Shown: piece by piece, positions 1-62,461 of the stretch | Layout of the letters: every line of letters starts with the position of its first letter | Position numbering within the stretch: position 1 is the first letter of the stretch | NCBI GenBank assembly: GCA_049472235.1 | Contig: JBLIRI010000001.1 | Location: 1 to 62,461 of the forward strand | Source of the DNA: Thermoplasmatota archaeon | GTDB lineage: Archaea > Thermoplasmatota > Penumbrarchaeia > Penumbrarchaeales > Penumbrarchaeaceae | DNA length: 62,461 bases | Reading direction: 5' to 3' | The notes under the pieces: model-generated | Database searches by the model: none | What the model saw: the letters and a program-made list of their open reading frames with translations, nothing else | What the model was told of the DNA's origin: nothing | Translations under genes and position numbers: made by a program

Positions 1-40
1 GAATTGCTGTTGCAGTCGGTGGTGGCGAGGGATGAAAGAA

Positions 41-47
41 TTATAAA
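41..47 (+). promoter_or_regulatory. candidate archaeal TATA box for the hdrA-mvh operon
   Basis: TTATAAA follows a purine-rich GAAAGAA (BRE-like) about 39 nt upstream of the ATG at 86. AGGAGG at 74-79 is a likely ribosome-binding site. Confidence 0.4.
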
Positions 48-85
48 GGAGCGCGTCGATTTGGGTTTTGATCAGGAGGTTCGTC

Positions 86-1792
86 ATGTCTGAACGAATT
101 GGATTTTATATTTGCCACTGCGGCATCAATATCGGAAGCCAGGTCGACGTTCCCGATGTCGTCCGGTATACGAAGGAGCTGGATGGTGTCGCCTATGCCT
201 CCGAGAACCTCTACACATGCTCCGAGGACACACAGAAGAAGATCGCCGACGTCATCAAGGACGAGAAGCTCAACAGGGTCATCGTGGCCGCCTGCACTCC
301 GAGGACGCATGAGCCGCTCTTCAAGAAGAGCCTTGCCGAGGCGGGTCTGAACCCGCACCTCCTCGAGATGACCAACATCAGGGAGCACTGCTCATGGGTC
401 CATGCCGACAAAGGGATGGCCACGAAGAAGGCAAAGGAGCTCGTCTCCATGACCGTTGCCAAATCCAGGCTCCTCGAGCCGATCCCCTCGAGCAGCATCG
501 ACGTCCTTCAGAAGGCGATGGTGATAGGAGGGGGGGTCGCCGGAATGACAGCGGCGCTCTCCCTGGCTGACCAGGGATTCGAAACGGTCCTGGTCGAGCG
601 GAGCGAAAGGCTCGGAGGGAGGCTTAACGACATCTACTACACCGTCGAGGGCATCGATATACCAAAGCTCCTGGCCGACCTGAAAAATAGGGTGGCAGGA
701 CATGAGCTCATCACTGCGTACACCGGAACCTCCCTCAGGGATGTCAAGGGTTACGTCGGCAATTACGAGATAGAGCTCGAGACCAGGGACGGACCGGTCA
801 GTTTGAAGACCGGCGCGGTCGTCGTCGCCGTCGGAAGCCAGGAACATACCCCTTCGACCTTCGGATACGGGACCGATCCCAGGATCAGGACCCAGGCAGA
901 GCTCGAGGAATACCTCTCGGTATCCAAACCCGAGGAGATAAGGACCGGGGAGACATTCGTCATGGTCCAATGCGCCGAATCCCGCGAGGGGGAGCGCAAC
1001 TACTGCTCCAGGATATGCTGCATGGGGGCCCTGAAGAACGCCCTCATGATAAAGGAGATGAACCCCAGGGCCGAGGTCTATGTCCTTTACCGCGACCTGA
1101 TGACCTACGGGTTCTGGGAACGTTACTACATGCAGGCGAGGGAGAAAGGCGTCATCTTCCTGCAGTACGGGGTCGACCGGAAACCGGATGTCGAGATCGG
1201 GGAGAAGGTCAGGGTAAAGGTCTGGGAACCCATGCTGTCGGAGGATATCGAGATCGATGCGGATCACCTCGTACTCTCCACCGGCCTGGACCCTTATGCT
1301 GAGAACGTGGACCTGGCAAAGATGCTGAAGGTCCCCGTGAACCAGGACGGCTTCTTCCTGGAGGCTCATGTCAAGCTGAGACCCGTTGACTTCTCCACAA
1401 GGGGGGTTTTCCTGGCCGGATGCTGCCACGGTCCGAAGTTCATCGGCGAGTCCATCTACCAGGCGCAGGCGGCGGCCGCAAGGGCTGCCACGCTGCTTGC
1501 GAACCCGAAGCTGGAGGCCGAGCCGAACATCGCCATAGTGGACGTGGACCTGTGCTCCGGCTGCCGGACCTGCATCTCTCTATGCCCGTACTCGGCCATC
1601 GATTCGGTGACCGAGGAGATCGACGGCGTCGAGGTGACCCACGCCCAGATCAACGAGGGATTGTGCCAGGGGTGCGGGACCTGCGTGGCCGCTTGCCCAT
1701 CAGGTGCGATCCATCAAAGAGGCTTCAAGGACGATCAGATACTTGCCATGATCAAGGCCCTGGGGGCCTGCACCCCCGGAGGTGGTGGATGA
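86..1792 (+). CDS. hdrA: heterodisulfide reductase subunit A (HdrA-type flavoprotein)
   Basis: Track ORF 68..1792 opens with TTG; the ATG at 86 sits 6 nt after AGGAGG. Motifs seen: N-terminal YICHCGINIG Cys motif, GGGVAGMTAA dinucleotide-binding fold, and two C-terminal CxxCxxCxxxCP motifs (CSGCRTCISLCP, CQGCGTCVAACP). It is followed directly by mvhDGA. Confidence 0.9.
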   Translation: MSERIGFYICHCGINIGSQVDVPDVVRYTKELDGVAYASENLYTCSEDTQKKIADVIKDEKLNRVIVAACTPRTHEPLFKKSLAEAGLNPHLLEMTNIREHCSWVHADKGMATKKAKELVSMTVAKSRLLEPIPSSSIDVLQKAMVIGGGVAGMTAALSLADQGFETVLVERSERLGGRLNDIYYTVEGIDIPKLLADLKNRVAGHELITAYTGTSLRDVKGYVGNYEIELETRDGPVSLKTGAVVVAVGSQEHTPSTFGYGTDPRIRTQAELEEYLSVSKPEEIRTGETFVMVQCAESREGERNYCSRICCMGALKNALMIKEMNPRAEVYVLYRDLMTYGFWERYYMQAREKGVIFLQYGVDRKPDVEIGEKVRVKVWEPMLSEDIEIDADHLVLSTGLDPYAENVDLAKMLKVPVNQDGFFLEAHVKLRPVDFSTRGVFLAGCCHGPKFIGESIYQAQAAAARAATLLANPKLEAEPNIAIVDVDLCSGCRTCISLCPYSAIDSVTEEIDGVEVTHAQINEGLCQGCGTCVAACPSGAIHQRGFKDDQILAMIKALGACTPGGGG

Positions 1793-2211
1793 TGTCCGAT
1801 TTCGAACCCACGGTGGTGGCGTTCCTCTGCAACTGGTGCTCTTACGCCGGGGCGGACCTTGCGGGAACGAGCAGGCTGAAGTACCCCTCCAACGTGAGGT
1901 CGATCAGGGTAATGTGCTCGGGGAGGGTGGACCCGGTCTTCATCATGGATGCGCTCAGGCAGGGCATCGACGGGGTCCTCGTGGCAGGATGCCACCCCGG
2001 GGACTGCCATTACCAGTCCGGCAACTACAAGACCAATCGAAAGATCAAGCTCCTGAAAAGGCTGCTCTCGGAGCTCAACATCGAACCTGAAAGGGTCCGT
2101 TTCGAGTATATATCGGCATCCGAGGGCCAGAAGTTCGCAAGCGTCGTGACGGATTTCGTTTCGGAGCTGAAGGAGATCGGTCCTAACCCGCTGAAGGAGG
2201 AATGTGAATGA
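1789..2211 (+). CDS. mvhD: methyl-viologen-reducing hydrogenase delta subunit (MvhD/FlpD)
   Basis: 140 aa read from MMSDFEPT inside track ORF 1420..2211. The ATG at 1789 overlaps the hdrA stop (ATGA). Motifs LCNWCSYAGAD, MCSGRVDP and GCHPGDCHY are typical of MvhD. Confidence 0.88.
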   Translation: MMSDFEPTVVAFLCNWCSYAGADLAGTSRLKYPSNVRSIRVMCSGRVDPVFIMDALRQGIDGVLVAGCHPGDCHYQSGNYKTNRKIKLLKRLLSELNIEPERVRFEYISASEGQKFASVVTDFVSELKEIGPNPLKEECE

Positions 2212-3188
2212 CCGATGAGAAACTGAAGTTCGCATTCTACTGGGCTGCCAGTTGCGGTGGATGCGAGATAGCCGTTCTGGATATCAACGAAGCGATCCTG
2301 GATGTCGTCGCAGCGGCGGATATTCTATTCTGGCCAGTCGCAATGGACTTCAAGTACAGGGATGTCGAGGCCATGGAAGACGGCCATATAGACGTCTGTT
2401 TCTTCAACGGTGCGATCAGGAATTCGGAGCAGAAGGAGCTTGCGCATCTGCTAAGAAAGAAATCGAAGGTGCTTGTCGCATTCGGGTCCTGCGCCGTTAC
2501 CGGTGGGATACCGGGACTGGCAAATCTTTCGGACAAGAAAGGTATCTTCGAAACCGTTTACCACGATAACGCTTCAATCGAGAATCCCGAGGGTACCATC
2601 CCCGAACCAAAGAGCGAGGTCGAGGAAGGGGAGCTCAGCATACCCAAATTCTTCGATACCGTTGATACCCTTGACCAGACCGTGGATGTGGATTACTACC
2701 TTCCGGGCTGCCCCCCGCCGACCGGTCTCATTTTGACGGCCGTGAAGGCGATCATAAGCGGCGACCTCCCTCCGAAGGGATCGATCATAGCACCAGCGAA
2801 ATCCGTGTGCGACGAGTGCAGGTTCGAGAAATCCGAGAAGCGTATCACTAGGATAAGAAGGGTCTACGAGGTGGACAAGGTCGAGGATAAATGCCTTCTC
2901 GAACAGGGCATAATATGCCTCGGACCCGCCACCAGAGGAGGATGCGAGGCGCCATGCCTCGATGCATACATGCCCTGCACCGGATGCGGCGGGCCCACTC
3001 CGAAATCCCTTGATCAGGGCGGCAAGATGATCTCCGCCCTCGCTTCCATCCTTGGCATCGACAATGAGGAGGCGCTTTCCGATGAGGAGGTCGACGCCCT
3101 TGTCGACCAGATCGTCGACCCGTTAGGGACCTTCTACAAATACGGTCTTCCCTCTGCACTCATAAAAAGGAGGGTGATGAAAGGATGA
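2208..3188 (+). CDS. mvhG: [NiFe] hydrogenase small subunit, F420-non-reducing type (MvhG)
   Basis: 326 aa; the start overlaps the mvhD stop (ATGA). Carries the AASCGGCEIA proximal-cluster motif and further Cys clusters (CDECRF, CLGPATRGGCEAPC, CTGCGGP). Confidence 0.88.
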   Translation: MTDEKLKFAFYWAASCGGCEIAVLDINEAILDVVAAADILFWPVAMDFKYRDVEAMEDGHIDVCFFNGAIRNSEQKELAHLLRKKSKVLVAFGSCAVTGGIPGLANLSDKKGIFETVYHDNASIENPEGTIPEPKSEVEEGELSIPKFFDTVDTLDQTVDVDYYLPGCPPPTGLILTAVKAIISGDLPPKGSIIAPAKSVCDECRFEKSEKRITRIRRVYEVDKVEDKCLLEQGIICLGPATRGGCEAPCLDAYMPCTGCGGPTPKSLDQGGKMISALASILGIDNEEALSDEEVDALVDQIVDPLGTFYKYGLPSALIKRRVMKG

Positions 3189-4642
3189 AATCGATAGTCA
3201 TAGACCCGATCACCCGCTTGGAGGGGCACGGCAAGATCAATATCTTCCTCAACGACGAGGGAAATGTGGAGAACGCATACCTGCAGATACCGGAGCTTCG
3301 AGGTTTCGAGAAGTTCTCCCAGGGAAGGAGGGCGGAGGACATGCCTCAGATCACATCGAGGATATGCGGGGTCTGCCCAGTGGCGCATCACTTCGCAGCA
3401 ACTAAAGCCCTGGACAGCGCGTTCAACGTTGAGCCGACACCGGTCGCCAAGAAACTTAGGGAGCTGATGTACGTCGGCTACTACATCTACGACCACATCC
3501 TCCACTTCTACTTCCTTGGAGGCCCCGATTTCGTCGTGGGTCCCGACGCGCCACCTGCAAAGAGGAACGTGCTCGGGGTCATCGAGAAAGCGGGGATCGA
3601 GATCGGAAAGGAGGTCATCAAGCACAGGGCCTACGGACAGAAGATCACCGCGATACTGGGGGGAAAGGCGACCCATCCCGTCTGCGGTCTCCCCGGAGGC
3701 GTTTCCAAGGGATTGAACTCGGAAGAGGTCAAGGATATCGAGATGATGGCCAAATCCAGCATCGAGTTCGCGAAATTCTCCCTGCAGCTTTTCGAGGACA
3801 TCGTCCTCAAGAACAAGGACTATGTGGACCTCATCACCTCGGACCCCTACCAGCTCAGGACCTACAACATGGGGCTCGTTGACAGCAACAACAAGGTGAA
3901 CTTCTACGACGGCCACATCAGGGTGACGGACCCCAGCGGAAACGAGTTCAGAAGGTTCATGGTCAAGGATTATCAGAAGGAGATCGCAGAAAGGGTCGAG
4001 AAATGGAGCTACATGAAGTTCCCCTACCTCAAAGGCGTCGGGTGGAAGGGATTCGTCGATGGACCAGATTCTGGGTTCTACAGGGTCGGCCCCTTGGGGA
4101 GGCTGAACGCATCCGAGGGGATGGCGACACCCCTTGCCCAGAAGGAGTTCGACAGGATGTACGAGACCCTTGGAGGGAAGCCGGTCCATTCGACACTGGC
4201 GTTCCACTGGGCAAGGTTGATCGAGCTCCTCTATGCGACCGAGAGAGCCCTCGAGCTGGTCCAGGAGGAGGACATAACCTCCGACAAGATACGGAACCCT
4301 GTCGGGGAGCCAGGTGAAGGTTTCGGTGTCGTGGAAGCAGCCCGGGGGACGCTCATCCACCACTACGACGTGGACGAGAGGGGGCTCATAAAGAAAGCAA
4401 ACCTGATAGTGGCCACCACGAACAATGCCGGGGCCATCACCATGTCCGTTCGGGATGCCGCCAAGGGACTGATCAAGAACGGGCAGGTGAACGACGGGCT
4501 TCTGAACATGGTGGAGATGGCCTTCAGGGCCTATGATCCCTGTTTCGGCTGCGCCACCCATACCATGCCGGGATCGATGCCGCTCATTGCCAATATCTAC
4601 GACAAGGATGAGAAACTTCTAAAGAGCATCAAGCGGGATTAG
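3185..4642 (+). CDS. mvhA: [NiFe] hydrogenase large subunit, F420-non-reducing type (MvhA)
   Basis: 485 aa. Motifs RLEGHGKI, RICGVCPVAHH and C-terminal DPCFGCATH are followed by a 26-aa tail of the kind removed by a maturation endopeptidase. The start overlaps the mvhG stop (ATGA). Confidence 0.92.
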   Translation: MKSIVIDPITRLEGHGKINIFLNDEGNVENAYLQIPELRGFEKFSQGRRAEDMPQITSRICGVCPVAHHFAATKALDSAFNVEPTPVAKKLRELMYVGYYIYDHILHFYFLGGPDFVVGPDAPPAKRNVLGVIEKAGIEIGKEVIKHRAYGQKITAILGGKATHPVCGLPGGVSKGLNSEEVKDIEMMAKSSIEFAKFSLQLFEDIVLKNKDYVDLITSDPYQLRTYNMGLVDSNNKVNFYDGHIRVTDPSGNEFRRFMVKDYQKEIAERVEKWSYMKFPYLKGVGWKGFVDGPDSGFYRVGPLGRLNASEGMATPLAQKEFDRMYETLGGKPVHSTLAFHWARLIELLYATERALELVQEEDITSDKIRNPVGEPGEGFGVVEAARGTLIHHYDVDERGLIKKANLIVATTNNAGAITMSVRDAAKGLIKNGQVNDGLLNMVEMAFRAYDPCFGCATHTMPGSMPLIANIYDKDEKLLKSIKRD

Positions 4643-5110
4643 ATGACGACCATAATCGTTGGCATCGGGAACCCCATACTCGGGGACGACGGTGTGGGCA
4701 TCCATGCCGCAAGGAAGCTCAAAGAGGTGCTGAAAGACAGGGACATTGTGATCGAGGAGGCCTATACGGGTGGAATGAACCTTCTCGATATTATCGTGGG
4801 GTACGACAGAGCGGTACTCGTGGATGCCGTAAGTGTTGATGACCTAGGGATCGGAGAGGTCATTGTTCTCGAGGATGCGGGGGCAATGAGCTCCGCCCAT
4901 TCTGCTAACCCCCACGATGTCTCTTTCCCTGAAGCCTTGGAGGTTGCCAGGAAGATGGGGGAGAAGAGGATCCCGGAAGAGATAGTTCTGGTTGGCATCA
5001 ATATTAGAACTTCATTGGATTTCAATGATGAATTATCGGTAGAAGTTGAAGAAAGTGTGTCCGTAGCATTGGAAGTGATCAAAGAAATGTTAGAAGAACT
5101 GAACGAATAA
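4643..5110 (+). CDS. hydrogenase maturation endopeptidase (HycI/HoxW/FrhD type)
   Basis: 155 aa; the ATG immediately follows the mvhA TAG. Carries the IVGIGNPILGDDGVG motif. Confidence 0.85.
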   Translation: MTTIIVGIGNPILGDDGVGIHAARKLKEVLKDRDIVIEEAYTGGMNLLDIIVGYDRAVLVDAVSVDDLGIGEVIVLEDAGAMSSAHSANPHDVSFPEALEVARKMGEKRIPEEIVLVGINIRTSLDFNDELSVEVEESVSVALEVIKEMLEELNE

Positions 5111-5149
5111 AAAGATGGGGGTCGGTCAAAAATATTCGAGCTTGCACAT

Positions 5150-5164
5150 CCACCTGATAGGTGG
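5150..5164. terminator. short hairpin between convergent genes
   Basis: CCACCT-GAT-AGGTGG: a perfect 6-bp stem in the 106-nt gap between the protease and Fic genes. No clear oligo-T tract follows. Confidence 0.2.
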
Positions 5165-5216
5165 CAATATCGAACTGATCTCAAACTCAAGTGGAGGAAG
5201 AGGAACTAATATCTTT

Positions 5217-6272
5217 TCAATTTTTTCTTTCTTTCACCCACTTAGCGCCTCTTCCAACTCCGGTTGATCGAATCGCTCCTTCATCTCTCATCTTTCTGAG
5301 ACCTGTTTTGACCATAACTCTGCTGATGCCGGGGCACTCTCTTTGGATATCGGAGATCGAGAAGGGGCCTGTCTTCCTCTCCACTGCCTGGAGGATGAGT
5401 TCGGTCTTGGAGCCGTAGTATTTCTTGATATTTCTGGTCCTTTCCTCGAACTCCTTGTAGGATGCTATCAGGACCCCCCAGAAGTATGTGGTCCATGGGA
5501 CGATGTTCTGGTTGCCATCATGCCAACCCCAGGATGAGGATTCAAGAGTTTCATAATATGATTCCTTTGATTCCTCGAAGATCCGCTCGAGGCTGACATA
5601 CTTGCCGACTTGATAGCCTGCTTTATAGAGCAGAAGGAGTGTTAATAATCGCGCCATCCTGCCGTTTCCGTCGCTGAAAGGATGAATGCAGAGAAAATCC
5701 AGAATTGTCAAGGGGATTATGATAAGTGGTTCTTTATCGCTGCTGATCAAATCCTGGTAGCTAAGAATGAGATGATCCATTTCTTCGGGAGTATTTTCCA
5801 CGGAAACGGGCTTGAACCGGACACGTATCTTCCCATTCTGATATCTTTCCAAAATGACGTTCTCGGTCTCTTTCCAGTTCCCGCCCTCCCCCGGCAGGAA
5901 CTTGTATATCATGCTGTGCAGTAATTTGATCGTGTGGATGTCCATCTCCATCGTTTTCCAATTCTCATGGACATGGTTCAGCGCATCCCTGTAACCCGCT
6001 ATCTCCTGTTCGGATCTATTTCTGGGGGCGGAGGATCTCAAAACGATATCATGCACTCGCTTGTGGGTTGTAATTATCCCTTCCAGACGGTTCGAGGACT
6101 CCGTCGATTCGATAAGGGCCAATTCCCTCAGCGTTTCCAGCGCCTCTGTCTCCGATCTAAGAAAGCTGTCCTGTCTTCCCTTGAACTCCCCCAGGGCCCG
6201 CAGCGTGGCCGAATTCCCCACAAGAAGGTCCGGGTCCTCAATAAATTTCGGCCTTAAAGAGTTCATCAACAT
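5217..6272 (-). CDS. Fic-family protein (class II, N-terminal inhibitory helix, C-terminal winged-helix-like region)
   Basis: 351 aa. Has the canonical HPFSDGNGRMARLL (HxFx[D/E]GNGRxxR) motif and an upstream SNRLEG matching the (S/T)xxxE(G/N) inhibitory motif. The gene has low G+C. Confidence 0.88.
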   Translation of the reverse strand: MLMNSLRPKFIEDPDLLVGNSATLRALGEFKGRQDSFLRSETEALETLRELALIESTESSNRLEGIITTHKRVHDIVLRSSAPRNRSEQEIAGYRDALNHVHENWKTMEMDIHTIKLLHSMIYKFLPGEGGNWKETENVILERYQNGKIRVRFKPVSVENTPEEMDHLILSYQDLISSDKEPLIIIPLTILDFLCIHPFSDGNGRMARLLTLLLLYKAGYQVGKYVSLERIFEESKESYYETLESSSWGWHDGNQNIVPWTTYFWGVLIASYKEFEERTRNIKKYYGSKTELILQAVERKTGPFSISDIQRECPGISRVMVKTGLRKMRDEGAIRSTGVGRGAKWVKERKN

Positions 6273-6298
6273 CCTCCGAAATGAGATAGATCATTATC

Positions 6299-6336
6299 TA
6301 AATGGGATAATTGCTATATTATAATTATCCCATTTA
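6299..6336. promoter_or_regulatory. perfect 14-bp inverted repeat bracketing a TATA-like spacer, upstream of the Fic gene
   Basis: TAAATGGGATAATT (6299-6312), spacer GCTATATTAT, then AATTATCCCATTTA (6323-6336). The element lies 27-64 nt upstream of the Fic start codon at 6272. Confidence 0.6.
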
Positions 6337-6528
6337 TGGATTCATTACCTCGTTTAATAATCCCCTTTCACGCATACGCCTCAAAGAGCTCTCTGTCGGG
6401 AAGGTTCTCACGATGATGTGACGATGATATGCAGAACGCAAGCCTTCGTATATACGAGCTATTATTAAGTACTACCAGCCGGATTTCGTTCGGAGCTACC
6501 TTCCCATCACCCCAGGGGGCCGCAGAAG

Positions 6529-9500
6529 TTGTACAACAAGAGCACTGTCAGCCTGATACCGGTGGCAATCCTTTTCGCCGCTGTATTCTTCCATATGGTG
6601 CCAACGGCATCATCGGTGGACCTTGCAGCTGCAGACCGCCATTTCGATCGGGAGAAAGGGGCTCTTTCAGGGATGTCATTCTTCACCGAGAACCGGGGTC
6701 AGATCGACAATGATCATATCCGGCTCGTTGGAACCTCCGCTTCCGGTGCGGTCGGATTTGCAGAGGACGGCATCATCCTGAAGCTGCCGGGGGCATCTTC
6801 GACATCGCTCCGGGAGGTCAACGGGATGGAAGATGGATCCCCGTTCCGCCAAATGAAGATAGGTTTCGACGGTGGCAACGAGGTCGTTCCCGCGGGAAGG
6901 GGGCCCCTGCCGTGGAGGTCGAACTTCTTTCTGGGCAACGATCCGTCAAATTGGAGGGCAGGGGTTCCGAACTATGCCGAGGTTGTCTACGAGGACGTAT
7001 GGGATGACATTGACATCGTCTACAGGGCCACCGATATCGGACTGAAATACGACCTGATACTACGGCCTGGTTCCGACCCGGATGACATCAGCCTGAAGAT
7101 CGAGGGTAGCGATGGGCATCCCAGGAGCATCGGGGGTGCTCTCGAGATACCCCTTGCACCTGGCCTTATGGTCGTGGACGGCGGGCTGGATGTTTTCTAT
7201 AGTGATGAGGTCCATGAGAAGATCGCATCCAGCATCCTGGTGGAAGGGAACACCTATCGGTTCGAACTGGATGCATATGATCCCTCAAGAACGGTTGTCA
7301 TCGACCCTCTCATCTACTCGACCTTTCTCGGTGGGATCGGCTGGGAAGAGGGGTGGGACATGGATCTGGATAGTGAAGGGTGCGCATATCTTTCAAGGTA
7401 CACCGCTTCCGTGGATTTCCCGGTCACGAGCGGTTCATACGACACGACCCATAACGGGGGAGACTGGGATGTGTACGTCACGAAATTGAACGCGACCGGC
7501 GACGGGCTCAGGTATTCCACCTTCATCGGAGGCAGCGGTTTCGATACCGGGGTTGCGATAACAGTCGACCGGTACGGTTTCGCCTATGTTGGAGGAGTGA
7601 CCGACTCCACCGATTTCCCGATAACCCCGGGAGCGTACGACAACACCCTCGACAGTGAGAACAAGGACATTTTCATGCTCAAGCTAGGACAGAACGGCGA
7701 GTCGCTTCAGTATTCGACCTTCTTCGGGGGCGGGGGTGAGGACGCCGTTCACAGGATCACGGCCGATGATGAAGGCTACGTGTTCTTCGCAGGTATGACC
7801 GCCTCGACCGATCTGCCCGTCACTCCCGGGTGCTACGACAATACCTACAACGGGGGCCTCAACGACGCCTTCGCTGCCAGGTTGACCCCTGGTGGAAACT
7901 CGCTTGTCTTTTCCACCTACCTCGGGGGGAGCGGGGACGATAAGGCCTTCGGTATCGATATTGACGACAAGGGCAGCCCCTACATATTCGGAGAGCTCTC
8001 CTCGAAGGATTTCCCCACCACCCCTGGAGCATTCGATAATTCCCATAACGGCGGGGAGTGGGACTGCTTCCTCTCGAAACTGACCCCGCAGGGTAACTCT
8101 CTGGTCTACTCGACATACATAGGAGGAGGGAAGAACGAGCAGGCACAGGGCATCAAGGTCGACAGCGAAGGTTATGCATATCTGACCGGTGCCACAACTT
8201 CCGGGAGCTTCCCGCTTTCGGCCGGAGCATTCGACAGGAGCCAGGGAGGTGCAAGGGATGCTTTCGTGACGAAGGTCAACATATCCGGCGACATTATCAT
8301 CTACTCCACCTTCCTCGGGGATGACAATGACGAGGTGGGATACGGGATAGATGTCGACCATGAAGGTTATGCCTACGTGGTAGGGACGACCGAATCGAGG
8401 AACTTCCCCGTTACAGATTTCGTCCTTTACAGAACCTCCCGGGGAAATGTGGATATCTTCATAACCAAGGTCAACAGACAGGGGACCGGGCTCAGATACT
8501 CCACGTACTACGGCGGCAACGGGGACGATATGGGAACTGGTATCGCTGTTGACCGCAACAGCTGCGCTACCATCACGGGGACCACGAACTCACACAACTT
8601 CCCGACGTCCGAAGGGGCCTTCGAGGAAACCTATGTCGGCGGATTGTACGATGTCTTCGCGGTCAGCCTCAACATGTCCACGATCCCCACCCATCCGAGG
8701 GCCTTGAAAGCTCAGTACGGGGACAGCAGGATCGACCTCAGCTGGATCGAACCCCTGGACGCCGGGGGGCCCGCAAAGGTCTTTTACAATATATATCGCG
8801 GGGAGACACCTCTCGGCATCGCATACCTGACAACGCTCGAGGAGACATTCTACAACGACACGGGACTGACGAACGGCGTCACGTACTATTACCGGGTGTC
8901 CGCAGAGAACGACATGGGGGAGGGGGGCTTCAGCAACGAGGTGTACGCGACCCCGGGCAGGATACCCGGCGCACCGAGGGACCTTGCGGCCGAGCCGGGA
9001 AATAACAATGTGACCCTGACATGGAGCGTCCCCGAGGATGATGGAGGATTCCCCATTGCCTGGTATGACGTCTTCAGGGGCACGGACCCGGAGGACATGA
9101 AGATGATCTTCAGGGTCCATGACGGGGAGACGCATTTCGACGAAACCGTGACCAACGGGGTCACCTACTATTACCAGCTGACCGCTCTCAACAAGATAGG
9201 ACAGGGGCCTCCCGGCGAGATCGTGACCGTCATGCCTGCATGGTATCCTTCGGACCCGAGGGAGGTCACGGCCGTCGCGAGTGACAGCAGGATCAACCTT
9301 ACATGGCTCGTCCCCCTGAGCGACGGCGGTCTCGGTCTCGACGGATATATCGTCTACCGCAGAACGGAGAAAACCGAGTTCGAACCTATTACGGATATGA
9401 TGAACGACCTCTTCTACCACGACCTGTCGGTAATGAACGGGGTCACCTATTTCTACCAGGTCAGGGCCTTCAATTCGATGGGGGCCGGGAGATGGAGCCT

Positions 9501-10284
9501 CGAGGTCTCCGCCAAACCGGAGACCCTTCCGACCGTCCCCCTGAACTTCTCCATATCCCACGACAACCAGCTGGTGGTCCTCAAGTGGCTTGCACCCGAG
9601 ACCGACGGGGGCTCGGAGATAACGAAGTACGAGGTATGGAGGGGCAGGAGCGGGGATTCGCTCTATTTCCTAGCTGAAGTCGAGGAAGGGAGGAGGTACG
9701 AGGACACCGACGTAAGGAACGGATTCACTTACTATTACAAGGTCAGGGCGGCGAACAGGCTCGGATTCAGCCCATGGTCAGAGGTGCTTCCCGGGACCCC
9801 CATGACGATCCCGTTCCAGCCCACGGGCGTCGAGGCGGAAAGGGTCGGCAGGGGGATCGAACTGAAATGGAGGCCTCCCTACAGCGACGGGGGCTCATCC
9901 ATCGTCAACTACAGGGTATACAGGGGGTCCTCCCTCGAAAAGCTCGAGTTCTATGTTTCGGTGGGTACCTCGCTCAATTACACCGATACCAACATCACTG
10001 GGGACGGCGCATATTATTACAGGGTGAGCGCCGTGAACTCGGAGGGAGAGGGGGAGAGGTCCAAGGAGGCGAAGGTCGTGATAACCAGCTGGGACCCCCC
10101 GGAGAGCTCCACCATTATGAACATCCTCAAGCTCTGGTGGATCATCATCCCGGCCCTGATCATTGCGGCGATAATCGCATTACTTGGCATTCTGACCTTC
10201 CGCTACAGGGATACATGGAAGGAGGACGGGAGGCCGAACTTCATCAAGATGTTCCAGCAGCTGAGGATCGACCTGAAGAAATGA
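6529..10284 (+). CDS. surface protein: SBBP-type beta-propeller repeats, five FN3 modules and a C-terminal TM anchor
   Basis: 1251 aa. TTG is the only start candidate upstream of the hydrophobic N-terminus (AGGGGG lies 9 nt upstream). About 8 repeats follow the pattern YSTF(L/I)GG.G.D.G.GI.VD..G.AY..G.T.S..FP.T.GA.D. The C-terminus is LWWIIIPALIIAAIIALLGILTF plus a basic tail. Confidence 0.85.
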   Translation: MYNKSTVSLIPVAILFAAVFFHMVPTASSVDLAAADRHFDREKGALSGMSFFTENRGQIDNDHIRLVGTSASGAVGFAEDGIILKLPGASSTSLREVNGMEDGSPFRQMKIGFDGGNEVVPAGRGPLPWRSNFFLGNDPSNWRAGVPNYAEVVYEDVWDDIDIVYRATDIGLKYDLILRPGSDPDDISLKIEGSDGHPRSIGGALEIPLAPGLMVVDGGLDVFYSDEVHEKIASSILVEGNTYRFELDAYDPSRTVVIDPLIYSTFLGGIGWEEGWDMDLDSEGCAYLSRYTASVDFPVTSGSYDTTHNGGDWDVYVTKLNATGDGLRYSTFIGGSGFDTGVAITVDRYGFAYVGGVTDSTDFPITPGAYDNTLDSENKDIFMLKLGQNGESLQYSTFFGGGGEDAVHRITADDEGYVFFAGMTASTDLPVTPGCYDNTYNGGLNDAFAARLTPGGNSLVFSTYLGGSGDDKAFGIDIDDKGSPYIFGELSSKDFPTTPGAFDNSHNGGEWDCFLSKLTPQGNSLVYSTYIGGGKNEQAQGIKVDSEGYAYLTGATTSGSFPLSAGAFDRSQGGARDAFVTKVNISGDIIIYSTFLGDDNDEVGYGIDVDHEGYAYVVGTTESRNFPVTDFVLYRTSRGNVDIFITKVNRQGTGLRYSTYYGGNGDDMGTGIAVDRNSCATITGTTNSHNFPTSEGAFEETYVGGLYDVFAVSLNMSTIPTHPRALKAQYGDSRIDLSWIEPLDAGGPAKVFYNIYRGETPLGIAYLTTLEETFYNDTGLTNGVTYYYRVSAENDMGEGGFSNEVYATPGRIPGAPRDLAAEPGNNNVTLTWSVPEDDGGFPIAWYDVFRGTDPEDMKMIFRVHDGETHFDETVTNGVTYYYQLTALNKIGQGPPGEIVTVMPAWYPSDPREVTAVASDSRINLTWLVPLSDGGLGLDGYIVYRRTEKTEFEPITDMMNDLFYHDLSVMNGVTYFYQVRAFNSMGAGRWSLEVSAKPETLPTVPLNFSISHDNQLVVLKWLAPETDGGSEITKYEVWRGRSGDSLYFLAEVEEGRRYEDTDVRNGFTYYYKVRAANRLGFSPWSEVLPGTPMTIPFQPTGVEAERVGRGIELKWRPPYSDGGSSIVNYRVYRGSSLEKLEFYVSVGTSLNYTDTNITGDGAYYYRVSAVNSEGEGERSKEAKVVITSWDPPESSTIMNILKLWWIIIPALIIAAIIALLGILTFRYRDTWKEDGRPNFIKMFQQLRIDLKK
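8686..10083 (+). repeat. five tandem FN3-like coding modules (~94 aa each)
   Basis: A recurring pattern: P..P..L.A......I.L.W..P..DGG..I..Y.(V/I)(Y/F)RG ... NGVTYYY.V.A.N..G.G. Confidence 0.75.
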
Positions 10285-10295
10285 GCAGCCTCATG

Positions 10296-10327
10296 ATTTC
10301 GAACCATTCTTCTTTCTTGAATTTTCT
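10296..10327 (+). terminator. T-rich tract after the 1251-aa gene
   Basis: TTTCGAACCATTCTTCTTTCTTGAATTTTCTC lies directly downstream of the stop. Archaeal termination uses oligo-T tracts. Not tested. Confidence 0.25.
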
Positions 10328-10328
10328 C

Positions 10329-11195
10329 CTATCGCTCAATTCTCTTCACCTCATCCTCTATGATCTCTTCCACGCCGTATCTTACAGCCAGATCCGTTAT
10401 ATCGATATTGTTCACCTTTTCGTCCAGGATCAATTTCCTAAATATCTTTCTCGGACGGGGGTTCAGTGTATCTATTCTGATCGCTTGTATCAGAGCTTCA
10501 AGGTCCGTGATATCCTTCCTTGACCTATTGTAAGTATAATAATCCCTGTCAGTTACGACGTCGTATCCCTCCAAGGCTAGGAAGCTGTATGCAGCAGGCC
10601 TGTATTTTTCATCATTTACTGGACCTTCGAATGAGAATATTATCGTTTCACCATCATTGAAGAGTATCAAGGGGTTGGTCAAATCCTTACGCAGTTCATC
10701 CGAAAGAAGATATCTGGAATAAGCTGAAAGAAGATCCCGAAGATCCGGGAAATTGCGATTTATCGAATATTTACCACCATGACCTTCCTTCCAAATTATA
10801 CCTGTTCTTCTCCATTTTTTGATGTATTTGGTCACGGTGATCCTTGATAGACCTGTCCCCGTTCGAATATCGTTAATAGTCGCTCCATTGCCCGATATGG
10901 AGACCAGGATCAGCAGACCGTTTCCTCTGAACAGATCAACACAATCGATGTTCTCTCTCCCCAGAATAAAGGATCTGAGTTTATTCCCTATCTCATCTCC
11001 GGGAATTTTCACGAACCTCAACCTCCCATACCTCTCGATCTCTATCAAACCGAGATCAGCAAGGTGAGATACCGACCCCGATATTGTGGAAAGTGATAGA
11101 TCGATTTCTTTTCCAATTTGACTCATTGTCATACCTTTTCCGGCTATCTCTTTCAAGATCTTGATCTCTGTCTCGGAGAGATAATTTTCACCCAT
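10329..11195 (-). CDS. double winged-helix DNA-binding protein with a C-terminal domain of unknown function
   Basis: 288 aa. Two HTH-like segments: MTMSQIGKEIDLSLSTISGSVSHLADLGLIE and INDIRTGTGLSRITVTKYIKKWRRTGII. Lies in the low-G+C islet. Confidence 0.6.
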   Translation of the reverse strand: MGENYLSETEIKILKEIAGKGMTMSQIGKEIDLSLSTISGSVSHLADLGLIEIERYGRLRFVKIPGDEIGNKLRSFILGRENIDCVDLFRGNGLLILVSISGNGATINDIRTGTGLSRITVTKYIKKWRRTGIIWKEGHGGKYSINRNFPDLRDLLSAYSRYLLSDELRKDLTNPLILFNDGETIIFSFEGPVNDEKYRPAAYSFLALEGYDVVTDRDYYTYNRSRKDITDLEALIQAIRIDTLNPRPRKIFRKLILDEKVNNIDITDLAVRYGVEEIIEDEVKRIER

Positions 11196-11352
11196 ATGTA
11201 TAAAATCACCAAAGTATTATTTAAAGACTTCGGATTTATTTCACAAATGAGGGTTTTATTCCATAGTGGCCCACCTGTGGGTCGCTCTCCATTCATACCA
11301 CATAAGGCATAAAGCCGGCTGTACCAAATGAAGAATGTGTTGATATGCGGAA

Positions 11353-11387
11353 TTTGAGCTTTGAGCTTTGGACCTTGGTCTTTGATC
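11353..11387. repeat. five tandem heptamers
   Basis: TTTGAGC TTTGAGC TTTGGAC CTTGGTC TTTGATC, in the 277-nt gap between the DIP1984-like and wHTH genes. Confidence 0.6.
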
Positions 11388-11472
11388 TCATAACCCATGA
11401 ACCTTGAAGCGACCCAACCTATTCTGGCGCATACCAACAACAATCTTCAAAAGGGACAGCCTTTGACCTGCC

Positions 11473-11952
11473 TTATCTTGGTAGCCGGTCAACTACATCG
11501 ATCGTGTTGTTGGCTTTCGCGATCAAAGCATCAAGTTCGTATTTTCTTCCTTCCATTTCCTCTATCTTCTCCATTATTTCCTTTTTGGAGATCTGTGAAA
11601 TGTAATCCTTGGCCTTGGGACTTGAAAGGTGAAATAATGACCTTCCCTCTGGATCTTTCCTCAAGAGGTCATTATAACTTTTCAATTCTGACCTTGTATC
11701 CCCAAGTTTGATTATCGCTTCCTGTAATATCATTCCATTCTCAAGAAATGATATGCAATTTGTGTATATTATTCGAAGTTTCAGATCCTCGATCTTCTTC
11801 ATCTTTTCAACTATCTGGTCCTCGAGGTTTCCGAATATCAATTCCGGCTTTTTTCCCTCAACATAGTACATGGTCTGTTCCCGAAGGGATATCAATCTCG
11901 AAAGAGCGTTTTGAGCTGACTTTTTCTCGCTCAATGCCTTGCCTATCTTCAT
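11473..11952 (-). CDS. coiled-coil protein resembling the DIP1984 family (unknown function)
   Basis: 159 aa. By eye it matches the family pattern: MK.g.AL..k......l..L......yv.EG.kPe, then ..I..TN, ..G..l.eAi...., and C-terminal ..LDalI..aN.t.dv. This rests on recollection only; no HMM was run. Confidence 0.45.
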   Translation of the reverse strand: MKIGKALSEKKSAQNALSRLISLREQTMYYVEGKKPELIFGNLEDQIVEKMKKIEDLKLRIIYTNCISFLENGMILQEAIIKLGDTRSELKSYNDLLRKDPEGRSLFHLSSPKAKDYISQISKKEIMEKIEEMEGRKYELDALIAKANNTIDVVDRLPR

Positions 11953-12086
11953 AAAAAGGTTAATAGCGACCTGATATCGGAAACATAAAGCGATTAAAAA
12001 AAAGATTTACTAGAAAGAATGAACTCGATACAACTATCCACGACCTATTTGTGTCCGAAATTTGCCCATATTATTTCAAGTCGGTA

Positions 12087-12278
12087 TTATCTGGCCAACC
12101 TTAAAAAGGACATCCATTTCAATTTGGGTGGTTGTGGCATTTCATTTTCCGAATGCCACCTGTCCCCGCAGTCCCAGCACGATAGAAACCTCTCGTTGGT
12201 ATCCATATTGGTGGTGAAGGATATCGTGTCCGAGCTGCATGAGGGGCATCTCATTTCCGGCACACCGCTTCCGAACAT
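12087..12278 (-). CDS. small zinc-ribbon protein (hypothetical)
   Basis: 63 aa, or 55 aa from the second ATG (MRCPSCSS). Two CxxC pairs (CPSC ... CWDC) are 19 aa apart. Short ORF in AT-rich DNA, so coding status is uncertain. Confidence 0.35.
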   Translation of the reverse strand: MFGSGVPEMRCPSCSSDTISFTTNMDTNERFLSCWDCGDRWHSENEMPQPPKLKWMSFLRLAR

Positions 12279-12360
12279 AATATCTGAAGGGTTGGATCGT
12301 ATACGCCGTTATCCCCTTAATATTATAATTAATAACGAATAATGAAGTATTTGTTATCGT

Positions 12361-13869
12361 TTACCGACCATACGTCTCCTGAAGGAGCTTTCGGTCGATC
12401 TTGCCGTTTTGGTTCTTCGGAAGCGAGTCGAGTATGATGATGTCCCTGGGGACGAGGTACTTCTCGAGGTTGTTAATGCAGTGCAGCTTAACCTTTTCCT
12501 CGTCAAGTCCCCCCTCGATGGACAGGACCGCAACAAGTGAGGCCCCCATCACCGCATCGTCCTTCCTGATGATCGCAGCCTCCCTGACCCCCTGTAGGGT
12601 ATAGATCGCGTCCTCGACCTCCCTGGGGGACACCTTCTCCCCGCCGATCTTGAACACGTCGTCCTTTCGTGATATGAAGAAAAGGTCCCCCTCGCCGTCC
12701 ATCTTGAAGATGTCCCCTGTAAAGAGGACCTTCTCGAAGGGATAATAGCCTTCCTTGAGGACCTTGGCGGTCTCCACCTCGTTGTTCCAGTAGCCCTTCA
12801 TCAGGTTGGAGCCCCTGACAACGAGCTCTCCCGGGGTATCCGGGGCCTCTATCCTCTTCCCTTCCTCGTCCACGAGGAAGACCTCCGTATTGGGCATCGC
12901 CCTGCCGACGGAGTTCGGCTTGATCAGGACCTTTTCCGGTTCGAGGTATGCGATACGCTTGCATTCCGTCAGGCCGTACATCGAGAATATCTTGACCCGG
13001 GGCAGTTTATCATGCAAGCCCCTGATGGTCCTTTCTGGAAGCTTCTGGGCCGTGTTCGTGATATATCTGAGCGATGAGAGACCATCGATGTCAAGGTCCT
13101 TCATCTTCAGGATTATCTCGGCAATGGCGGGGACAAGGGGAAGACCTGTCACCTTCTCCTCCCTTATCCTCTTGATCACGCTGGAAAAGAAGACGAAGTT
13201 CTTTTCAAGGACCAATGTCCCGCCGAAGCGGAACGTCATGAGGACCTGGTAGAGCCCGTAATCGAAGGAGATGGGAAGGACGTTGATCACGATATCATCC
13301 GGGGTGTTGCCGATGTAGGTGATTATCGAGGTCAGGGCCGTGCCCATGCTGAGATGGGTCATCGTGACCCCCTTTGGTACCCCGGTGGAGCCCGAAGTGT
13401 AGATTATCGAGGCGATATCCGCATCTATCAGCAGGACCTTCGGGGGGCCTCTGCCCTCCTCCAGCATCTCTTCAAAGGGAACCGCCTTCAGATCAAGACC
13501 GTCCTGGTCCCCCACGAAAATGATCGAGCGCCCCTTCAATTGGCCCGAGTTCTCGTCATATCGTCTTTTATCCGCAACGATAAAGCGGGGGTCCGAATTA
13601 TCGATGATCGTCCGGAGCTTCCTACCCTTGGTTTCGGGATTGACGGGGATGAATATGCCCCCCGCCATCATGGTGCCGTATATGGACACGACGGCCTCGT
13701 ACCTGTTCTCCAGGAAAACGATTACCCTGTCCCCCTTCACCAAGCCTCTGTGATGGAGGTTCTCCGAGAACATCCTTGAATCATGAAGGACCTGGCTGTA
13801 GGAAAACCGTTTACCACCGGTCACGATCGCTGTCTTGTCCGGGAACCTCTCCGCGGAGTCCTCGAGCAT
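12361..13869 (-). CDS. AMP-dependent acyl-CoA synthetase/ligase
   Basis: 502 aa. Has the IIYTSGSTGVPKGV AMP-binding motif, a later GELVVRG...GY motif and a C-terminal GKIDRK. Confidence 0.88.
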   Translation of the reverse strand: MLEDSAERFPDKTAIVTGGKRFSYSQVLHDSRMFSENLHHRGLVKGDRVIVFLENRYEAVVSIYGTMMAGGIFIPVNPETKGRKLRTIIDNSDPRFIVADKRRYDENSGQLKGRSIIFVGDQDGLDLKAVPFEEMLEEGRGPPKVLLIDADIASIIYTSGSTGVPKGVTMTHLSMGTALTSIITYIGNTPDDIVINVLPISFDYGLYQVLMTFRFGGTLVLEKNFVFFSSVIKRIREEKVTGLPLVPAIAEIILKMKDLDIDGLSSLRYITNTAQKLPERTIRGLHDKLPRVKIFSMYGLTECKRIAYLEPEKVLIKPNSVGRAMPNTEVFLVDEEGKRIEAPDTPGELVVRGSNLMKGYWNNEVETAKVLKEGYYPFEKVLFTGDIFKMDGEGDLFFISRKDDVFKIGGEKVSPREVEDAIYTLQGVREAAIIRKDDAVMGASLVAVLSIEGGLDEEKVKLHCINNLEKYLVPRDIIILDSLPKNQNGKIDRKLLQETYGR

Positions 13870-14034
13870 CTTCGGGATCAGTATGGTACCACCGGCCCTT
13901 TCAGAGGCTCGGAGGAGATTTCGAACATATTATTGTTTTTCTGATTTTTCCGGATATCCGAAATATCATCGGATATACGGGGCGGGCAATCGGTTTATCT
14001 ACCCTGAGGATCATATCATCAACGGAGGAAGTGG

Positions 14035-15021
14035 ATGAGGGGGCCCACAACATCTGTCGTATTGATCATCGCCATCTTTGTTTCCTTCACAGTATCAGGG
14101 ACATTGGCGGCGGCGGGTGAGGCGGAAGATGTGCTTCCTCCCTCTGTTGAGCCCCGGCCCCCTACCATCACCGTGACCTTATCACAGGAGGAGATCGAGA
14201 TCCGGACCGGTCCCGGGCATTCCGGACAAATTGTGGTGAATGGCACAGTGACCGTGGGGAAACCGATAGAGGCCAGAACCGATACTGTTTACGTTACCCT
14301 GAATATTCAATTGAACAGCCACGAGGTCCTAGGGAGTATTTTCCCGCAGAACCTAGAGTTCGGAATGAACACCGCGGAGCAGACAGAGACAATTTCGATC
14401 ACACTTCAGGTTCCCCCCCTGATACCCTTCATCGATATCGATGGCACCTTTTCTATCAAAGGTGATTGGGCATACAAGTTCTACGACGGCGAGGGAAGCA
14501 TTCCTGATACCTACGGACAGATCATACTCAGACCTTTTTGCCGGTTTTCAGGGGTCGTCTTGAACCAGAAAGACCTGGATAATGTTCCGGTAGGTTCCTG
14601 GAGGACCGCGAAGCTCGAGGTCATCAATCAGGGAAACTCCAGGACGACAATATCCCTCAGCGTTATGGAGGAGAACAGAACGCTGGAATGTGTCCTTGGC
14701 CACGATTCGGTGATCCTGGACCAAGGTGAGAGCACAACAGTCCCGATCAAGGTCAGAAGGAGTGAGGGAGGAGCAAAACCAAAGACGTATGTTCAGGGGA
14801 TCAGGCTTCAGGCAAAGGACCCTGACGGACACACGATCATATATGATACCAGTATTACCATGAAGACCGTTTATACCCCCGGCTCATTCTTCAAATCCGC
14901 CCTTTTTAAATTTATCATTGCAGGGATCGTGGCCTTTGTGATACTGGTTGTCCTGCTGGCCTTCCTCGTGAAAAGGAGAAGAAAAAGGAAAGAGGCCGCG
15001 AAAACCGATCTTTTATTGTGA
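14035..15021 (+). CDS. secreted, C-terminally anchored protein with CARDB/NEW3-like beta-sandwich segments
   Basis: 328 aa with an N-terminal signal-like helix. The segment VGSWRTAKLEVINQGNSRTTISL is CARDB/NEW3-like. The C-terminus is a TM helix (FIIAGIVAFVILVVLLAFLV) followed by KRRRKRK. Confidence 0.6.
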   Translation: MRGPTTSVVLIIAIFVSFTVSGTLAAAGEAEDVLPPSVEPRPPTITVTLSQEEIEIRTGPGHSGQIVVNGTVTVGKPIEARTDTVYVTLNIQLNSHEVLGSIFPQNLEFGMNTAEQTETISITLQVPPLIPFIDIDGTFSIKGDWAYKFYDGEGSIPDTYGQIILRPFCRFSGVVLNQKDLDNVPVGSWRTAKLEVINQGNSRTTISLSVMEENRTLECVLGHDSVILDQGESTTVPIKVRRSEGGAKPKTYVQGIRLQAKDPDGHTIIYDTSITMKTVYTPGSFFKSALFKFIIAGIVAFVILVVLLAFLVKRRRKRKEAAKTDLLL

Positions 15022-15038
15022 GACAAGGACCTCGCCCT

Positions 15039-15884
15039 TTAGATCCCGGTGGAACATGTATATGTCCAGGCCTTGTAAAGAAAGTAAATTCCGATCCCGA
15101 CCATTGCGGCCGCCCCGACCTTCGCCAGGTATTTTCTGAGCCTTGGAGAGAATATGTCCCCCGCGATCGATGCGATGGCGATCCCCGCTATCGGATAGAG
15201 GCTGGATGAGAGAGCATAGGTAGAGGTCACCGCAAGCGATTCGAAGAATGGGAGGCTAACGATCAGAGGCAGTAAAAGGACCACCTTCAAGCAAGGTGTG
15301 GCTCCCCTCACGGCCCCCATGGCAAAGACCCCAAGAACACCGAACTTGCCGAACCTGGTATCCTGAGCACCAGATGAGGGTCTCATCTGCTTCCTTCGGC
15401 CTGGACCATTATTCCCGTCCTTTGACGGACATTGAGCGGAGGAGGGGCATTCGGAGCAATTATGGGCATCATGGTCCTCTTTGGGGTCCGATCCCGGGCT
15501 GTCGCCGCATTCCTCGCAGGCCCCGCTCTCGCAGCTCTGGATGAGACCCAGTTTTCGGGACAGACCCGGAAAAACGAGAATCACCATACCGAAAGCGAGT
15601 GTCATCCCTCCGAATATGTAGAGCATCAATTGGGTATCTATCTCGATCAGGAAACCGAAAAGCGCCATTATTACGCCGAACACCATGATCCCGGTTGTTC
15701 GGCCCGCAAGAAAGCCCAGGCCGGCCTTCAATCCCCTCCCGAGGAAGGTACTAAGCGCTATCACCGTGCACATGAATGTATTGCTGAAGCTGAATCCGAT
15801 GAGAGCGGCACTGAGCAGCAATCCCATGTCCATGTAGGGGCCATTCCTCTGCTTATTTAGATTTATGTTCCCAGCATGGTACAA
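15039..15884 (-). CDS. polytopic membrane protein with a Cys/His-rich loop (possibly DsbD_2/UreH-like)
   Basis: 281 aa; an alternative start MDMGLLL lies at 15833. Has about 6 hydrophobic helices, a GAVRGATPC motif and a central loop CESGACEECGDSPGSDPKEDHDAHNCSECPSSAQCPS. Family assignment is tentative. Confidence 0.5.
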   Translation of the reverse strand: MYHAGNINLNKQRNGPYMDMGLLLSAALIGFSFSNTFMCTVIALSTFLGRGLKAGLGFLAGRTTGIMVFGVIMALFGFLIEIDTQLMLYIFGGMTLAFGMVILVFPGLSRKLGLIQSCESGACEECGDSPGSDPKEDHDAHNCSECPSSAQCPSKDGNNGPGRRKQMRPSSGAQDTRFGKFGVLGVFAMGAVRGATPCLKVVLLLPLIVSLPFFESLAVTSTYALSSSLYPIAGIAIASIAGDIFSPRLRKYLAKVGAAAMVGIGIYFLYKAWTYTCSTGI

Positions 15885-15976
15885 CGATCAATCGGTCCAG
15901 CCATGAACAATAAAGCTTATCGTCAATGGTGTCCTTCCCTGGTCGCATCATTTCCCGTATAAATTGTGGTGGGTCT

Positions 15977-16510
15977 ATGTCAGATAGGTCAGAGGACAGG
16001 GGGCTCCTGAAAGAGCTCGACAGGGAGAAGTACGCCGATCTTACCTTCATGCATCTTCGGAACATGTGGGCCGTTGACGGACTCTATTATCTTGGTATCG
16101 AGGAGCGCTTCGGGACGGAGGCGGCCACTGAGATCGATGCCTTCGTCTGGAAGGTCATGGGCAAGATCGAGGCCAGAAGGCTCCAGAAGCTCCTGGGATT
16201 GGGGGGCGATCTAGATTCTATGATCAAGGGCCTGAAATACTCCGGCTGGGCAATGGACCTCGACGACAAGCAGTGGGAGACAGCGGATGACGGCATACTG
16301 CTAAGGACCATAAACTGCAGGATCCAGATGACCAGGCAAAAGGACGGGCTCGAGGTTTTCCCCTGCAAGGTCGTGAGATGGGGCTTTCTCAAGGCCTTTG
16401 CCAGGGAGTTCAACGATAACATCGATGTTATCTGCAACCAGTGCCCCCCCGATACCCTAGAGGAGGGCAAATGGTGCGAGTGGAAGTTCGTTATGAAGGA
16501 GGCGAGATAA
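15977..16510 (+). CDS. small cytosolic protein (DUF6125/ATC-hydrolase-like, tentative)
   Basis: 177 aa from MSDRSED, with GGTGGG upstream; the track ORF starts at 15926. Its stop overlaps the next start (TAATG). Confidence 0.5.
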   Translation: MSDRSEDRGLLKELDREKYADLTFMHLRNMWAVDGLYYLGIEERFGTEAATEIDAFVWKVMGKIEARRLQKLLGLGGDLDSMIKGLKYSGWAMDLDDKQWETADDGILLRTINCRIQMTRQKDGLEVFPCKVVRWGFLKAFAREFNDNIDVICNQCPPDTLEEGKWCEWKFVMKEAR

Positions 16511-17967
16511 TGAGAACGTCCGACGAATATTTCGAGAGCTTGAAGGCCATGAGGCCGAACGTCTACAAGTTCGGGGAGCTCATCGAGGATGTAACGACCC
16601 ACCCGTCGACCAGAAGGTGCGTGATGGGTCATGCCCAGATCTTCGATTCGGCCCAAAAAGATGAGCACCGCGACCTGCTGACCACCACATCATCGCTCAC
16701 CGGTGAAACGATAAGCAGGTACCTCTCGATAGTCGGGAACCCGGATGACATGGTCAAGAACGTCGACATGAAGAGGCTGATGTTCAATCTCACAGGAACA
16801 TGCACCGGCGGTCGGTGCGTGGGCTTCAACGCGCTTAATGCGATGTGGGCGACAACCTACGACATCGACCAGGAGTTCGGGACCGACTATCACCGGAGGC
16901 TCAGGTCCTGGCTAGTGGATGCCCAGAAGCGCGACATCACACTTGCGGGAGCGTTGACGGACCCGAAGGGTGACCGCACGAAGCCCCCGCACCAGCAGGA
17001 CGATCCGGATATGTCGCTCCACATCGTGGAGAGGAGGGAGGACGGTATCGTTGTAAAAGGGGCAAAGGTCATGATCGCTGGCGTTGCCGCCGCGAACGAG
17101 ATCTTCGTCCTCCCGGGTACCGGATACAAGGAGCCGGATGCCGATTATGCAGTATCCTTCGTGATCCCGAGGGATATCGAGAGGCTCACCATCATCGAAG
17201 CCCGCCACCCGTCGGATTCACGGGACCATGAGTGCGGATTCGACAATCCGGTGGAATACGGGGGCATCACTCAGGCATACCTGATCTTCGACGACGTTTT
17301 CATACCGAAGGAGCTTGTGTTCATGGCGGGTGAGTGGAAATATTCCCTCAACGCGGTCCTGAACTTTATAGCCCCTTACCGTTCCGCCATCGGCGGCTGC
17401 GTTGCAGGCCAGGGGGACGTCATCGTAGGAGCAGCCGCCCTGATGGCCAGGGCGAACGGCCTGCACGAGAAGGTCTTCAGGGAGAAGCTGACCCAGATGA
17501 TCATCAACAACGAGACGACCTACGGCATGGGCATCGCTGCAAGCGTCATGGGGAAACGGCATCCCTCCGGGGTATGGATCCCTGACGCCAAGCTATCAAA
17601 TGTCAACAAGGTCCACGTGGCCACCCTTCCGTACGAGACAAAGAGGCTCGCCCAGGACATCTCCGGAGGCATCGCGGAGACCGGATGCATGCCGTCCTGT
17701 GAGGACATGCACTCCCCTGTTTACGGAGAGCTTCTTCAGAAATACATGAAGGCGAACGTCGATGGTGATACGAGGACCAGGATAGCAAGGCTTGTCGAGT
17801 GGCTCACCATCGGGGGAGGGGTCCCGGGATGCATGCATGGAGGTGGCTCCCCGGACGGAGCGAAGCTCATCATAAACCTGCACTCCGACCTGCAGTCCTA
17901 TATTGATCTGGCAAGGAACGTGGGCAGGATCAAGGAGGAAGTGGCCGCCCCCGAGAAGAAGAGATGA
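16510..17967 (+). CDS. 4-hydroxybutyryl-CoA dehydratase / 4-hydroxyphenylacetate 3-hydroxylase family protein
   Basis: 485 aa from MRTSDEYFESLKAMRPNVY (M24 of track ORF 16441..17967). Length and N-terminus are typical of the AbfD/HpaB superfamily. The Cys pair GTCTGGRCVG resembles the AbfD Fe-S ligand region. Confidence 0.7.
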   Translation: MRTSDEYFESLKAMRPNVYKFGELIEDVTTHPSTRRCVMGHAQIFDSAQKDEHRDLLTTTSSLTGETISRYLSIVGNPDDMVKNVDMKRLMFNLTGTCTGGRCVGFNALNAMWATTYDIDQEFGTDYHRRLRSWLVDAQKRDITLAGALTDPKGDRTKPPHQQDDPDMSLHIVERREDGIVVKGAKVMIAGVAAANEIFVLPGTGYKEPDADYAVSFVIPRDIERLTIIEARHPSDSRDHECGFDNPVEYGGITQAYLIFDDVFIPKELVFMAGEWKYSLNAVLNFIAPYRSAIGGCVAGQGDVIVGAAALMARANGLHEKVFREKLTQMIINNETTYGMGIAASVMGKRHPSGVWIPDAKLSNVNKVHVATLPYETKRLAQDISGGIAETGCMPSCEDMHSPVYGELLQKYMKANVDGDTRTRIARLVEWLTIGGGVPGCMHGGGSPDGAKLIINLHSDLQSYIDLARNVGRIKEEVAAPEKKR

Positions 17968-18875
17968 AAGTGAGGAACATGGCAGCGAACCTCTCGATCC
18001 TGGAAAGGCTCTTTTTCACCACCATCAGACTTTCCGGCTTAGACGAGAATGACAACGAGATGTTCGCAACCGCATTCTTCTTCAATCACAGGAAGGCCGG
18101 GAAGGACCACCTTTTCCTTGTTGCGAATGGTCACTCAGTCAATGAGATGGAGAGATGCACGCTCAAGTTCCATTCCAGGAAGAGAGGGGGCCCGGACCTA
18201 GGAAATACCGTCGAGCTCAAGGTGGATGACTTCTGGAAGAGCTGGCACAACCATCCAAACGATCTCGACATCGCGGTCATGCCGGTATCCCCTCTGCACG
18301 AGCTTTTAATGGAGAAAGGAGCCAAGGTCTACATACAGAGCATCAGCAGCGACCTCATACCCTCCAAAAGGGAGCTTGCCGAGGAGATACAACCCCTCGA
18401 GGACGTCTATTTCATCGGGTATCCCAACGATATCTACGACAAGGTCAACTACCTCCCCGTTGCCAGAAAGGGAACCACCGCCACACCCCTTACGGTCGAC
18501 TTCGAGGGGAATCCATGGTTCCTGCTTGATGGAGCGATCTTCCCCGGATCGTCCGGAAGCCCCGTGATGATGATCGACCAGAACGGCTATATCGACCGCC
18601 ACAACCGCTTCGTCCCCGTAAGGAGGGTCTTCTTCCTCGGAATACTCAGGAGCGCTTACACATATATCGACGAGAGGGACAGGAGAAAGAGCAAACCGAA
18701 AGTGGTCTACCGACAGATGATGGACCTCGGGGTGATCATGCGCTCGAGCGCCCTCAGGGAGACCATCGATGACTATCTCAAGGACAGCGAGACCCTGAGC
18801 CTCAGAAGCAGGCTGACATCGAGAATACGCGACAGGCTTGGTCTCAACCTTCTACCCCTGCCGCTCATCAAGTGA
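17964..18875 (+). CDS. trypsin-like (S1/PF13365-type) serine peptidase, no signal peptide
   Basis: 303 aa. Triad candidates are VANGHSV (His), NDLDIAVM (Asp) and FPGSSGSPV (Ser). The start overlaps the upstream stop (ATGA). Confidence 0.75.
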   Translation: MKVRNMAANLSILERLFFTTIRLSGLDENDNEMFATAFFFNHRKAGKDHLFLVANGHSVNEMERCTLKFHSRKRGGPDLGNTVELKVDDFWKSWHNHPNDLDIAVMPVSPLHELLMEKGAKVYIQSISSDLIPSKRELAEEIQPLEDVYFIGYPNDIYDKVNYLPVARKGTTATPLTVDFEGNPWFLLDGAIFPGSSGSPVMMIDQNGYIDRHNRFVPVRRVFFLGILRSAYTYIDERDRRKSKPKVVYRQMMDLGVIMRSSALRETIDDYLKDSETLSLRSRLTSRIRDRLGLNLLPLPLIK

Positions 18876-18978
18876 ACAATACCGCGATAACGGTTAAGTA
18901 GATAGACCAGTTTCTGACCCCGTCTGAAGGTTCCCCTAGAGTCCCCTTTGGGGGAGGCCTTCTACACAGGGACGGCAG

Positions 18979-20640
18979 GTGTTGGAATTGAAACCCCTCG
19001 AGTGCAAGAGTGACATTTCAAAGGATTACGAGACCCTCTACAAGGAGTTCAAGTGGGAGGTCCCAACATACTACAACTTCGGTTTCGAGGTGGTGGACCA
19101 GTGGGCGGAGGACCGAACGAAGATGGCACTGGTGTCCATACACGCCGATGGTGAGAAATCCAGTTATCATACATTCTACGACCTAAAGGTCCTCTCAGAC
19201 AGGTTCGCCAACGTCCTTTTGGAACTCGGCATAAAGAAAGGGGACCGCGCGCTGGTGATGCTGGAATCGATCCCGCAGTGGTACGTTGTCATGATAGCGA
19301 TGTTCAAGCTCGGCGTCATACCCATGCCGGGAACGGTCCTGCTCACCTCCAAGGATATCAGGTACAGGATAAACAGGGCAGAGGCGAACATGGTCATAAC
19401 GGACGTCAACCATGTAGGCAGGGTCGAGAGGATCGCTGCCGAATGCCCGACACTTATACACAAAATGGTCGTGGATGCCCCCGTGATGGAGTGGCTATAC
19501 TACAAGGAAGAGATGTCCAGGGTGCAGAGCGAGCTCGATATGGATAGGGTGGAGAAGACCCGGTCGGACGATCCCATGCTCCTCTATTTCACTTCCGGGA
19601 CCACCGGGAATCCCAAGATGGTCCTTCATACCCATGCCTACCCGATCGGTCACCTGGTCACGGCGAAGTTTGCACAGGCCCTGACCTCGTGCGATCTCCA
19701 CTGGACCATCTCGGAGACGGGGTGGGCCAAAGCGGCATGGGGAAAGCTCTTCGGTCAGATGATAGTGGGAGCGGCCATCATCCAGTGGGAGACGCCGGGC
19801 CGGTTCGATCCGGACGGGCTCCTGCGTGCAATGGAAAGATACGGCGTCACTACATTCTGCGCCCCGCCCACCGTTTACCGGCTCCTCATACAGCAGGACC
19901 TGAAAAAGTACAACCTGAAGCTTCGCCATTGCATGTCGGCCGGGGAGCCGCTTAACCCCGAGGTCATCAAGGTCTGGAAGGACACCTTCGGCCTGGACAT
20001 ATATGACTTCTTCGGACAGACGGAGACGGTCTGCGTTCTTTCAAACTTCCCCTTCATGCCGATAAAGTACGGCTCCGTCGGGAAGCCGACACCGGGGCAC
20101 GACGTCCGTATCGTGGACGATGAGGGAAATGAGATGCCCCCGAACCAGGAGGGGAACATCGCGATATATCTCGGCGGAACAAGACCTCCCGGTCTGCTGA
20201 AGGAGTACTGGAAGGACCCCGAGGCAATGGAGAAGGCGTTTCACCACGGCTTCTATTTCACGGGGGACAGGGCCTACAGGGACGCGGACGGCTACTTCTG
20301 GTTCGTGGGACGGGACGATGATGTCATAAAATCATCCGGATACCGGATAGGGCCCTTCGAGGTGGAGTCTGCCCTCATGGAGCATCCTGCGGTCGCCGAG
20401 TGCGCCGTGGTGGGGGCTCCGGACCCGAAAGGTGTAAGGGGGATCGTCGTCAAGGCCTACATCATCCTTGCCAGGGGATATGAGCCAACGGAAGCCCTGA
20501 CCAGGGAGATACAGGAGCATGTCAAGAACACGACCGCTCCCTACAAGTACCCGCGGATCATAGATTACGTCAAGGACCTCCCAAAGACCATCTCGGGAAA
20601 GATAAAGAGGAAGGAGCTCCGGGAAGAGAGCAGCGGATGA
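18979..20640 (+). CDS. AMP-forming acyl-CoA synthetase (medium-chain/ACSM-like)
   Basis: 553 aa with a GTG start. Motifs: LYFTSGTTGNPKMVLHTH, YFTGDRAY and C-terminal SGKIKRKELR. Confidence 0.88.
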   Translation: MLELKPLECKSDISKDYETLYKEFKWEVPTYYNFGFEVVDQWAEDRTKMALVSIHADGEKSSYHTFYDLKVLSDRFANVLLELGIKKGDRALVMLESIPQWYVVMIAMFKLGVIPMPGTVLLTSKDIRYRINRAEANMVITDVNHVGRVERIAAECPTLIHKMVVDAPVMEWLYYKEEMSRVQSELDMDRVEKTRSDDPMLLYFTSGTTGNPKMVLHTHAYPIGHLVTAKFAQALTSCDLHWTISETGWAKAAWGKLFGQMIVGAAIIQWETPGRFDPDGLLRAMERYGVTTFCAPPTVYRLLIQQDLKKYNLKLRHCMSAGEPLNPEVIKVWKDTFGLDIYDFFGQTETVCVLSNFPFMPIKYGSVGKPTPGHDVRIVDDEGNEMPPNQEGNIAIYLGGTRPPGLLKEYWKDPEAMEKAFHHGFYFTGDRAYRDADGYFWFVGRDDDVIKSSGYRIGPFEVESALMEHPAVAECAVVGAPDPKGVRGIVVKAYIILARGYEPTEALTREIQEHVKNTTAPYKYPRIIDYVKDLPKTISGKIKRKELREESSG

Positions 20641-20643
20641 GGA

Positions 20644-23600
20644 TCACTTCTTCGGGGGAAGGGCCTTCTTTCTGCTCTTTCCACCTTCCAGTTCCTTTCT
20701 GCCCTTCCGGCCGTCCGTCATCCGCTTCCTGGGGGTCTCGATCATCTCCACGGATTGTTCCTTCTCCCTTCTATCGAGCCTGTAATAGGAATATCCCATC
20801 GCAGCGATTATCACAAGGAGGATCACCACGAAGATCACCATCAGCAGCTGGACATTGGAATCCTCCTCTCCGTTGGAGGATGTGGGGGGACCCGGGATAT
20901 TGCTCGGATCAACCACATGGATCGTTAGGGGTCTCGTGTAGGAGCTGATACCGTCCAATGAAATGATGGTGATGTTCAAAGATACCATCCCCTCCCTGGA
21001 GTCCTTGGATGCATCCACGTGGAAGGTGGTGTTCACCGAGGAGCCCGGAGCGACCTCTATCTGGTTCGTTCCCAGGGTGAGCTCCAGATCGGACCTCTGC
21101 ATTGCATCCCCGTCGACCCTTATCTTCATATTGTCGAAGGTGAACCCGCGATTGGATATTGTCAGGTTGATGGTAACCCCGCTGTCCTGGTATACGACCA
21201 CAAGGGTCCTTTGGAGATTGAGGACGGGATTGTATACGCCGATGGACATCGTGAAGTGGGAGATGGGGGCGAAATCCTTGCCGTCGGAGGATAGGATGTC
21301 GATATAGTAGACACCTTCCTGAAGGGTCGACATGATGGGATATCTGGTATCCGTCAGCACCGAGGTCCACTGGAGTACATCGGAGCCGCCGTAGAACCTT
21401 CCTATCCGGATGAAATAGTATACGGTGTCGCCATCTGGATCCTCCGCGGGGGTCCAGCTTATGGTCGGGGTCCTGTCGCTCGTGGCCTTTGGCTCGATGT
21501 CCATGACCGGTTCCGGGGGATAGTTCGCGTCCGTCGATATCAGAAGGGTCGTGTTTGATATCGGACCGTCCAGATCGTTGGCCGAAGGGACTATCTCCAC
21601 GAGGTATATGTGGCCGGGTATGAAGAGCTGGTCCGGTTCCGGGTCCCAGTATGTGTTCCCGGGGATGACATCCTCATCGGTGACTATGAATTTCTTGTCG
21701 AATGTATCATAGACGGAGATCCGGTACGATACGAAGTCGCCGTCGGGATCGAATGACGGCGACCATGTGATATGAGGTCGGACGGAACCCGATACCTTTG
21801 GCTGGATCGAAGCGATCTTGGAAGGGGGCCTGTCGGTGACCTCGTCGATCTTTTCCCGGATGACGATCTGCACGTTGGCGGATTGGCCTCCATTGCCCAG
21901 CAGGTCCCTTGCCCTCACCCGGACGAAATTGTAGTACCCGAAGGCCAGGGAAAGGTTGAAGGATATCTCCACCGCATCGTCAACGATCTCGTAGGTGCCC
22001 ATGATCGTCGATAGGTTCTGCCAGGGGAGGAAGTTCCCGACCCCGTCAAGGGAGTAGGAGACCTCGGTACGGTTCGGGTCCACGCCTATTCCGTTGTCGG
22101 TTATGCTCGCCCTGAAGCTAACAACTGTATTGTGGAACACGGCCCCTGACCTCGGGGAGGTCATATCGACGGCCGGACCGGATGCGTCCACCCAGACGCT
22201 GTAGGTCTCGCTGACGGAGTATTCCTCTTCCTCACCACCGTTGCCCAGCATGTCCTTTGCCCTGAACCTGATCAGGTTCTCCTTCCCCTCGAGGAAGGTC
22301 ACGTTCACGTCGTAAAGGGAGGTCAGGTTATCGATGGGATAGACGTTCCCCTTTCTCTGCCATCTGTCCCATTCCCCCTTCTCCTCCTGATAGGTCTGGT
22401 AGAAGATGGACCAGGGGTCCACCCCCGAGAGGTCGTCGCTGACCATTACCTGGAAGTTCACTATGTTGGAATCTATCCAGGCACTCTCTCCTGGTTTCAG
22501 CAGCTCGAACGTGGGCCCGGTCTCATCTATCCTCGGCAGGTTCTCAAGGGGCGTCTGAACTATTGTCTGGTTCCCCGATGCTGCCTTTGCGGAGAAGTAG
22601 AAATAGATGTCCAGGTCCCTCTCCACGACTATCGAGCAAAGATAGGTCTCTCCGTTGCGGTAGTCATAGTCCGGGGCAGGGCTCTTCCTGAGGTTCATCT
22701 CGAAGGGGGAACCGGGGTACGGGAATACGGAGCCTCCAAGTGTCCTATAGAACAGGTTGACCTTGGGATAACCGGCCCCGGGCGGGTCGTTCTCGACGTC
22801 ATAGTACGTAACCTTGAAGTTGTAGGTATCTCCCACCCCCCCCATCTCCGGATCTACCTGGCCGTCTTCCAGGGAAGGTCCGAAACCCTCCTCCCCGGAC
22901 TGTGTGGTCCGGGTGAAGAAGATGTCCACCTGGCCCTCCCTTCTGTTATCGGTCCAGACGAAGTATCCGAGACCCCCCCTTCCGACCGCAACCGCCGGAT
23001 CTTCCTGGGTAGACCCCTGCACGGGCTCGTTCACGGTGTAAGCACGGTCCAGGGTTCCATTGCTGTAGAGCCTCGTCATCATGATGTCGGATTTGTAATC
23101 GGAGACCCCGGGGGACGATGTCCACGTTATGGTCGAATTGCCTTCGTCATCCAGTGCTATCCTTGGTGAATACTGATGCCCGGATGTCGAATTCGGATGT
23201 AAGCAGGTATCGATGGAGAACGTCACACCAAGGTCCGAGGACCTTGCCATGTATATGTCCGAAGAGGTTGAACGGGGATCCTTCCAAACGATAAGAATAT
23301 CCGTGCTGTTGGCGGCAATGTCGGGCTCGTTCTGGTCGGAACCGGTCGGGTCCTTGCTGATCCTGATGGACTCGTCGAATGTCGAGCCTCCGTCGTAGGA
23401 GGATGCCAGGTAGATGTCCTCGTCCCACACCCTGTCGTCCGACCAGGTCACATGGACCCTCTGGTCCTCGGGAAATGCGACGGCCGGAGCGATGCACATG
23501 TAGGTGGTGGTCACATCGGATATCCTGACCGCTGTTTGGAAACCGGACCCCCTGTCGACCGATCCGTAGATCTGCGGGTAACCTGTCCTGTCCCTCGTGT

Positions 23601-24162
23601 CCTCCCAAACGACCGCAATGTTGCCTCCGGGGGATATATCGATATCGGGATTCATCTGGGTCCCGAGGAAATGATCGCTCACCTTCTTGTTGGTGGAATA
23701 TGACGAGCCCCTGTCGGTGGAGACCGTGCTGTATATCATCGACCTGCCGTCCCTGTCGTCGCCCCAGACAACGACCACGGTCCCATCCTCCATGATCGCC
23801 GCCCTGGGCGAGAGCTGGCTGGACACATCATCGGAAAGTGTTGGGGTCCTGGACGTGTCATCGACCCTTATCTCCGGACCGAAGGTCAGCCCCCCGTCAT
23901 GGGACGCTCTGGAAAATATGTCCCAGGTGCCGTGCCTCTGGTCCTGCCAGAAGATGTAAACGTCGTTCCCGCTCGCGACGATGTCCGGTTGGGCCTGCGC
24001 CGCTCCCTCGAGGTCCTTGTTGATGACCCTGTCCTTCTCGAAAGCGATCGAACCTCCCGCATCCTCTCCGCAGAGGAACAGCAGTGGGACCGGGGCCGAG
24101 ATCAGAAGCAGCATCGTCAGGATGGTCCATGTCCTGTTCAGGTTCAAGGTCCCACCCCCCAT
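20644..24162 (-). CDS. surface protein: BNR/Asp-box (sialidase-like) beta-propeller, Ig/FN3-like modules and a C-terminal TM anchor
   Basis: 1172 aa with an N-terminal TM/signal. Five Asp boxes: SHDGGLTF, STDRGSSY, SVDRGSGF, SYDGGSTF, SSDLGVTF. The C-terminal TM is VQLLMVIFVVILLVIIAAMGYSYY, followed by a basic tail. Confidence 0.8.
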   Translation of the reverse strand: MGGGTLNLNRTWTILTMLLLISAPVPLLFLCGEDAGGSIAFEKDRVINKDLEGAAQAQPDIVASGNDVYIFWQDQRHGTWDIFSRASHDGGLTFGPEIRVDDTSRTPTLSDDVSSQLSPRAAIMEDGTVVVVWGDDRDGRSMIYSTVSTDRGSSYSTNKKVSDHFLGTQMNPDIDISPGGNIAVVWEDTRDRTGYPQIYGSVDRGSGFQTAVRISDVTTTYMCIAPAVAFPEDQRVHVTWSDDRVWDEDIYLASSYDGGSTFDESIRISKDPTGSDQNEPDIAANSTDILIVWKDPRSTSSDIYMARSSDLGVTFSIDTCLHPNSTSGHQYSPRIALDDEGNSTITWTSSPGVSDYKSDIMMTRLYSNGTLDRAYTVNEPVQGSTQEDPAVAVGRGGLGYFVWTDNRREGQVDIFFTRTTQSGEEGFGPSLEDGQVDPEMGGVGDTYNFKVTYYDVENDPPGAGYPKVNLFYRTLGGSVFPYPGSPFEMNLRKSPAPDYDYRNGETYLCSIVVERDLDIYFYFSAKAASGNQTIVQTPLENLPRIDETGPTFELLKPGESAWIDSNIVNFQVMVSDDLSGVDPWSIFYQTYQEEKGEWDRWQRKGNVYPIDNLTSLYDVNVTFLEGKENLIRFRAKDMLGNGGEEEEYSVSETYSVWVDASGPAVDMTSPRSGAVFHNTVVSFRASITDNGIGVDPNRTEVSYSLDGVGNFLPWQNLSTIMGTYEIVDDAVEISFNLSLAFGYYNFVRVRARDLLGNGGQSANVQIVIREKIDEVTDRPPSKIASIQPKVSGSVRPHITWSPSFDPDGDFVSYRISVYDTFDKKFIVTDEDVIPGNTYWDPEPDQLFIPGHIYLVEIVPSANDLDGPISNTTLLISTDANYPPEPVMDIEPKATSDRTPTISWTPAEDPDGDTVYYFIRIGRFYGGSDVLQWTSVLTDTRYPIMSTLQEGVYYIDILSSDGKDFAPISHFTMSIGVYNPVLNLQRTLVVVYQDSGVTINLTISNRGFTFDNMKIRVDGDAMQRSDLELTLGTNQIEVAPGSSVNTTFHVDASKDSREGMVSLNITIISLDGISSYTRPLTIHVVDPSNIPGPPTSSNGEEDSNVQLLMVIFVVILLVIIAAMGYSYYRLDRREKEQSVEMIETPRKRMTDGRKGRKELEGGKSRKKALPPKK

Positions 24163-27100
24163 TCGTCCTCATCTTCCTCCCCTTCTTCCAGGTCCAGGTC
24201 CTCGAGCTCCATATCCTCGATCTCCTCCTCATCGTAAAGGTCGGCCTCTTCCTCGTCGATGACCTCGATCTCCTCCTCGACGGGGATCAGCTCGTCGCCG
24301 AAGCCTTCCCCATCCTCGTCTTCTTCCTCATCTTCCTCGTAATCTTCTTCCTCTTCCTCGTCCTCTTCCTCCTCTTCTTCCTCCTCATCCCAATCGAGCT
24401 CTTCGGAATCCCCGTAAATGTCCTCCTCATCCTCGAACCGGGGCAGCATCTCCTTGGACTTCTTCTTCTTCCTGCCCTTCTTCATGGCCTTCTCCATGTC
24501 GGTCTTGTCCTTTGCGGAGAAAACCGTCCCGCACTTCATGCAGTATTCGTCGGAAAGCCTCGCATCGGACCCGCAGTACGGGCATACCGGGACGAAGAAT
24601 TCGGGCTCGTAACGGGCCTCGACGAGGGGTTGTCCAGGTTCCGGCAGAGTTTCGAGGTCCCTTCTGGATATCAGGAAATAGACCGAGATACCTCCGATCA
24701 GAATACCGAAAAGGAGAGCTATCACGAGGAGAGGAAGCCACTCCTCGAACCAATCCCACATGTTGCCCTGGTCCGAACCGCTATCGTCATCATCGCCCTC
24801 ATCCTGCTCCACGGTCAGCAGATATCTCTGCGATTCCACGATGTTCTTTCCATCGGAGACCACGAGCCAGATCCTGTGGACACCCGGCCGCACGAGTGAA
24901 ACGTTCAATATCATTCCGTTTCCGAGACCCTCGCCGGAGGGGTATTTCTCGAGGTCCGAGAACCAGCTGTAGGTCAGGTTCATTCCCTCCGGGTCCAGGG
25001 AGGGAGAGCCGTCCAGGATGATCGGATCACCCTGGGTGATGACCTCCGTTGCCGGATATATCGCGAACTCCGCCGTCGGCGGAAGATCGATCTCCTTTAC
25101 CGCAACCTCGAGGCTCAACGGGGTCGAGACAACGAAACCGTTGCCCGCCATATCCTTCACCCGGAACCTGATGAGATTGAAGGGGCCCTCGTCGAGCTTG
25201 AGGTCCACCTCCCCTGCGAAAAGACCGCTTCCACGGTCCTCCAGTCCATCCACCGTTGTCCAGGGCGAGTAACCTCCGACACCGTACTGTACCCATCCGC
25301 TTATGGTCGAGAGGGAATATTCAACATCCGAGATCTGGATGCCTGAGCCCTCCTCCCTGATGAAAGCCGTCACGGTCACATCACGTTTCTGAATGATGCC
25401 CGAACCGTCGGGGGAGAAGCTCGAGAAGACCGGGAGCTCATCATCGATGAATATGGATATCAGGTCGCTCTCCACCGTATTGCCAGCGACATCGCTCACC
25501 GTCCACTGAGCGAAACCCCAGCCCCTGTAGGCCGGCAGCACTTCCACCAACGGGGAAGCGCTTGCCCCGGCCCCGGAGAGTCCGACCGTTGTCCAGGATG
25601 TGGTATATATCTCATCCCTGGACCCTATCCTGTATTTTATTGAATCAAGCAGCAATCCGGACCCGGTATCCTCCATGTAGCATCCGATGGAGAATGATCC
25701 GGTCCCCATCATCATACCGTCCTGATCGCCCACATCTATGGTGGGGATCCCGGTGTCCATGTTGAAGGAATACGGAAGGGAGATCGATATCTGACCCGCA
25801 AGGTCGCTCACCTTCCATTGAATGTAATGTCCGAACCCGTTTCCCACAGGTGCGGAGGTATTGAGTACAATGGAGTCACCCATGTTGATCGATGATCTCA
25901 CGTACATCCAATCCGACAGCAACCTCACGTCCGCCCTGTACACCCTGTACATTGCAGTGGACAGGTCGAGACCGGCACCGGTGTCCTTCACCCTTATCGA
26001 GAAGCTGTTCGTATCCTCTGTTATCCACGAGCCGTCTCCCGGACGAGCCTCGGTGAACCTCGGTCCATCCACGTCCAGGAGCATGGTCCTGTTCTCCAGG
26101 GGGCCCTTGTTGCCAGCCTTGTCATAGGCAAAGAACGAAAGAGTGTAGGACCCGCCCGGAAGGAACAGAAGGTCGCCGGGAAGCAGGTTATCCATCTCGG
26201 ATACCAGCTCCATACCGGCATCAAGGACGCGAAGCGTGTAGTTGGAAATACCGGAGCCTCCCTGGTCCAGGACATCGGTCCAGAATATCTCGATGACCTG
26301 ATCGTCATCGATGTTGGAAATGCCCGATTCCAGGCCGTCCGGGAAAATATTGAAGGAAGAAACCGGAGGAGGGGGGAGCGAGTCAACATCCAACCTGAAC
26401 GTCTGATCGCCATTCCAGACGGCACCGCGGGGAAGCGAACCGTTGGACAATCTGAAGGAAAGACCGCTTCCCCAGATCCCGCTGCCCGGAACTGTAGTTA
26501 TCGGATCGAGGAAGGAGCCGTTCATCGAGGACGAACCGATGGGGATCCCGTCAGGCCTCAGGAGCTTCACGACGATCTTCGAAGCATTGGCTCCGAAGGT
26601 CATCCCTGTAAGACCGTGAACCAGGGAGATGTTGGATAACGTTATCTCCGAATCCGCCTTCAGCCAACCCTTGACCGGGGAACCGGATGGATCGAGGACC
26701 TTCATCCCGCTCATATCGAGTCCGACCTCCCTGTCCACGACGAACTCGCTGTTGAGGTAGTTGGAATGCACCCCGGAGTAACCGTCAGCTGTGGTAACGA
26801 TCAAGGTGGGGTCCGGCAGGTCCCAGCCAACATCGACGGCGAAATCAACGAACCATGACTGGACGCTGTCCGTACGTGCCCAGCTTGCCGCCTTGTCCAG
26901 GATGATCTCGTTCTCGAAATCACCGGTCGCCGCCAGCGAGAACGTTTCTGTCTGTGTATCGAAGGCCAGCTCGGCGGAGCCGGCAGCTCCCTCCGATCTG
27001 ATCTGGACCGATAACTTCTCCATGTCCTGGTATCCGGCGAGGCTCCTGGCGTTCACCTTGAACATAAAAGGCCCTTCTCCTGGGGCCAGAACATCCTGCG

Positions 27101-30100
27101 ATCTCTGGAGCGGTCCGGCTATCGCCGATCCGCCGGATATTTCCAGAGGCATCGCCCTTATGGGCAGGTAGAAGAGGTCCTTCCCTTCCCAGTAATATAC
27201 CGCGCCGGGACTGTTCCCGTCACCCATGGGATCCGCGCCGGGCGCTCCGATGAACATATCGTACCTGCCGTCCCCGTTCACATCATCGCCCGCAATGGCG
27301 TAACCGGCCTCATCATTGTACATGAAACCCGAGATGATGGGAAGTGAGGTCGTATTGATCAGAAGTGACGATGAGAAGAGCGAGTTGGGAAACACGAAGA
27401 TACCCCCCGTGACCAATCCGCTGGAAACATCCCTGTAACCCTTTGCACCGATGAGGAGGTCGAGCTCCCCGTCGCCGTCGATATCTCCGATATCGACAGC
27501 CGAACCCGTTCTCTGGCTTTCCTGATCGCCGCATATCGAGACGTTGTATTCGCTCCTCAGGGATATCAGCCCCGAGGGAAGTTTAGAGGCGAGGAAGGAA
27601 CCCTCGAGGATGTACACGTTCCCACCCTCCTTCTTCGACCTCTGGAACCCGTCCCCGCTGGGGCTCCCCAGGAAGAGTTCCGCCTTTCCGTCGCCGTCGA
27701 CATCCTCGGCAGCCAGGGTCGATCCGACCTCGTCGTAGGGCCATGGTCCGAACACCCTGAGGCTCGGCTCCGTGGTGAGGTCGATGTTAGAATTCCAGGT
27801 GGACCTCCCCTCCAGGATGTAAGCGACCCCCTGGCGGGTTATGGCGCCTGCCTTGGATTTGGGAGCTCCTATCACGAGATCGTCGATCCCGTCATCGTCT
27901 ATGTCCGAGATCGCAAGGGACTCACCGATGAACTCGTTGTCCTCGGCCCCGATTATCTTGACATCGTAATTGTTCCGGGACTTGATGATCGAGCCCGAGA
28001 GGGGTCCGAACATGATATAGACCATACCCGCATGATACCGATTTGCCGTTTCCTGACCCGGATCATACGGTGCGCCGAAGGCCAGGTCGTCGATGTTATC
28101 GCCGTTGAGGTCCCCGACGGCAACGGAAGACCCAATCCTCTCCACGTTGTATCCTTCATAGGTGAGGTTCGGGGCCGATGCCATGTAGGTCCTCGATCCG
28201 CCCCAATATATGCTCACACTCCCCGCATCATTGTACAATCCATCTATCTGATTGAGGGGGGCTCCAACCACAAAATCCGGATATCCGTCGTTGTTGAGGT
28301 CACCGGTGGTCATGGACCTGCCGAACTCCGAGGTCTCCACCGCGTTGTTGTAATATATGTCCCCGTCGCCCGCTGCGAAATATCTCCCGCTCCATCCTTC
28401 CGGTTCTCCGAAGAAGAGGGTCACGTATCCGACCCTTTCGGGGCCGCCCCCGAGGGGGTCTCCGACGACAAGGTCGTCGTTGCCGTCCTGGTCGAAGTCC
28501 GCGACCACCATCACGGATCCGAACTTCGAGGCGTTGAACTGACCCACGAAGGATGCGTCGAATGAGCTTTTCAGGGAAAGGACGCTCACTAGTCCGGTGC
28601 CCGTAGATGGTCCAAGGTCGACCTCCTCGAACGCGGATGAGATTATGACCTCCTCCATCCCGTCAACGACCATCTCCGAAACGGCCATGCCGGAGAACGC
28701 CCCGCTGTCGGTGGTCCTTCCCTTGAAGGCCCGGACGGAATCCTGGAAGGTCATCGTGCCCGGGACCGTGCCGTCCAGGTCGAACACGTATGCCTCCCCG
28801 CAGTTGGGCTGTAGATTATCCACTCCGTCCCCACCCGGAGCGGTTATTATGAGTTCGTCATAACCGTCGGAATCCATGTCGGCTCCGATGGTCAGCTTGC
28901 CCCAGTTGTCCGAAGAATCGACGCCATAGGTCGTGACGTTGGCATCGGACCGGGTAAGCGTGATGTCGGAGGGGATCGACCGGCCGAAGAATATGTCGGC
29001 CTGGCCCACCTTCTTCCTCCAGACCTCGTAGCCAGTTGCATAGGGCAGGCCTATGACGAGGTCATCGCCCTCTTTTCCGTCAAGGTTGGAGTAGGAGAGC
29101 GAGGCCTCCTCCCATCCTCCCGGATAGAGGTCGATCTGGACATCGGCATCGAAATCTGCACCCTCATGGACCTGGATATCGGTCCCGGCCGGGACGCCGG
29201 GATATGTGAGGCTCCCGAGCTGGATCACGGCATAACCTCTCCCGCGGTATCTGTACGTGAAGGACAGGTCGTCCGTTCCGTCCCCGTTGAAATCACCGAC
29301 GGCAAGCCCGTTGCCTATGTGCGTGGCAAAAATATCCACCGTTGAAACGGCCTCTCCGAAATATCTCACCATTGGGGGCGTCAGCGAGAGGTCGACGGTT
29401 CCTATACCGGCAGTGTTCCCCTCGATGATCTCGATCTCCCACGACCCTAAGCATTCGTTGGTGAACTGGGATACCCCGGGTTCCCTGATGCCGCCGTTGC
29501 CCTCGGTGCGGATGACCATGTCAATGCTTCCATCGGCGTTGAGGTCGCCCGCTTCGATACCGATCCCCAGGTGATCACCCACATCCCGGCCGTAAACATG
29601 GGCGAAAAGGGAGACCCTGTCTATCTCCATCGAAGTGCCGAATGCGATCCTCTGCTTTCCCGCGATCACGTAGACCTCGCCGGAATCCCTGCGGGCATCC
29701 AACGGACCGTCAGCGTACGGGGCCCCTATCAGGAGCTCGTCCCTGCCGTCATTGTTGAGGTCCATAACATGAAGTGAGTGACCGAACCAGTCATCAGCAT
29801 CCCCTGCGGTGATGACCAGGTCAGCATCGTAATGGCCGACCGAAGTGAAAAGTTCGTCGGGCTCCCTGGCAAAGAACACCATCACCGCCCCTCCACCTGC
29901 TCCGAGGTCGGACTGCGGTGCTCCGATCGCTATGTCATCCCTGCCGTCCCCGTCCAGATCTCCGGAGGCGACGGAGGTTCCGAAAGGAACGTCCTTCTCG
30001 CCTCCCAGGACCGTGAAGATATCATCCCTTCCAAGGACAGTGTATGAATCCAGGTCCATGGAGATTGGCAGGTCTGTAACGATATCGCTACCGATGGTTA

Positions 30101-30170
30101 TCATTGGTATCGCCGATGCAAGAAATGTCAGTATTATTGCAAGGGCTACCATTCTGGGACTTCGGAACAA
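24144..30170 (-). CDS. giant surface protein: at least 12 FG-GAP repeats, Ig-like modules, a PKD domain, a TM helix, then a cytoplasmic zinc ribbon and long acidic tail
   Basis: 2008 aa. Repeats of the form FG.S.A.GD(L/I)(N/D)GDG.DD(L/I).IGAP. PKD-like segment PPTAEFAIYP...LTYSWF...VSDG. TM helix WLPLLVIALLFGILIGGISVYFLI, then VCPYCGSDARLSDEYCMKCG, KKGRKKKKSK and roughly 150 aa rich in E/D. Confidence 0.85.
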   Translation of the reverse strand: MFRSPRMVALAIILTFLASAIPMITIGSDIVTDLPISMDLDSYTVLGRDDIFTVLGGEKDVPFGTSVASGDLDGDGRDDIAIGAPQSDLGAGGGAVMVFFAREPDELFTSVGHYDADLVITAGDADDWFGHSLHVMDLNNDGRDELLIGAPYADGPLDARRDSGEVYVIAGKQRIAFGTSMEIDRVSLFAHVYGRDVGDHLGIGIEAGDLNADGSIDMVIRTEGNGGIREPGVSQFTNECLGSWEIEIIEGNTAGIGTVDLSLTPPMVRYFGEAVSTVDIFATHIGNGLAVGDFNGDGTDDLSFTYRYRGRGYAVIQLGSLTYPGVPAGTDIQVHEGADFDADVQIDLYPGGWEEASLSYSNLDGKEGDDLVIGLPYATGYEVWRKKVGQADIFFGRSIPSDITLTRSDANVTTYGVDSSDNWGKLTIGADMDSDGYDELIITAPGGDGVDNLQPNCGEAYVFDLDGTVPGTMTFQDSVRAFKGRTTDSGAFSGMAVSEMVVDGMEEVIISSAFEEVDLGPSTGTGLVSVLSLKSSFDASFVGQFNASKFGSVMVVADFDQDGNDDLVVGDPLGGGPERVGYVTLFFGEPEGWSGRYFAAGDGDIYYNNAVETSEFGRSMTTGDLNNDGYPDFVVGAPLNQIDGLYNDAGSVSIYWGGSRTYMASAPNLTYEGYNVERIGSSVAVGDLNGDNIDDLAFGAPYDPGQETANRYHAGMVYIMFGPLSGSIIKSRNNYDVKIIGAEDNEFIGESLAISDIDDDGIDDLVIGAPKSKAGAITRQGVAYILEGRSTWNSNIDLTTEPSLRVFGPWPYDEVGSTLAAEDVDGDGKAELFLGSPSGDGFQRSKKEGGNVYILEGSFLASKLPSGLISLRSEYNVSICGDQESQRTGSAVDIGDIDGDGELDLLIGAKGYRDVSSGLVTGGIFVFPNSLFSSSLLINTTSLPIISGFMYNDEAGYAIAGDDVNGDGRYDMFIGAPGADPMGDGNSPGAVYYWEGKDLFYLPIRAMPLEISGGSAIAGPLQRSQDVLAPGEGPFMFKVNARSLAGYQDMEKLSVQIRSEGAAGSAELAFDTQTETFSLAATGDFENEIILDKAASWARTDSVQSWFVDFAVDVGWDLPDPTLIVTTADGYSGVHSNYLNSEFVVDREVGLDMSGMKVLDPSGSPVKGWLKADSEITLSNISLVHGLTGMTFGANASKIVVKLLRPDGIPIGSSSMNGSFLDPITTVPGSGIWGSGLSFRLSNGSLPRGAVWNGDQTFRLDVDSLPPPPVSSFNIFPDGLESGISNIDDDQVIEIFWTDVLDQGGSGISNYTLRVLDAGMELVSEMDNLLPGDLLFLPGGSYTLSFFAYDKAGNKGPLENRTMLLDVDGPRFTEARPGDGSWITEDTNSFSIRVKDTGAGLDLSTAMYRVYRADVRLLSDWMYVRSSINMGDSIVLNTSAPVGNGFGHYIQWKVSDLAGQISISLPYSFNMDTGIPTIDVGDQDGMMMGTGSFSIGCYMEDTGSGLLLDSIKYRIGSRDEIYTTSWTTVGLSGAGASASPLVEVLPAYRGWGFAQWTVSDVAGNTVESDLISIFIDDELPVFSSFSPDGSGIIQKRDVTVTAFIREEGSGIQISDVEYSLSTISGWVQYGVGGYSPWTTVDGLEDRGSGLFAGEVDLKLDEGPFNLIRFRVKDMAGNGFVVSTPLSLEVAVKEIDLPPTAEFAIYPATEVITQGDPIILDGSPSLDPEGMNLTYSWFSDLEKYPSGEGLGNGMILNVSLVRPGVHRIWLVVSDGKNIVESQRYLLTVEQDEGDDDDSGSDQGNMWDWFEEWLPLLVIALLFGILIGGISVYFLISRRDLETLPEPGQPLVEARYEPEFFVPVCPYCGSDARLSDEYCMKCGTVFSAKDKTDMEKAMKKGRKKKKSKEMLPRFEDEEDIYGDSEELDWDEEEEEEEEDEEEEEDYEEDEEEDEDGEGFGDELIPVEEEIEVIDEEEADLYDEEEIEDMELEDLDLEEGEEDEDEWGVGP
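24170..24420 (-). repeat. low-complexity (GAR)n coding tract (poly-Glu/Asp tail)
   Basis: A long pyrimidine-only run on the + strand encodes EEEEEEEDEEEEEDYEEDEEEDEDGE and similar sequence. Confidence 0.8.
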
Positions 30171-30351
30171 GTCTCTTCCTCCTCTTATGCTACGTAGGGA
30201 TCGGCTGACGGCCAGTACTAGAAGTACCCAAGGTACTTAACCCGATTTCAACCGTTACAGATTATAAAAAGATTGTGGGGCAGATGTGTATTGGCGCCCG
30301 GGGCCAGAGCCGGAACGCCGATAAAACTTATCTCATATCGAAGCACTGCCA

Positions 30352-30771
30352 ATGGAGAAGATGAAGGAACACACAAGCATGAAGAGGTCTGAAATGACCA
30401 CCAAGGACCTTGGTCTGAAGGTGATCGATGACAGGCACTGGCTCTACCGCAGGACCTGTCACGGCGATCCATCTAGAAGCTTCTGGTGGAGAGGGAGGCC
30501 CATGCCATTATGCTCGAGATGCACTGCATTCTATCCGATGGTCCCGCTGGGTCTTTTGATAGGTATTTTTCTGACATTCTTCTTCGACCCACCGTCCTGG
30601 CTCGCACTTCTGGTGTTCTCGATACTTGAGGGGCCTCTGGTCATAGACGGCCTTTCACAATATCAGGGGATGAGAAGTTCCAACAACCTCATCCGGGCGA
30701 TCACGGGTGCGATGGCAGGGGCCGGGATCGGGGGCGGGATCGCCTTCATGGCCGTCTGGATCGCGGGCTGA
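30352..30771 (+). CDS. DUF2085-like membrane protein
   Basis: 139 aa. CHGDPSRSFWWRGRPMPLCSRCTAFY is followed by hydrophobic helices. Confidence 0.65.
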   Translation: MEKMKEHTSMKRSEMTTKDLGLKVIDDRHWLYRRTCHGDPSRSFWWRGRPMPLCSRCTAFYPMVPLGLLIGIFLTFFFDPPSWLALLVFSILEGPLVIDGLSQYQGMRSSNNLIRAITGAMAGAGIGGGIAFMAVWIAG

Positions 30772-31184
30772 TCAGTAAAAGCTCTTGCATTTTGGGCAGA
30801 ACCAGGATTCGACCCTTTCCTTGTAGGACATGCTCGCCCCGCAAACAGGGCAGGATTCTCCCTTCTTTCCTTTCTTGTCCTGGTTCATGAACATGGAGTC
30901 ATATGACGGCTGTTTGTCCACGCCGGCCTGGTCCGGGCTGGTGAAATCGAACTCGTCATCACGGGCTGCGATATCCTGGCCGGTACCGCATTCCGGACAT
31001 CTCTTGGAACCCTTGGGGATCTTTGCCCTGCAGTTCCAGCACTTGACCTTCGGGACCTTCTTACCGGGCCTTGGCTCTATCTCCTCTTCTTCCTCTTCTT
31101 CTTCTTCCTCTTCATAGCGCCTGCTAGGCCGCTTGATCTTCTTCTTTCGGGGAGGCTCTTCTTCTCGATAGGCTGCCTTCTTAC

Positions 31185-31197
<13 letters not shown>
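30772..31197 (-). pseudogene. start-less coding segment with two zinc ribbons; -1-frame continuation of the upstream Lys/Glu-rich gene
   Basis: My own translation of the minus strand gives ...KKKIGKKAAYREEEPPRKKKIKRPSRRYEEEEEEEEEEEIEPRPGKKVPKVKCWNCRAKIPKGSKRCPECGTGQDIAARDDEFDFTSPDQAGVDKQPSYDSMFMNQDKKGKKGESCPVCGASMSYKERVESWFCPKCKSFY*. There is no in-frame ATG/GTG/TTG upstream of the first ribbon. This frame is open from 31413. Confidence 0.6.
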
Positions 31198-32108
<911 letters not shown>

Positions 32109-32160
32109 CACTTCCACCTCGGGGGATCGATACCATACATCATGAATAGAAAATAAAAAG

Positions 32161-32221
32161 GTTTCCCACTTTTATCGGTTTTTAATCGAGCTAAAAGGTC
32201 AAGACCAATAAAGTGGGAAAC
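32161..32221. promoter_or_regulatory. 12-bp perfect inverted repeat in the gap between the 1071-aa gene and the Lys/Glu-rich gene
   Basis: GTTTCCCACTTT (32161-32172) pairs with AAAGTGGGAAAC (32210-32221), separated by 37 nt of AT-rich spacer. Confidence 0.5.
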
Positions 32222-32233
32222 ATAGCATAACCT

Positions 32234-35200
32234 TCACGGTGCGTCATCCATTGTCGGAGGTTCCATATCCTCTTCCATTTCGGATCCCATGTCCTCATCC
32301 TCAAGTTCGAGATCCTTTTCGGGGGGCTCGATCCCGGACCCGACCATTGCCGAGGTCCCGACCGAGGGGGTGCCCGGTGAAAGGCCCTCTCCAAGGTCCT
32401 CATCCATGGACCCCTCGTCCACCTCGTCCCCGGGAAGGTCCATGCCGCATTCGGGGCAGTAGGTCATTTCCTCCTCGAGAGAGGCCTTGCAGAACGGGCA
32501 CTCCTTTTTATGAAGCTCCTCCATCTCGGACCAGGTAGGCTCCTCGGAGGCCTCTGTGGATGGTGGCAATCCCTCTTCCGCTTCCTCTTCCTTTTCCTTC
32601 TTCTTATTGAAATATACAAGAGCGGCGACCGCAGCCCCGATCATGACCACGGCGATGACAGCGATCAGGATGATCAGCCATAGCTGTGACCCATTCTCGG
32701 AAACCTCCGGGATGCTCTCGATATCGGTGGGATCCGAACCTTTCTCGTATTCCTCCAGGTTCGTATACCCGTCCCCATCGAGATCGCCCTGGGCATCGGA
32801 AGCCCATTTCGGATTCAATCCCCACTCCACCTCCTTTCCGTCTGGTATGCCGTCATCGTCCGTGTCCGGATTGTCGGGCTCGGTCCCTATCTGATATTCG
32901 ACGAGATTCGTAAGACCGTCCTTATCGTAATCCTCCGCCGCATCGGTGTTGTCGGAAGGCGAAAGGAAATCGTACTGCAATTCGTAAACATCCGGGATCC
33001 CGTCCCCGTCCGTGTCTATATCCTCTTCCGAAATTGTCCTGAAATGGATCACCAGGTCAGGGGCCTCATTCCCTCTCAGGTCCATGATGGAACCCAGGGT
33101 GAAGGTGTAATTGGTGCCTCCGAGCAGGGAATCCTCGGAATAGAATGAGATCGTCCGGTTATCCAGGTCCAGGTTCGATCTCAACTGGACCGCCGAGCCT
33201 CCCTGAGGAACGAGGGACGATGTCAGTGAATCCCATCTGACCAGCTCAGAGAACCTCACCGAAATGAGAGGGCCTAGCTCCACATTCACCTCCCCGTCCT
33301 CCGGATAATTCGATATTATGCCCGGAGGGGTGAGGTCCGGGATCGATACTACCAGTGTGTATTCCTGATAGTTCCAGTTGCCTGCTATATCAAAAACCTT
33401 GATGGTCAGGAGATAGGAGCCGATATCGAGGTCCTTCACGAAACGGGTGCCGTGCACCTCCTCGTACGTGTAATTGTTAGAGACCGTCCATAGTACATCA
33501 TCTATGTCGTTGTTGTCGGTGATGTTCAGGGTCAGATCGACAGCTTCCCCTTCATAGAACTGAAGCGTGTCCCCTTCATGACCCTCGAGGAACATCTCGG
33601 GAGGAGTGAGATCGATCCAGATATCGGAGGAATTGTACGGGCCGTCGTTCCCGGAAGGATCGATGGACCTGAACATGGCATGATGTTTACCCTCGCTGAG
33701 GTAGAAATAGTACTGGAACACACCGTCCGTTGTTGTCCATCTCGTGATCTTCCCATCGGGATCCACGAAATCCTTGCCGTCAAGTTTGATCTCTATAACG
33801 GTCCGGTTCTCGCCTGTGACGTTCACTTTGAAACCTACCAGTGAGGTGTTGAAATAGAGTGAACCTGGAATGTACTGTTCCGAATCCAGGGGGAAGAACT
33901 CAAGCCTGGGGGATACCGGAGGCGTTATGTCAAGGGTCGTGAAATGGACCGACGAGGAAGGTGGACCAATATTCGGGGTCTCCGCATCATCCACTGAGAC
34001 TATCCACGCGGTCAGATTGGTCTCGGAGGGCAGATCCGTGACCTTATCGGTGGCGACCATGTGGCTGTCGATGTATTTGGACATGTTCCAGTTTCCATAG
34101 GTCTCCTTGACATGTATCCAGAAGCCGATCACATCATCGCTCGGGCTCGGATTCCACTTGAACTGCGCCCAGTCCCCTCCGAAATCCTTCAGGGTGAAGT
34201 TCCTGGGAGGTTCGGGGGGCACGATGTCCAGGGTCTTTCCGATGACGAAGCTTGTATTCCCGAGCGAGTTCGCATAGAAATCCTCCGACAGGATGCTGAA
34301 TTCCCAAAGGGTGTCGTGGGTCAGGCTGTCTACCACCAGGCTTCTCAGTGAATCGTCCGCGTTGACATACCTCATCGCGGAGAGCGGCTCGTTGGTCCGT
34401 TTGTACATTATGTTGAACCACCTCAGATCGACGGGAGGGTTCGGAAGGTCCCAAAGGAGCTCGATCGTCGTACCGGTCCTGTTCCCTATCCTGAGGTTCT
34501 CGGGCATCGGTGGAGGGGTCTTGTCGACTAACCAAGTAAGGTTGAAGTTGTCCCCGACGAAGAGTCCGGGGTCTTTGATATCATATCTCCAGTAGGCGGC
34601 CTGCCCGCTGAGCTCCCACCTCATGGTTATCTCCACTCTCACCGAGGACGTCCCGCCGTTGTGCTTGTACTGGTTCACCGCTATCGGCGGCATATCGCCG
34701 TTATCATCCGTTTTCATATCCTTCATGACGGAATCGAACACGGTCCACTCCTCGAGTTCGTTGGGGTATTTCTCTCCGAAGATCTTCACCGTGGCACCGC
34801 TTATCCCGGAAAGGTCCAGGTCGCTTATCGCCTTGAAGAAGAACCACTTGCCCTCGTTGACCTCCGCACTTGTGGCGGCGGTGGCGTTCATGGGCGCATT
34901 GAAGGTGCAGTTCACGAGCCATGCGTAGGCGCCGGTCGAGCCCCTGAAACCTGCCGAATTTCCCATGATGGTCGAATTGTAGACGAAGGCCCTCGATCCC
35001 ATTCCCATCGCTTTGACACCCCCGGCTGAACCCGTCATGACCAGATGCTCGATGATCCCGTATCCGCCCCTCGTCACATTTATCCCGTCGAAATAGAAGG
35101 AAGAATGGGACTTGTCGAGAGCGATCGGGGAAGCCTTCGTTCCCCGTGCTACGAGCTTCCCCTCGACCCAAATGCCGACGGAGGGGGGGAGGAGGACGGT

Positions 35201-35449
35201 AACGCCCGGATCGATCGTCAGTGTAACCCCCGAAGGTACGGTAATATTATCTTCCAGCAGGACCGGGGAATCGGATACCGTCCATCTTGTATTCCCCGCA
35301 AGCGTCCCACCGGGCACTGTGATGCCTGCGGCCCTCTCCGGAAGGACCGTCGAGAAAAGGCCGAACAGCGATGACAGCAGGAACAGCATCGTGATGGTGG
35401 ATGTGATCATCTTTCGGGAACCCGCAGTGTTGTAATTCTCACGGCTCAT
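32234..35449 (-). CDS. surface protein: beta-helix, FN3/Ig-like (SbsA/Big_5-like) modules, TSP3-like Ca-binding repeats, a TM helix, then a cytoplasmic zinc ribbon and acidic tail
   Basis: 1071 aa with an N-terminal signal. Has a PbH1-like repeat region. Ca-binding repeats are DTDGDGIPD, DYDKDGLTN, DTDDDGIPD and DLDGDGYTN. TM helix LWLIILIAVIAVVMIGAAVAALVYF is followed by CPFCKASLEEEMTYCPECG and an E/D-rich tail. Confidence 0.85.
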   Translation of the reverse strand: MSRENYNTAGSRKMITSTITMLFLLSSLFGLFSTVLPERAAGITVPGGTLAGNTRWTVSDSPVLLEDNITVPSGVTLTIDPGVTVLLPPSVGIWVEGKLVARGTKASPIALDKSHSSFYFDGINVTRGGYGIIEHLVMTGSAGGVKAMGMGSRAFVYNSTIMGNSAGFRGSTGAYAWLVNCTFNAPMNATAATSAEVNEGKWFFFKAISDLDLSGISGATVKIFGEKYPNELEEWTVFDSVMKDMKTDDNGDMPPIAVNQYKHNGGTSSVRVEITMRWELSGQAAYWRYDIKDPGLFVGDNFNLTWLVDKTPPPMPENLRIGNRTGTTIELLWDLPNPPVDLRWFNIMYKRTNEPLSAMRYVNADDSLRSLVVDSLTHDTLWEFSILSEDFYANSLGNTSFVIGKTLDIVPPEPPRNFTLKDFGGDWAQFKWNPSPSDDVIGFWIHVKETYGNWNMSKYIDSHMVATDKVTDLPSETNLTAWIVSVDDAETPNIGPPSSSVHFTTLDITPPVSPRLEFFPLDSEQYIPGSLYFNTSLVGFKVNVTGENRTVIEIKLDGKDFVDPDGKITRWTTTDGVFQYYFYLSEGKHHAMFRSIDPSGNDGPYNSSDIWIDLTPPEMFLEGHEGDTLQFYEGEAVDLTLNITDNNDIDDVLWTVSNNYTYEEVHGTRFVKDLDIGSYLLTIKVFDIAGNWNYQEYTLVVSIPDLTPPGIISNYPEDGEVNVELGPLISVRFSELVRWDSLTSSLVPQGGSAVQLRSNLDLDNRTISFYSEDSLLGGTNYTFTLGSIMDLRGNEAPDLVIHFRTISEEDIDTDGDGIPDVYELQYDFLSPSDNTDAAEDYDKDGLTNLVEYQIGTEPDNPDTDDDGIPDGKEVEWGLNPKWASDAQGDLDGDGYTNLEEYEKGSDPTDIESIPEVSENGSQLWLIILIAVIAVVMIGAAVAALVYFNKKKEKEEEAEEGLPPSTEASEEPTWSEMEELHKKECPFCKASLEEEMTYCPECGMDLPGDEVDEGSMDEDLGEGLSPGTPSVGTSAMVGSGIEPPEKDLELEDEDMGSEMEEDMEPPTMDDAP

Positions 35450-35544
35450 CGGGACACCTCTCCAGTAAATTCACTCCATATGTGGGTGGACAGTAAGGGG
35501 GGAAAGCGGTAATAAATCTTTACCGTGCAGGATCGCAGGGTTGC

Positions 35545-35745
35545 TCAGGGAATGCTCCAGACCCAGCCCTTCCTGGCAGGGTCCATCCTTCCCCTGATAG
35601 AACCCTTTGACTTCAGTCTCATCAAGGTGCGGACGGCACCGTCCGGACAATCCTCCCCTCTCCTGTTGAACTCCTGCTCAAGCTCGGAAGTGGTCATCTC
35701 TCCCTTCTCCCTGAGTATGGCCAGTATCTTCTCATCTTCCGTCAT
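35545..35745 (-). CDS. small winged-helix-like protein
   Basis: 66 aa. A strong GGAGGTGGAGAC sits directly before the ATG, 18 nt after the transporter stop. ILAILREKGEMTTSELEQEF is HTH-like. Confidence 0.55.
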   Translation of the reverse strand: MTEDEKILAILREKGEMTTSELEQEFNRRGEDCPDGAVRTLMRLKSKGSIRGRMDPARKGWVWSIP

Positions 35746-35762
35746 GTCTCCACCTCCACTTT

Positions 35763-37307
35763 TCAGGAAACCTCCGGTTCTATCACGTCCACCACCTGGA
35801 CCGCCTCCGCCGGTGGCCCTTCGTAAAGATCGATATCGTCATCGATGGACCGGTCGATGTCCATCTCCCTGTCTATCATCCTGGGACCGACCCGATTGCT
35901 GATGAATATGAGGCCTGCCATTGCCAATCCCCACTGCAGGAGCAATATTCCCAGACCGATCGCGCCTCCCATCCACCATTCCTCCGAAGGCGCAGTAAGT
36001 GTCTGTATCAGGAACCAGCCGGACATCCCCACTAGTTCGATGGGGATGATGAACCTGAACAGTATATCGAACCACCTTCCTACCTTTATGTCGTCATATC
36101 TGCTGTTAACAATGTTCTTGCGGAACCTGGTGATGCCGTATTTGAACACAAGATAGTAGATGAAGGCACCCGATACGATCAGACCGAGGCCCCAGACGAA
36201 GTCCTGGTTGTCGAGGAACACAGGCAGCGGAGTTCCGCTGACGGGCAGGATGATAAGGGCCGAAGGCAGACCCAGTACAAGCATGCCGGCGGTCAGGACC
36301 CTTATGGCCTTCTTTCGATCCCAGCCTGCGTCGACGAAGTTCTTGACGGCATTCTCGTAGGTGGAGATCATGGAGGTCAGGGCCGCAAAGGCCATTGCCA
36401 GGAAGAACATCACGGCGATTATCGGCCCACCGGCCATCTCACCGAACAGGCTGGGAAGGTAGATGAACGTCAGACCGGATCCGCCTTCCTCAACGGCGGC
36501 CTCGGCAAAGGCAGGCGAAGCGCTCACGCCGAAGACCGTTGCGAAGATCATGATACCAGCAACAAGTGCGATGGTGGTGTCCCCGAGACCGGTAAGAAAG
36601 GTGTTCAGGTTGGTATCGTCCTTCCGACGGGTATATGCACCGTAGGTGATCGCCATTCCCATCCCCGCACTGCAGGACCATGCGGACTGCGCCAGGGCGG
36701 ATATCCATGTCTTGGCATTGAAAAGGGACTCCGTATGGGGAGTGAACAGGTAGGCAAGGCCGTTGAGCGCCCCCGGAAGGAAAAGGGCCCTGACCATCGC
36801 GACCACCAGAAGGACGAACAGGGCCGGAATGAGTATCTTGTTCACCCTTTCCACACCCTTCTCCACCCCGCGGTACACTATGACTGCCGTTATAAATATG
36901 GCCAGGACCTGGAAGAAGACCACGAGGAGCGGAGACTCCAGGAATCCTTCCCATGAGGCCCTTGCACCCTGGGCGCTGCTGAACGAGATAGAGCCAGTTA
37001 TGGACCCGAAGGCATACCTCAATGTCCACCCCATCACGACCGCGTAGTAGAACCCGATCGCCGTGGATATCCACGCGAGCCAGGCTCCCATCCACGCTTT
37101 CTTTGGCCCCAGGAACTGGGCGAACGTCCCCATTGTCCCCAACCTTGTCTTCTTACCAATGTTGAATTCCACGAGGAGGATCGGGATCGACCAGAAGAAG
37201 AGAAAGATCACATACGGGATCATGAAGGAGCCCCCGCCGTTGTTGGCGACCTCCTTTGGGAACCTCCAGATGTTCCCGGTCCCGATGGCGGCGCCCAGGG
37301 CAGCCAT
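35763..37307 (-). CDS. sodium:neurotransmitter symporter (SNF) family transporter
   Basis: 514 aa from the ATG. Has GTGNIWRFP and NGGGSFMIPY motifs and about 11-12 helices. Conserved N-terminal sequence appears to continue upstream of the ATG (see findings). Confidence 0.88.
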   Translation of the reverse strand: MAALGAAIGTGNIWRFPKEVANNGGGSFMIPYVIFLFFWSIPILLVEFNIGKKTRLGTMGTFAQFLGPKKAWMGAWLAWISTAIGFYYAVVMGWTLRYAFGSITGSISFSSAQGARASWEGFLESPLLVVFFQVLAIFITAVIVYRGVEKGVERVNKILIPALFVLLVVAMVRALFLPGALNGLAYLFTPHTESLFNAKTWISALAQSAWSCSAGMGMAITYGAYTRRKDDTNLNTFLTGLGDTTIALVAGIMIFATVFGVSASPAFAEAAVEEGGSGLTFIYLPSLFGEMAGGPIIAVMFFLAMAFAALTSMISTYENAVKNFVDAGWDRKKAIRVLTAGMLVLGLPSALIILPVSGTPLPVFLDNQDFVWGLGLIVSGAFIYYLVFKYGITRFRKNIVNSRYDDIKVGRWFDILFRFIIPIELVGMSGWFLIQTLTAPSEEWWMGGAIGLGILLLQWGLAMAGLIFISNRVGPRMIDREMDIDRSIDDDIDLYEGPPAEAVQVVDVIEPEVS

Positions 37308-37356
37308 CAGCAGACCCCAGCGGTTGGTGAACAGACCTCCCCCCTTGGAAGCCAGC

Positions 37357-39189
37357 CTAATTCACCCCCTTCTTTGATCTGAGGGCCTTTCCTATCCCGC
37401 CCACGAATCCCCCCCAGATAATACCGAGGGTGAAGAGCATGACGAAGACGGTCGCGGCCCCGAACTCCATGTAGAGCTCCCCTCCCTCCTCAAGAAGGAC
37501 CGTATGGTACTGGTTCGGAGCGAAGGTCGGCTCAGTCACCGATCTACCCTGGGTATCCACCAGTTCGAAGTAATAGTAAAGCTCCCTGTCCTTCGATATC
37601 TTGAGGACCTCGGCGGACAGGTTGCCGCTCTCGTCCTCGACGACCGGAGCCGTCATCCATTCACCGTCCCCCCACCTGTAATGCACCCTGGTCCTGTCCA
37701 GGCTCATGGGTGTGGGATATCCCTCATCAACATACGAGAGGTATAGCCTGGCTCCGTCCCTGGTCTTTTCCCACCTTGTCGAGTTCTCGTCGAAACGGAT
37801 GAAGCTCTCGTACGGATTTGCAGCGGCATGGCAGAGGTAGAGGGTCGGTTCGAGGTTGATCTGGCAGTTCTCACGGATCTCCTCTGCGGGTATGGTGTGC
37901 CTGGTCCCGACCTCGAAGGTGTACCCCAAGGTCCCGTACTGGGAATAGAACCAGTCATTGAACTCACCGGTCACCGGATAGAGCTCGTAGCCCTGCATCG
38001 GCCTGTACCCGTTCATCTCGGCCATTCTCACGCCGAGCTGCTCCAGGACAGCGGCATCCTTTGTCGGTTCCGGGGTGTTACCCCAGGGCCAGAGGACGAG
38101 CTGTGAATATGAATGATATGTGATCGCCACCGGAAATAGGTGCTCTTCCCCGAGCTTCCTCATGGCAATGGTCTCCAGGGAGGAGAAACCCCCGGCGGGG
38201 TCCTCGTCCACCTTACCGTCTCCGTCATTATCGATACCGTCCCAGGGGTCCTCGTCGACCCCCTCGTCCGGGCCGATGGGGATGTAACCCGGGCGCACGT
38301 CGATCGGGATCACGGCATCCCCGTCATCGTCCACGTTATCAGGCGGCCCCCTGTAGGAGCCTCCGCTTGTGACGACCACGTTCGAGCCTCCGGCCTCGTG
38401 CCATGCCCAACCGTAATTTCGATTGATATCGACACCGTATGAGACCGGGACAAGGTCGGGGTTTATCACCCCGCCGGGGCCGAATTCGCTTATATAGTTC
38501 GGCTCCCGGTTCTTTCTCCATCCCCTTTCGCTATCATGGGCATACTGGACCCCATCCGCATTGAGGATGGGTATGAAATAGACCTCCCTGTTGTCGACGA
38601 TGAAGGTCGCGATGCTTCCGTTCTCCGTATCCTGCCCGTAGTTCTGGACGAGGAACGAGAGGACGTAAAGGGGAACTTCGTAGGAGATCCATTCGTTGCC
38701 GTGATGCGCTCCGACAAGCAGGACGTTCTCCTCGACCACCGGCCCGCCATCGTCCTCGAGACCGGGGTCGTCAGACAGCTTTAGGCACCACAGGTCCCGT
38801 CCCTCGTAGGTCCTTCCGATGGACCAGAGCTTGACAATATCCGGCCGGGTCTGCTCCAGGAACTGAAGGTACTCGGTCATGGAATTGTAATCGTAATAGG
38901 TGGTGAAGTTGCTCTCCTCGAGTATCCCGTCCGGTACCTGAAGGAGCGGGGTTCGGGAAGGGGCGGGACCGCTCGCCCGCCCTGCCTCGCCGGAGCCCCC
39001 GTTCAGGAACAAAATAGCGGAGCTTACCAAAAGCACCGTTATTAAAATGGTCCTTGAGCGGGGCCCGGAAATTTGGGAGCCCTCCATCGGGCTGGTAAGG
39101 TAGCCTGGTGTTATATCGTTTTCGATATTCTCCTGGGAAGCCGGTTTTACGGCAATTTCGAGGGTCCCGGACCCGTCCGGAAAGCCCAC
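37357..39189 (-). CDS. M14-family zinc carboxypeptidase, membrane-anchored
   Basis: 610 aa; an alternative start MEGSQIS lies at 39087. Carries HHGNEW (HxxE), YHSYSQLVLWPWG and an acidic DxDxDG-rich insert. There is an N-terminal hydrophobic segment and a C-terminal TM. Confidence 0.85.
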   Translation of the reverse strand: MGFPDGSGTLEIAVKPASQENIENDITPGYLTSPMEGSQISGPRSRTILITVLLVSSAILFLNGGSGEAGRASGPAPSRTPLLQVPDGILEESNFTTYYDYNSMTEYLQFLEQTRPDIVKLWSIGRTYEGRDLWCLKLSDDPGLEDDGGPVVEENVLLVGAHHGNEWISYEVPLYVLSFLVQNYGQDTENGSIATFIVDNREVYFIPILNADGVQYAHDSERGWRKNREPNYISEFGPGGVINPDLVPVSYGVDINRNYGWAWHEAGGSNVVVTSGGSYRGPPDNVDDDGDAVIPIDVRPGYIPIGPDEGVDEDPWDGIDNDGDGKVDEDPAGGFSSLETIAMRKLGEEHLFPVAITYHSYSQLVLWPWGNTPEPTKDAAVLEQLGVRMAEMNGYRPMQGYELYPVTGEFNDWFYSQYGTLGYTFEVGTRHTIPAEEIRENCQINLEPTLYLCHAAANPYESFIRFDENSTRWEKTRDGARLYLSYVDEGYPTPMSLDRTRVHYRWGDGEWMTAPVVEDESGNLSAEVLKISKDRELYYYFELVDTQGRSVTEPTFAPNQYHTVLLEEGGELYMEFGAATVFVMLFTLGIIWGGFVGGIGKALRSKKGVN

Positions 39190-39331
39190 TCCTCCTGCAC
39201 CTCCGTCACCGTCAGAACTTCCTTTAAAAAGGAAAATGAAGCTGCACTGGAAATGCCCCCCAATATTGAAATATCACCATCATGATTAGGCCTTATCCCC
39301 GCGGATGGAATGATTTCTGGGGTAGTTCCAT

Positions 39332-40846
39332 ATGGGTGAATGGATACGCAAATTCTTCTCGGATAGCGTGAGCCAGTCCGGGATAAAAAAAGGGGAAGAC
39401 GCCTCAGGTCCGAATGTACCGGTTGTCGGGTCGTCGAGGGCAACCTTCAGGAAAGGGAGCCGATCGACCCGAAACAGCGAGCTGGAAGATGCAGTCGATA
39501 TCAGGACCGCTATCTCCGAACTTTTGTCGTCCCTCATCGACTCGCGGGACCTCGGGGCCCTGTCCCGGGTCCTGGAGGAAGGACTGCCGGCCATCGTCCC
39601 ATATGATATCGGCACCCTGAGATGGTCCAGACCGGATCCCTCCCTCGAGGACCAGAGGTTCCAGATGGAGGACGATTTTCCCGAAAGCATCGACCTGATA
39701 GCAAAGGGAAGCATCCTTGAAGGCTCCAGGGATGTCCAGATGCAGGGCCCTGTACACTGCGAAGCGGGGGGCATATGGAGTGGACACATGGAAGGAGTTT
39801 GCAGGGCAAGGACGATTTCCGGCGAGCCATTGATGATCAGGATGAGCTCGGGTCTGGTCGTTCCGCTCTTTTACGATGATGATGAGATAGGGGTCCTTCT
39901 GCTTTTCTCAACAAGGGAAGGGGTCCTTGACCTGCTCGGGAACGAACCCTCGCTGCAGATGGTGTGGAAAGGAATAGGCTCCACCCTTGGCAGAATGGTA
40001 GCTGCGATGGAGCTCCATGAGGACCTCCAGAGGACCAGAGAGCTTCTCAACTCCACGGAGGAGATCCTCGTCCTGTGGCGGGAGGTCGACCAGCTCTGGG
40101 AGATAGACTGCAATTCCAATGCCGAGAGGTTCTTCCTCAGGGATGCCATGACCCCGGAGATGATGGAAGGGCCGTTCTTCGCCCCTCCCGGAAAAGAGTT
40201 CGAACGGGCGATGGACGCCTGGAGGAAGGTACTGGATACCGGAGAAACCTCCATCGTGGAGCTGGAGCTCCTGTCTGTCGAGGGTGAGAAGGTCCTTTAC
40301 CTGTGCCTTTTATCGCCCTACGATCCCGACGGGGAAACAGTGGGTGTAAGGATGACCGGGATCAGGTCCGGGCTTGTGAAGAATGTCCTTCCCGAGCTCA
40401 TGGGGGGCCGAGTAGGGAATGGGACCGAGGATGTCGATGTCGCTTCCCTGGTAGAGGGGATCGTGAGGGAGCACAGGGAGGCGAACTGCTCTCAAGAGGT
40501 GGTCCTGGAGCAAGGGACCGGTGCCTGCGGGATCAGGGTCCATCCGGTCCTCGGGAGGGCGGTCTCAACACTTCTCTCGCATTCGGCCAGGAACTCGGTT
40601 CAGGGTAGAAGGTTATCCGTGGGCATGACCTCGGATGTCAGAGGAGTTACCATTACCATCCTCAATGATGGTGGTCCATCGGACATCCGCGAGGATCGTG
40701 AAACAGGCAGAGAGAACCTGGATGCGAACTTCGACCTTGTCACAGCTTACGGCATAGTCGAGCTTCACGGCGGAAGCATCATGAACGGGGGAAGCGATGG
40801 GAACGGGGGATCCTTCAGGATATCACTGCCCTGGACCAGAAGCTGA
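39332..40846 (+). CDS. GAF/PAS-type sensor protein with a degenerate HATPase_c domain
   Basis: 504 aa. The C-terminus resembles the histidine-kinase ATPase fold: VTITILNDGGPSD ... GIVELHGGSI ... GGSFRISLPW. No H-box was recognised. Confidence 0.55.
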   Translation: MGEWIRKFFSDSVSQSGIKKGEDASGPNVPVVGSSRATFRKGSRSTRNSELEDAVDIRTAISELLSSLIDSRDLGALSRVLEEGLPAIVPYDIGTLRWSRPDPSLEDQRFQMEDDFPESIDLIAKGSILEGSRDVQMQGPVHCEAGGIWSGHMEGVCRARTISGEPLMIRMSSGLVVPLFYDDDEIGVLLLFSTREGVLDLLGNEPSLQMVWKGIGSTLGRMVAAMELHEDLQRTRELLNSTEEILVLWREVDQLWEIDCNSNAERFFLRDAMTPEMMEGPFFAPPGKEFERAMDAWRKVLDTGETSIVELELLSVEGEKVLYLCLLSPYDPDGETVGVRMTGIRSGLVKNVLPELMGGRVGNGTEDVDVASLVEGIVREHREANCSQEVVLEQGTGACGIRVHPVLGRAVSTLLSHSARNSVQGRRLSVGMTSDVRGVTITILNDGGPSDIREDRETGRENLDANFDLVTAYGIVELHGGSIMNGGSDGNGGSFRISLPWTRS

Positions 40847-41665
40847 TCACCAGTGTCTGATGAACTTCTCCCTGACGGCCTTTTCGAATGACCAGGCGGT
40901 GAAATGTACCAGCATGTGGTCCCTTGCCACCTTTGATAGCTCCATGGCCTGATCGAGGGTGAGGTGGACCCCCCGGGAATCGGGGCCCGGTTCAGGGAAC
41001 GTCGCCTCGATGATGACAAGGTCGGAATCCCTTGCAAGCTCCTTGATCGGCGAAATGTCCCCCGTGTCCCCGGTATACACCACCGTCTCCCCGTCCTTGC
41101 TGAACCTGTATGCAAGTGCACATACGGGACCCCCGACCTTCCCCGGTCTGCTGTGGCGGTGTTCGGACGAGATGCAATAGATCTCGACCCCGCCGAGGGC
41201 CATCCTGCCGCCGGGGGTCATCGGGACCAGGTCGATATCGAAAAGAGGCCCCTCCCATAGATGATCGGTGAAATGGTCGACCATGGCCTCCACAGGATGC
41301 CCCCCTTCCGGGTAGATTATCGGGAAGGGGGCCTCCCGACCCAGGAGCTGCAGGAAGTTCAGCAGGGTCAGAAGTCCCGAATAATGGTCGTAATGAGGGT
41401 GGGATATGACGGCCCCGAGGATGGCCTCACCTGCCTGCTTGAGGTCCCTCCTGGGAAGTAAGTGCCCGTTCTCCCTCATATGCCTCTCGATCTCTATGCT
41501 GTCACGAACGCACCCGTCCCCGCAGTCAAGGATCATTCGGCCCTCCGATGTATCGAGGAAGAGCGTTGTCGAGAGACCGGCGGAGGAGTATCTCGTACTG
41601 ACATTGAACACCTTCCCGGTCCAGATCCTGACATGAGGGGGAGGGGGGAGATCGTAATCGGCCAT
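40847..41665 (-). CDS. MBL-fold metallo-hydrolase
   Basis: 272 aa with the VISHPHYDHYSGL (HxHxDH) motif. Confidence 0.8.
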   Translation of the reverse strand: MADYDLPPPPHVRIWTGKVFNVSTRYSSAGLSTTLFLDTSEGRMILDCGDGCVRDSIEIERHMRENGHLLPRRDLKQAGEAILGAVISHPHYDHYSGLLTLLNFLQLLGREAPFPIIYPEGGHPVEAMVDHFTDHLWEGPLFDIDLVPMTPGGRMALGGVEIYCISSEHRHSRPGKVGGPVCALAYRFSKDGETVVYTGDTGDISPIKELARDSDLVIIEATFPEPGPDSRGVHLTLDQAMELSKVARDHMLVHFTAWSFEKAVREKFIRHW

Positions 41666-41699
41666 GGTGCCCTAAGGCCTACCTTCATGAAAACCTTAT

Positions 41700-42809
41700 C
41701 TAACGGTATTCGGGGTACGGAAGCCCCTGCTTCCTTCGTCTCCGGATGTTCCTACGCGCTCTTTTTTTCTTGCTAACACAGACATAGAGGTCGGTCACGT
41801 TCTGGGACACCGACTTCTTGAAGGACGATCCCTTCAACATCCCCATCTTCTTCGCGTTGTCCAGAAGTTCGCGCCCTCTTTCGGTCCTTATGACCGGTGC
41901 CCCGAAGGTCAGGTCTGACAGCTCCCCGGAATAATCAGGGCAGAGATCGCACCTTCCCCATCTTGGACCCTTATTGACCCTTTTAAGGAAGAAGGCCATG
42001 TTCAACTCTTTGCTTCTAACTCCGCCGTCCTTCAAAGCTGCTTCGACCCGTACCTTTGTGGAGGATATCTTCCAGTATTTGAGACCGGTGACCTGCTCCG
42101 GAGAGGTCCCGACGAGGTCCGAGGCGGCCTTTCTCCAGCTTGCCTCGCTCATGTTCGGGGCCCCGCAGTTCAATGATATCAGATATCCAACCTTGGCCGT
42201 CAGGGATGTCGTCGCCGGGTAGGCCTCCATGTTCCTGAACGCCTGGACCTGGCAGGGGAGGCATACAAGGGCTGCATTTTCGATGGTTGCATCCTCCCTG
42301 ACCTTCGGTAGAAGGGTCAGGACCGAACTGAAGACATATTTTGAGGATGCAGCCGAGATCACCTCCTCTTCGGTCCGTGCGATAATCCCATTTCCCGTCG
42401 AAAGGCTGCCATCCTCCGCCCATTGCGTCAGAAGGGCCGCGTCGATCATGCCTGCCTCGAGCGCTGCGACCAGGACCGATGTGACCCTCCCGCCGTAATA
42501 TCCTACCTTCACGATCTCCCTGTTCGAGGACGTGAGCTGCTCCTTGTCCAGGTATATCCCGAGACCCCTGCCGAGGTCTCTTTTCCTCGACCTTGAAAAA
42601 AGTCGCTTCTCATGCCCGGTCATGTCAATCCCCTTACCCGGACAGATACCGAGGCAGGTCCCGCAATCGATGCAGTCCCCGGACAGTGCAATACCTTCAC
42701 TGTTGAATTCCAGTACCTGGACCGGGCAGGATGCCGCGCATCCTCCGCACCGCGTGCACAGACCCGGATCGATCACTTCCCTCTTCAGGTCATCGAAACC
42801 CTTACCCAA
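41700..42809 (-). CDS. FrhB/FdhB-family (coenzyme F420 hydrogenase/dehydrogenase beta-like) protein with an N-terminal 2x[4Fe-4S] ferredoxin domain
   Basis: 369 aa. CTRCGGCAASCP and CIDCGTCLGICP motifs precede GYYGGRVTSVLVAALEAGMIDAALL, which is typical of the FrhB N-domain. Confidence 0.7.
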   Translation of the reverse strand: MGKGFDDLKREVIDPGLCTRCGGCAASCPVQVLEFNSEGIALSGDCIDCGTCLGICPGKGIDMTGHEKRLFSRSRKRDLGRGLGIYLDKEQLTSSNREIVKVGYYGGRVTSVLVAALEAGMIDAALLTQWAEDGSLSTGNGIIARTEEEVISAASSKYVFSSVLTLLPKVREDATIENAALVCLPCQVQAFRNMEAYPATTSLTAKVGYLISLNCGAPNMSEASWRKAASDLVGTSPEQVTGLKYWKISSTKVRVEAALKDGGVRSKELNMAFFLKRVNKGPRWGRCDLCPDYSGELSDLTFGAPVIRTERGRELLDNAKKMGMLKGSSFKKSVSQNVTDLYVCVSKKKRARRNIRRRRKQGLPYPEYR

Positions 42810-42824
42810 AACGGCGCCCCCCCC

Positions 42825-45800
42825 TCAACCCTCGCCATCGATCCCTTCCTCGTATTCCTCGACGAGCGAGGCAATATCCTCTTCGTAAAGCTCATCTGCA
42901 CCTTCAAGTTCCATCATGACCTGCTCGTCGACTGGGCTCTTCCTGATGAGCATGAGGCCGAGGAACAAAAGAGCGATCACGGCAACGGCTATGCCTATCC
43001 CTCCCATGACGGTCTGAACATCCAGGGAGCTTCCATTTCCGTCCTTTCCACCGCCACCGACGATGGTCACGTTGAACTTGACATAGATCGTGTTGACGCC
43101 GTCGGATATCGCTATCCTTACATCATTGACACCAATGTGTTCCGAGGAGCCGTTGATCTGGACCGAACCGTCGGTATCGAACCATATGATGGGAGTGTTC
43201 GAACCGAAGGACAGAGGGTCTCCCTCCTCGTCGGTGACGTTCAGAACGACCCTTGCGGTCGCTCCCTCGTCAAGGGTCACGTCCTGGACCGGCTGGGCCG
43301 AGGGCGGGTCGTTCACGCCGACAACGTCGATCCGTAGGAGCAGGACCGACTCCGCCCCCGCATCATCCCTGATGATGACCTGGAACTCGTTATCACCCAC
43401 ATCATTTTGGACAGGGTCCCACGTGACCAAACCGGTGGTCCTGTCAACTGACAGGGTGTCCCCCCCGTAGTGGAACGAGAAGAGCTGGCTGTCGATATCG
43501 CCCCCCCTGAGGAGGAAAGAGAAAGGCTCATCCTCCAGGGTCGAGAGCTCGATGATGCCCTGAACGGCATCCAGGAAGAACGGGGGATCGTTCACGGGAT
43601 CGACCGTTATTTCGACGATCGTTTCGACGTAGGTCATCCCGTCAGTTACAGACAGGACAACGGATGCGTCCCCCCACCAATCCTGGGGGGGCTCGCAAAC
43701 AAGAACCTTGCCCTCCTCACCCATGTCCCTGATCCTTGCGGACATGTTGTCCGATGAAACGATGGAGAAGACAAGGTCTTCGGCCATGGTGTCATCATCG
43801 GTGACCATGGCATCCAGCGGGAGTGTGTTCATGAGGGAATCCTCGAGTATCGCCATAGAGAGGGGCCCGCTCCATCTAGGAGGCAGGTCGATCCTCAGCA
43901 GGGATTTGACGGGCTCGTCCAGGAATCCCGGAGGATACCTGTCCAGCGGGTCCATGATGATGAAAAGAAGGGCGTCGGCGCCGGGCGCCTCGAAAGGTAT
44001 GCTGGCGTTACCGTACCCGTCCACCTCAATTACACCAAGAGGCAGAACATCGGACATCGGGGTCCCGTTCAGATCCGGATCACCGTCGAAAAGCTGGACC
44101 TCGAGGGGTGCGGCAGTGAAACCAAGGTTGATCACGCTCAGGTCGATCAAGAGAGAGGTTCCCGGCGATGCCATCGATGACGGGCGCAATCGGCCGGAGT
44201 CGGCGCTGAACTCGAAAATGGGACCGGGGCTGCTGAAGCCGATCTTCAGGTGATTGTTCATGAGGTCGACCTCCTGGGAGGTCGAATCGACGTTCAGGGA
44301 GAAGGAGTGGTCGCCGGGCCTCACGGTCCAGTTGAAGGAGGTATTCATCGAAGCACCGGGTTCGATGTCTCCCAGCCGAAATGATGCGTAAGGTCCCGAA
44401 GGGTCCCCGCTCCCCCCTTCCAGAAGTATGTGCAGTCCAACGTTCTCGGCGGTCATCCCGCCCCTGTTCCCGACCTCCATGGTGACCTTCACAGGATCGC
44501 CAAGGGATGCATTGACCGGAGAGATCCCGTAAGAATCGGAAATGTAGACGTCCGAGACCGCCGGGTGGACGGGATACTTGTAGAAGGAATGGACCATGTT
44601 GTGGCCCGAGAGGGTCAGATTGATCCCCGAGGAGTCCCCGAGGTCCAGGGTGGAATTCACCCACCCCTGTGCGTTCCCGTTCAAAACTATGTACAGATCC
44701 TCGTTGTATATGGTGACCTGGGGGTACGGGACCGGGACCTGGTCGCGGTCGTAGACCCTGAACCTGACCGTGTGGTTCCCGGTATAGAACGTGGTCCCGA
44801 TCGCAGCGGTTCCCATGAACCTCCTTGCCTGGTCGGTGTAAACGTCCACATAGGGATCTCCAAGCAGGATGTAGGTATAGATCATCCCGAGAATGGTCTC
44901 CTTGATCTCCATGGTCGGGCTCAGCCATTTGCTCCGGTACTGCTCCTTCAGGAGGTACATCGTTCTGCCGGGATGGGTCTCCCCGCCGTTGAGGAACATC
45001 TTCCAGAACTCCTCATCCAGGTACCAATTGCCCCAGGAGAGGGTCGTTTCCTCCCCCCTTGCGGAGGTGCCGGTGGAGGATATCAGGCCGATCACACCGC
45101 CAGAGGGGGAGGTGAGCCATGTCTCCAGCGACTTGTCCTCCCAGAATCCGGTCTGGAAGAACTTCGCCGTGTCGCATGTCGATGCATACATGAAGGGCAT
45201 CATATCCCCGTTGGAGAAGAGTGAATGATCCGCGTAGCCAAGGGGCTCGTTCCAGTCCCAGTTGGTCCCGTTCCCGGTTGGCGGACCGTAATCGTTCAGG
45301 GCGTAGGCCTCGTACCTGGCCTGGCCCACGAAGTTCAGCATGGAAGCGCCCCCGTTGAACTCCGACAGCATGTTGGCCCGGGTGAGGGTGTCCCTTCCGT
45401 CATTCACCGTGTAATTGCCGCCCTCCAGCTGGGGATAGTCATACAATCCCTTGACCTCCAGATGGTCTGGCAGGTTGGATTCCACCCTCATCGCCACCTT
45501 GTAGGCATTGGATTTGTGGTCGAAATACCGGTATGGATCGAAATCCCGGTTCGGGGGCTCCATCAGCGAAGCCCAGTTCAGGAACCTGGCCATCCATGAG
45601 CCAAGTGGAGGGTTCTTTTCATATCTGAGGAGTTTCGCGACATAGTTGCCCGCTTGCACCTCGGTCGATGCGGGCAAACGCCCCACGACAATGTCCCAGT
45701 CTATGTCTCCCTCGATAGTACCGGAAACGGAGTATTCCCCGAACCTGCCGTCGCCGTCGTCATCCCAATCGGAATCGAGACCTGCGTAATACACATCCGA

Positions 45801-46343
45801 ATAGTAGAAGTTCTCGAAGGGCTGCCCCCTGTCGTATGCATAATGCCAGAGCGGCCTCGGCATGAGGTGTTCGGAATCAGCGACGATGAACAGCCACTTG
45901 AAGGTCGAGTGGTTCCGGTGCATCGCCCTGAGGAATCTGTGAACTTTCTGTTCCCGGTCCACGCCGGAGAAGTTGCCCTCTATTGATTCGATGGTGTATA
46001 CCCTCGAGGGAAGTCCGATCCTCGTCCTGTGGACCGCAAGCGGTATTACCTCCTCCTTGAATTCCTCCGGACATATTATCACGTAACTTGGACCCAGATC
46101 AGGGAAAACGGCGCCGAGAGGGACCTCTTCCGGGATCATGTCCTCCGCACGGCCCGGCGGCAGAGGTCCGGATTGTGCTTGTTCCGGGACTGCCAGAAGG
46201 GGGAAGAGAAGCAGGACCATCATCAACGATAACGCGGAAGTTCGACGAATGCGTCCAGACTGCCGCCGCTCTTTTGTTAGACGAGACATGTTCAGGCTCC
46301 CGCAAGTGCCATCTGATAGATGGAAGATATCCTTTTCGGTCAC
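42825..46343 (-). CDS. surface protein: C25 (gingipain-like) module, CARDB-like and cadherin-like modules, and a C-terminal TM with acidic tail
   Basis: 1172 aa; an alternative start MSRLTKE lies at 46289. C25-like segments: YVIICPEEF...VYTIESI, YYSDVYYAGLD...VVGRLPAS, STCDTAKFF. Several VNDPP motifs. The C-terminal TM is GGIGIAVAVIALLFLGLMLI. Confidence 0.7.
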   Translation of the reverse strand: MTEKDIFHLSDGTCGSLNMSRLTKERRQSGRIRRTSALSLMMVLLLFPLLAVPEQAQSGPLPPGRAEDMIPEEVPLGAVFPDLGPSYVIICPEEFKEEVIPLAVHRTRIGLPSRVYTIESIEGNFSGVDREQKVHRFLRAMHRNHSTFKWLFIVADSEHLMPRPLWHYAYDRGQPFENFYYSDVYYAGLDSDWDDDGDGRFGEYSVSGTIEGDIDWDIVVGRLPASTEVQAGNYVAKLLRYEKNPPLGSWMARFLNWASLMEPPNRDFDPYRYFDHKSNAYKVAMRVESNLPDHLEVKGLYDYPQLEGGNYTVNDGRDTLTRANMLSEFNGGASMLNFVGQARYEAYALNDYGPPTGNGTNWDWNEPLGYADHSLFSNGDMMPFMYASTCDTAKFFQTGFWEDKSLETWLTSPSGGVIGLISSTGTSARGEETTLSWGNWYLDEEFWKMFLNGGETHPGRTMYLLKEQYRSKWLSPTMEIKETILGMIYTYILLGDPYVDVYTDQARRFMGTAAIGTTFYTGNHTVRFRVYDRDQVPVPYPQVTIYNEDLYIVLNGNAQGWVNSTLDLGDSSGINLTLSGHNMVHSFYKYPVHPAVSDVYISDSYGISPVNASLGDPVKVTMEVGNRGGMTAENVGLHILLEGGSGDPSGPYASFRLGDIEPGASMNTSFNWTVRPGDHSFSLNVDSTSQEVDLMNNHLKIGFSSPGPIFEFSADSGRLRPSSMASPGTSLLIDLSVINLGFTAAPLEVQLFDGDPDLNGTPMSDVLPLGVIEVDGYGNASIPFEAPGADALLFIIMDPLDRYPPGFLDEPVKSLLRIDLPPRWSGPLSMAILEDSLMNTLPLDAMVTDDDTMAEDLVFSIVSSDNMSARIRDMGEEGKVLVCEPPQDWWGDASVVLSVTDGMTYVETIVEITVDPVNDPPFFLDAVQGIIELSTLEDEPFSFLLRGGDIDSQLFSFHYGGDTLSVDRTTGLVTWDPVQNDVGDNEFQVIIRDDAGAESVLLLRIDVVGVNDPPSAQPVQDVTLDEGATARVVLNVTDEEGDPLSFGSNTPIIWFDTDGSVQINGSSEHIGVNDVRIAISDGVNTIYVKFNVTIVGGGGKDGNGSSLDVQTVMGGIGIAVAVIALLFLGLMLIRKSPVDEQVMMELEGADELYEEDIASLVEEYEEGIDGEG

Positions 46344-46388
46344 GTGCGATACCTTGACTGGATGGGACCCGGGGACCAGCCTGATCCG

Positions 46389-47996
46389 CTATTGTTCCGG
46401 TTCGATGACCCCTTCACCCCATTCAGGAAGCTGTCTGAGGGGGGCATCGATGGGGAGATAGAATATCCTGTAGGTCCTTACCTCGCGGTCAAGGAAGAAA
46501 TCGTCCTGCTTGATCTCGGCCTTGACCCTGTAATTGTTCTCAACGAAATCCACGAAACCTTCCATTTCCTCGAGGTGATATGTGATTATCACCGCCTCCA
46601 CGGCGTATGCTATGCAGGTGGTGTTCAGTTCATCGTCGGTGATCAACGGATACTGGAGCTCGGCCACGTTGATAAGGTTCGGAGGGACCAGTCGGTCGGC
46701 TTTGTAGACAATGATCGGATCGCCGGAGATCACGAAATCGCCTTCGTCGGTGATCTCCAGGAGGATATCCACCGCTCTGTCCCCCATGGACGGGCCCGTT
46801 TCCTTCACGACCCAGGAGAACCCCCCTCCGATGACAGCCGCGAGGAGGATCAGCGTGACCTCGGTGTAGATCAGCATCCTTCCCGTTATCCTGGGATATT
46901 TCTTCATGTGCTTTCTCCCTGACCACCACCTGGCGAAATTGATGATGCCCACTCCTGCCGTGAGGGATATGGCCGGAGAAAGGAATATCAGGTGGTGGGT
47001 CCAGGTCGTCGCCTGGAATATGAACCAGAACATGTAAAGCCCGGAGATCAGAAGGATGACCCCCTCCGGCCTCCTGTAGAGGGGTCTGACCCCGAAGATC
47101 AGGAAAGGGATCGCTCCCGCGTTCAGGAGGAGGAAGAGGCCGAAGTACGATAACTTGGTCATGAACGGCGCCACCGGCCGGTTCAACTGATTCAGGAACG
47201 TGCCCTGGTAAACCTCCTCCACCCCGTACCTGGCCATTATGAAAAGGACCACAAGGACGAAGGAAAGAGAGAAAAGCAGGATATGCTCGAACCTCACGTT
47301 GGTCCTCTTCGGAGGGAAGAAGCGGTGAAGATCGAACCGGTCCGTCATATCAAGGTCAGATACCCAATCGTAGACCAGTATGAGTCCGATGGCAAAGGTC
47401 GCAATGATGCCGAAAAGCTTGATCATGGAAGCTATCGCCAGAAAGAATCCCATCAGAACCAGGGATTTCTTCTTGCCGCTCTGCCTGTACTTCACGAGGA
47501 AAGCGACCCCGAGCGAGACCCAGAAGAGGCAGAACATGTCCAAAGAGGCCAACCTTGCCTCGTGAAGGAACATGAGATCGAGAGCTGCGAACGCTCCCGC
47601 GGCGACCATGACGTGCCTGCCCCCGATCCTGAACCCCACCAGAAGCACCATGGCTATTATCGCCAGGGAGCAGATGGTGGAGAAAAGCCTGAATACGACC
47701 GGGTCCGCCTCGATGAGGCTGTAGAACGTCGGCATGAGAGGAGCCTGGACCGTGTTGATCTGCGAGTAAAGGTCGTAGCCGAAATCGTACATCCTCCCCG
47801 TCATGATATCGATGCCCTCGTCAACGCCATTGGGAAGGATGCCCTTGGAGATGTAGAAGACGCGCGGTATCGTCGCTATCAGCAGGATTATGATGCCGAG
47901 GTACTTGTTGCTGTGCTTGGACCTGAGCATTCTATCCCTTATTCGCGACGGCAGGGAGGCCTTTTCCTCCGGGGGGTCGGGGCTGTCGATCGGCAA
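46389..47996 (-). CDS. GT-C fold glycosyltransferase (ArnT/PMT-like, GT39/GT83-type)
   Basis: 535 aa with more than 10 hydrophobic helices. An acidic first-loop motif NGVDEGID follows TM1, and there is a soluble C-terminal domain. Confidence 0.6.
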   Translation of the reverse strand: MPIDSPDPPEEKASLPSRIRDRMLRSKHSNKYLGIIILLIATIPRVFYISKGILPNGVDEGIDIMTGRMYDFGYDLYSQINTVQAPLMPTFYSLIEADPVVFRLFSTICSLAIIAMVLLVGFRIGGRHVMVAAGAFAALDLMFLHEARLASLDMFCLFWVSLGVAFLVKYRQSGKKKSLVLMGFFLAIASMIKLFGIIATFAIGLILVYDWVSDLDMTDRFDLHRFFPPKRTNVRFEHILLFSLSFVLVVLFIMARYGVEEVYQGTFLNQLNRPVAPFMTKLSYFGLFLLLNAGAIPFLIFGVRPLYRRPEGVILLISGLYMFWFIFQATTWTHHLIFLSPAISLTAGVGIINFARWWSGRKHMKKYPRITGRMLIYTEVTLILLAAVIGGGFSWVVKETGPSMGDRAVDILLEITDEGDFVISGDPIIVYKADRLVPPNLINVAELQYPLITDDELNTTCIAYAVEAVIITYHLEEMEGFVDFVENNYRVKAEIKQDDFFLDREVRTYRIFYLPIDAPLRQLPEWGEGVIEPEQ

Positions 47997-48184
47997 ATCT
48001 ATCCTCGCGTTCCCAATCCCTGTGGGATTATTTCTGTTTTGGTACTCCTTTGATTAGCCTCTCCAGGCCGTCCAAAAAATGTTCCACATGGTATATATCA
48101 ATACAAGAACATGCGCACCCATAGAAGAAACCATCTCGTTGAACAGTCCCGATCTATCTCGATCGGTGTTCAGGAGGCATCACA

Positions 48185-51100
48185 ATGGCACTTGAGATCG
48201 ATTCTGGAAGGAAAGATACGACGAAGATGCTGACCATGACCATAGTTGCAGCCGGACTTGTCCTGCTGCTGGTGGTCCCCCTGCTCGGGGTGCTCATCTT
48301 TGACGGTGATGAAGGCCAGCCCGGAGATGTTGGCTACCTGGACCAGTCCGGGGCAGTGACCGGCGACGCTTCGATGGACAGCACTTCCAGGGAAGCTTGG
48401 GAGAACTACCTGAAGACCGCTCCGACCGTGGAACTGAAACCTCATAACATCGATACCACTCTCGATGAGGATGACCTCGATATAATCGACGCGCTCCCGG
48501 GCGGTATCGGGGACAATACGGACTATCAGGATGATCCGTATCCTCCCGCGGACGGCGGCGCCGAGGGCAGTGATGATGCGCTGTCCGACGATGATGAGAG
48601 AGATGACAAGAACTCTGACCAGGAAGGCAACAACGGCGGGGAGAGGGAGGTCGAAGAGGCCGACATCGTGAAGGCCGTCGGGGACAGGATCTACGTACTC
48701 AACAACTACATGGGATTCCTCTCGGTCAACATGGAGGACCCGTCGGAACCCTACATCGAGGGAAGGACGCCTGTCCTCGGAACGCCTGTCAGCATGTACA
48801 TCGTGGATTTTCTTGGATTCGTGATAGCATCGAACGCCCCGTCACTGGACGGCTCCGAAGGAGGATCCTCCGGCCGATTGTACATCCTGGACCTCACCGA
48901 CACCACCGAGCCGAGGATCGTGAAGACGGTTGAGCTCGACGGATACCCCCTTGACAGCAGAAGGGTGGGAGAGGTCATCTACGTGATCTCGAACGACTAC
49001 ATGTATTACGATGATATCTGGCGCGGAGGATGGTTAGGCGGTATGGAGGTCGATATGGCAGTGGATGAGGGAGTGCCCGACGACGGTTCCGGAGATACCG
49101 GGCCGACCACGACCATCGTCTCCATCGGATTCTACCATCCGGAAAGCCTGGGCGAGGTGGACCGGGAGGAGATCTCGGGGGATTCCGCAAAGATACACGC
49201 CAGCCAGTTCGCGATCTTCATCCCCCAGTCCAAAGGCGACTGGGACAGACCCAAGACGGATTTCGTCTACGTTGACATATCCGACCCCCAGGGAGAGATC
49301 AAGGTCCGCGGAACCATCACAATAGACGGATATCTCAGGGACAGGTACCAGATGGACCATTACAAGGGAATGTTCAGGGTCGTGACCCAGGAGAATCCCA
49401 CCTGGGAGGGGGAGGGGGACAGGTTCCCTTCCTCGACCCTTTACATCGTCGACTGCAGGGACCCCGATGAGATGGAGGTGATCGCGGACCTTCTGATAGA
49501 CGATGAAGGCAACCTCATGGCCACCCGCTTCGAGGGTGAGAGGGGCTACACCATCCACCTCCCCGAGGCGATCGATCCCCTGGACGTTCTGGACCTTTCC
49601 GATCCCGATGATCCGAGATTGACGGATATCCTCGAGATCCCGGGATGGGTCGAGCACATGGAGGTCATTGGGTACAACATCATAGCCGTCGGGGTCGACA
49701 ATGAGAACGAGAGGAAGGTCGCCCTCTATCTGTTCGATGTCACCGACCCGGAGAATGCGGTCCTCGAGGACCATGTCGTCATAGGGGACGGCTACACCTA
49801 CTCCGAGGCGAACTGGGATCCCAAGGCCCTCACCATCCTCAAGGAGGAAGGTGTTGTCGTCGTTCCCTATTCGAGCTACAAGTGGGACTGGTACGGCACC
49901 TCCGAGAGCGGGGTTCAGTTGGTCTCCTTCGATCTCGAGAAAGGGGACCTCGAGGTGAGGGGAAAGATCACCGGAACTTCTCCCGTCACGAGGTCGAGGT
50001 CCGTTAACGGAAACCTCGTGACCACATCGGACAGGGTGCTCCAATCCATCCTCTACGACGACCTTGACGCACCCGTGATCGAGGCTGTCCTGGACCTCGC
50101 ATCCAACGTGAAGGATGCTTTCATAGTTCAGGACAAGGTCGTGTCCCTTGTTCTCCCCGACTGGGAGGGCAGCGGGGCCAGGGTCAGGGTCTCGGAGATC
50201 GCGACCCCGTACGATCCCATCTTTGAACTCGGGCCGGAAGGGCTCCAGTTCGAGGACATCGTCCGTTCGGGGAACATGGTGTACATAAAAGGCATCAGGC
50301 AGGGCCCGGACGTTGAAGGGGGCCCATACTGGGAGCTCTACGCCTACGACATGTCGGACCCGAACTCGCCCGTGGAGATGAAGAATGCCAGGATGTCCGT
50401 TCCCGACGAATTCACTTCCGACGGGTACTACTACAAGGAAAGGGACATGATGATCGAGGAGGGCGACGGAACAGCCGAGACTGCGGTAAGCTACGTTCAC
50501 TACGATCCGTTCTCCTGGAAGATCATCGACGGTCCTGCTGTGGCCGTTTTCTCATCCTATTACTACTACTATTATGACTATGGATATTATGAAGACGGCG
50601 CGGTCGAGAAGGGGGCCGAGCCAAGGGCGGGAGAGAGACCTGAGATGGAGAGGGTCTTCCTGTTCCACTGGGGGTCTCCTTCGGAGGTGCAGAAGCGGTC
50701 CATCGAGCTTCCCGTTGATACCAGCATCAGCAGCATCATCGGAGGCTGGGACGGGCTCTTCATCCAGTCGTACAACTGGAACTACGGGAACGAGCTGTTC
50801 AAGGTGACCTACTACCGCGGGGTCGAGATCGTAACCAGGGACCTGATCGTCCAGGGAAGGATCATAGGGGCCTCTGAAGACCTTGGACTTGTGTACACCT
50901 CCCTCGATTACTGGTGGGAGAACGCCCAGCACAACACGCTTAACGTCTACGACGTTTCGTCCGGCTCCGCCGAGTTCGTCATGGGGGTCGACCTGGGGCA
51001 GTACTACAGCCAGGTAAGCTTCCAGGGCGATCGAGTGGTGGTGATCTCGCAGGACTACGGGTACTACCCCTGGTACTACGGAGGATATCCCGAGGATGAC

Positions 51101-51478
51101 GTTGTTTACGACGACGCCGCTGTCGAGGGGGGAGAGGACAAGGCAGAGGAGCCCGTTTCATCCGATACCGACGAGATGCCCCCGGAGTGGCAGGAGCCCG
51201 ATTACAAGACCACCGTACATGTCCTGGGCATCCAGGACGGCGTCTTCGAGACGCACGAGACCTACACTGTAGACGGCATCTACTACTCCAGCATCATTGT
51301 CGGCGACATGGTCCTCCTCAACAAGGACTTCACGATGCTCGGCATATCCATGGCCGGGGACGAACTTGCCGAGATCGGACCCTGGTCCGTCCACGGATAC
51401 GTGCAGGGAGGCGACATCTCAGGAAGCTCCATGGTCGTTGCCATGGGCCTCTGGGGTATAGAGGTCCTCGAGATGTAG
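48185..51478 (+). CDS. secreted beta-propeller domain protein (Beta_propel/PF09826-like)
   Basis: 1097 aa with CAGGAGG before the ATG and an N-terminal TM. An acidic linker precedes EEADIVKAVGDRIYVLNNYMGFLSVNMEDPSEP, typical of the family. Contains Tyr-rich inserts. Confidence 0.65.
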   Translation: MALEIDSGRKDTTKMLTMTIVAAGLVLLLVVPLLGVLIFDGDEGQPGDVGYLDQSGAVTGDASMDSTSREAWENYLKTAPTVELKPHNIDTTLDEDDLDIIDALPGGIGDNTDYQDDPYPPADGGAEGSDDALSDDDERDDKNSDQEGNNGGEREVEEADIVKAVGDRIYVLNNYMGFLSVNMEDPSEPYIEGRTPVLGTPVSMYIVDFLGFVIASNAPSLDGSEGGSSGRLYILDLTDTTEPRIVKTVELDGYPLDSRRVGEVIYVISNDYMYYDDIWRGGWLGGMEVDMAVDEGVPDDGSGDTGPTTTIVSIGFYHPESLGEVDREEISGDSAKIHASQFAIFIPQSKGDWDRPKTDFVYVDISDPQGEIKVRGTITIDGYLRDRYQMDHYKGMFRVVTQENPTWEGEGDRFPSSTLYIVDCRDPDEMEVIADLLIDDEGNLMATRFEGERGYTIHLPEAIDPLDVLDLSDPDDPRLTDILEIPGWVEHMEVIGYNIIAVGVDNENERKVALYLFDVTDPENAVLEDHVVIGDGYTYSEANWDPKALTILKEEGVVVVPYSSYKWDWYGTSESGVQLVSFDLEKGDLEVRGKITGTSPVTRSRSVNGNLVTTSDRVLQSILYDDLDAPVIEAVLDLASNVKDAFIVQDKVVSLVLPDWEGSGARVRVSEIATPYDPIFELGPEGLQFEDIVRSGNMVYIKGIRQGPDVEGGPYWELYAYDMSDPNSPVEMKNARMSVPDEFTSDGYYYKERDMMIEEGDGTAETAVSYVHYDPFSWKIIDGPAVAVFSSYYYYYYDYGYYEDGAVEKGAEPRAGERPEMERVFLFHWGSPSEVQKRSIELPVDTSISSIIGGWDGLFIQSYNWNYGNELFKVTYYRGVEIVTRDLIVQGRIIGASEDLGLVYTSLDYWWENAQHNTLNVYDVSSGSAEFVMGVDLGQYYSQVSFQGDRVVVISQDYGYYPWYYGGYPEDDVVYDDAAVEGGEDKAEEPVSSDTDEMPPEWQEPDYKTTVHVLGIQDGVFETHETYTVDGIYYSSIIVGDMVLLNKDFTMLGISMAGDELAEIGPWSVHGYVQGGDISGSSMVVAMGLWGIEVLEM

Positions 51479-51521
51479 ACAGCCCAATAGGGCTATTAAC
51501 CTGAAGGTATCTAAGGACCCG

Positions 51522-52514
51522 ATGAAGGACTATCCCGACCAGGGGTCCGAACCGACCGCAAGGAAGGGATTCTCCCGGTTCGGTGAGCTTCCCCTGGTCC
51601 GCTACTGGAAGTGGTCGAGGTACACGAAGGGCTCCTACAGGAACATGTGGAAGGGGCTTCTCAAGACACTCAAAGGCATCGCCTACATCCTGATCCTGCT
51701 CTATTCGGTGGCGATGATACCCGACATTCCGCCGGGAATGGGGGTCCTTGTCATACTCATCGGACTCAAAGGCGCTTTCAACCTTGCCAGGGGCATACAG
51801 CTTTCCGTAAAGGCAAGGAGGATGGCAGAGAAAAGCAGGGGCGAGAAGGGAAAGCGCAGCTGGAAGTATTTCCTGCTATGGACCAACTCCACCTACATGA
51901 TCGCTATCATTTCCCTGAGCTTCCTGTTCATCGTGGAGCATCTCAAGGCGCCCCAGGAGATACGGGGGGACCAGCCGTGGTACATATGGCCCGCTATCTA
52001 TCTGGGGGTCTGGTTGGTCTGGTCCATTGTTGCTCGGTCCATGGTGCTCGGAGGGGCAAGGGCGTTCAAGGTCGGCGACCGGCTGGCAAAGGTCCATCAC
52101 GATCAGATGATGCTCCGGAAGGTCCTTGGAGATAGCGCGAAGAGGAAGGTGCTGCTGGCAACAGGCTACGTTCCGTTGATAGGCCTGGCCTTCATGATCT
52201 TCCTGATCATTCTCCTGAAGATGCTGCTTCGGTACATCCTGAAGGCGGCCTTCGACATCGATTCCGCAACGTCCATCGGGGAGAGCATTATCAGACTCGC
52301 CTTCGGACCCGATCTCTCCCTTCTAGATCTCAGCCCGTTCTTCGGGACGTGGATCGGGCCTCTCGTCCTGTACGTCGTGGTGGTGTTCCTGATATGCCTT
52401 TTCGCCTATCTTCGGTCATTTGCGATGATCAGGGCGGAATACGGGGACAGGTTCCATTCCCATCTCGGAAAGAGGTTCAAGCTTTTCAGGGAGCTGAGAA
52501 GGGACCCGAAGTGA
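51522..52514 (+). CDS. polytopic membrane protein, unknown function
   Basis: 330 aa with several long hydrophobic helices. Lies 43 nt downstream of the beta-propeller gene on the same strand. Confidence 0.55.
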   Translation: MKDYPDQGSEPTARKGFSRFGELPLVRYWKWSRYTKGSYRNMWKGLLKTLKGIAYILILLYSVAMIPDIPPGMGVLVILIGLKGAFNLARGIQLSVKARRMAEKSRGEKGKRSWKYFLLWTNSTYMIAIISLSFLFIVEHLKAPQEIRGDQPWYIWPAIYLGVWLVWSIVARSMVLGGARAFKVGDRLAKVHHDQMMLRKVLGDSAKRKVLLATGYVPLIGLAFMIFLIILLKMLLRYILKAAFDIDSATSIGESIIRLAFGPDLSLLDLSPFFGTWIGPLVLYVVVVFLICLFAYLRSFAMIRAEYGDRFHSHLGKRFKLFRELRRDPK

Positions 52515-55500
52515 TCACTCCCAGGCCTCCTCGTCATCGTCCTCCTCGTCGTCCGACTCCCATTCCATGCCCGCTTCCTCGATATCGACCCCGGAGCTTT
52601 TTCTGTAAAGCTTTACCAGGATGAAGAGCGTGACAAGGATTATTCCCAGTCCGGTGATGCCCGCGACCGCAAGCGGAACGGGGTCGACCTTGGAGAAAAG
52701 CTCGCTGCCCCCCTTCTTCTCGACGCGTATGGTCACGTTCAGCTTCATTGCCTCCATCTCGCCCATCGAGCCTATCCATAATGTCAGTCTGTATTCGCCC
52801 TCGGTCACGTTACCGGGAACATCGAGCATCACCTGGAAGGTCTTATTGTCCCCTGCCGGGATCCTGCTGAAGGATGAGGTCGAGAGGGTGACCCAGCCCT
52901 CGACGTAGGAGGATGAGGAGTACCCGATGTCGACCTTATCGTGGGTATTCCCCCGGTTCCTTATCGAAACGTCGAACTGGACGAACCTGCCTGGACGTAC
53001 GAGGACCGTGCTGTCCACCAGGTCCATGGCCACTTCAAGGGAGTAGACCTCGTCCACGAACAGCGTCCTCTCGAAATCCCTGAAGAGCCCCGAACCATTG
53101 CTCACAACGTGGAGGAGCAAGCGGTACTCCCCTGCCATGGCATCTGCGGGGATAAGGACCGAAACGATGAAACCACTGGCTGCCGTGGGCCCGAGCGTCA
53201 TCGTCGAGTTCGAGATGGTCACCGGCCATCCGTCCTCCGTGGAGGCGTTCATCGTTATCGTGTCGAAGGTGTTGCCCAGGTTCCGAAGCTCAAGCTGGAA
53301 AACAAGGCTTTCCCCGGGTTTTCGAACATTGTCGGGAGCATCCCCGCTGACCTCGAAATCGTAGGTCCTTCTGATGACCACCTTCAGGTCCGCGAACTGG
53401 GGGCCTCCGCCGGACCAGGGGGAGACCTTCACCCTGAACCCGTAGGTGCCGTTCAGGGGGAATTCCGACGTTATGTCGAGATATACCCTCCGATGGGACT
53501 CCTTGGCCACGCTGAAGAACTTCGGGTTTAGGGCCACAGACCAGTTGCCTTCAGGGGTCTCGACCATGGTCATATTGAACTGGTCGAATATGTTTCCGAG
53601 GTTGCTCACATTGAGGTAGAAGCTGACGCGCTCTCCCGGGTCCGCTTCCCGGACCGTTTCCTCGACCCTGAGCTCGAATGCGTAAAGCTTCTTCACGACG
53701 ATGTCGATGACATCCTCCTTCTCCTCGATACCGTTGTCCGCGGTGACGTACATCGTGTAGACCCCGGGATCGGTCCCGTTCGGGGGTCTTACCCTTATCC
53801 CGCCGGTTCCGTTGGAGAAGGGCGATAGTTCCATGGAACCGTTAAGGACCCGGACATCCCAATCGTCCATCCTGCTACCCATCCATTTCACCGTGACCCC
53901 CATGCCCACGTTCCCGTTCCCGATGATGTCGAAGGGGATGGTGGCATACTCCTCCGGATACAGCTCCACGATCTCCACAGGTATCTCCAGGTCGTATGAC
54001 ATGTCCGGTTCGACGGTCATGTTGAACGAGCCCTCGGCGGACGCTCCGGTCTGGGATGACAGGACGCTCACCTTGTGTGAATAGGTTCCAGCAAGGAACC
54101 TTGCGGGAAGGGTGAGCTTGAACGGGATGCTGAGGTCCTTGTAGGGCTCCACCTCGGCGGTGGAGGAGCCTGTCTCGATGGTCCATTCTGCCGGCAGGTC
54201 AGGGAATGTCAGATCGACGGTCTCCGGTCCGTTCCCCAGGTTCTCCACCTTGACATAACCAACGGCATAGGACCCCTGGGGGGTGCTGAGATCGTACGGA
54301 TCGACCGATACATCCAATCCCACCATCCTCATGGTAAATGCCTCGACCGTGTAGGTCACGGCCTTCGATAAAAGGATCGAGTCCACCCTGAGGACGATGT
54401 CCCTCACCTCATTGAAAAGAGCATCGGGCGGGGCATATATCGACAAGGTTCCGTTGAGCTCCCCGTCCACAGGGAGCGAGCCCTCGTAGACACTTACGTT
54501 CGCTGTCCATACATGCCGGCCGTTGCCCTGGACGGTTACGTTGAGAAGGACATCGGTGGGGATTATCCCCGTATTCCTGATGGTGAAATCCACCTCTACC
54601 TCCTCCCCTGGTCGAACGGTCACGTTCACAGGGTCAGTCTCCACCTCGAGCTTGGTACCGGATATCCCTCCTATGCTGAGGGACGGGTCCCCGAGCAGGA
54701 TGTATTCCGTGATCGTCTTGTAGGAGGCCGAGCCGGACCTTCCTATGTTGACCAGGTAATCCCTTACAGCGCTTGCAAGGACCTGTCCTGGGGTCTTCAC
54801 TCCGTCCGATATGGCCTTGTTCAGCCTCGCGTTGAAGTACCCGGAATTCACCATCGGGTACGACATACCCGATGATCCGTAACCGACCCTGGTGCAGCCG
54901 TATGTGGCAATGGCCCCCCCGTCCGGGTTCTTGTGGAGATACTCGCCCAGGCAGTCCACCGTGGCCCTGCTAGACCCGGGCGGATAGTACCATTGATTGT
55001 AGACAGGGTCCTGGCCTGAAACGACGTTGGAGGCGTTCTCGTTGTCGAAGCCGTGGGTGAGGCACGCATCTAGTATGGCTATCGGAAGCATGTAGCCGTT
55101 ATCCTGGTTGTTGGCGTACATCGACTTGTATGCCCCGGATGGGTAGCCCGATGTGTAGCCCCAGCCGTCATAGTCGCCGTGGTCCGAGAACACCAGGAGC
55201 CCGGTGCCCTGATCTATCACCGTCGAGATGTTGAACAGGGTGCCGGTGGACTCGTAAAGCTTGGTCACGTTGAACTCATCCAGGTAGCTGGAATCTATGA
55301 AATCGCACTCGTACTCGCCCTCGGCCGTTGGATATTGGGGAAAGGTATCCGTTCCGCAAAGGGTGGCGTTGTAGAACCACTCAGAGCCCTTGGCGTTAAG
55401 CTCGTATCCCCTGATCTTGTCGAACATATCTGTGAACTCTTCGACGGTGGATGCGGGAAGCCTTCCCACGAAGACGTCCGGATACAGATCGGGGTCATCC

Positions 55501-56558
55501 CTTATACCGCCATTGTACTCGCCCCACAGATATCTTGAATCACCGCTCAGGTCCGCATTCCAGTTGGTGAAGGTCGTGGTGCCGTCCTCGAAGAGGTCAG
55601 AGTAATAAAGGTCCGAGGGGACGAAAGCCCCGTCGCTTCTCTGCGCCCCTGAATCGTCGTAGCCGTCAAGGACCAGGATATGCCTCGCCGGGATATGCTC
55701 CTCGTCCCCCGCCAGAAGGACGAAATCGATGCCCCAGTTGAGCCTCGCCTGGTAGATGAAACGCTTGATCTCCTCCTGGGTATCGTTCTCTTGGATGTTC
55801 CAGTACCTGTCCGAAAGGATGTCCTCCATGGTCACTACCTTGGTATCCTTCCCGGTAGCGTTCCTGAATTCGGCATATTCGGCGGCGATCTCCGTGAATA
55901 TCTCCGGACAGATGACCAGAACGTCGAATTCCTCGGTCGCGTACCATTTTCTTTCGGCGGGATATGTGTATTCGATCTCGATCTTCCCGGATAGAATGCA
56001 TTCCAGGGCATTTCCGTCCAGTGTAACGGGGGAGACCATGAGCGAGAGGTAGGCATTGGTTCCGAGGTCATTGTGGTCTATTCCGGTCGACAGGGTATAG
56101 GCAAGGTGCTCCTCCGGAGCCTCGAAGCCGCCTGCAGGTATTACGGGCTCCGCTCCAGACCCCTTGGCGATGGAGTGGGGATTCATTCCGATATCGGCCG
56201 GAACGGGGATCCGAAGGTACTTTGCATCCTTCAAGGATGCCTGGACGATATCGGAGCCGAGCGGAAGCTCGATCTCATCGGTCCATATGGGGAGCCGCAG
56301 ATGGGAGGACCGCGGGTCCATCTCGAGATCGTCCATCCGGACCTCCGCTCCGTAGGGGCCCTGAACGATCCTTGGGATCCCTCCGTTGAACGGAATGGTC
56401 ACCGTTCGGGTGAAAAGGTCCTGCGAAAGGGAACCATCGACCTTTCCGCCGGATGTGGAGAGACCATCCCCGCCGATGGGAGATCGAAGGGATGGAAGGA
56501 CCAGTAAAAGTATCAAGGGAATTATCATTGACCGGCGAAGCGAGCGGTGGTCGAACAT
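52515..56558 (-). CDS. surface protein: C25 (gingipain-like) peptidase module with His/Cys dyad, multiple CARDB/NEW3-like modules, and a C-terminal TM with acidic tail
   Basis: 1347 aa. C25-like segments: VLVICPEIF...VVTMEDI, LLAGDEEHIP, SDLYYSDLF...VFVGRLPAS, VFSDHGDYDGWG (His), AILDACLTHGF (Cys). The C-terminal TM is LAVAGITGLGIILVTLFILV. Confidence 0.75.
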   Translation of the reverse strand: MFDHRSLRRSMIIPLILLLVLPSLRSPIGGDGLSTSGGKVDGSLSQDLFTRTVTIPFNGGIPRIVQGPYGAEVRMDDLEMDPRSSHLRLPIWTDEIELPLGSDIVQASLKDAKYLRIPVPADIGMNPHSIAKGSGAEPVIPAGGFEAPEEHLAYTLSTGIDHNDLGTNAYLSLMVSPVTLDGNALECILSGKIEIEYTYPAERKWYATEEFDVLVICPEIFTEIAAEYAEFRNATGKDTKVVTMEDILSDRYWNIQENDTQEEIKRFIYQARLNWGIDFVLLAGDEEHIPARHILVLDGYDDSGAQRSDGAFVPSDLYYSDLFEDGTTTFTNWNADLSGDSRYLWGEYNGGIRDDPDLYPDVFVGRLPASTVEEFTDMFDKIRGYELNAKGSEWFYNATLCGTDTFPQYPTAEGEYECDFIDSSYLDEFNVTKLYESTGTLFNISTVIDQGTGLLVFSDHGDYDGWGYTSGYPSGAYKSMYANNQDNGYMLPIAILDACLTHGFDNENASNVVSGQDPVYNQWYYPPGSSRATVDCLGEYLHKNPDGGAIATYGCTRVGYGSSGMSYPMVNSGYFNARLNKAISDGVKTPGQVLASAVRDYLVNIGRSGSASYKTITEYILLGDPSLSIGGISGTKLEVETDPVNVTVRPGEEVEVDFTIRNTGIIPTDVLLNVTVQGNGRHVWTANVSVYEGSLPVDGELNGTLSIYAPPDALFNEVRDIVLRVDSILLSKAVTYTVEAFTMRMVGLDVSVDPYDLSTPQGSYAVGYVKVENLGNGPETVDLTFPDLPAEWTIETGSSTAEVEPYKDLSIPFKLTLPARFLAGTYSHKVSVLSSQTGASAEGSFNMTVEPDMSYDLEIPVEIVELYPEEYATIPFDIIGNGNVGMGVTVKWMGSRMDDWDVRVLNGSMELSPFSNGTGGIRVRPPNGTDPGVYTMYVTADNGIEEKEDVIDIVVKKLYAFELRVEETVREADPGERVSFYLNVSNLGNIFDQFNMTMVETPEGNWSVALNPKFFSVAKESHRRVYLDITSEFPLNGTYGFRVKVSPWSGGGPQFADLKVVIRRTYDFEVSGDAPDNVRKPGESLVFQLELRNLGNTFDTITMNASTEDGWPVTISNSTMTLGPTAASGFIVSVLIPADAMAGEYRLLLHVVSNGSGLFRDFERTLFVDEVYSLEVAMDLVDSTVLVRPGRFVQFDVSIRNRGNTHDKVDIGYSSSSYVEGWVTLSTSSFSRIPAGDNKTFQVMLDVPGNVTEGEYRLTLWIGSMGEMEAMKLNVTIRVEKKGGSELFSKVDPVPLAVAGITGLGIILVTLFILVKLYRKSSGVDIEEAGMEWESDDEEDDDEEAWE

Positions 56559-56731
56559 GGTGTATCACCCTGAGGGCGGGATGCCCGATAATAACCGGCC
56601 CCTCTGTAAAAAGGTTGTGGTCCATTTCGTCACCGCTGCGGTCATGCCGGGCCGCCCGGGGAAAACCTATTATCCGAACGTCCTCTTATAACTGGCGTCA
56701 GGTCATCGGAGTGGGATGTTTGGAACTGGTC

Positions 56732-57304
56732 ATGGCTGCGGTTATGGTCCTGCTTATCGTCGTGGGGTCCATGCTTGCGCTCAGGGGAAGCGACGTACTC
56801 AGTGGATTCGTAAGGCTCCTGGGAGGTTCCTTTCTCGGGGGGGCAGGGGGATACCTGGGATTCAGGATCGGTGAATATTTCGGGGGCGAGTGGACCCTGG
56901 CCTATGCAATATCCATGGCACTTCTGGGTTTCATCATCGGTTTCCTCTTCGGTCCTAAGCTGCTCCAGCTGGTCCTGACGATCGCCATCTTCGTCCTCGG
57001 GGCGGGGGTCGGATATTTCGTTGCGGAAGAGCTTGGCGGGGACGGCGCGGTTCCATTTCTGGCAGGCATCGTCGTCGGGCTTTCGGGTGCCTGGATCCTT
57101 TCGTCCATTGCGAGAAGGCTGCTCCTGGCCGCGACCATCACCTTCGGCTCCGCCATGGCAGGGGCTGGGGTCCTGATCCTCCTGTTGAACGATCTTCCCC
57201 TGGAAGAGGCGGGGCTCCTTGCCTTCGGTGCCTTCATCGCACTCTCCCTGACAGGTTTCCTCGTGCACCGGGGAGAATTGTCGGGGATGGGATCCAAAAG
57301 ATGA
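56732..57304 (+). CDS. Gly-rich polytopic membrane protein, unknown function
   Basis: 190 aa from MAAVMVLLIVVG. The 5' part of track ORF 56453..57304 is antisense to the neighbouring gene and does not look coding. Confidence 0.5.
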   Translation: MAAVMVLLIVVGSMLALRGSDVLSGFVRLLGGSFLGGAGGYLGFRIGEYFGGEWTLAYAISMALLGFIIGFLFGPKLLQLVLTIAIFVLGAGVGYFVAEELGGDGAVPFLAGIVVGLSGAWILSSIARRLLLAATITFGSAMAGAGVLILLLNDLPLEEAGLLAFGAFIALSLTGFLVHRGELSGMGSKR

Positions 57305-57306
57305 TC

Positions 57307-60300
57307 TCAATCCTTCTCCTCGTCCTCGTGCTCCCTTCGATAGAAGAGGGAGGCGATCACAAGGACGAACATTATCGTGGAAGCCGAAATGATCCCGGCC
57401 GTGGTCACCTCGCCCATGTCCACTTCATCGTTTTGAGGGACCTCAAGAGGGCCCGGCTTCTTGACCTCTAGGTCCCCGGTGATCGAATCGGTCTGGGCCC
57501 ACCTTCCGCCCGTGCCTTCCGGTGGAACCGTGAAATATTCAGCGGTCAGGGAAAGGACGTAAAGTCCCTGTTCCAGGCCCAGGCCCATGGTCACGGTCCT
57601 GGTCTCTCCGGAAGCCAGGTCTATCACCAGCAGTTCGGATACGACCACATCGTCCGAGGGATAGCCGTTGAAGAGGGTCAGGTGGACGACCCCGGCATCG
57701 TAAGAGGACGGGTTGCTGATCTGAACGTCCACGCTTCCGGTGAACCGATCGCCAACGATCGTCTGCTGGAAGCTCATCACGTCCACCACCGGGCCCGCGG
57801 TCTGCAGAATGGATGAGTGGATAGAACGGCCGGGGACCGCCGGGTGCGATCCTTTAAGGATTGTCCGGACCTCCAGACGTCCGGGCCCTCCTCCTGGTGA
57901 AAAGGTCCAGTGGAAATTTGAAGTCCCGTTGATCTCATCGGCCCCTTTCATCAGGGTCTGGTTGGAAAATATCTCCTTTCCTTTGAATGTACCCAGGATC
58001 CCTATTGTGAACGTCGGCGGCCTTTCACCGAGACCCTCCGGAAGAGGGTCCGGCATGTGGCCGTATGTAACGTTCAGAGGCCAGGGTCCAACATTGATGA
58101 CGGTGGAGGTGAGGTTGAGGCCGGAACTGTCCTCCACCACGGGCGGTACGGGGCTTTCCACAAGGTCAAGGACCGGGAAGGAAAGGAGGACCGTATGGTC
58201 CTGGCTCTCCGGGATCGGAAGCCATGAAGGGCCTTTCAATACAGACCATACATGATTGGCCCCGGGGGACAGCGAGATGTTCATCTCGAGGTTCACCGTG
58301 CCCCCGGCCGGTATATCGACCTTGGTGGAATTCAGCTCCAGCAGAGGGGACCTCTCTCTGAGGAAAAGCGGTTCAAGGGAGCCGTTTTGGAACATCACCG
58401 GGGCTGAGGGTGCGGACCCCCAGACACTCAATGTCCTCGAACCGGCGGGGACCGTCCCCCAGTTCCTTACAGAGACCTTGACAATCGCTGATGCGGAGGC
58501 CCAGTCCCCCGTACTGCACTCCATGGATATTATCTCAAGGTCCGGCAAAGCTGAGAGCCCGGAGAACCTCTGGGAGGTCTGCGCCGGTATCCCCGACAGG
58601 GCGGGGACGGTCACCGCAAGGAAACCCAGCTGGAACTCCTTCACGGGGGCCGTGAAGATCACCTGCTCTGCCTGGCCGTGTCTGTGGAACTCCACGATCT
58701 CGGATTCCCAGAACTCCTGGGACAGGCCCCCGGTATCCCGGTCCCTGAGGATCCGGTAGAGGTCTACCCTGACCATTCCGGACGGTGTCATGCCTCTGTA
58801 TTCCACGGTTGCGGTGGCCACGACCATCGTTCCGGGCGATGCCGAGGGATCGGACACCGAGAATGAAACGACCTCTCCCCCCCAGGACAGGTTCCTGTTC
58901 GTGAAGACTGGTGCCTGGGCGACGGAGGAGTTGCCATCCCATAGAGGTACCTCGATGAGGCCGAGATCGAAGGTGGAATCCCTCTTCCGGTAAAGGACGG
59001 GGGAGAGCTCGAGGCCCTCCATGGATGTAAGTCGGAGAGGCTCTGTCCACTCGCCGTATTTCGACAGGTCGGGATTCGTTGAGACGAAGAGATCGCCGCC
59101 CCTGTATGCCCATTCCCTCCATGAGGCGTCAAGCGAACCGTCGGGTCCCTTTACCAGACCTGATGCCGTAATGTAATGCTCCGAGGAAGTTATGTTGAAC
59201 AGCTCCGAGGAAGCTCCGGTCGGAGCTCCCGCGGCAAGGAGATAAGGCAGGCCCGGACCGGAGGTCACATGGAGGACAAGGGGCTGTCCGCCTTCGGCCC
59301 TGGCGAAAGAGACCTCCTCCACGGAGCGTCCCCCTCCGATGTCCAACGTCGACATCGGGGACCATCCAGCACCCTGGGACCAGCTTGAATACATGGCAAG
59401 GCCCCCCTGGGAGATCCAGACCAGATGGAGTGTGCCCTCATCATCGAACCAGGCATCCGGCTCCCTGTCGTTCCTGGAATCCGACGTGACCCTATCGGGC
59501 GCGGACCAGTTGCTCCCGTCGAGGAAGGAGACCATGACCTCCCTGTCGTCGAGCGTGTGAATATCGTTATCCATGTCCCTGATGAAGACAAGAGCGAGCC
59601 TGTTCCTCTCGTGGTCGGATGCCAGAGCTGGGTACTGGTCCATCCTGTCCTCCGGGGATATTCGGATCGGATCACCAGGGAAGCTGCCGTTGGTGTTCCC
59701 GATCTTGCAATAAAGCCTCATTGAAGAAGCGCGGTCCGCAAGCCCCTCCATATATCCGGTCTCGGTCCAGACGACAACGGGGCTGCCGTCCTGAAGATAT
59801 CCAAGTGTGGGATGGGACTTGTAGGTGTTGTTCCTGTATACCTCCGATTCCATGGTGGAGTTCCCGTATATGATATGGGTGGTATGACCGTCCCTGACAG
59901 AGAGCTCCAATCTCCCCATATCTCCATCCGGTGACGGGGAAATGTCCGTGCCGACCCCGAACGGCTCGGGGACCCATTCAAGTGAACCGGAACCTGTCTC
60001 CAGTCCCAGGTCGCTCAGGTGCAACTCAGTGGAAAGGTCCAGGTCACCCGAACCGGACCAGTTCGAGCCGGAATACGTCAGGTCGCAGGTCATTGAAGCT
60101 TCCATCGAGAGCGCCATGCCGGGATCATCGTACCCCGGCAGGTCCAGCGAGATCATGTCGGTGGTGTTGCCGGACAGGCTGATAACGACATCGGAAACCA
60201 TGGGTGCGATATGGCCGTCCTCGCCGACACCTATGGTGGATGAGGCGGTCAGATCGCCCGCCATCGTCATGACCGGCAGCGGGATATCGATGATATCCCC

Positions 60301-61455
60301 GTAGGAACCGCCGACGGGCATCTTCCTGCCCAATGCCAGTGCGGAAAGGTCCAGCTCGACCCTGGAGCTTCCCTCCATCCGCATCGAGAATGGGGAATCC
60401 GGGGATGGGAGGAATATCTTTCCCTCCTGTATGGCAGGGAAGCTGTAGCTGGAGGTCAGGGGGCCTTCCAGCAGCATATCGGTCCGGGCAACGATCGTGG
60501 TCGTTCCATCCAGAAGAGTGTATCCCGTGAGCTGGACCTCGCCGTCCCCTCCGTTGAGCAGCATCTCCTCCAGGTCACCGATGCCGTCCGCCGATGTCCT
60601 GATAACACATGGATCGATCTCCAGCTTGCCGGTCAGAACGTATGATGAAAGGTCCCTGTCAAAATAGGAATGTCTCCGGTCCAGGTCGCCGAACCATGTG
60701 GGGGCCGGAACCACGGTCACGGAAAAGTTCCTCCTGGGGAGCGGGTTCCCGCAGTATGTGGAATTTATGATGAGCTCGTGATCCCCGGGTGCGAGGGCTC
60801 CCGCATCGAAGGTTGCCAGGAACTGGCTTCCGGTGGTCCTCGTCCCGTATTCCAGGAACTGGCCCTCTATGGTGGCGTAGACCCTGATCAGGGAGGGGTC
60901 CCCGACATCCTCGAAAGCGATGTTGAGCTCCACCCTGTTCTCGATCCCGGAGATATATTTCCCGAGGACCTCACTGTCAAGCAGTCCATCCCTGGAGGAG
61001 GCCACCGACCCGATGAACGGAAGCTGGACGGTCAGGGACCTCACATTGTTCCTCTCGTACCTCTCCTCCTCGTCGCCCTCGGAATCCACAACCGTCGTTA
61101 TGATGTGGGTCCCGGCGGATTCCGGGACCCATTTGAATTCCTTCTCGAACTCCTTTCCCGGTCCGAGGGGGAGGAGCGGAAAGGCCACGACAATGCTCTC
61201 GTTGTCACCGGAACCGTCCCCCCGGTCCATGACTATGACCTGGACCTCGACGGCAGAGGAGAGGCCGAGGTTCTTTATCCTCAGCGTTCCCTCGAGACCG
61301 TCCTTGGTTGGCAGGATCGACAGCTCCGTCACGGCAAGGTCGGGGGCCCCGTAGAACTTGTCGGTGGCCGCTGTCGTTACGAGCGAAGGGGCGACCAGCA
61401 GGACGACTGCCAAAATGACCATGGGTAGGAACTTCCGCCATGAACGCTCGCTCAT
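57307..61455 (-). CDS. giant surface protein: CARDB-like modules, a central propeller-like region and a C-terminal TM anchor
   Basis: 1382 aa from MSERSWRKFLPMVILAVVLLVAPSL (M69 of track ORF 57307..61659). CARDB-like segments are APDLAVTELSILP...LRIKNLG and PDLEIISMEC...VSVRNWG. The C-terminal TM is AGIISASTIMFVLVIASLFY. Confidence 0.75.
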   Translation of the reverse strand: MSERSWRKFLPMVILAVVLLVAPSLVTTAATDKFYGAPDLAVTELSILPTKDGLEGTLRIKNLGLSSAVEVQVIVMDRGDGSGDNESIVVAFPLLPLGPGKEFEKEFKWVPESAGTHIITTVVDSEGDEEERYERNNVRSLTVQLPFIGSVASSRDGLLDSEVLGKYISGIENRVELNIAFEDVGDPSLIRVYATIEGQFLEYGTRTTGSQFLATFDAGALAPGDHELIINSTYCGNPLPRRNFSVTVVPAPTWFGDLDRRHSYFDRDLSSYVLTGKLEIDPCVIRTSADGIGDLEEMLLNGGDGEVQLTGYTLLDGTTTIVARTDMLLEGPLTSSYSFPAIQEGKIFLPSPDSPFSMRMEGSSRVELDLSALALGRKMPVGGSYGDIIDIPLPVMTMAGDLTASSTIGVGEDGHIAPMVSDVVISLSGNTTDMISLDLPGYDDPGMALSMEASMTCDLTYSGSNWSGSGDLDLSTELHLSDLGLETGSGSLEWVPEPFGVGTDISPSPDGDMGRLELSVRDGHTTHIIYGNSTMESEVYRNNTYKSHPTLGYLQDGSPVVVWTETGYMEGLADRASSMRLYCKIGNTNGSFPGDPIRISPEDRMDQYPALASDHERNRLALVFIRDMDNDIHTLDDREVMVSFLDGSNWSAPDRVTSDSRNDREPDAWFDDEGTLHLVWISQGGLAMYSSWSQGAGWSPMSTLDIGGGRSVEEVSFARAEGGQPLVLHVTSGPGLPYLLAAGAPTGASSELFNITSSEHYITASGLVKGPDGSLDASWREWAYRGGDLFVSTNPDLSKYGEWTEPLRLTSMEGLELSPVLYRKRDSTFDLGLIEVPLWDGNSSVAQAPVFTNRNLSWGGEVVSFSVSDPSASPGTMVVATATVEYRGMTPSGMVRVDLYRILRDRDTGGLSQEFWESEIVEFHRHGQAEQVIFTAPVKEFQLGFLAVTVPALSGIPAQTSQRFSGLSALPDLEIISMECSTGDWASASAIVKVSVRNWGTVPAGSRTLSVWGSAPSAPVMFQNGSLEPLFLRERSPLLELNSTKVDIPAGGTVNLEMNISLSPGANHVWSVLKGPSWLPIPESQDHTVLLSFPVLDLVESPVPPVVEDSSGLNLTSTVINVGPWPLNVTYGHMPDPLPEGLGERPPTFTIGILGTFKGKEIFSNQTLMKGADEINGTSNFHWTFSPGGGPGRLEVRTILKGSHPAVPGRSIHSSILQTAGPVVDVMSFQQTIVGDRFTGSVDVQISNPSSYDAGVVHLTLFNGYPSDDVVVSELLVIDLASGETRTVTMGLGLEQGLYVLSLTAEYFTVPPEGTGGRWAQTDSITGDLEVKKPGPLEVPQNDEVDMGEVTTAGIISASTIMFVLVIASLFYRREHEDEEKD

Positions 61456-61477
61456 CCATATGTCATGAAAAGCCGCG

Positions 61478-61488
61478 ATATTATAATT
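61478..61488 (-). promoter_or_regulatory. TATA-like element about 25-30 nt upstream of the ATG at 61455 (possible leaderless transcript)
   Basis: On the minus strand: GAAATTATAATATC. The spacing would put the transcription start at or next to the start codon. Confidence 0.35.
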
Positions 61489-61523
61489 TCTGGGAGCACG
61501 CGCGGGTCTGGTAACCCTACATC

Positions 61524-61532
61524 TTTTAATAT
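61524..61532 (+). promoter_or_regulatory. TATA-like element upstream of rpl11
   Basis: TTTTAATAT lies about 60 nt upstream of the ATG at 61590. TAGGAGG at 61575-61581 is a likely ribosome-binding site. Confidence 0.35.
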
Positions 61533-61589
61533 GAAAACAACTTTCGGGCCTTACGGTCCCGGGTGGACCTGTACCTAGGAGGAACCTCC

Positions 61590-62066
61590 ATGGCAGAGAA
61601 GATCGAAGCGCTGGTCGACGGCGGAAAAGCATCCGCAGGCCCCCCTCTGGGGCCGGCATTGGGCCCGCTGGGCGTGAACATCGGCCAGATCGTTAGTGAG
61701 ATCAACCAGAAAACCAAGGATTTCACGGGGATGAAGGTTCCCGTGACCATAGTGATCGACACCAAGACCAAGGAATACACCATATCCGTCGGAACGCCCC
61801 CCACCTCCTCGCTCCTGCTTCAGGAGATCAAGAAGGAGAAGGGCCCTGGCTCCATAACGGACGCGGTGGACATCCCCATCGAAAAGGTCATCAAGGTCGC
61901 CAGGATGAAGAGGGATTCCCTTCTTGCCATTTCACTCGAATCCGCTGTGCTGGAGGTCCTCGGGACAGCAGTCTCCATGCACGTAACGGTGGACGGCAAG
62001 AACCCCAAGGAGGTACAAAACCTTATAAATGAGGGCCATTATTCAGCCCTCCTCACTTCCCAGTGA
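61590..62066 (+). CDS. rpl11: 50S ribosomal protein L11 (uL11)
   Basis: 158 aa from MAEKIEALVDGGKASAGPPLGPALGPLGVNIGQI, containing the canonical PPLGPALG motif. Confidence 0.92.
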   Translation: MAEKIEALVDGGKASAGPPLGPALGPLGVNIGQIVSEINQKTKDFTGMKVPVTIVIDTKTKEYTISVGTPPTSSLLLQEIKKEKGPGSITDAVDIPIEKVIKVARMKRDSLLAISLESAVLEVLGTAVSMHVTVDGKNPKEVQNLINEGHYSALLTSQ

Positions 62067-62095
62067 GAGTATCAGAAAGAGATGCATCCGATGTA

Positions 62096-62126
62096 GGAGG
62101 AGCACGGGTCCCAAGGGACCGCCTCC
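62096..62126 (+). promoter_or_regulatory. hairpin in the rpl11-rpl1 spacer
   Basis: GGAGG-AGCAC-GGGTCC-CAAG-GGACC-G-CCTCC: a two-tier stem 27 nt upstream of the rpl1 ATG. Confidence 0.3.
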
Positions 62127-62152
62127 GACCAACTACACGGGGTGTGAAAAAA

Positions 62153-62461
62153 ATGGCAGAAGACCACATTATGAAAGCGGTGACCCAGGCATTGAAGCAG
62201 TCACCGGACCGCAAGTTCAAGGAGTCTGTAGAGCTTGCCATCAATCTGAAGGACGTGGACCTTGCGAACCCCAAGAACAGGCTTACCGAGGAAGTGATCC
62301 TTCCGAAGGGCAGGGGCAAGGACGTCAAGATCGGCACGCCCGAGATCGATCTCTTCGCGACCCGCCCCGACGCCGAGACGCTGAAGAAGCAGAAGTATCG
62401 CGTCAAGATCACCATCCCGGTGGAGGAGGGCGAGCCGTACACGGTCGGGTCGGTTCGGGTC
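62153..62461 (+). CDS. rpl1: 50S ribosomal protein L1 (uL1), partial; runs off the window, and its 3' ~130 nt are atypical
   Basis: My translation gives MAEDHIMKAVTQALKQSPDRKFKESVELAINLKDVDLANPKNRLTEEVILPKGRGKDVKIG, which is L1-like. The remainder, TPEIDLFATRPDAETLKKQKYRVKITIPVEEGEPYTVGSVRV, is not. Confidence 0.7.
   Translation, partial: MAEDHIMKAVTQALKQSPDRKFKESVELAINLKDVDLANPKNRLTEEVILPKGRGKDVKIGTPEIDLFATRPDAETLKKQKYRVKITIPVEEGEPYTVGSVRV

Follow-up and report, generated by a model that had tools for sequence, protein, structure and literature searches.

A split zinc-ribbon gene with a conserved candidate -1 recoding site between genes for ribbon-tailed surface proteins in uncultured Thermoplasmatota

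Background

In the phage tail chaperones G and GT, a -1 frameshift produces the long form at a fixed low ratio; its extra C-terminal domain docks a partner and the shared part scaffolds. Efficient ribosomal -1 frameshifting needs a stimulatory RNA structure 5-9 nt downstream, which transcriptional slippage does not. In dnaX of Escherichia coli it is the shifted frame that yields the short product. The E. coli dnaX frameshift happens at A_AAA_AAG, and Thermus and other bacteria use transcriptional slippage at A9-A10 runs. A10 runs such as those of dnaX are read as a sign of transcriptional realignment, and poly-A cases of Mg-chelatases have been described too (PMC3711429). The latter include the Methanocaldococcus and Methanococcus Mg-chelatase genes with a poly-A -1 frameshift (Antonov et al. 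2013, PMC3711429), whose efficiency in E. coli cassettes was 10% with seven A's, 40% with nine, and 63% with eleven (PMC3711429). Among the cellular genes of archaea, fucA1 of Saccharolobus solfataricus is the only one for which a programmed -1 frameshift has been shown experimentally (PMC8211752).

Here, we describe a locus within a stretch of 62,461 nucleotides of a Thermoplasmatota contig (the window), in which two giant membrane-protein genes flank the gene of a soluble zinc-ribbon protein that is split into two reading frames (ORF1 and ORF2) at a run of A's. As in dnaX tau/gamma, an A-rich slippery run is located within the coding region, one path stops within a few codons, and a short and a long isoform are predicted. 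Unlike in E. coli dnaX, the long product is the one predicted from the shifted frame; the gene belongs to an unrelated family of an archaeal host, and the case is known from sequence alone. With the Mg-chelatase genes and fucA1 the locus shares the arrangement of an archaeal cellular gene as two ORFs that are offset by -1 where an A-rich slippery site is located, but the gene family is new and belongs to the Thermoplasmatota. In addition, fucA1 relies on a heptamer with a putative stem-loop, and most of its full-length homologues are encoded without a split, whereas here all 12 lineages are split. The phage G/GT pair differs in that the gene described here is a cellular archaeal one without sequence relation to it, and in that a scaffold role is hypothetical.

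The larger membrane protein resembles integrin alpha in having an FG-GAP beta-propeller ectodomain, Ig-like domains, a single transmembrane (TM) helix, and a predicted cytoplasmic tail, and a soluble cytoplasmic partner, talin/kindlin in integrins, is proposed here. In contrast to integrin alpha the blades suffice for two propellers, searches for GFFKR, a beta subunit, and a VWA domain gave no match, and the tail consists of a zinc ribbon and an acidic tract of about 100 aa; the candidate partner, unlike talin/kindlin, is a charge-block ribbon protein without a FERM-like domain. Generic membrane proteins with cytoplasmic Zn_Ribbon_1/DZR ribbons (PF13240, PF12773, PF13248) likewise have CPxCG-x(10-12)-(F/Y)CxxCG beside a TM helix, but here the ribbon follows, on the C-terminal side, the membrane anchor of a giant ectodomain and is part of a longer conserved tail. 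A literature search did not bring up any published system composed in this way.

Results

Locus and gene order

Thermoplasmatota MAGs and unbinned metagenome contigs, all from uncultured sediment archaea, were sampled and represent 12 lineages: the window, L004/L007, L001-3, L009, L006/L008, L005/L011, L010, L015, L016, L017, L018, and L020. Features are listed in Table 1. The initial annotation had described three consecutive minus-strand genes. They are indeed all on the minus strand, but they are not consecutive because a plus-strand DUF2085 gene splits the soluble ribbon gene from the FG-GAP gene. The three genes, interrupted by this opposite-strand gene, each form a transcription unit of their own. 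The DUF2085 gene and the soluble ribbon gene converge, with their 3' ends abutting, and the former is found at the same place in all loci covering that position. L016 has a 182-aa minus-strand gene there, for which no Pfam family is on record, and in L015 and L017 an additional giant gene is inserted between the DUF2085 and FG-GAP genes. The downstream partner of the FG-GAP gene in all loci is the gene of the 1172-aa BNR/Ig-like surface protein, which overlaps it by 19 nt. Tails of at most 45 aa without a ribbon had been noted for the other surface proteins; the lack of a ribbon was borne out, but the tail of the BNR/Ig-like protein exceeds that length. Only the two flanking proteins, among about nine TM-anchored surface proteins in the window, have ribbon tails.

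The gene order is kept in every lineage sampled as far as the contigs reach, and even in relatives in which the identity of the FG-GAP tail drops to 37%. The linkage of the soluble ribbon gene to the genes of ribbon-tailed proteins is present throughout, and in none of the 12 lineages is the soluble gene located away from the FG-GAP gene. The synteny extends to unrelated genes (M14 peptidase, SNF transporter, AMP-ligase), and the clade sharing it is fairly shallow, with orthologues being 47-86% identical. The locus is best explained as a lineage-specific surface-protein island of uncultured Thermoplasmatota.

Table 1. Positions of the features of the locus within the window
Feature	Position	Strand	Remarks
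BNR/Ig-like surface protein, 1172 aa	20644..24162	-	C-terminal TM helix, 50-aa basic tail without ribbon
FG-GAP surface protein, 2008 aa	24144..30170	-	ORF and translation; Pfam FG-GAP
FG-GAP tail acidic tract, 97 aa	24147..24437	-	residues 1913-2008 net -64
FG-GAP tail post-ribbon segment (T/Q)VF(S/T)xxDKxxMEK, then basic patch KKGRKKKKSK	24453..24527	-	conserved in 11-orthologue alignment
FG-GAP tail zinc ribbon CPYCGSDARLSDEYCMKCG, aa 1863-1881	24528..24584	-	Pfam Zn_Ribbon_1 23.9 bits, cut-off 25
TM helix of FG-GAP protein, aa 1811-1834	24669..24740	-	hydropathy scan and flank charges
DUF2085 membrane-protein gene	30352..30771	+	Pfam PF09858, E=1.4e-22
ORF2, -1 frame	30772..31197	-	EPPRKKK/E-block linker, ribbons 3 and 4, K patch, stop
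Ribbon 4 (ORF2)	30784-30852	-	followed by stop
Conserved DxFxF..P..G....YDxMFM motif (ORF2)	30886-30957	-	followed by K patch
Ribbon 3 (ORF2)	30985-31041	-	
ORF1 of soluble protein	31185..32108 (open frame to 32117)	-	likely start ATG at 32108
A10 run, -1 recoding site (predicted)	31190..31199	-	ORF1/ORF2 junction
Ribbon 2 (ORF1)	31407-31478	-	followed by second poly-E block, EPPRKKKK repeats
Conserved island RGFDISS...IFVVG (ORF1)	31575-31676	-	followed by poly-E block
K-rich block (ORF1)	31677-31952	-	
Ribbon 1 (ORF1)	32040-32096	-	
Promoter-like element AACCTTTTTATTTT (TATA/BRE-like)	32150..32163	-	about 45 nt upstream of ORF1 start
1071-aa surface protein	32234..35449	-	leader, beta-helix-like region, fn3, Big_5, TSP3 repeats, TM helix, tail
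1071-aa protein acidic tail	32237-32443	-	after ribbon
1071-aa tail zinc ribbon CPFCKASLEEEMTYCPECG, aa 984-1002	32444..32500	-	Pfam Zn_ribbon_3 26.5 bits, cut-off 27
TM helix of 1071-aa protein, aa 923-947	32609-32683	-	hydropathy scan

The ribbon-tailed membrane proteins

Behind an N-terminal leader, the FG-GAP protein has about 14 FG-GAP blades and Ig-like domains, followed by a single C-terminal TM helix and the tail. PF01839 matched in 11 stretches (E=4.8e-77) and FG-GAP_3 was also matched. As to leg domains like Thigh and Calf of the integrins, Pfam showed only weak matches to bacterial Ig-like and PKD domains; the earlier assignment of PKD has to be withdrawn as the scores are under the Pfam threshold. 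Orthologues from 11 loci comprise 1963-2093 aa. The succession of TM helix, ribbon, basic patch, and acidic tract is present as originally described. The tail of 174 aa (residues 1835-2008) has a net charge of -60, and its acidic tract ends in a conserved C-terminal motif, (D/E)xW(E/G)V(G/D/E)x. Four of the eight cysteines of the protein make up the ribbon motif and are invariant in the 11 orthologues, and among all 30-aa stretches of the protein, the one around the ribbon (residues 1860-1889) ranks second in conservation. Searching representatives exhaustively with the tail yielded about nine representative clusters at E<=1e-10, which constitute one orthologous family only, and a profile search with the aligned tails gave no match. 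The tail, about 175 aa long, does not contain GFFxR or FF(K/R)R motifs, whereas integrin alpha has a short tail with GFFKR close to the membrane. A scan of 15 proteins of the window, all neighbours among them, revealed neither a VWA domain, as would be expected of the betaI domain of a partner subunit, nor a beta-subunit-like gene.

For the 1071-aa protein the order of TM helix, ribbon, and acidic tail was confirmed. Its domains fn3, Big_5, and TSP3_bac exceed the Pfam cut-offs, so that the earlier fn3 and TSP3 calls hold, but the beta-helix call is below threshold. The tail of 124 aa (residues 948-1071) has a net charge of -33 and is conserved across four orthologues, and four of the five cysteines make up the ribbon motif. 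Orthologues are present in L001-3, L009, and L015, with the ribbon being kept in L001, L009, and L015. An exact look-up of the protein sequence returned no record.

Both giant proteins start with a hydrophobic leader and have no K/R in the 15 aa before the TM helix and two to four after it (two in the FG-GAP protein). A Cys4 ribbon is expected in the reducing cytoplasm. Because of the leaders, the flank charges, and the ribbons suited to a reducing environment, we place the tails in the cytoplasm; leader and charge pattern favour this orientation for both putative type-I membrane proteins over one with the tails outside the cell.

Kinship of the ribbons

The same CxxC...CxxCG module had been assigned to all three genes. 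Both tails and ribbons 1 and 3 of the soluble protein do share CxxC-x11-CxxCG, but ribbon 2 (CxC...CxxCG) and ribbon 4 (ending in CxxCK) deviate. Ribbon 3 exceeds the cut-offs of Zn_Ribbon_1 (26.8, cut-off 25) and DZR (29.8, cut-off 27.3), ribbon 1 reaches 17.1 with DZR, and ribbon 2 shows only weak SprT and HVO_2753 matches. With the tail ribbons staying just below the Pfam cut-offs, the ribbons appear to belong to the generic Zn_Ribbon_1/DZR class and not to unrelated families. The tail ribbons score 46 and 45 with a control profile made up of generic ribbons of unrelated proteins, 41 against each other, and 14-36 against the ribbons of the soluble protein. Unrelated generic ribbons thus score as well as or better than the tails and the soluble ribbons do with each other, and the argument from matching modules fails. 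Judged by these scores, the ribbons are of the generic Zn_Ribbon_1/DZR type without specific kinship. A chance origin of the motif in the giant proteins would nevertheless be negligible, given the cysteine usage and the conservation in orthologues, in which the ribbon cysteines (putative zinc ligands) are invariant. Proteins combining a TM helix with a cytoplasmic ribbon are widespread and unrelated to the locus (P0031, P0034, P0039).

The soluble protein

The soluble protein is composed of K blocks, E blocks, EPPRKKK repeats, and four zinc ribbons split over the two frames. As annotated initially, it has two ribbons in ORF1, two more in the -1 frame, which extends to 30772, and no hydrophobic helix; neither a TM nor another hydrophobic helix was detected by a hydropathy scan of the ORF1 product. 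The ATG listed in Table 1 is the likely start of ORF1 because GAGGTGG is conserved upstream of it in four lineages. The core of the promoter-like element is identical in the window, L001, L009, and L015. This element has one match in the window, in front of ORF1, and the idea of a promoter motif common to several genes of the locus was therefore rejected. The blocks contain 128 K+R, compared to net charges of -60 and -33 of the two tails. The E blocks of the protein could also neutralise its own K blocks intramolecularly.

The ORF2 homologues (P0001-P0008, alignment A1) have been annotated by gene callers as proteins of 92-115 aa. Their C-terminal module, DxFxF..YDxMFM..CPVCG..CPKCK, is invariant in the lineages although identity decreases to about 50%. 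Ribbon 3 has been lost in L005, L018, and L020, where the tail ribbons persist. Pfam and NCBIfam assign no family to the ORF1 product, and PDB and NCBIfam searches with the fused protein gave no meaningful match. A metagenome scan with the C-terminal module matched unrelated multi-ribbon proteins only, and in a search with the repaired full-length protein nothing scored, the 8000 candidates being swamped by low-complexity words. The AF2 model of the module is of low confidence (pLDDT 65). An internal duplication, relating the FD..SY island of ORF1 to the ORF2 motif, was considered and rejected (hhalign probability 0.6%).

The recoding site

In the zero frame the A10 run is read as AAG AAG AAG AAA AAA AAA AGA TAG, and the -1 frame goes on with AAG ATA GGT AAG. 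Nine of the 12 lineages have A10, two A9, and one A11. In all of them the zero-frame stop of ORF1 is found one to three codons past the run and the ORF encoding ribbons 3 and 4 is in the -1 frame; it is in frame with ORF1 in none. The frameshift, whose repair the initial annotation had considered, is real and not an error. In L015, a TAA of the -1 frame is located directly 5' of the run and therefore confines the shift to about 15 nt. In the window, L009, and L010, ribbon 3 is not preceded by any ATG, GTG, or TTG in the -1 frame. A comparison with L004 over the segment from the run to ribbon 3 gave 25 substitutions, 18 of them at third codon positions of the -1 frame, which indicates that ORF2 is under purifying selection with the coding signature starting directly after the run. 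The run is the longest in the gene, which has about 100 Lys codons, most of them AAG. Since a Lys-codon shuffle test of the single gene was not significant by itself (p 0.04-0.22), the case for recoding rests on the position of the run and its conservation. A conserved downstream hairpin was not found, with hairpins being restricted to the window and L004 and z scores being near 0 elsewhere, and Rfam has no match at the site. Given the missing conserved hairpin and runs of at least 9 nt, transcriptional slippage is favoured. With high confidence we interpret the split as programmed -1 recoding through transcriptional slippage and/or ribosomal frameshifting.

Standard decoding would result in a predicted short isoform (ORF1, about 307 aa) with ribbons 1 and 2, and a -1 event at the run in a predicted long isoform of about 445 aa, which would additionally have the invariant C-terminal module and, in the lineages that possess it, ribbon 3. 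Most likely, one extra A would be inserted by a slipping RNA polymerase, to which ribosomal slippage at A_AAA_AAA/G might contribute, and the slippage efficiency would set the isoform ratio as in dnaX tau/gamma.

Discussion

A homopolymer sequencing or assembly error, or a decaying pseudogene, would also produce a split gene, as errors are common in A10 runs and the repeat-rich soluble gene is a frequent breakpoint of contigs. However, it is hard to imagine how the same -1 state could then appear in 12 independent assemblies (NCBI MAGs, ENA, JGI, and Logan projects) with diverged flanks and runs of 9, 10, or 11 nt, and purifying selection on ORF2 argues against decay, so that this explanation is effectively refuted. 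The run could instead be a phase-variation switch at the DNA level, at which slipped-strand mispairing toggles the C-terminal module ON and OFF in subpopulations. Poly-A tracts can drive phase variation, often of surface-related genes (PMC3711429), and the length of the run does differ between lineages (A9, A10, and A11). Such a switch is very improbable because the ON (in-frame) state is not seen in any of the 12 consensus sequences, the flanks preserve the -1 relation where the length differs, and A10 is shared by the near-identical population contigs L001-L003 even though these vary in poly-E length. Equally improbable seems the view of two separate genes, with ORF2 being translated on its own, either from an internal start or by ribosomes that terminate at the ORF1 stop and reinitiate. 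It would agree with ORF2 having been annotated as a protein, with the GTGA start/stop overlap in L005, and with -1-frame start codons upstream of ribbon 3 or its remnant in L004, L001, L006, and L005. These start positions are not conserved, however, and are absent before ribbon 3 in three lineages; the stop is overlapped by the codon ATA, GTA, TTA, or CTA in 11 of the 12 lineages, the coding signature starts directly after the run, and the conserved run of at least nine A's would be left unexplained. Ribbon-tailed adhesin-like proteins, a split soluble ribbon gene, and -1 recoding into predicted short and long isoforms form a joint picture that we regard as probable.

For the relation of the soluble protein to the membrane proteins, the proposal of transmembrane coupling is compatible with the conserved linkage and the tails but loses the matching modules, and the term integrin-like is due to the FG-GAP repeats alone. 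Charge complementarity is the one ground on which an integrin-like coupling would be plausible. Under the membrane, the soluble protein would scaffold the acidic ribbon tails in a multivalent, charge-driven manner, with the K blocks binding the acidic tracts and the C-terminal module of the long isoform serving as a specific docking or nucleating end; we put this role forward tentatively, as one possibility. The soluble protein might as well have nothing to do with its neighbours, adjacency being gene order inherited within a narrow clade, and this has a considerable chance of being true, if somewhat short of even. It could be, for example, a nucleic-acid-binding or chaperone-like polyampholyte (a weak PDB match is ribosomal protein S27ae, and one JGI homologue is so named), and the tail ribbons could serve another partner or stabilise the tails. 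The generic nature of the ribbons, their occurrence in membrane proteins far beyond the locus, the synteny reaching into the peptidase, transporter, and ligase genes, and the separate promoter-like element all agree with this. The proximity of the soluble gene to the FG-GAP gene in 12 of 12 lineages, the restriction of ribbon tails to the two flanking proteins, and the extreme charge complementarity speak against it. A direct ribbon-to-ribbon recognition coupling outside to inside in the manner of integrin adaptors is unlikely: the spacing common to the tails and ribbons 1 and 3 and the conserved linkage would fit, but the kinship is not closer than that of the generic class, the three lineages without ribbon 3 retain the tail ribbons, and integrin hallmarks other than FG-GAP are missing. 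Taken furthest, the charge-driven scaffold would make the locus a prokaryotic counterpart of adhesion receptors and adaptors, in which adhesins are clustered or coupled via the charge-block protein at a stoichiometry set by slippage at the A10 run. Clustering, or mechanical and signal coupling, would run through the zinc-ribbon/acidic tails, and a short bulk form together with a long docking form would generate a recoding-tuned, possibly condensate-like submembrane layer. We consider this extended version doubtful.

Conclusions

Recoding by -1 shifts has barely been documented in archaea, and current MAG annotation splits or truncates the soluble ribbon gene. A site conserved in 12 lineages, in a previously unannotated protein family, offers a clean test case for slippage of the archaeal RNA polymerase or ribosome. 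The ribbon/acidic tails beside a charge-block protein are a testable candidate for a link from surface adhesins to the cell interior, which may operate in wall-less or S-layer-poor sediment archaea.

Organization of the locus

The 2008-aa FG-GAP protein and the 1071-aa surface protein are encoded on either side of the middle gene, whose first frame (ORF1) contains two zinc ribbons together with long K and long E blocks and showed no hydrophobic segment in the hydropathy scan. Ribbons 3 and 4 follow in the -1 frame (ORF2), which extends to position 30772. According to the same scan, each giant protein has an N-terminal leader and one C-terminal TM helix. The tails behind these helices comprise about 175 aa (2008-aa protein) and 125 aa (1071-aa protein), with one CxxC-x11-CxxCG ribbon each and net charges of -60 and -33, respectively. 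The window's remaining TM-anchored surface proteins have tails that measure 11-50 aa and lack ribbons, and the only other CxxC...CxxC pair among its membrane proteins is found in a multi-TM protein.

The initial annotation had described this locus accurately except for three small points. All three genes are on the minus strand as stated but are not strictly consecutive, the plus-strand DUF2085 gene intervening. They had been said to carry the same ribbon module, but the pattern of ribbons 2 and 4 differs from that of the tail ribbons. Of the domain labels, Pfam confirmed FG-GAP in the 2008-aa protein (E=4.8e-77, 11 stretches; Ig-like and PKD matches weak) and fn3 and TSP3_bac, in addition to Big_5, in the 1071-aa protein (all three exceeding their cut-offs), but PKD and the beta-helix stayed below threshold.

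The DUF2085 gene, which encodes a membrane protein, converges on the soluble ribbon gene, the stop codons of the two abutting, and is found at the same place in every related locus spanning the position. The gene at this position encodes a C..H...C..C motif at its N-terminus; in L016, a related contig, it comprises 182 aa and has no Pfam family on record. Further genes of the window code for two giant gingipain-like C25 peptidases, both membrane-anchored, and for an M14 carboxypeptidase next to an SNF-type transporter, a set that suggests an extracellular protein-degrading lifestyle.

Coordinates of features in the window and in related loci (L numbers)
Feature	Coordinates	Strand	Basis or remark
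Multi-TM protein	15039-15884	minus	CEECG...CSEC motif in inter-helix loop
BNR/Ig-like gene, 1172 aa	20644-24162	minus	19-nt overlap with FG-GAP gene (24144-24162)
FG-GAP protein gene, 2008 aa	24144-30170	minus	translation, Pfam
(D/E)xW(E/G)V(G/D/E)x motif	24147-24167	minus	extreme C-terminus of FG-GAP protein, after ~100 acidic residues
DUF2085 gene	30352-30771	plus	Pfam; between middle gene and FG-GAP gene
Hairpin GATAGGT...ACCTATC	31167-31189	minus	7 bp, directly after A run; z=-0.47
A10 run	31190-31199	minus	shift site
ORF1, 310 aa	31185-32117	minus	translation
1071-aa protein gene	32234-35449	minus	translation, Pfam
C25 peptidases, M14 carboxypeptidase	37357-39189, 42825-46343, 52515-56558	minus	
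Extra FG-GAP/PA14 gene, 1458-1472 aa	L015 5255-9673; L017 993-5369	minus	
ORF1 length variants	L001 versus L003, 8772-9923		383, 384, 361 aa
TPR-like sequence	L004 1-250		5' part of ORF1 frame

A conserved -1 recoding site

The zero frame of ORF1 ends ...AAG AAG AAG AAA AAA AAA AGA TAG, and the -1 frame continues AAG ATA GGT AAG and onward via an E block to ribbon 3. Homologues of ribbons 3 and 4 are annotated in Thermoplasmatota MAGs as "double zinc ribbon" proteins of 92-115 aa, whose genomic contexts we fetched. In all 12 distinguishable lineages (the window, L004/L007, L001-3, L009, L006/L008, L005/L011, L010, L015, L016, L017, L018, and L020) the K/E ORF stops one to three codons past the A run, and it is the -1 frame that holds the ribbon-3/4 ORF. 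The run is A10 in nine lineages, A9 in two, and A11 in one. In L015, the shift is confined to about 15 nt because a -1-frame TAA directly 5' of the run and a zero-frame TAG two codons 3' bracket it. Of the 25 substitutions that separate the window from L004 (92% identical) between the run and ribbon 3, 18 affect third positions of the -1 frame, which is therefore decoded straight after the run. The gene contains about 100 Lys codons, mostly AAG, and the recoding run is its longest A run; the within-gene Lys-codon shuffle is not significant taken alone (p 0.04-0.22).

Taken together, the evidence excludes both sequencing error and pseudogenisation. It also argues against a phase variation switch, none of the 12 lineages having the tract in frame, and against independent initiation of ORF2: no -1-frame ATG, GTG, or TTG precedes the conserved ribbon 3 in the window, L009, or L010, and the possible starts of the other lineages are at non-homologous positions. 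Across lineages there is no conserved downstream hairpin, and Rfam gave no match. The hairpin behind the run in the window has an 8-bp counterpart in L004 (z=-3.7) and is not conserved in the remaining lineages. Runs of at least nine A's without stimulatory structure point to transcriptional slippage, in which one extra A would fuse the two frames; slippage of the ribosome at A_AAA_AAA/G is a possible alternative. The literature describes A10 runs for dnaX and poly-A -1 sites for Mg-chelatase genes, those of two methanogen genera among them, and in these cases longer runs give higher efficiency (PMC3711429).

Anatomy of the soluble protein

With one extra A simulated, the fused product comprises 445 aa in the window and 494-525 aa in relatives. 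Its elements have a conserved order: ribbon 1 with a basic helix (MKVPCKKCQAKMDYPFNKCQECGWVPKGDLAKKAKKFAKKYEEKYG), a variable K-rich repeat block, the island RGFDISSEGDEGAV.SSYRPI.LDDDEEEIFVVG, a poly-E block of highly variable length, ribbon 2 (VLKIRCKCGN.IKIRS..RPLKF.CD.CGRKGVLREE), an E block followed by EPPRKKKK repeats, the shift site, further EPPRKKK/E repeats, ribbon 3, a DxFxF..P..G....YDxMFM motif, a K patch, and ribbon 4 (CPVCG..M.YK.RV.SW.CPKCK.F). Ribbon 3 is missing from L005, L018, and L020; the terminal module is present in all lineages. The 128 K+R and 109 D+E residues are arranged in alternating blocks, and apart from generic ribbons no relatives were found in Pfam, NCBIfam, or PDB. 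The gene appears to have its own promoter because a AAACCTTTTTATTTT element and a GAGGTGG motif upstream of the ATG at 32108 are conserved in four lineages.

Poly-E length varies even among near-identical population contigs. At least nine MAG or unbinned metagenome contigs (L004-L006, L010, L012, L016-L018, L020) end within this gene, and because contigs break inside the repeat-rich sequence, public assemblies systematically truncate or mis-annotate it. In L004, TPR-like sequence (…FRAALACFYKALDADPLYEKA…) joined to poly-E replaces ribbon 1 and the K block, probably a chimera at GAA repeats at the contig end.

Tails and kinship of the ribbons

Among all 30-aa stretches of the FG-GAP protein, the one with the ribbon (aa 1860-1889) ranks second in conservation across 11 aligned orthologues (0.79 versus a mean of 0.61). 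The tail retains ..VP.CPYCG...R.TDEYCM.CG.VF...DK..MEK, the basic patch, an LP motif, and a C-terminal (D/E)xWEVxx; the acidic tract is conserved in composition but not in sequence. The terminal tryptophan motif, present in 11/11 orthologues, has the look of a short linear motif for docking. In the 1071-aa protein, the tail PTWSE...KECPFC.A..E..M.YCPECGM.LP.DE is conserved in L001 and L009 and more loosely in L015. That the tails lie inside the cell, as had been presumed, is favoured by their flanks (0 K/R outside versus 2-4 inside) and by the Cys4 site. When 1.84 billion representatives were searched exhaustively with the FG-GAP tail, only about nine true relatives emerged, each an orthologue of about 2000 aa or a C-terminal fragment of one; the other matches were generic multi-ribbon or TM-plus-ribbon proteins. 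Judged by this search, the tail is thus private to one orthologous family and not a module shuffled among ectodomains.

The matching of the modules had been taken as a sign of coupling, which the profile-profile comparison does not bear out. The two tails score 41 against each other and 22-36 against ribbons 1, 3, and 4, ribbon 2 being unrelated, but they reach 46 and 45 against a control profile of ribbons from unrelated proteins. By these scores, the common pattern is that of the ubiquitous Zn_Ribbon_1/DZR class and is uninformative on specific partnership.

Gene order and possible functions

Wherever contigs allow a comparison, the order is M14 peptidase, SNF transporter, small ORF, 1071-aa protein, K/E ORF1 and ORF2, DUF2085 (opposite strand), FG-GAP protein, BNR-like protein (about 1170 aa), and AMP-ligase. 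L015 and L017 have an extra FG-GAP/PA14 surface-protein gene inserted on the opposite strand between the DUF2085 and FG-GAP genes, its product in L015 having a short tail without ribbon; the DUF2085 gene stays beside the ribbon gene despite this insertion. The presumed linkage holds in that none of the sampled loci showed the soluble ribbon gene apart from the FG-GAP gene, but the clade is shallow (47-86% identity for orthologues between the window and L001 or L009) and synteny by descent is therefore inseparable from functional linkage. The FG-GAP/BNR pairing recurs in every locus, and because the two genes overlap their proteins are probably co-translated. The tails are oppositely charged (-60 versus +9), the BNR/Ig-like tail being K/R-rich and ending in ..LPPKK. 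The pair could form a heteromeric receptor.

A conserved island with two giant adhesin-like proteins, whose conserved ribbon/acidic tails are cytoplasmic by inference, is firmly supported. The label integrin-like is justified for the FG-GAP propeller and for no other feature: the FG-GAP tail lacks the GFFKR motif, and the window proteins scanned include neither a VWA protein nor a beta-subunit partner. The initial observation is confirmed but its interpretation only partly supported. Hypothetically, the K blocks of the soluble protein would electrostatically scaffold the acidic tails, with the invariant C-terminal module of the long isoform as docking end, a scheme we regard as rather doubtful. 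Its main rival, an unrelated role of the soluble protein such as nucleic-acid binding, is a reasonable possibility that falls short of an even chance.

The phylogenetically conserved -1 recoding site is the most solid and novel element of this analysis. That the island contains a new recoded gene, predicted to give a charge-block ribbon protein in a short and a long form, is likewise firmly supported. Although -1 recoding itself is already known, cases are scarce in the Archaea, for which a 2021 review counted only one demonstrated -1 frameshift (PMC8211752).

Follow-up and report, generated by a model that had tools for sequence, protein, structure and literature searches.

A conserved run of adenines at a frame split in a multi-zinc-ribbon gene of Thermoplasmatota: a probable recoding site with two predicted isoforms

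The gene discussed here lies on the minus strand of a 62,461-nt stretch of DNA from a Thermoplasmatota archaeon (GCA_049472235.1, JBLIRI010000001.1:1-62461; the whole stretch is called the window hereafter) and encodes a lysine- and glutamate-rich protein with several zinc ribbons. Its zero-frame open reading frame (ORF; 31185..32108) comprises 307 codons and a TAG stop, corresponding to the predicted short isoform, and carries two ribbons of the CxxC...CxxC type, namely ribbon 1 (32043-32096) and ribbon 2 (31410-31478). The zero-frame protein is highly charged, with about 32% Lys plus Arg and 26% Asp plus Glu. ATG 32108 is the likely start codon; a Shine-Dalgarno-like GAGGTGG (32114..32120), whose role is presumed from the sequence context, is located 5 nt upstream. 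The ORF is also open from an alternative GTG at 32117 (32117..31185), and the orthologues described below begin with MKV.C..C at the ATG equivalent to 32108.

At its 3' end the gene reads CGC AAG AAG AAG AAA AAA AAA AGA TAG, the stop occupying 31187..31185, which agrees with the gene end given in an earlier note on this DNA. The ten consecutive adenines (A10, 31190..31199) that form the candidate recoding site consist of the core AAA AAA AAA (31199..31191) and the first base of AGA, and they include the A_AAA_AAA heptamer in the zero frame that the same note had pointed out. The zero-frame TAG begins 2 nt past the run, and a TAA in the +1 frame (31181..31183), beginning 6 nt past it, shuts the third frame. 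The -1 frame is open from 31197 down to a TGA at 30774..30772 (141 codons plus stop, 30772..31197) and reads KKKIGKK...CWNCRAKIPKGSKRCPECG...CPVCGAS..FCPKCKSFY. This extension, which would be restricted to the 445-aa long isoform, does hold the two further ribbons claimed for it, i.e., ribbon 3 (CWNC..CPEC, 30988-31041, containing CWNCRAKIPKGSKRCPECG) and ribbon 4 (CPVC..CPKC, 30787-30852), with an FDF motif (30931-30954) between them. The earlier remark that no ATG, GTG, or TTG precedes its first ribbon holds as well: the first such codon in the whole -1 open frame is GTG 30921, downstream of ribbon 3.

The two frames are joined, giving 445 aa, if the mRNA gains one A or loses two, or if the ribosome steps back by one base (-1). 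The predicted frame junction (...PPRKKKKKKK-IGKK...) is the same for a slip of the polymerase or of the ribosome; in the predicted long form the peptide across it includes ...PPRKKKKKKKIGKK..., and the junction sequence of this ~445-aa form reads ...YEPPRKKKKKKKIGKKAAYRE.... A10 is the sole A/T run of at least 9 nt in the 62-kb window. The genome as a whole (1.93 Mb, 104 contigs) has 22 of these runs, among which A10 alone lies within a long ORF with a continuing frame.

For context, the gene abuts tail-to-tail a convergent gene for a DUF2085 membrane protein on the plus strand (30352..30771; PF09858, E = 1.4e-22). A palindromic TGATCA (30769-30774) holds both stops at a gap of 0 nt, and because the genes abut in this way, each of the convergent transcripts must end inside the other gene. 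A tail-to-tail DUF2085 neighbour, with a gap of -7 to +59 nt, was found in 16 of the 24 loci tested (strict motif). On the plus strand, T10 is the first oligo-T past the DUF2085 stop in the window, which is not so in most relatives. The possibility that T10 serves as an archaeal oligo-T terminator for the DUF2085 gene was rejected, as other T5-T8 tracts lie nearer in most orthologues and the frame split would be left unexplained.

Relatives were sought by querying six-frame translations of related genomes with the C-terminal part, which identified orthologues in 19 further species genomes of the order; four more contigs (L049, L051, L052, and L053) came from a metagenome scan. The junction is contained in 22 loci, belonging to 18 species genomes (all seven genera of one Thermoplasmatota family) and to the four metagenome contigs. 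The sources are metagenome-assembled genomes of Thermoplasmatota/Thermoplasmatales from Guaymas (ex4484_6), cold seeps, Zodletone, wetlands, and other sites, built with varied assemblers, so that every sequence considered here is metagenome-derived. The 22 orthologues are akin to each other, and counts over them therefore overstate independence.

As to whether such relatives are fused or split and whether they keep the run, a check proposed in the earlier note, all 22 turned out to be split, with the AAA AAA AAA core retained across the seven genera. They have a common layout, consisting of an in-frame AAA AAA AAA, a zero-frame stop 2-6 nt after the run (22/22; background P for at most 6 nt = 0.06), and a ribbon domain in the -1 frame. 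A homopolymer of at least 9 nt stands at the junction of the overlapping frames in each case (A10 in the window; A9, A10, or A11 in the 22 sequences), and its total length is set only by the last base of the preceding codon and the first base of the next. The +1 frame is shut 6-21 nt after the run in all 22 (background P for at most 21 nt = 0.29 per site), and this closure uses different stops in different genera.

A few individual assemblies deserve a separate remark. The Guaymas ex4484_6 orthologue (L015, NJDO01000030) has a second frame break at 800-850, which puts its N-terminal ribbon out of frame with the middle of the gene; the break lies near ...AAGAAACCTTGTTTCCGGAGGAGATGA..., without a homopolymer, and probably reflects either misassembly or a lesion specific to that lineage. 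On a 1.5-kb metagenome contig (L050, Ga0209536_100490125), positions 1-201 hold a ClpB-like fragment (…VDFKNTVFIMTSNVGA…) in frame with the final 36 residues encoded by the ribbon gene, which is probably a chimeric assembly. An N stretch breaks the poly-Glu region of yet another orthologue (L009 of genome G011, ~990-1090), and many orthologue contigs end within the repeat-rich acidic tract, which seems hard to assemble in several metagenome-assembled genomes.

Continuous homologues were found as well. A genome of a sister family (G025) encodes one 272-aa ORF that lacks the A-run and has the same architecture, i.e., an N-terminal ribbon, a middle CKCG ribbon, and a C-terminal CPVCG..WYCPRC ribbon. 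An exhaustive HMMER profile search of 1.84 billion representative proteins gave two more continuous forms that likewise lack a run, P0052 (303 aa) and P0025 (218 aa), the DNA of the latter reading ...CCG AGG AGG AAG AAA CGG CAG... at the equivalent place; proteins of the split family are present in this library as orphan ORFs of 50-105 aa only. Other homologue searches, in which the fused protein was scored on residues 350-445 and the N-terminal part on residues 1-60, gave no match, probably because sequences of this composition are poorly served by word seeding. A tree built from the conserved blocks groups G025 and P0052 as an outgroup with good support; the fused P0025 sits on a long branch, in a basal polytomy that it shares with the split forms. 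The fused outgroups make the long protein the ancestral product and place the origin of the split at or near the base of the family.

When the orthologues are aligned on the core, the nine A's are the only invariant positions (2 bits each), and the flanking codons and amino acids vary by genus. Outside the site, AAA makes up 27% of the 1215 Lys codons of these genes (20.5% genome-wide), and the longest other A-runs measure 5-8 nt. None of the 210 other KKK triplets in these genes is spelled AAA AAA AAA, as opposed to 22/22 at the site itself, where AAA AAA AAG never occurs (0/22), though it would leave a good heptamer. At the level of these alignments, the run is kept by selection as nucleotides, with synonymous sites fixed across the orthologues. 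The place of a shift can also be narrowed down. In three orthologues (L008, L013, and L014) the -1 frame is shut upstream by a TAA whose two A's are the first two of the run, and the zero frame shuts 2-5 nt after the run, which leaves a frame overlap as short as 13-16 nt. Since the -1-frame stop overlaps the start of the run and the zero frame closes just after it, the shift must occur inside the run.

The -1 part, in turn, changes in the manner of a protein-coding sequence. Between L001 and L002 it differs at 7, 6, and 42 sites in codon positions 1, 2, and 3, respectively, which amounts to 36 synonymous and 12 non-synonymous codon changes, and other pairs are alike. The last 60 residues contain 10 invariant columns, the four cysteines included. 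By this pattern of substitution, the -1 part is coding and under purifying selection across the seven genera, and therefore not a decayed remnant, an outcome that the earlier note had linked to non-coding DNA past the stop.

Several explanations of the split have to be weighed against each other. The first option of the earlier note was a homopolymer error in sequencing or assembly, with a true sequence in frame; one lost A would suffice to create the split, and the source is a fragmented metagenome-assembled genome of 104 contigs. The identical frame relation is nonetheless found in 22 sequences, which differ in study of origin, assembler, and platform, and recurs in Logan contigs of further runs, one 245-nt contig of another run being an exact match to 31074-31318 with A10 included; moreover, a conserved zero-frame stop just past the run would be pointless were the gene in frame. 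With the run lengths reproduced in independent assemblies and in contigs from other samples, the chance of such an error is negligible. The homopolymer at the frame break is reminiscent of phase-variable contingency genes, e.g., those with poly-G/C tracts in Campylobacter, Neisseria, and Haemophilus, and the note's second option was a frameshifted or phase-variable allele; at such a locus, replication slippage would toggle between A10 (off) and A11 (on) within populations. Long homopolymers are generally hypermutable (PMC1088944), and contigs mask rare variants, so a minor in-frame subpopulation is possible. Unlike contingency genes, however, the ribbon gene has a run without indel polymorphism in 22 sequences or in independent samples: all 22 are in one out-of-frame state, with no frame-changing indel and no in-frame allele in the family, the differences between A9, A10, and A11 come from substitutions in the flanking codons, and contigs from three independent studies span the A11 of a wetland orthologue (L040, 884-894; abundant in prairie-pothole samples as well) with no differences and no gaps. 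A switch never observed in the "on" position is no switch, which makes phase variation very improbable; judging from these assemblies, the run is stable in DNA and the fixed state of the locus is out of frame.

Alternatively, there might be no recoding, with the zero-frame protein as the sole upstream product and the C-terminal segment either initiated non-canonically or surviving as an unexpressed remnant. Gene callers keep the two parts apart, the short orphan ORFs of the representative library fit this picture, and the long form is a prediction from sequence. Such a reading is nevertheless unlikely in view of the purifying selection on the C-terminal segment in the -1 frame across seven genera and the lack of any ATG, GTG, or TTG ahead of its conserved residues. 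The internal starts chosen by gene callers fall at differing, non-homologous places and trim conserved sequence, the fused outgroup homologues show the parts to be one protein, and the selection on the nine A's would be left without an explanation. Because the split recurs in every relative examined, across seven genera, the most likely outcome is that this gene yields two proteins, one short and one long, and we put the probability of programmed recoding, by any mechanism and giving 307-aa and 445-aa isoforms, at roughly 85%. The third option of the earlier note, -1 frameshifting or transcriptional slippage with two isoforms, is the one backed by the conservation in 22/22 and by the purifying selection in the -1 frame.

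Under programmed recoding, the single gene (32108..30772, minus strand) would give rise to two proteins by way of its conserved A-run. Standard expression would produce the 307-aa two-ribbon protein, which ends two codons past the run, and in a fraction of expression events the frame would move by -1 within the run to yield the 445-aa four-ribbon protein; both the long protein and the ratio of the isoforms are thus predictions. The mechanism that we tentatively prefer, at slightly less than even odds, is slippage of the RNA polymerase rather than of the ribosome. The archaeal enzyme would slip on the T10 template tract, leaving one A more or two A's fewer in the transcript. Ordinary translation of slipped transcripts would then read on into the C-terminal ribbons, and translation of transcripts with other run lengths would halt at the nearby stop of the zero or the +1 frame, producing the short form.

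The hairpin that the earlier note had seen right after the run does exist (GATAGG(T)-N-(G)CCTATC, 31167..31189, with a stem of 7 bp), but it does not hold up as a conserved stimulator: it adjoins the run, starting 0 nt after it instead of the 5-9 nt of a stimulator, and it is lineage-specific, being present only in the two closest relatives, L001 and L002, and missing from L003 and L004, although these belong to the same genus, as well as from all others. In the window, the 60 nt past the run are no more stable than shuffles (z = -0.54). Single-sequence folds of this region across the orthologues lie mostly within ~1 SD of shuffles (z < -2 in 3 of 21 distinct contexts), RNAalifold gave 0 consensus pairs over the orthologues, and Rfam gave no match at the site. 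Neither of the canonical -1 frameshift signals, i.e., a conserved structure 5-9 nt downstream or an upstream Shine-Dalgarno-like element, was found in the orthologues. Upstream of the run, 60 nt are more stable than shuffles in L007, L009, and L052 (genus g6) and in L001 (z = -3.8 to -4.6; -2.6 in the window), a folding that can be read as arising from the repeated EEYEPP motif, whose Glu-Glu codons (GAGGAG) pair with its Pro-Pro codons (CCTCC). RNA reads and contigs across the run were sought for the window, for Zodletone L033, and for Guaymas L039; none of them spans the run, and the matches are mostly low-complexity GAG/GAA. A 188-nt contig from a marine-sediment metatranscriptome (run X2) is identical to 31965-32152, i.e., the 5' end of the gene and 44 nt upstream of ATG 32108, which suggests that the ribbon gene is transcribed, DNA carry-over being possible.

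In favour of the polymerase, at least nine A's are always retained, which is the heptamer plus two, and most runs have 10-11. Nine is also the length at which selection against slippage-prone runs shows in many bacteria (PMC1088944). Polymerase slippage is favoured because such a length is kept with no conserved downstream structure and no Rfam element, and also because the +1 frame is shut in 22/22, a closure that matters only with transcripts of several lengths. Its prior is uncertain, since we found no documented programmed transcriptional slippage in any archaeal cellular gene in the literature. The site is equally fit for slippage or sliding of the ribosome, because every orthologue has a phased A_AAA_AAA and encodes a polybasic nascent peptide. 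A ribosomal shift, be it a classic -1 tRNA-Lys frameshift on A_AAA_AAA or sliding on 3-4 AAA codons, would give the same isoforms, might be assisted by the polybasic nascent chain and the close stop codon, and is a serious possibility, if short of an even chance. It is consistent with the correct phasing of the X_XXY_YYZ heptamer in 22/22 and the constant phase of the core, with a zero-frame stop within two codons of the core's end, and with the mostly Arg/Lys residues preceding the site. Furthermore, iterated AAA codons make ribosomes slide and shift frame (PMC4363877, PMC4552401), the poly-A sites of magnesium-chelatase genes, which measure 7-11 A's and include examples from Methanocaldococcus and Methanococcus, gave 10-63% length-dependent frameshifting in E. 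coli (PMC3711429), and fucA1, the sole proven archaeal cellular case, uses A_AAA_AAT (PMC8211752). The ribosome would nonetheless have to shift without a conserved downstream stimulator, the two invariant A's past the heptamer (AAA AAA AAG being avoided throughout) and the closure of the +1 frame would be superfluous to it or left unaccounted for, and the codon following the core, usually AGG or AGA, is not rare (AGG makes up 52% of the Arg codons here). The metagenome-assembled genome, fragmented as it is, contains 17 tRNA genes, none of them for Lys.

The device as such, a poly-A recoding site yielding two isoforms, is of a kind already known. The -1 frameshift of E. coli dnaX takes place at A_AAA_AAG, flanked by a Shine-Dalgarno-like site upstream and a hairpin downstream. 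It has in common with the ribbon gene a heptamer of Lys codons and two isoforms (predicted ones in the ribbon gene) with a common N-terminus, whereas the stimulators are unconserved in the ribbon gene, whose heptamer never ends in AAG. The closest analogue is the poly-A recoding site of magnesium chelatase, described for Pseudomonas, Delftia, Methanocaldococcus, and Methanococcus (Antonov et al. 2013, PMC3711429). Both systems combine overlapping ORFs with a -1 shift (a predicted one in the ribbon gene) at a conserved A-run (7-11 A's in the chelatase) that is under purifying selection across genera, archaea included, and both have fused single-ORF homologues elsewhere; in both, either the ribosome or the polymerase may be what slips. 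Unlike the chelatase, the ribbon gene belongs to an unrelated, uncharacterised K/E-rich multi-zinc-ribbon family of Thermoplasmatota, and its run never falls below 9 A's. The outcome differs too, as two large halves are joined in the chelatase, whereas the zero-frame product of the ribbon gene stops at once and the site would add a C-terminal module.

Transcriptional slippage at A9/T9 has been described for Thermus thermophilus dnaX and for IS elements (PMC1088944). As in these cases, the ribbon gene has a coding-region A-run of at least 9 nt, no stimulatory RNA structure is required, and mixed transcripts would give short and long products with a common N-terminus. In Thermus dnaX, however, unslipped transcripts encode the long product and slipped ones the short product, a polarity that would be reversed in the ribbon gene; moreover, those systems are bacterial, whereas the enzyme slipping on the ribbon gene would be archaeal (Pol II-like) and heterogeneity of its RNA is only predicted. 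The fucA1 gene of Saccharolobus solfataricus, with a -1 programmed frameshift at A_AAA_AAT (PMC8211752), is likewise an archaeal cellular gene with two ORFs in a -1 relation at an A-rich slippery site, and its full-length product is again the ancestral form (in fucA1 the functional one). Its split is confined to two strains with close relatives in frame, and its 7-nt site is accompanied by flanking rare codons and a putative stem-loop, whereas the split of the ribbon gene is fixed family-wide at a run of 9-11 A's with no conserved structure. Finally, poly(A)-track sliding (PMC4363877, PMC4552401) also involves consecutive AAA, not AAG, Lys codons and a length-dependent loss of frame. Such tracks have mainly been described as attenuators giving aberrant products, unlike the ribbon gene, where the -1 product is a conserved, selected domain.

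We found no paper describing this ribbon gene. Recoding in archaeal cellular genes comprises very few documented cases, namely fucA1 in two Saccharolobus strains and the predicted methanococcal magnesium-chelatase poly-A site (PMC8211752, PMC5009743, PMC3711429); the archaeal cases listed in reviews are fucA1 (two strains), predicted chelatase sites, and haloviral tail-chaperone sites (PMC8211752, PMC5009743). The ribbon gene might be the first natural programmed transcriptional slippage in an archaeal cellular gene, a family-wide trait (seven genera of sediment Thermoplasmatota) in which a Pol II-like polymerase stuttering on T9-T11 would set the ratio of the two- and four-ribbon forms of a hyper-charged protein, but this is a claim about which we are rather doubtful. 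In any case, the family-wide split lends itself, as a clean natural system, to finding out which of the two archaeal machines, RNA polymerase or ribosome, slips on long A-runs and with what efficiency, and the site could settle whether archaeal RNA polymerase slippage is naturally used. It also matters for annotation: in every genome, gene callers break the gene into a shortened protein and an orphan mini-ORF, masking a conserved four-ribbon protein.

As for the protein itself, Pfam searches returned sub-threshold matches only (DZR, 26.0 bits vs. a cut-off of 27.3; Zn_Ribbon_1, 23.2 vs. 25), and Foldseek against the PDB returned generic zinc ribbons only (E of at least 0.07). AlphaFold modelled the last 60 residues with a mean pLDDT of 68.6, the C-terminal 30 as a zinc ribbon (pLDDT ~80) and the FDF-motif region before it as poorly ordered. 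The ribbon gene is located between giant surface proteins; in at least seven loci (the window and six orthologous ones) the protein encoded next to it on the upstream side terminates in a CxxC-x11-CxxC ribbon plus a tail that is 31-38% acidic. In the window (32234-32480, minus strand) and in L005, L014, L015, L049, and L053, this giant surface protein ends with a transmembrane helix, the CxxC-x11-CxxC ribbon, and a tail of 47-79 residues with 31-38% Asp/Glu, and both the synteny and the tail design are kept across genera. One could imagine the ribbon protein as a cytoplasmic partner of these surface-protein tails, offering two ribbons in its short form and four in its long form. If true, the proportion of the two isoforms might adjust the valency of an adaptor beneath the membrane, since the neighbouring tails carry the same combination of ribbon and acidic module. 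The type of its C-terminal ribbon, CPxCGxxMxYxxxxxxWYCxxCxxY, is also found in unrelated membrane and surface proteins of the representative library (P0039, P0043, and P0031), where the cytoplasmic tail often has two copies, and it may be a portable interaction module.
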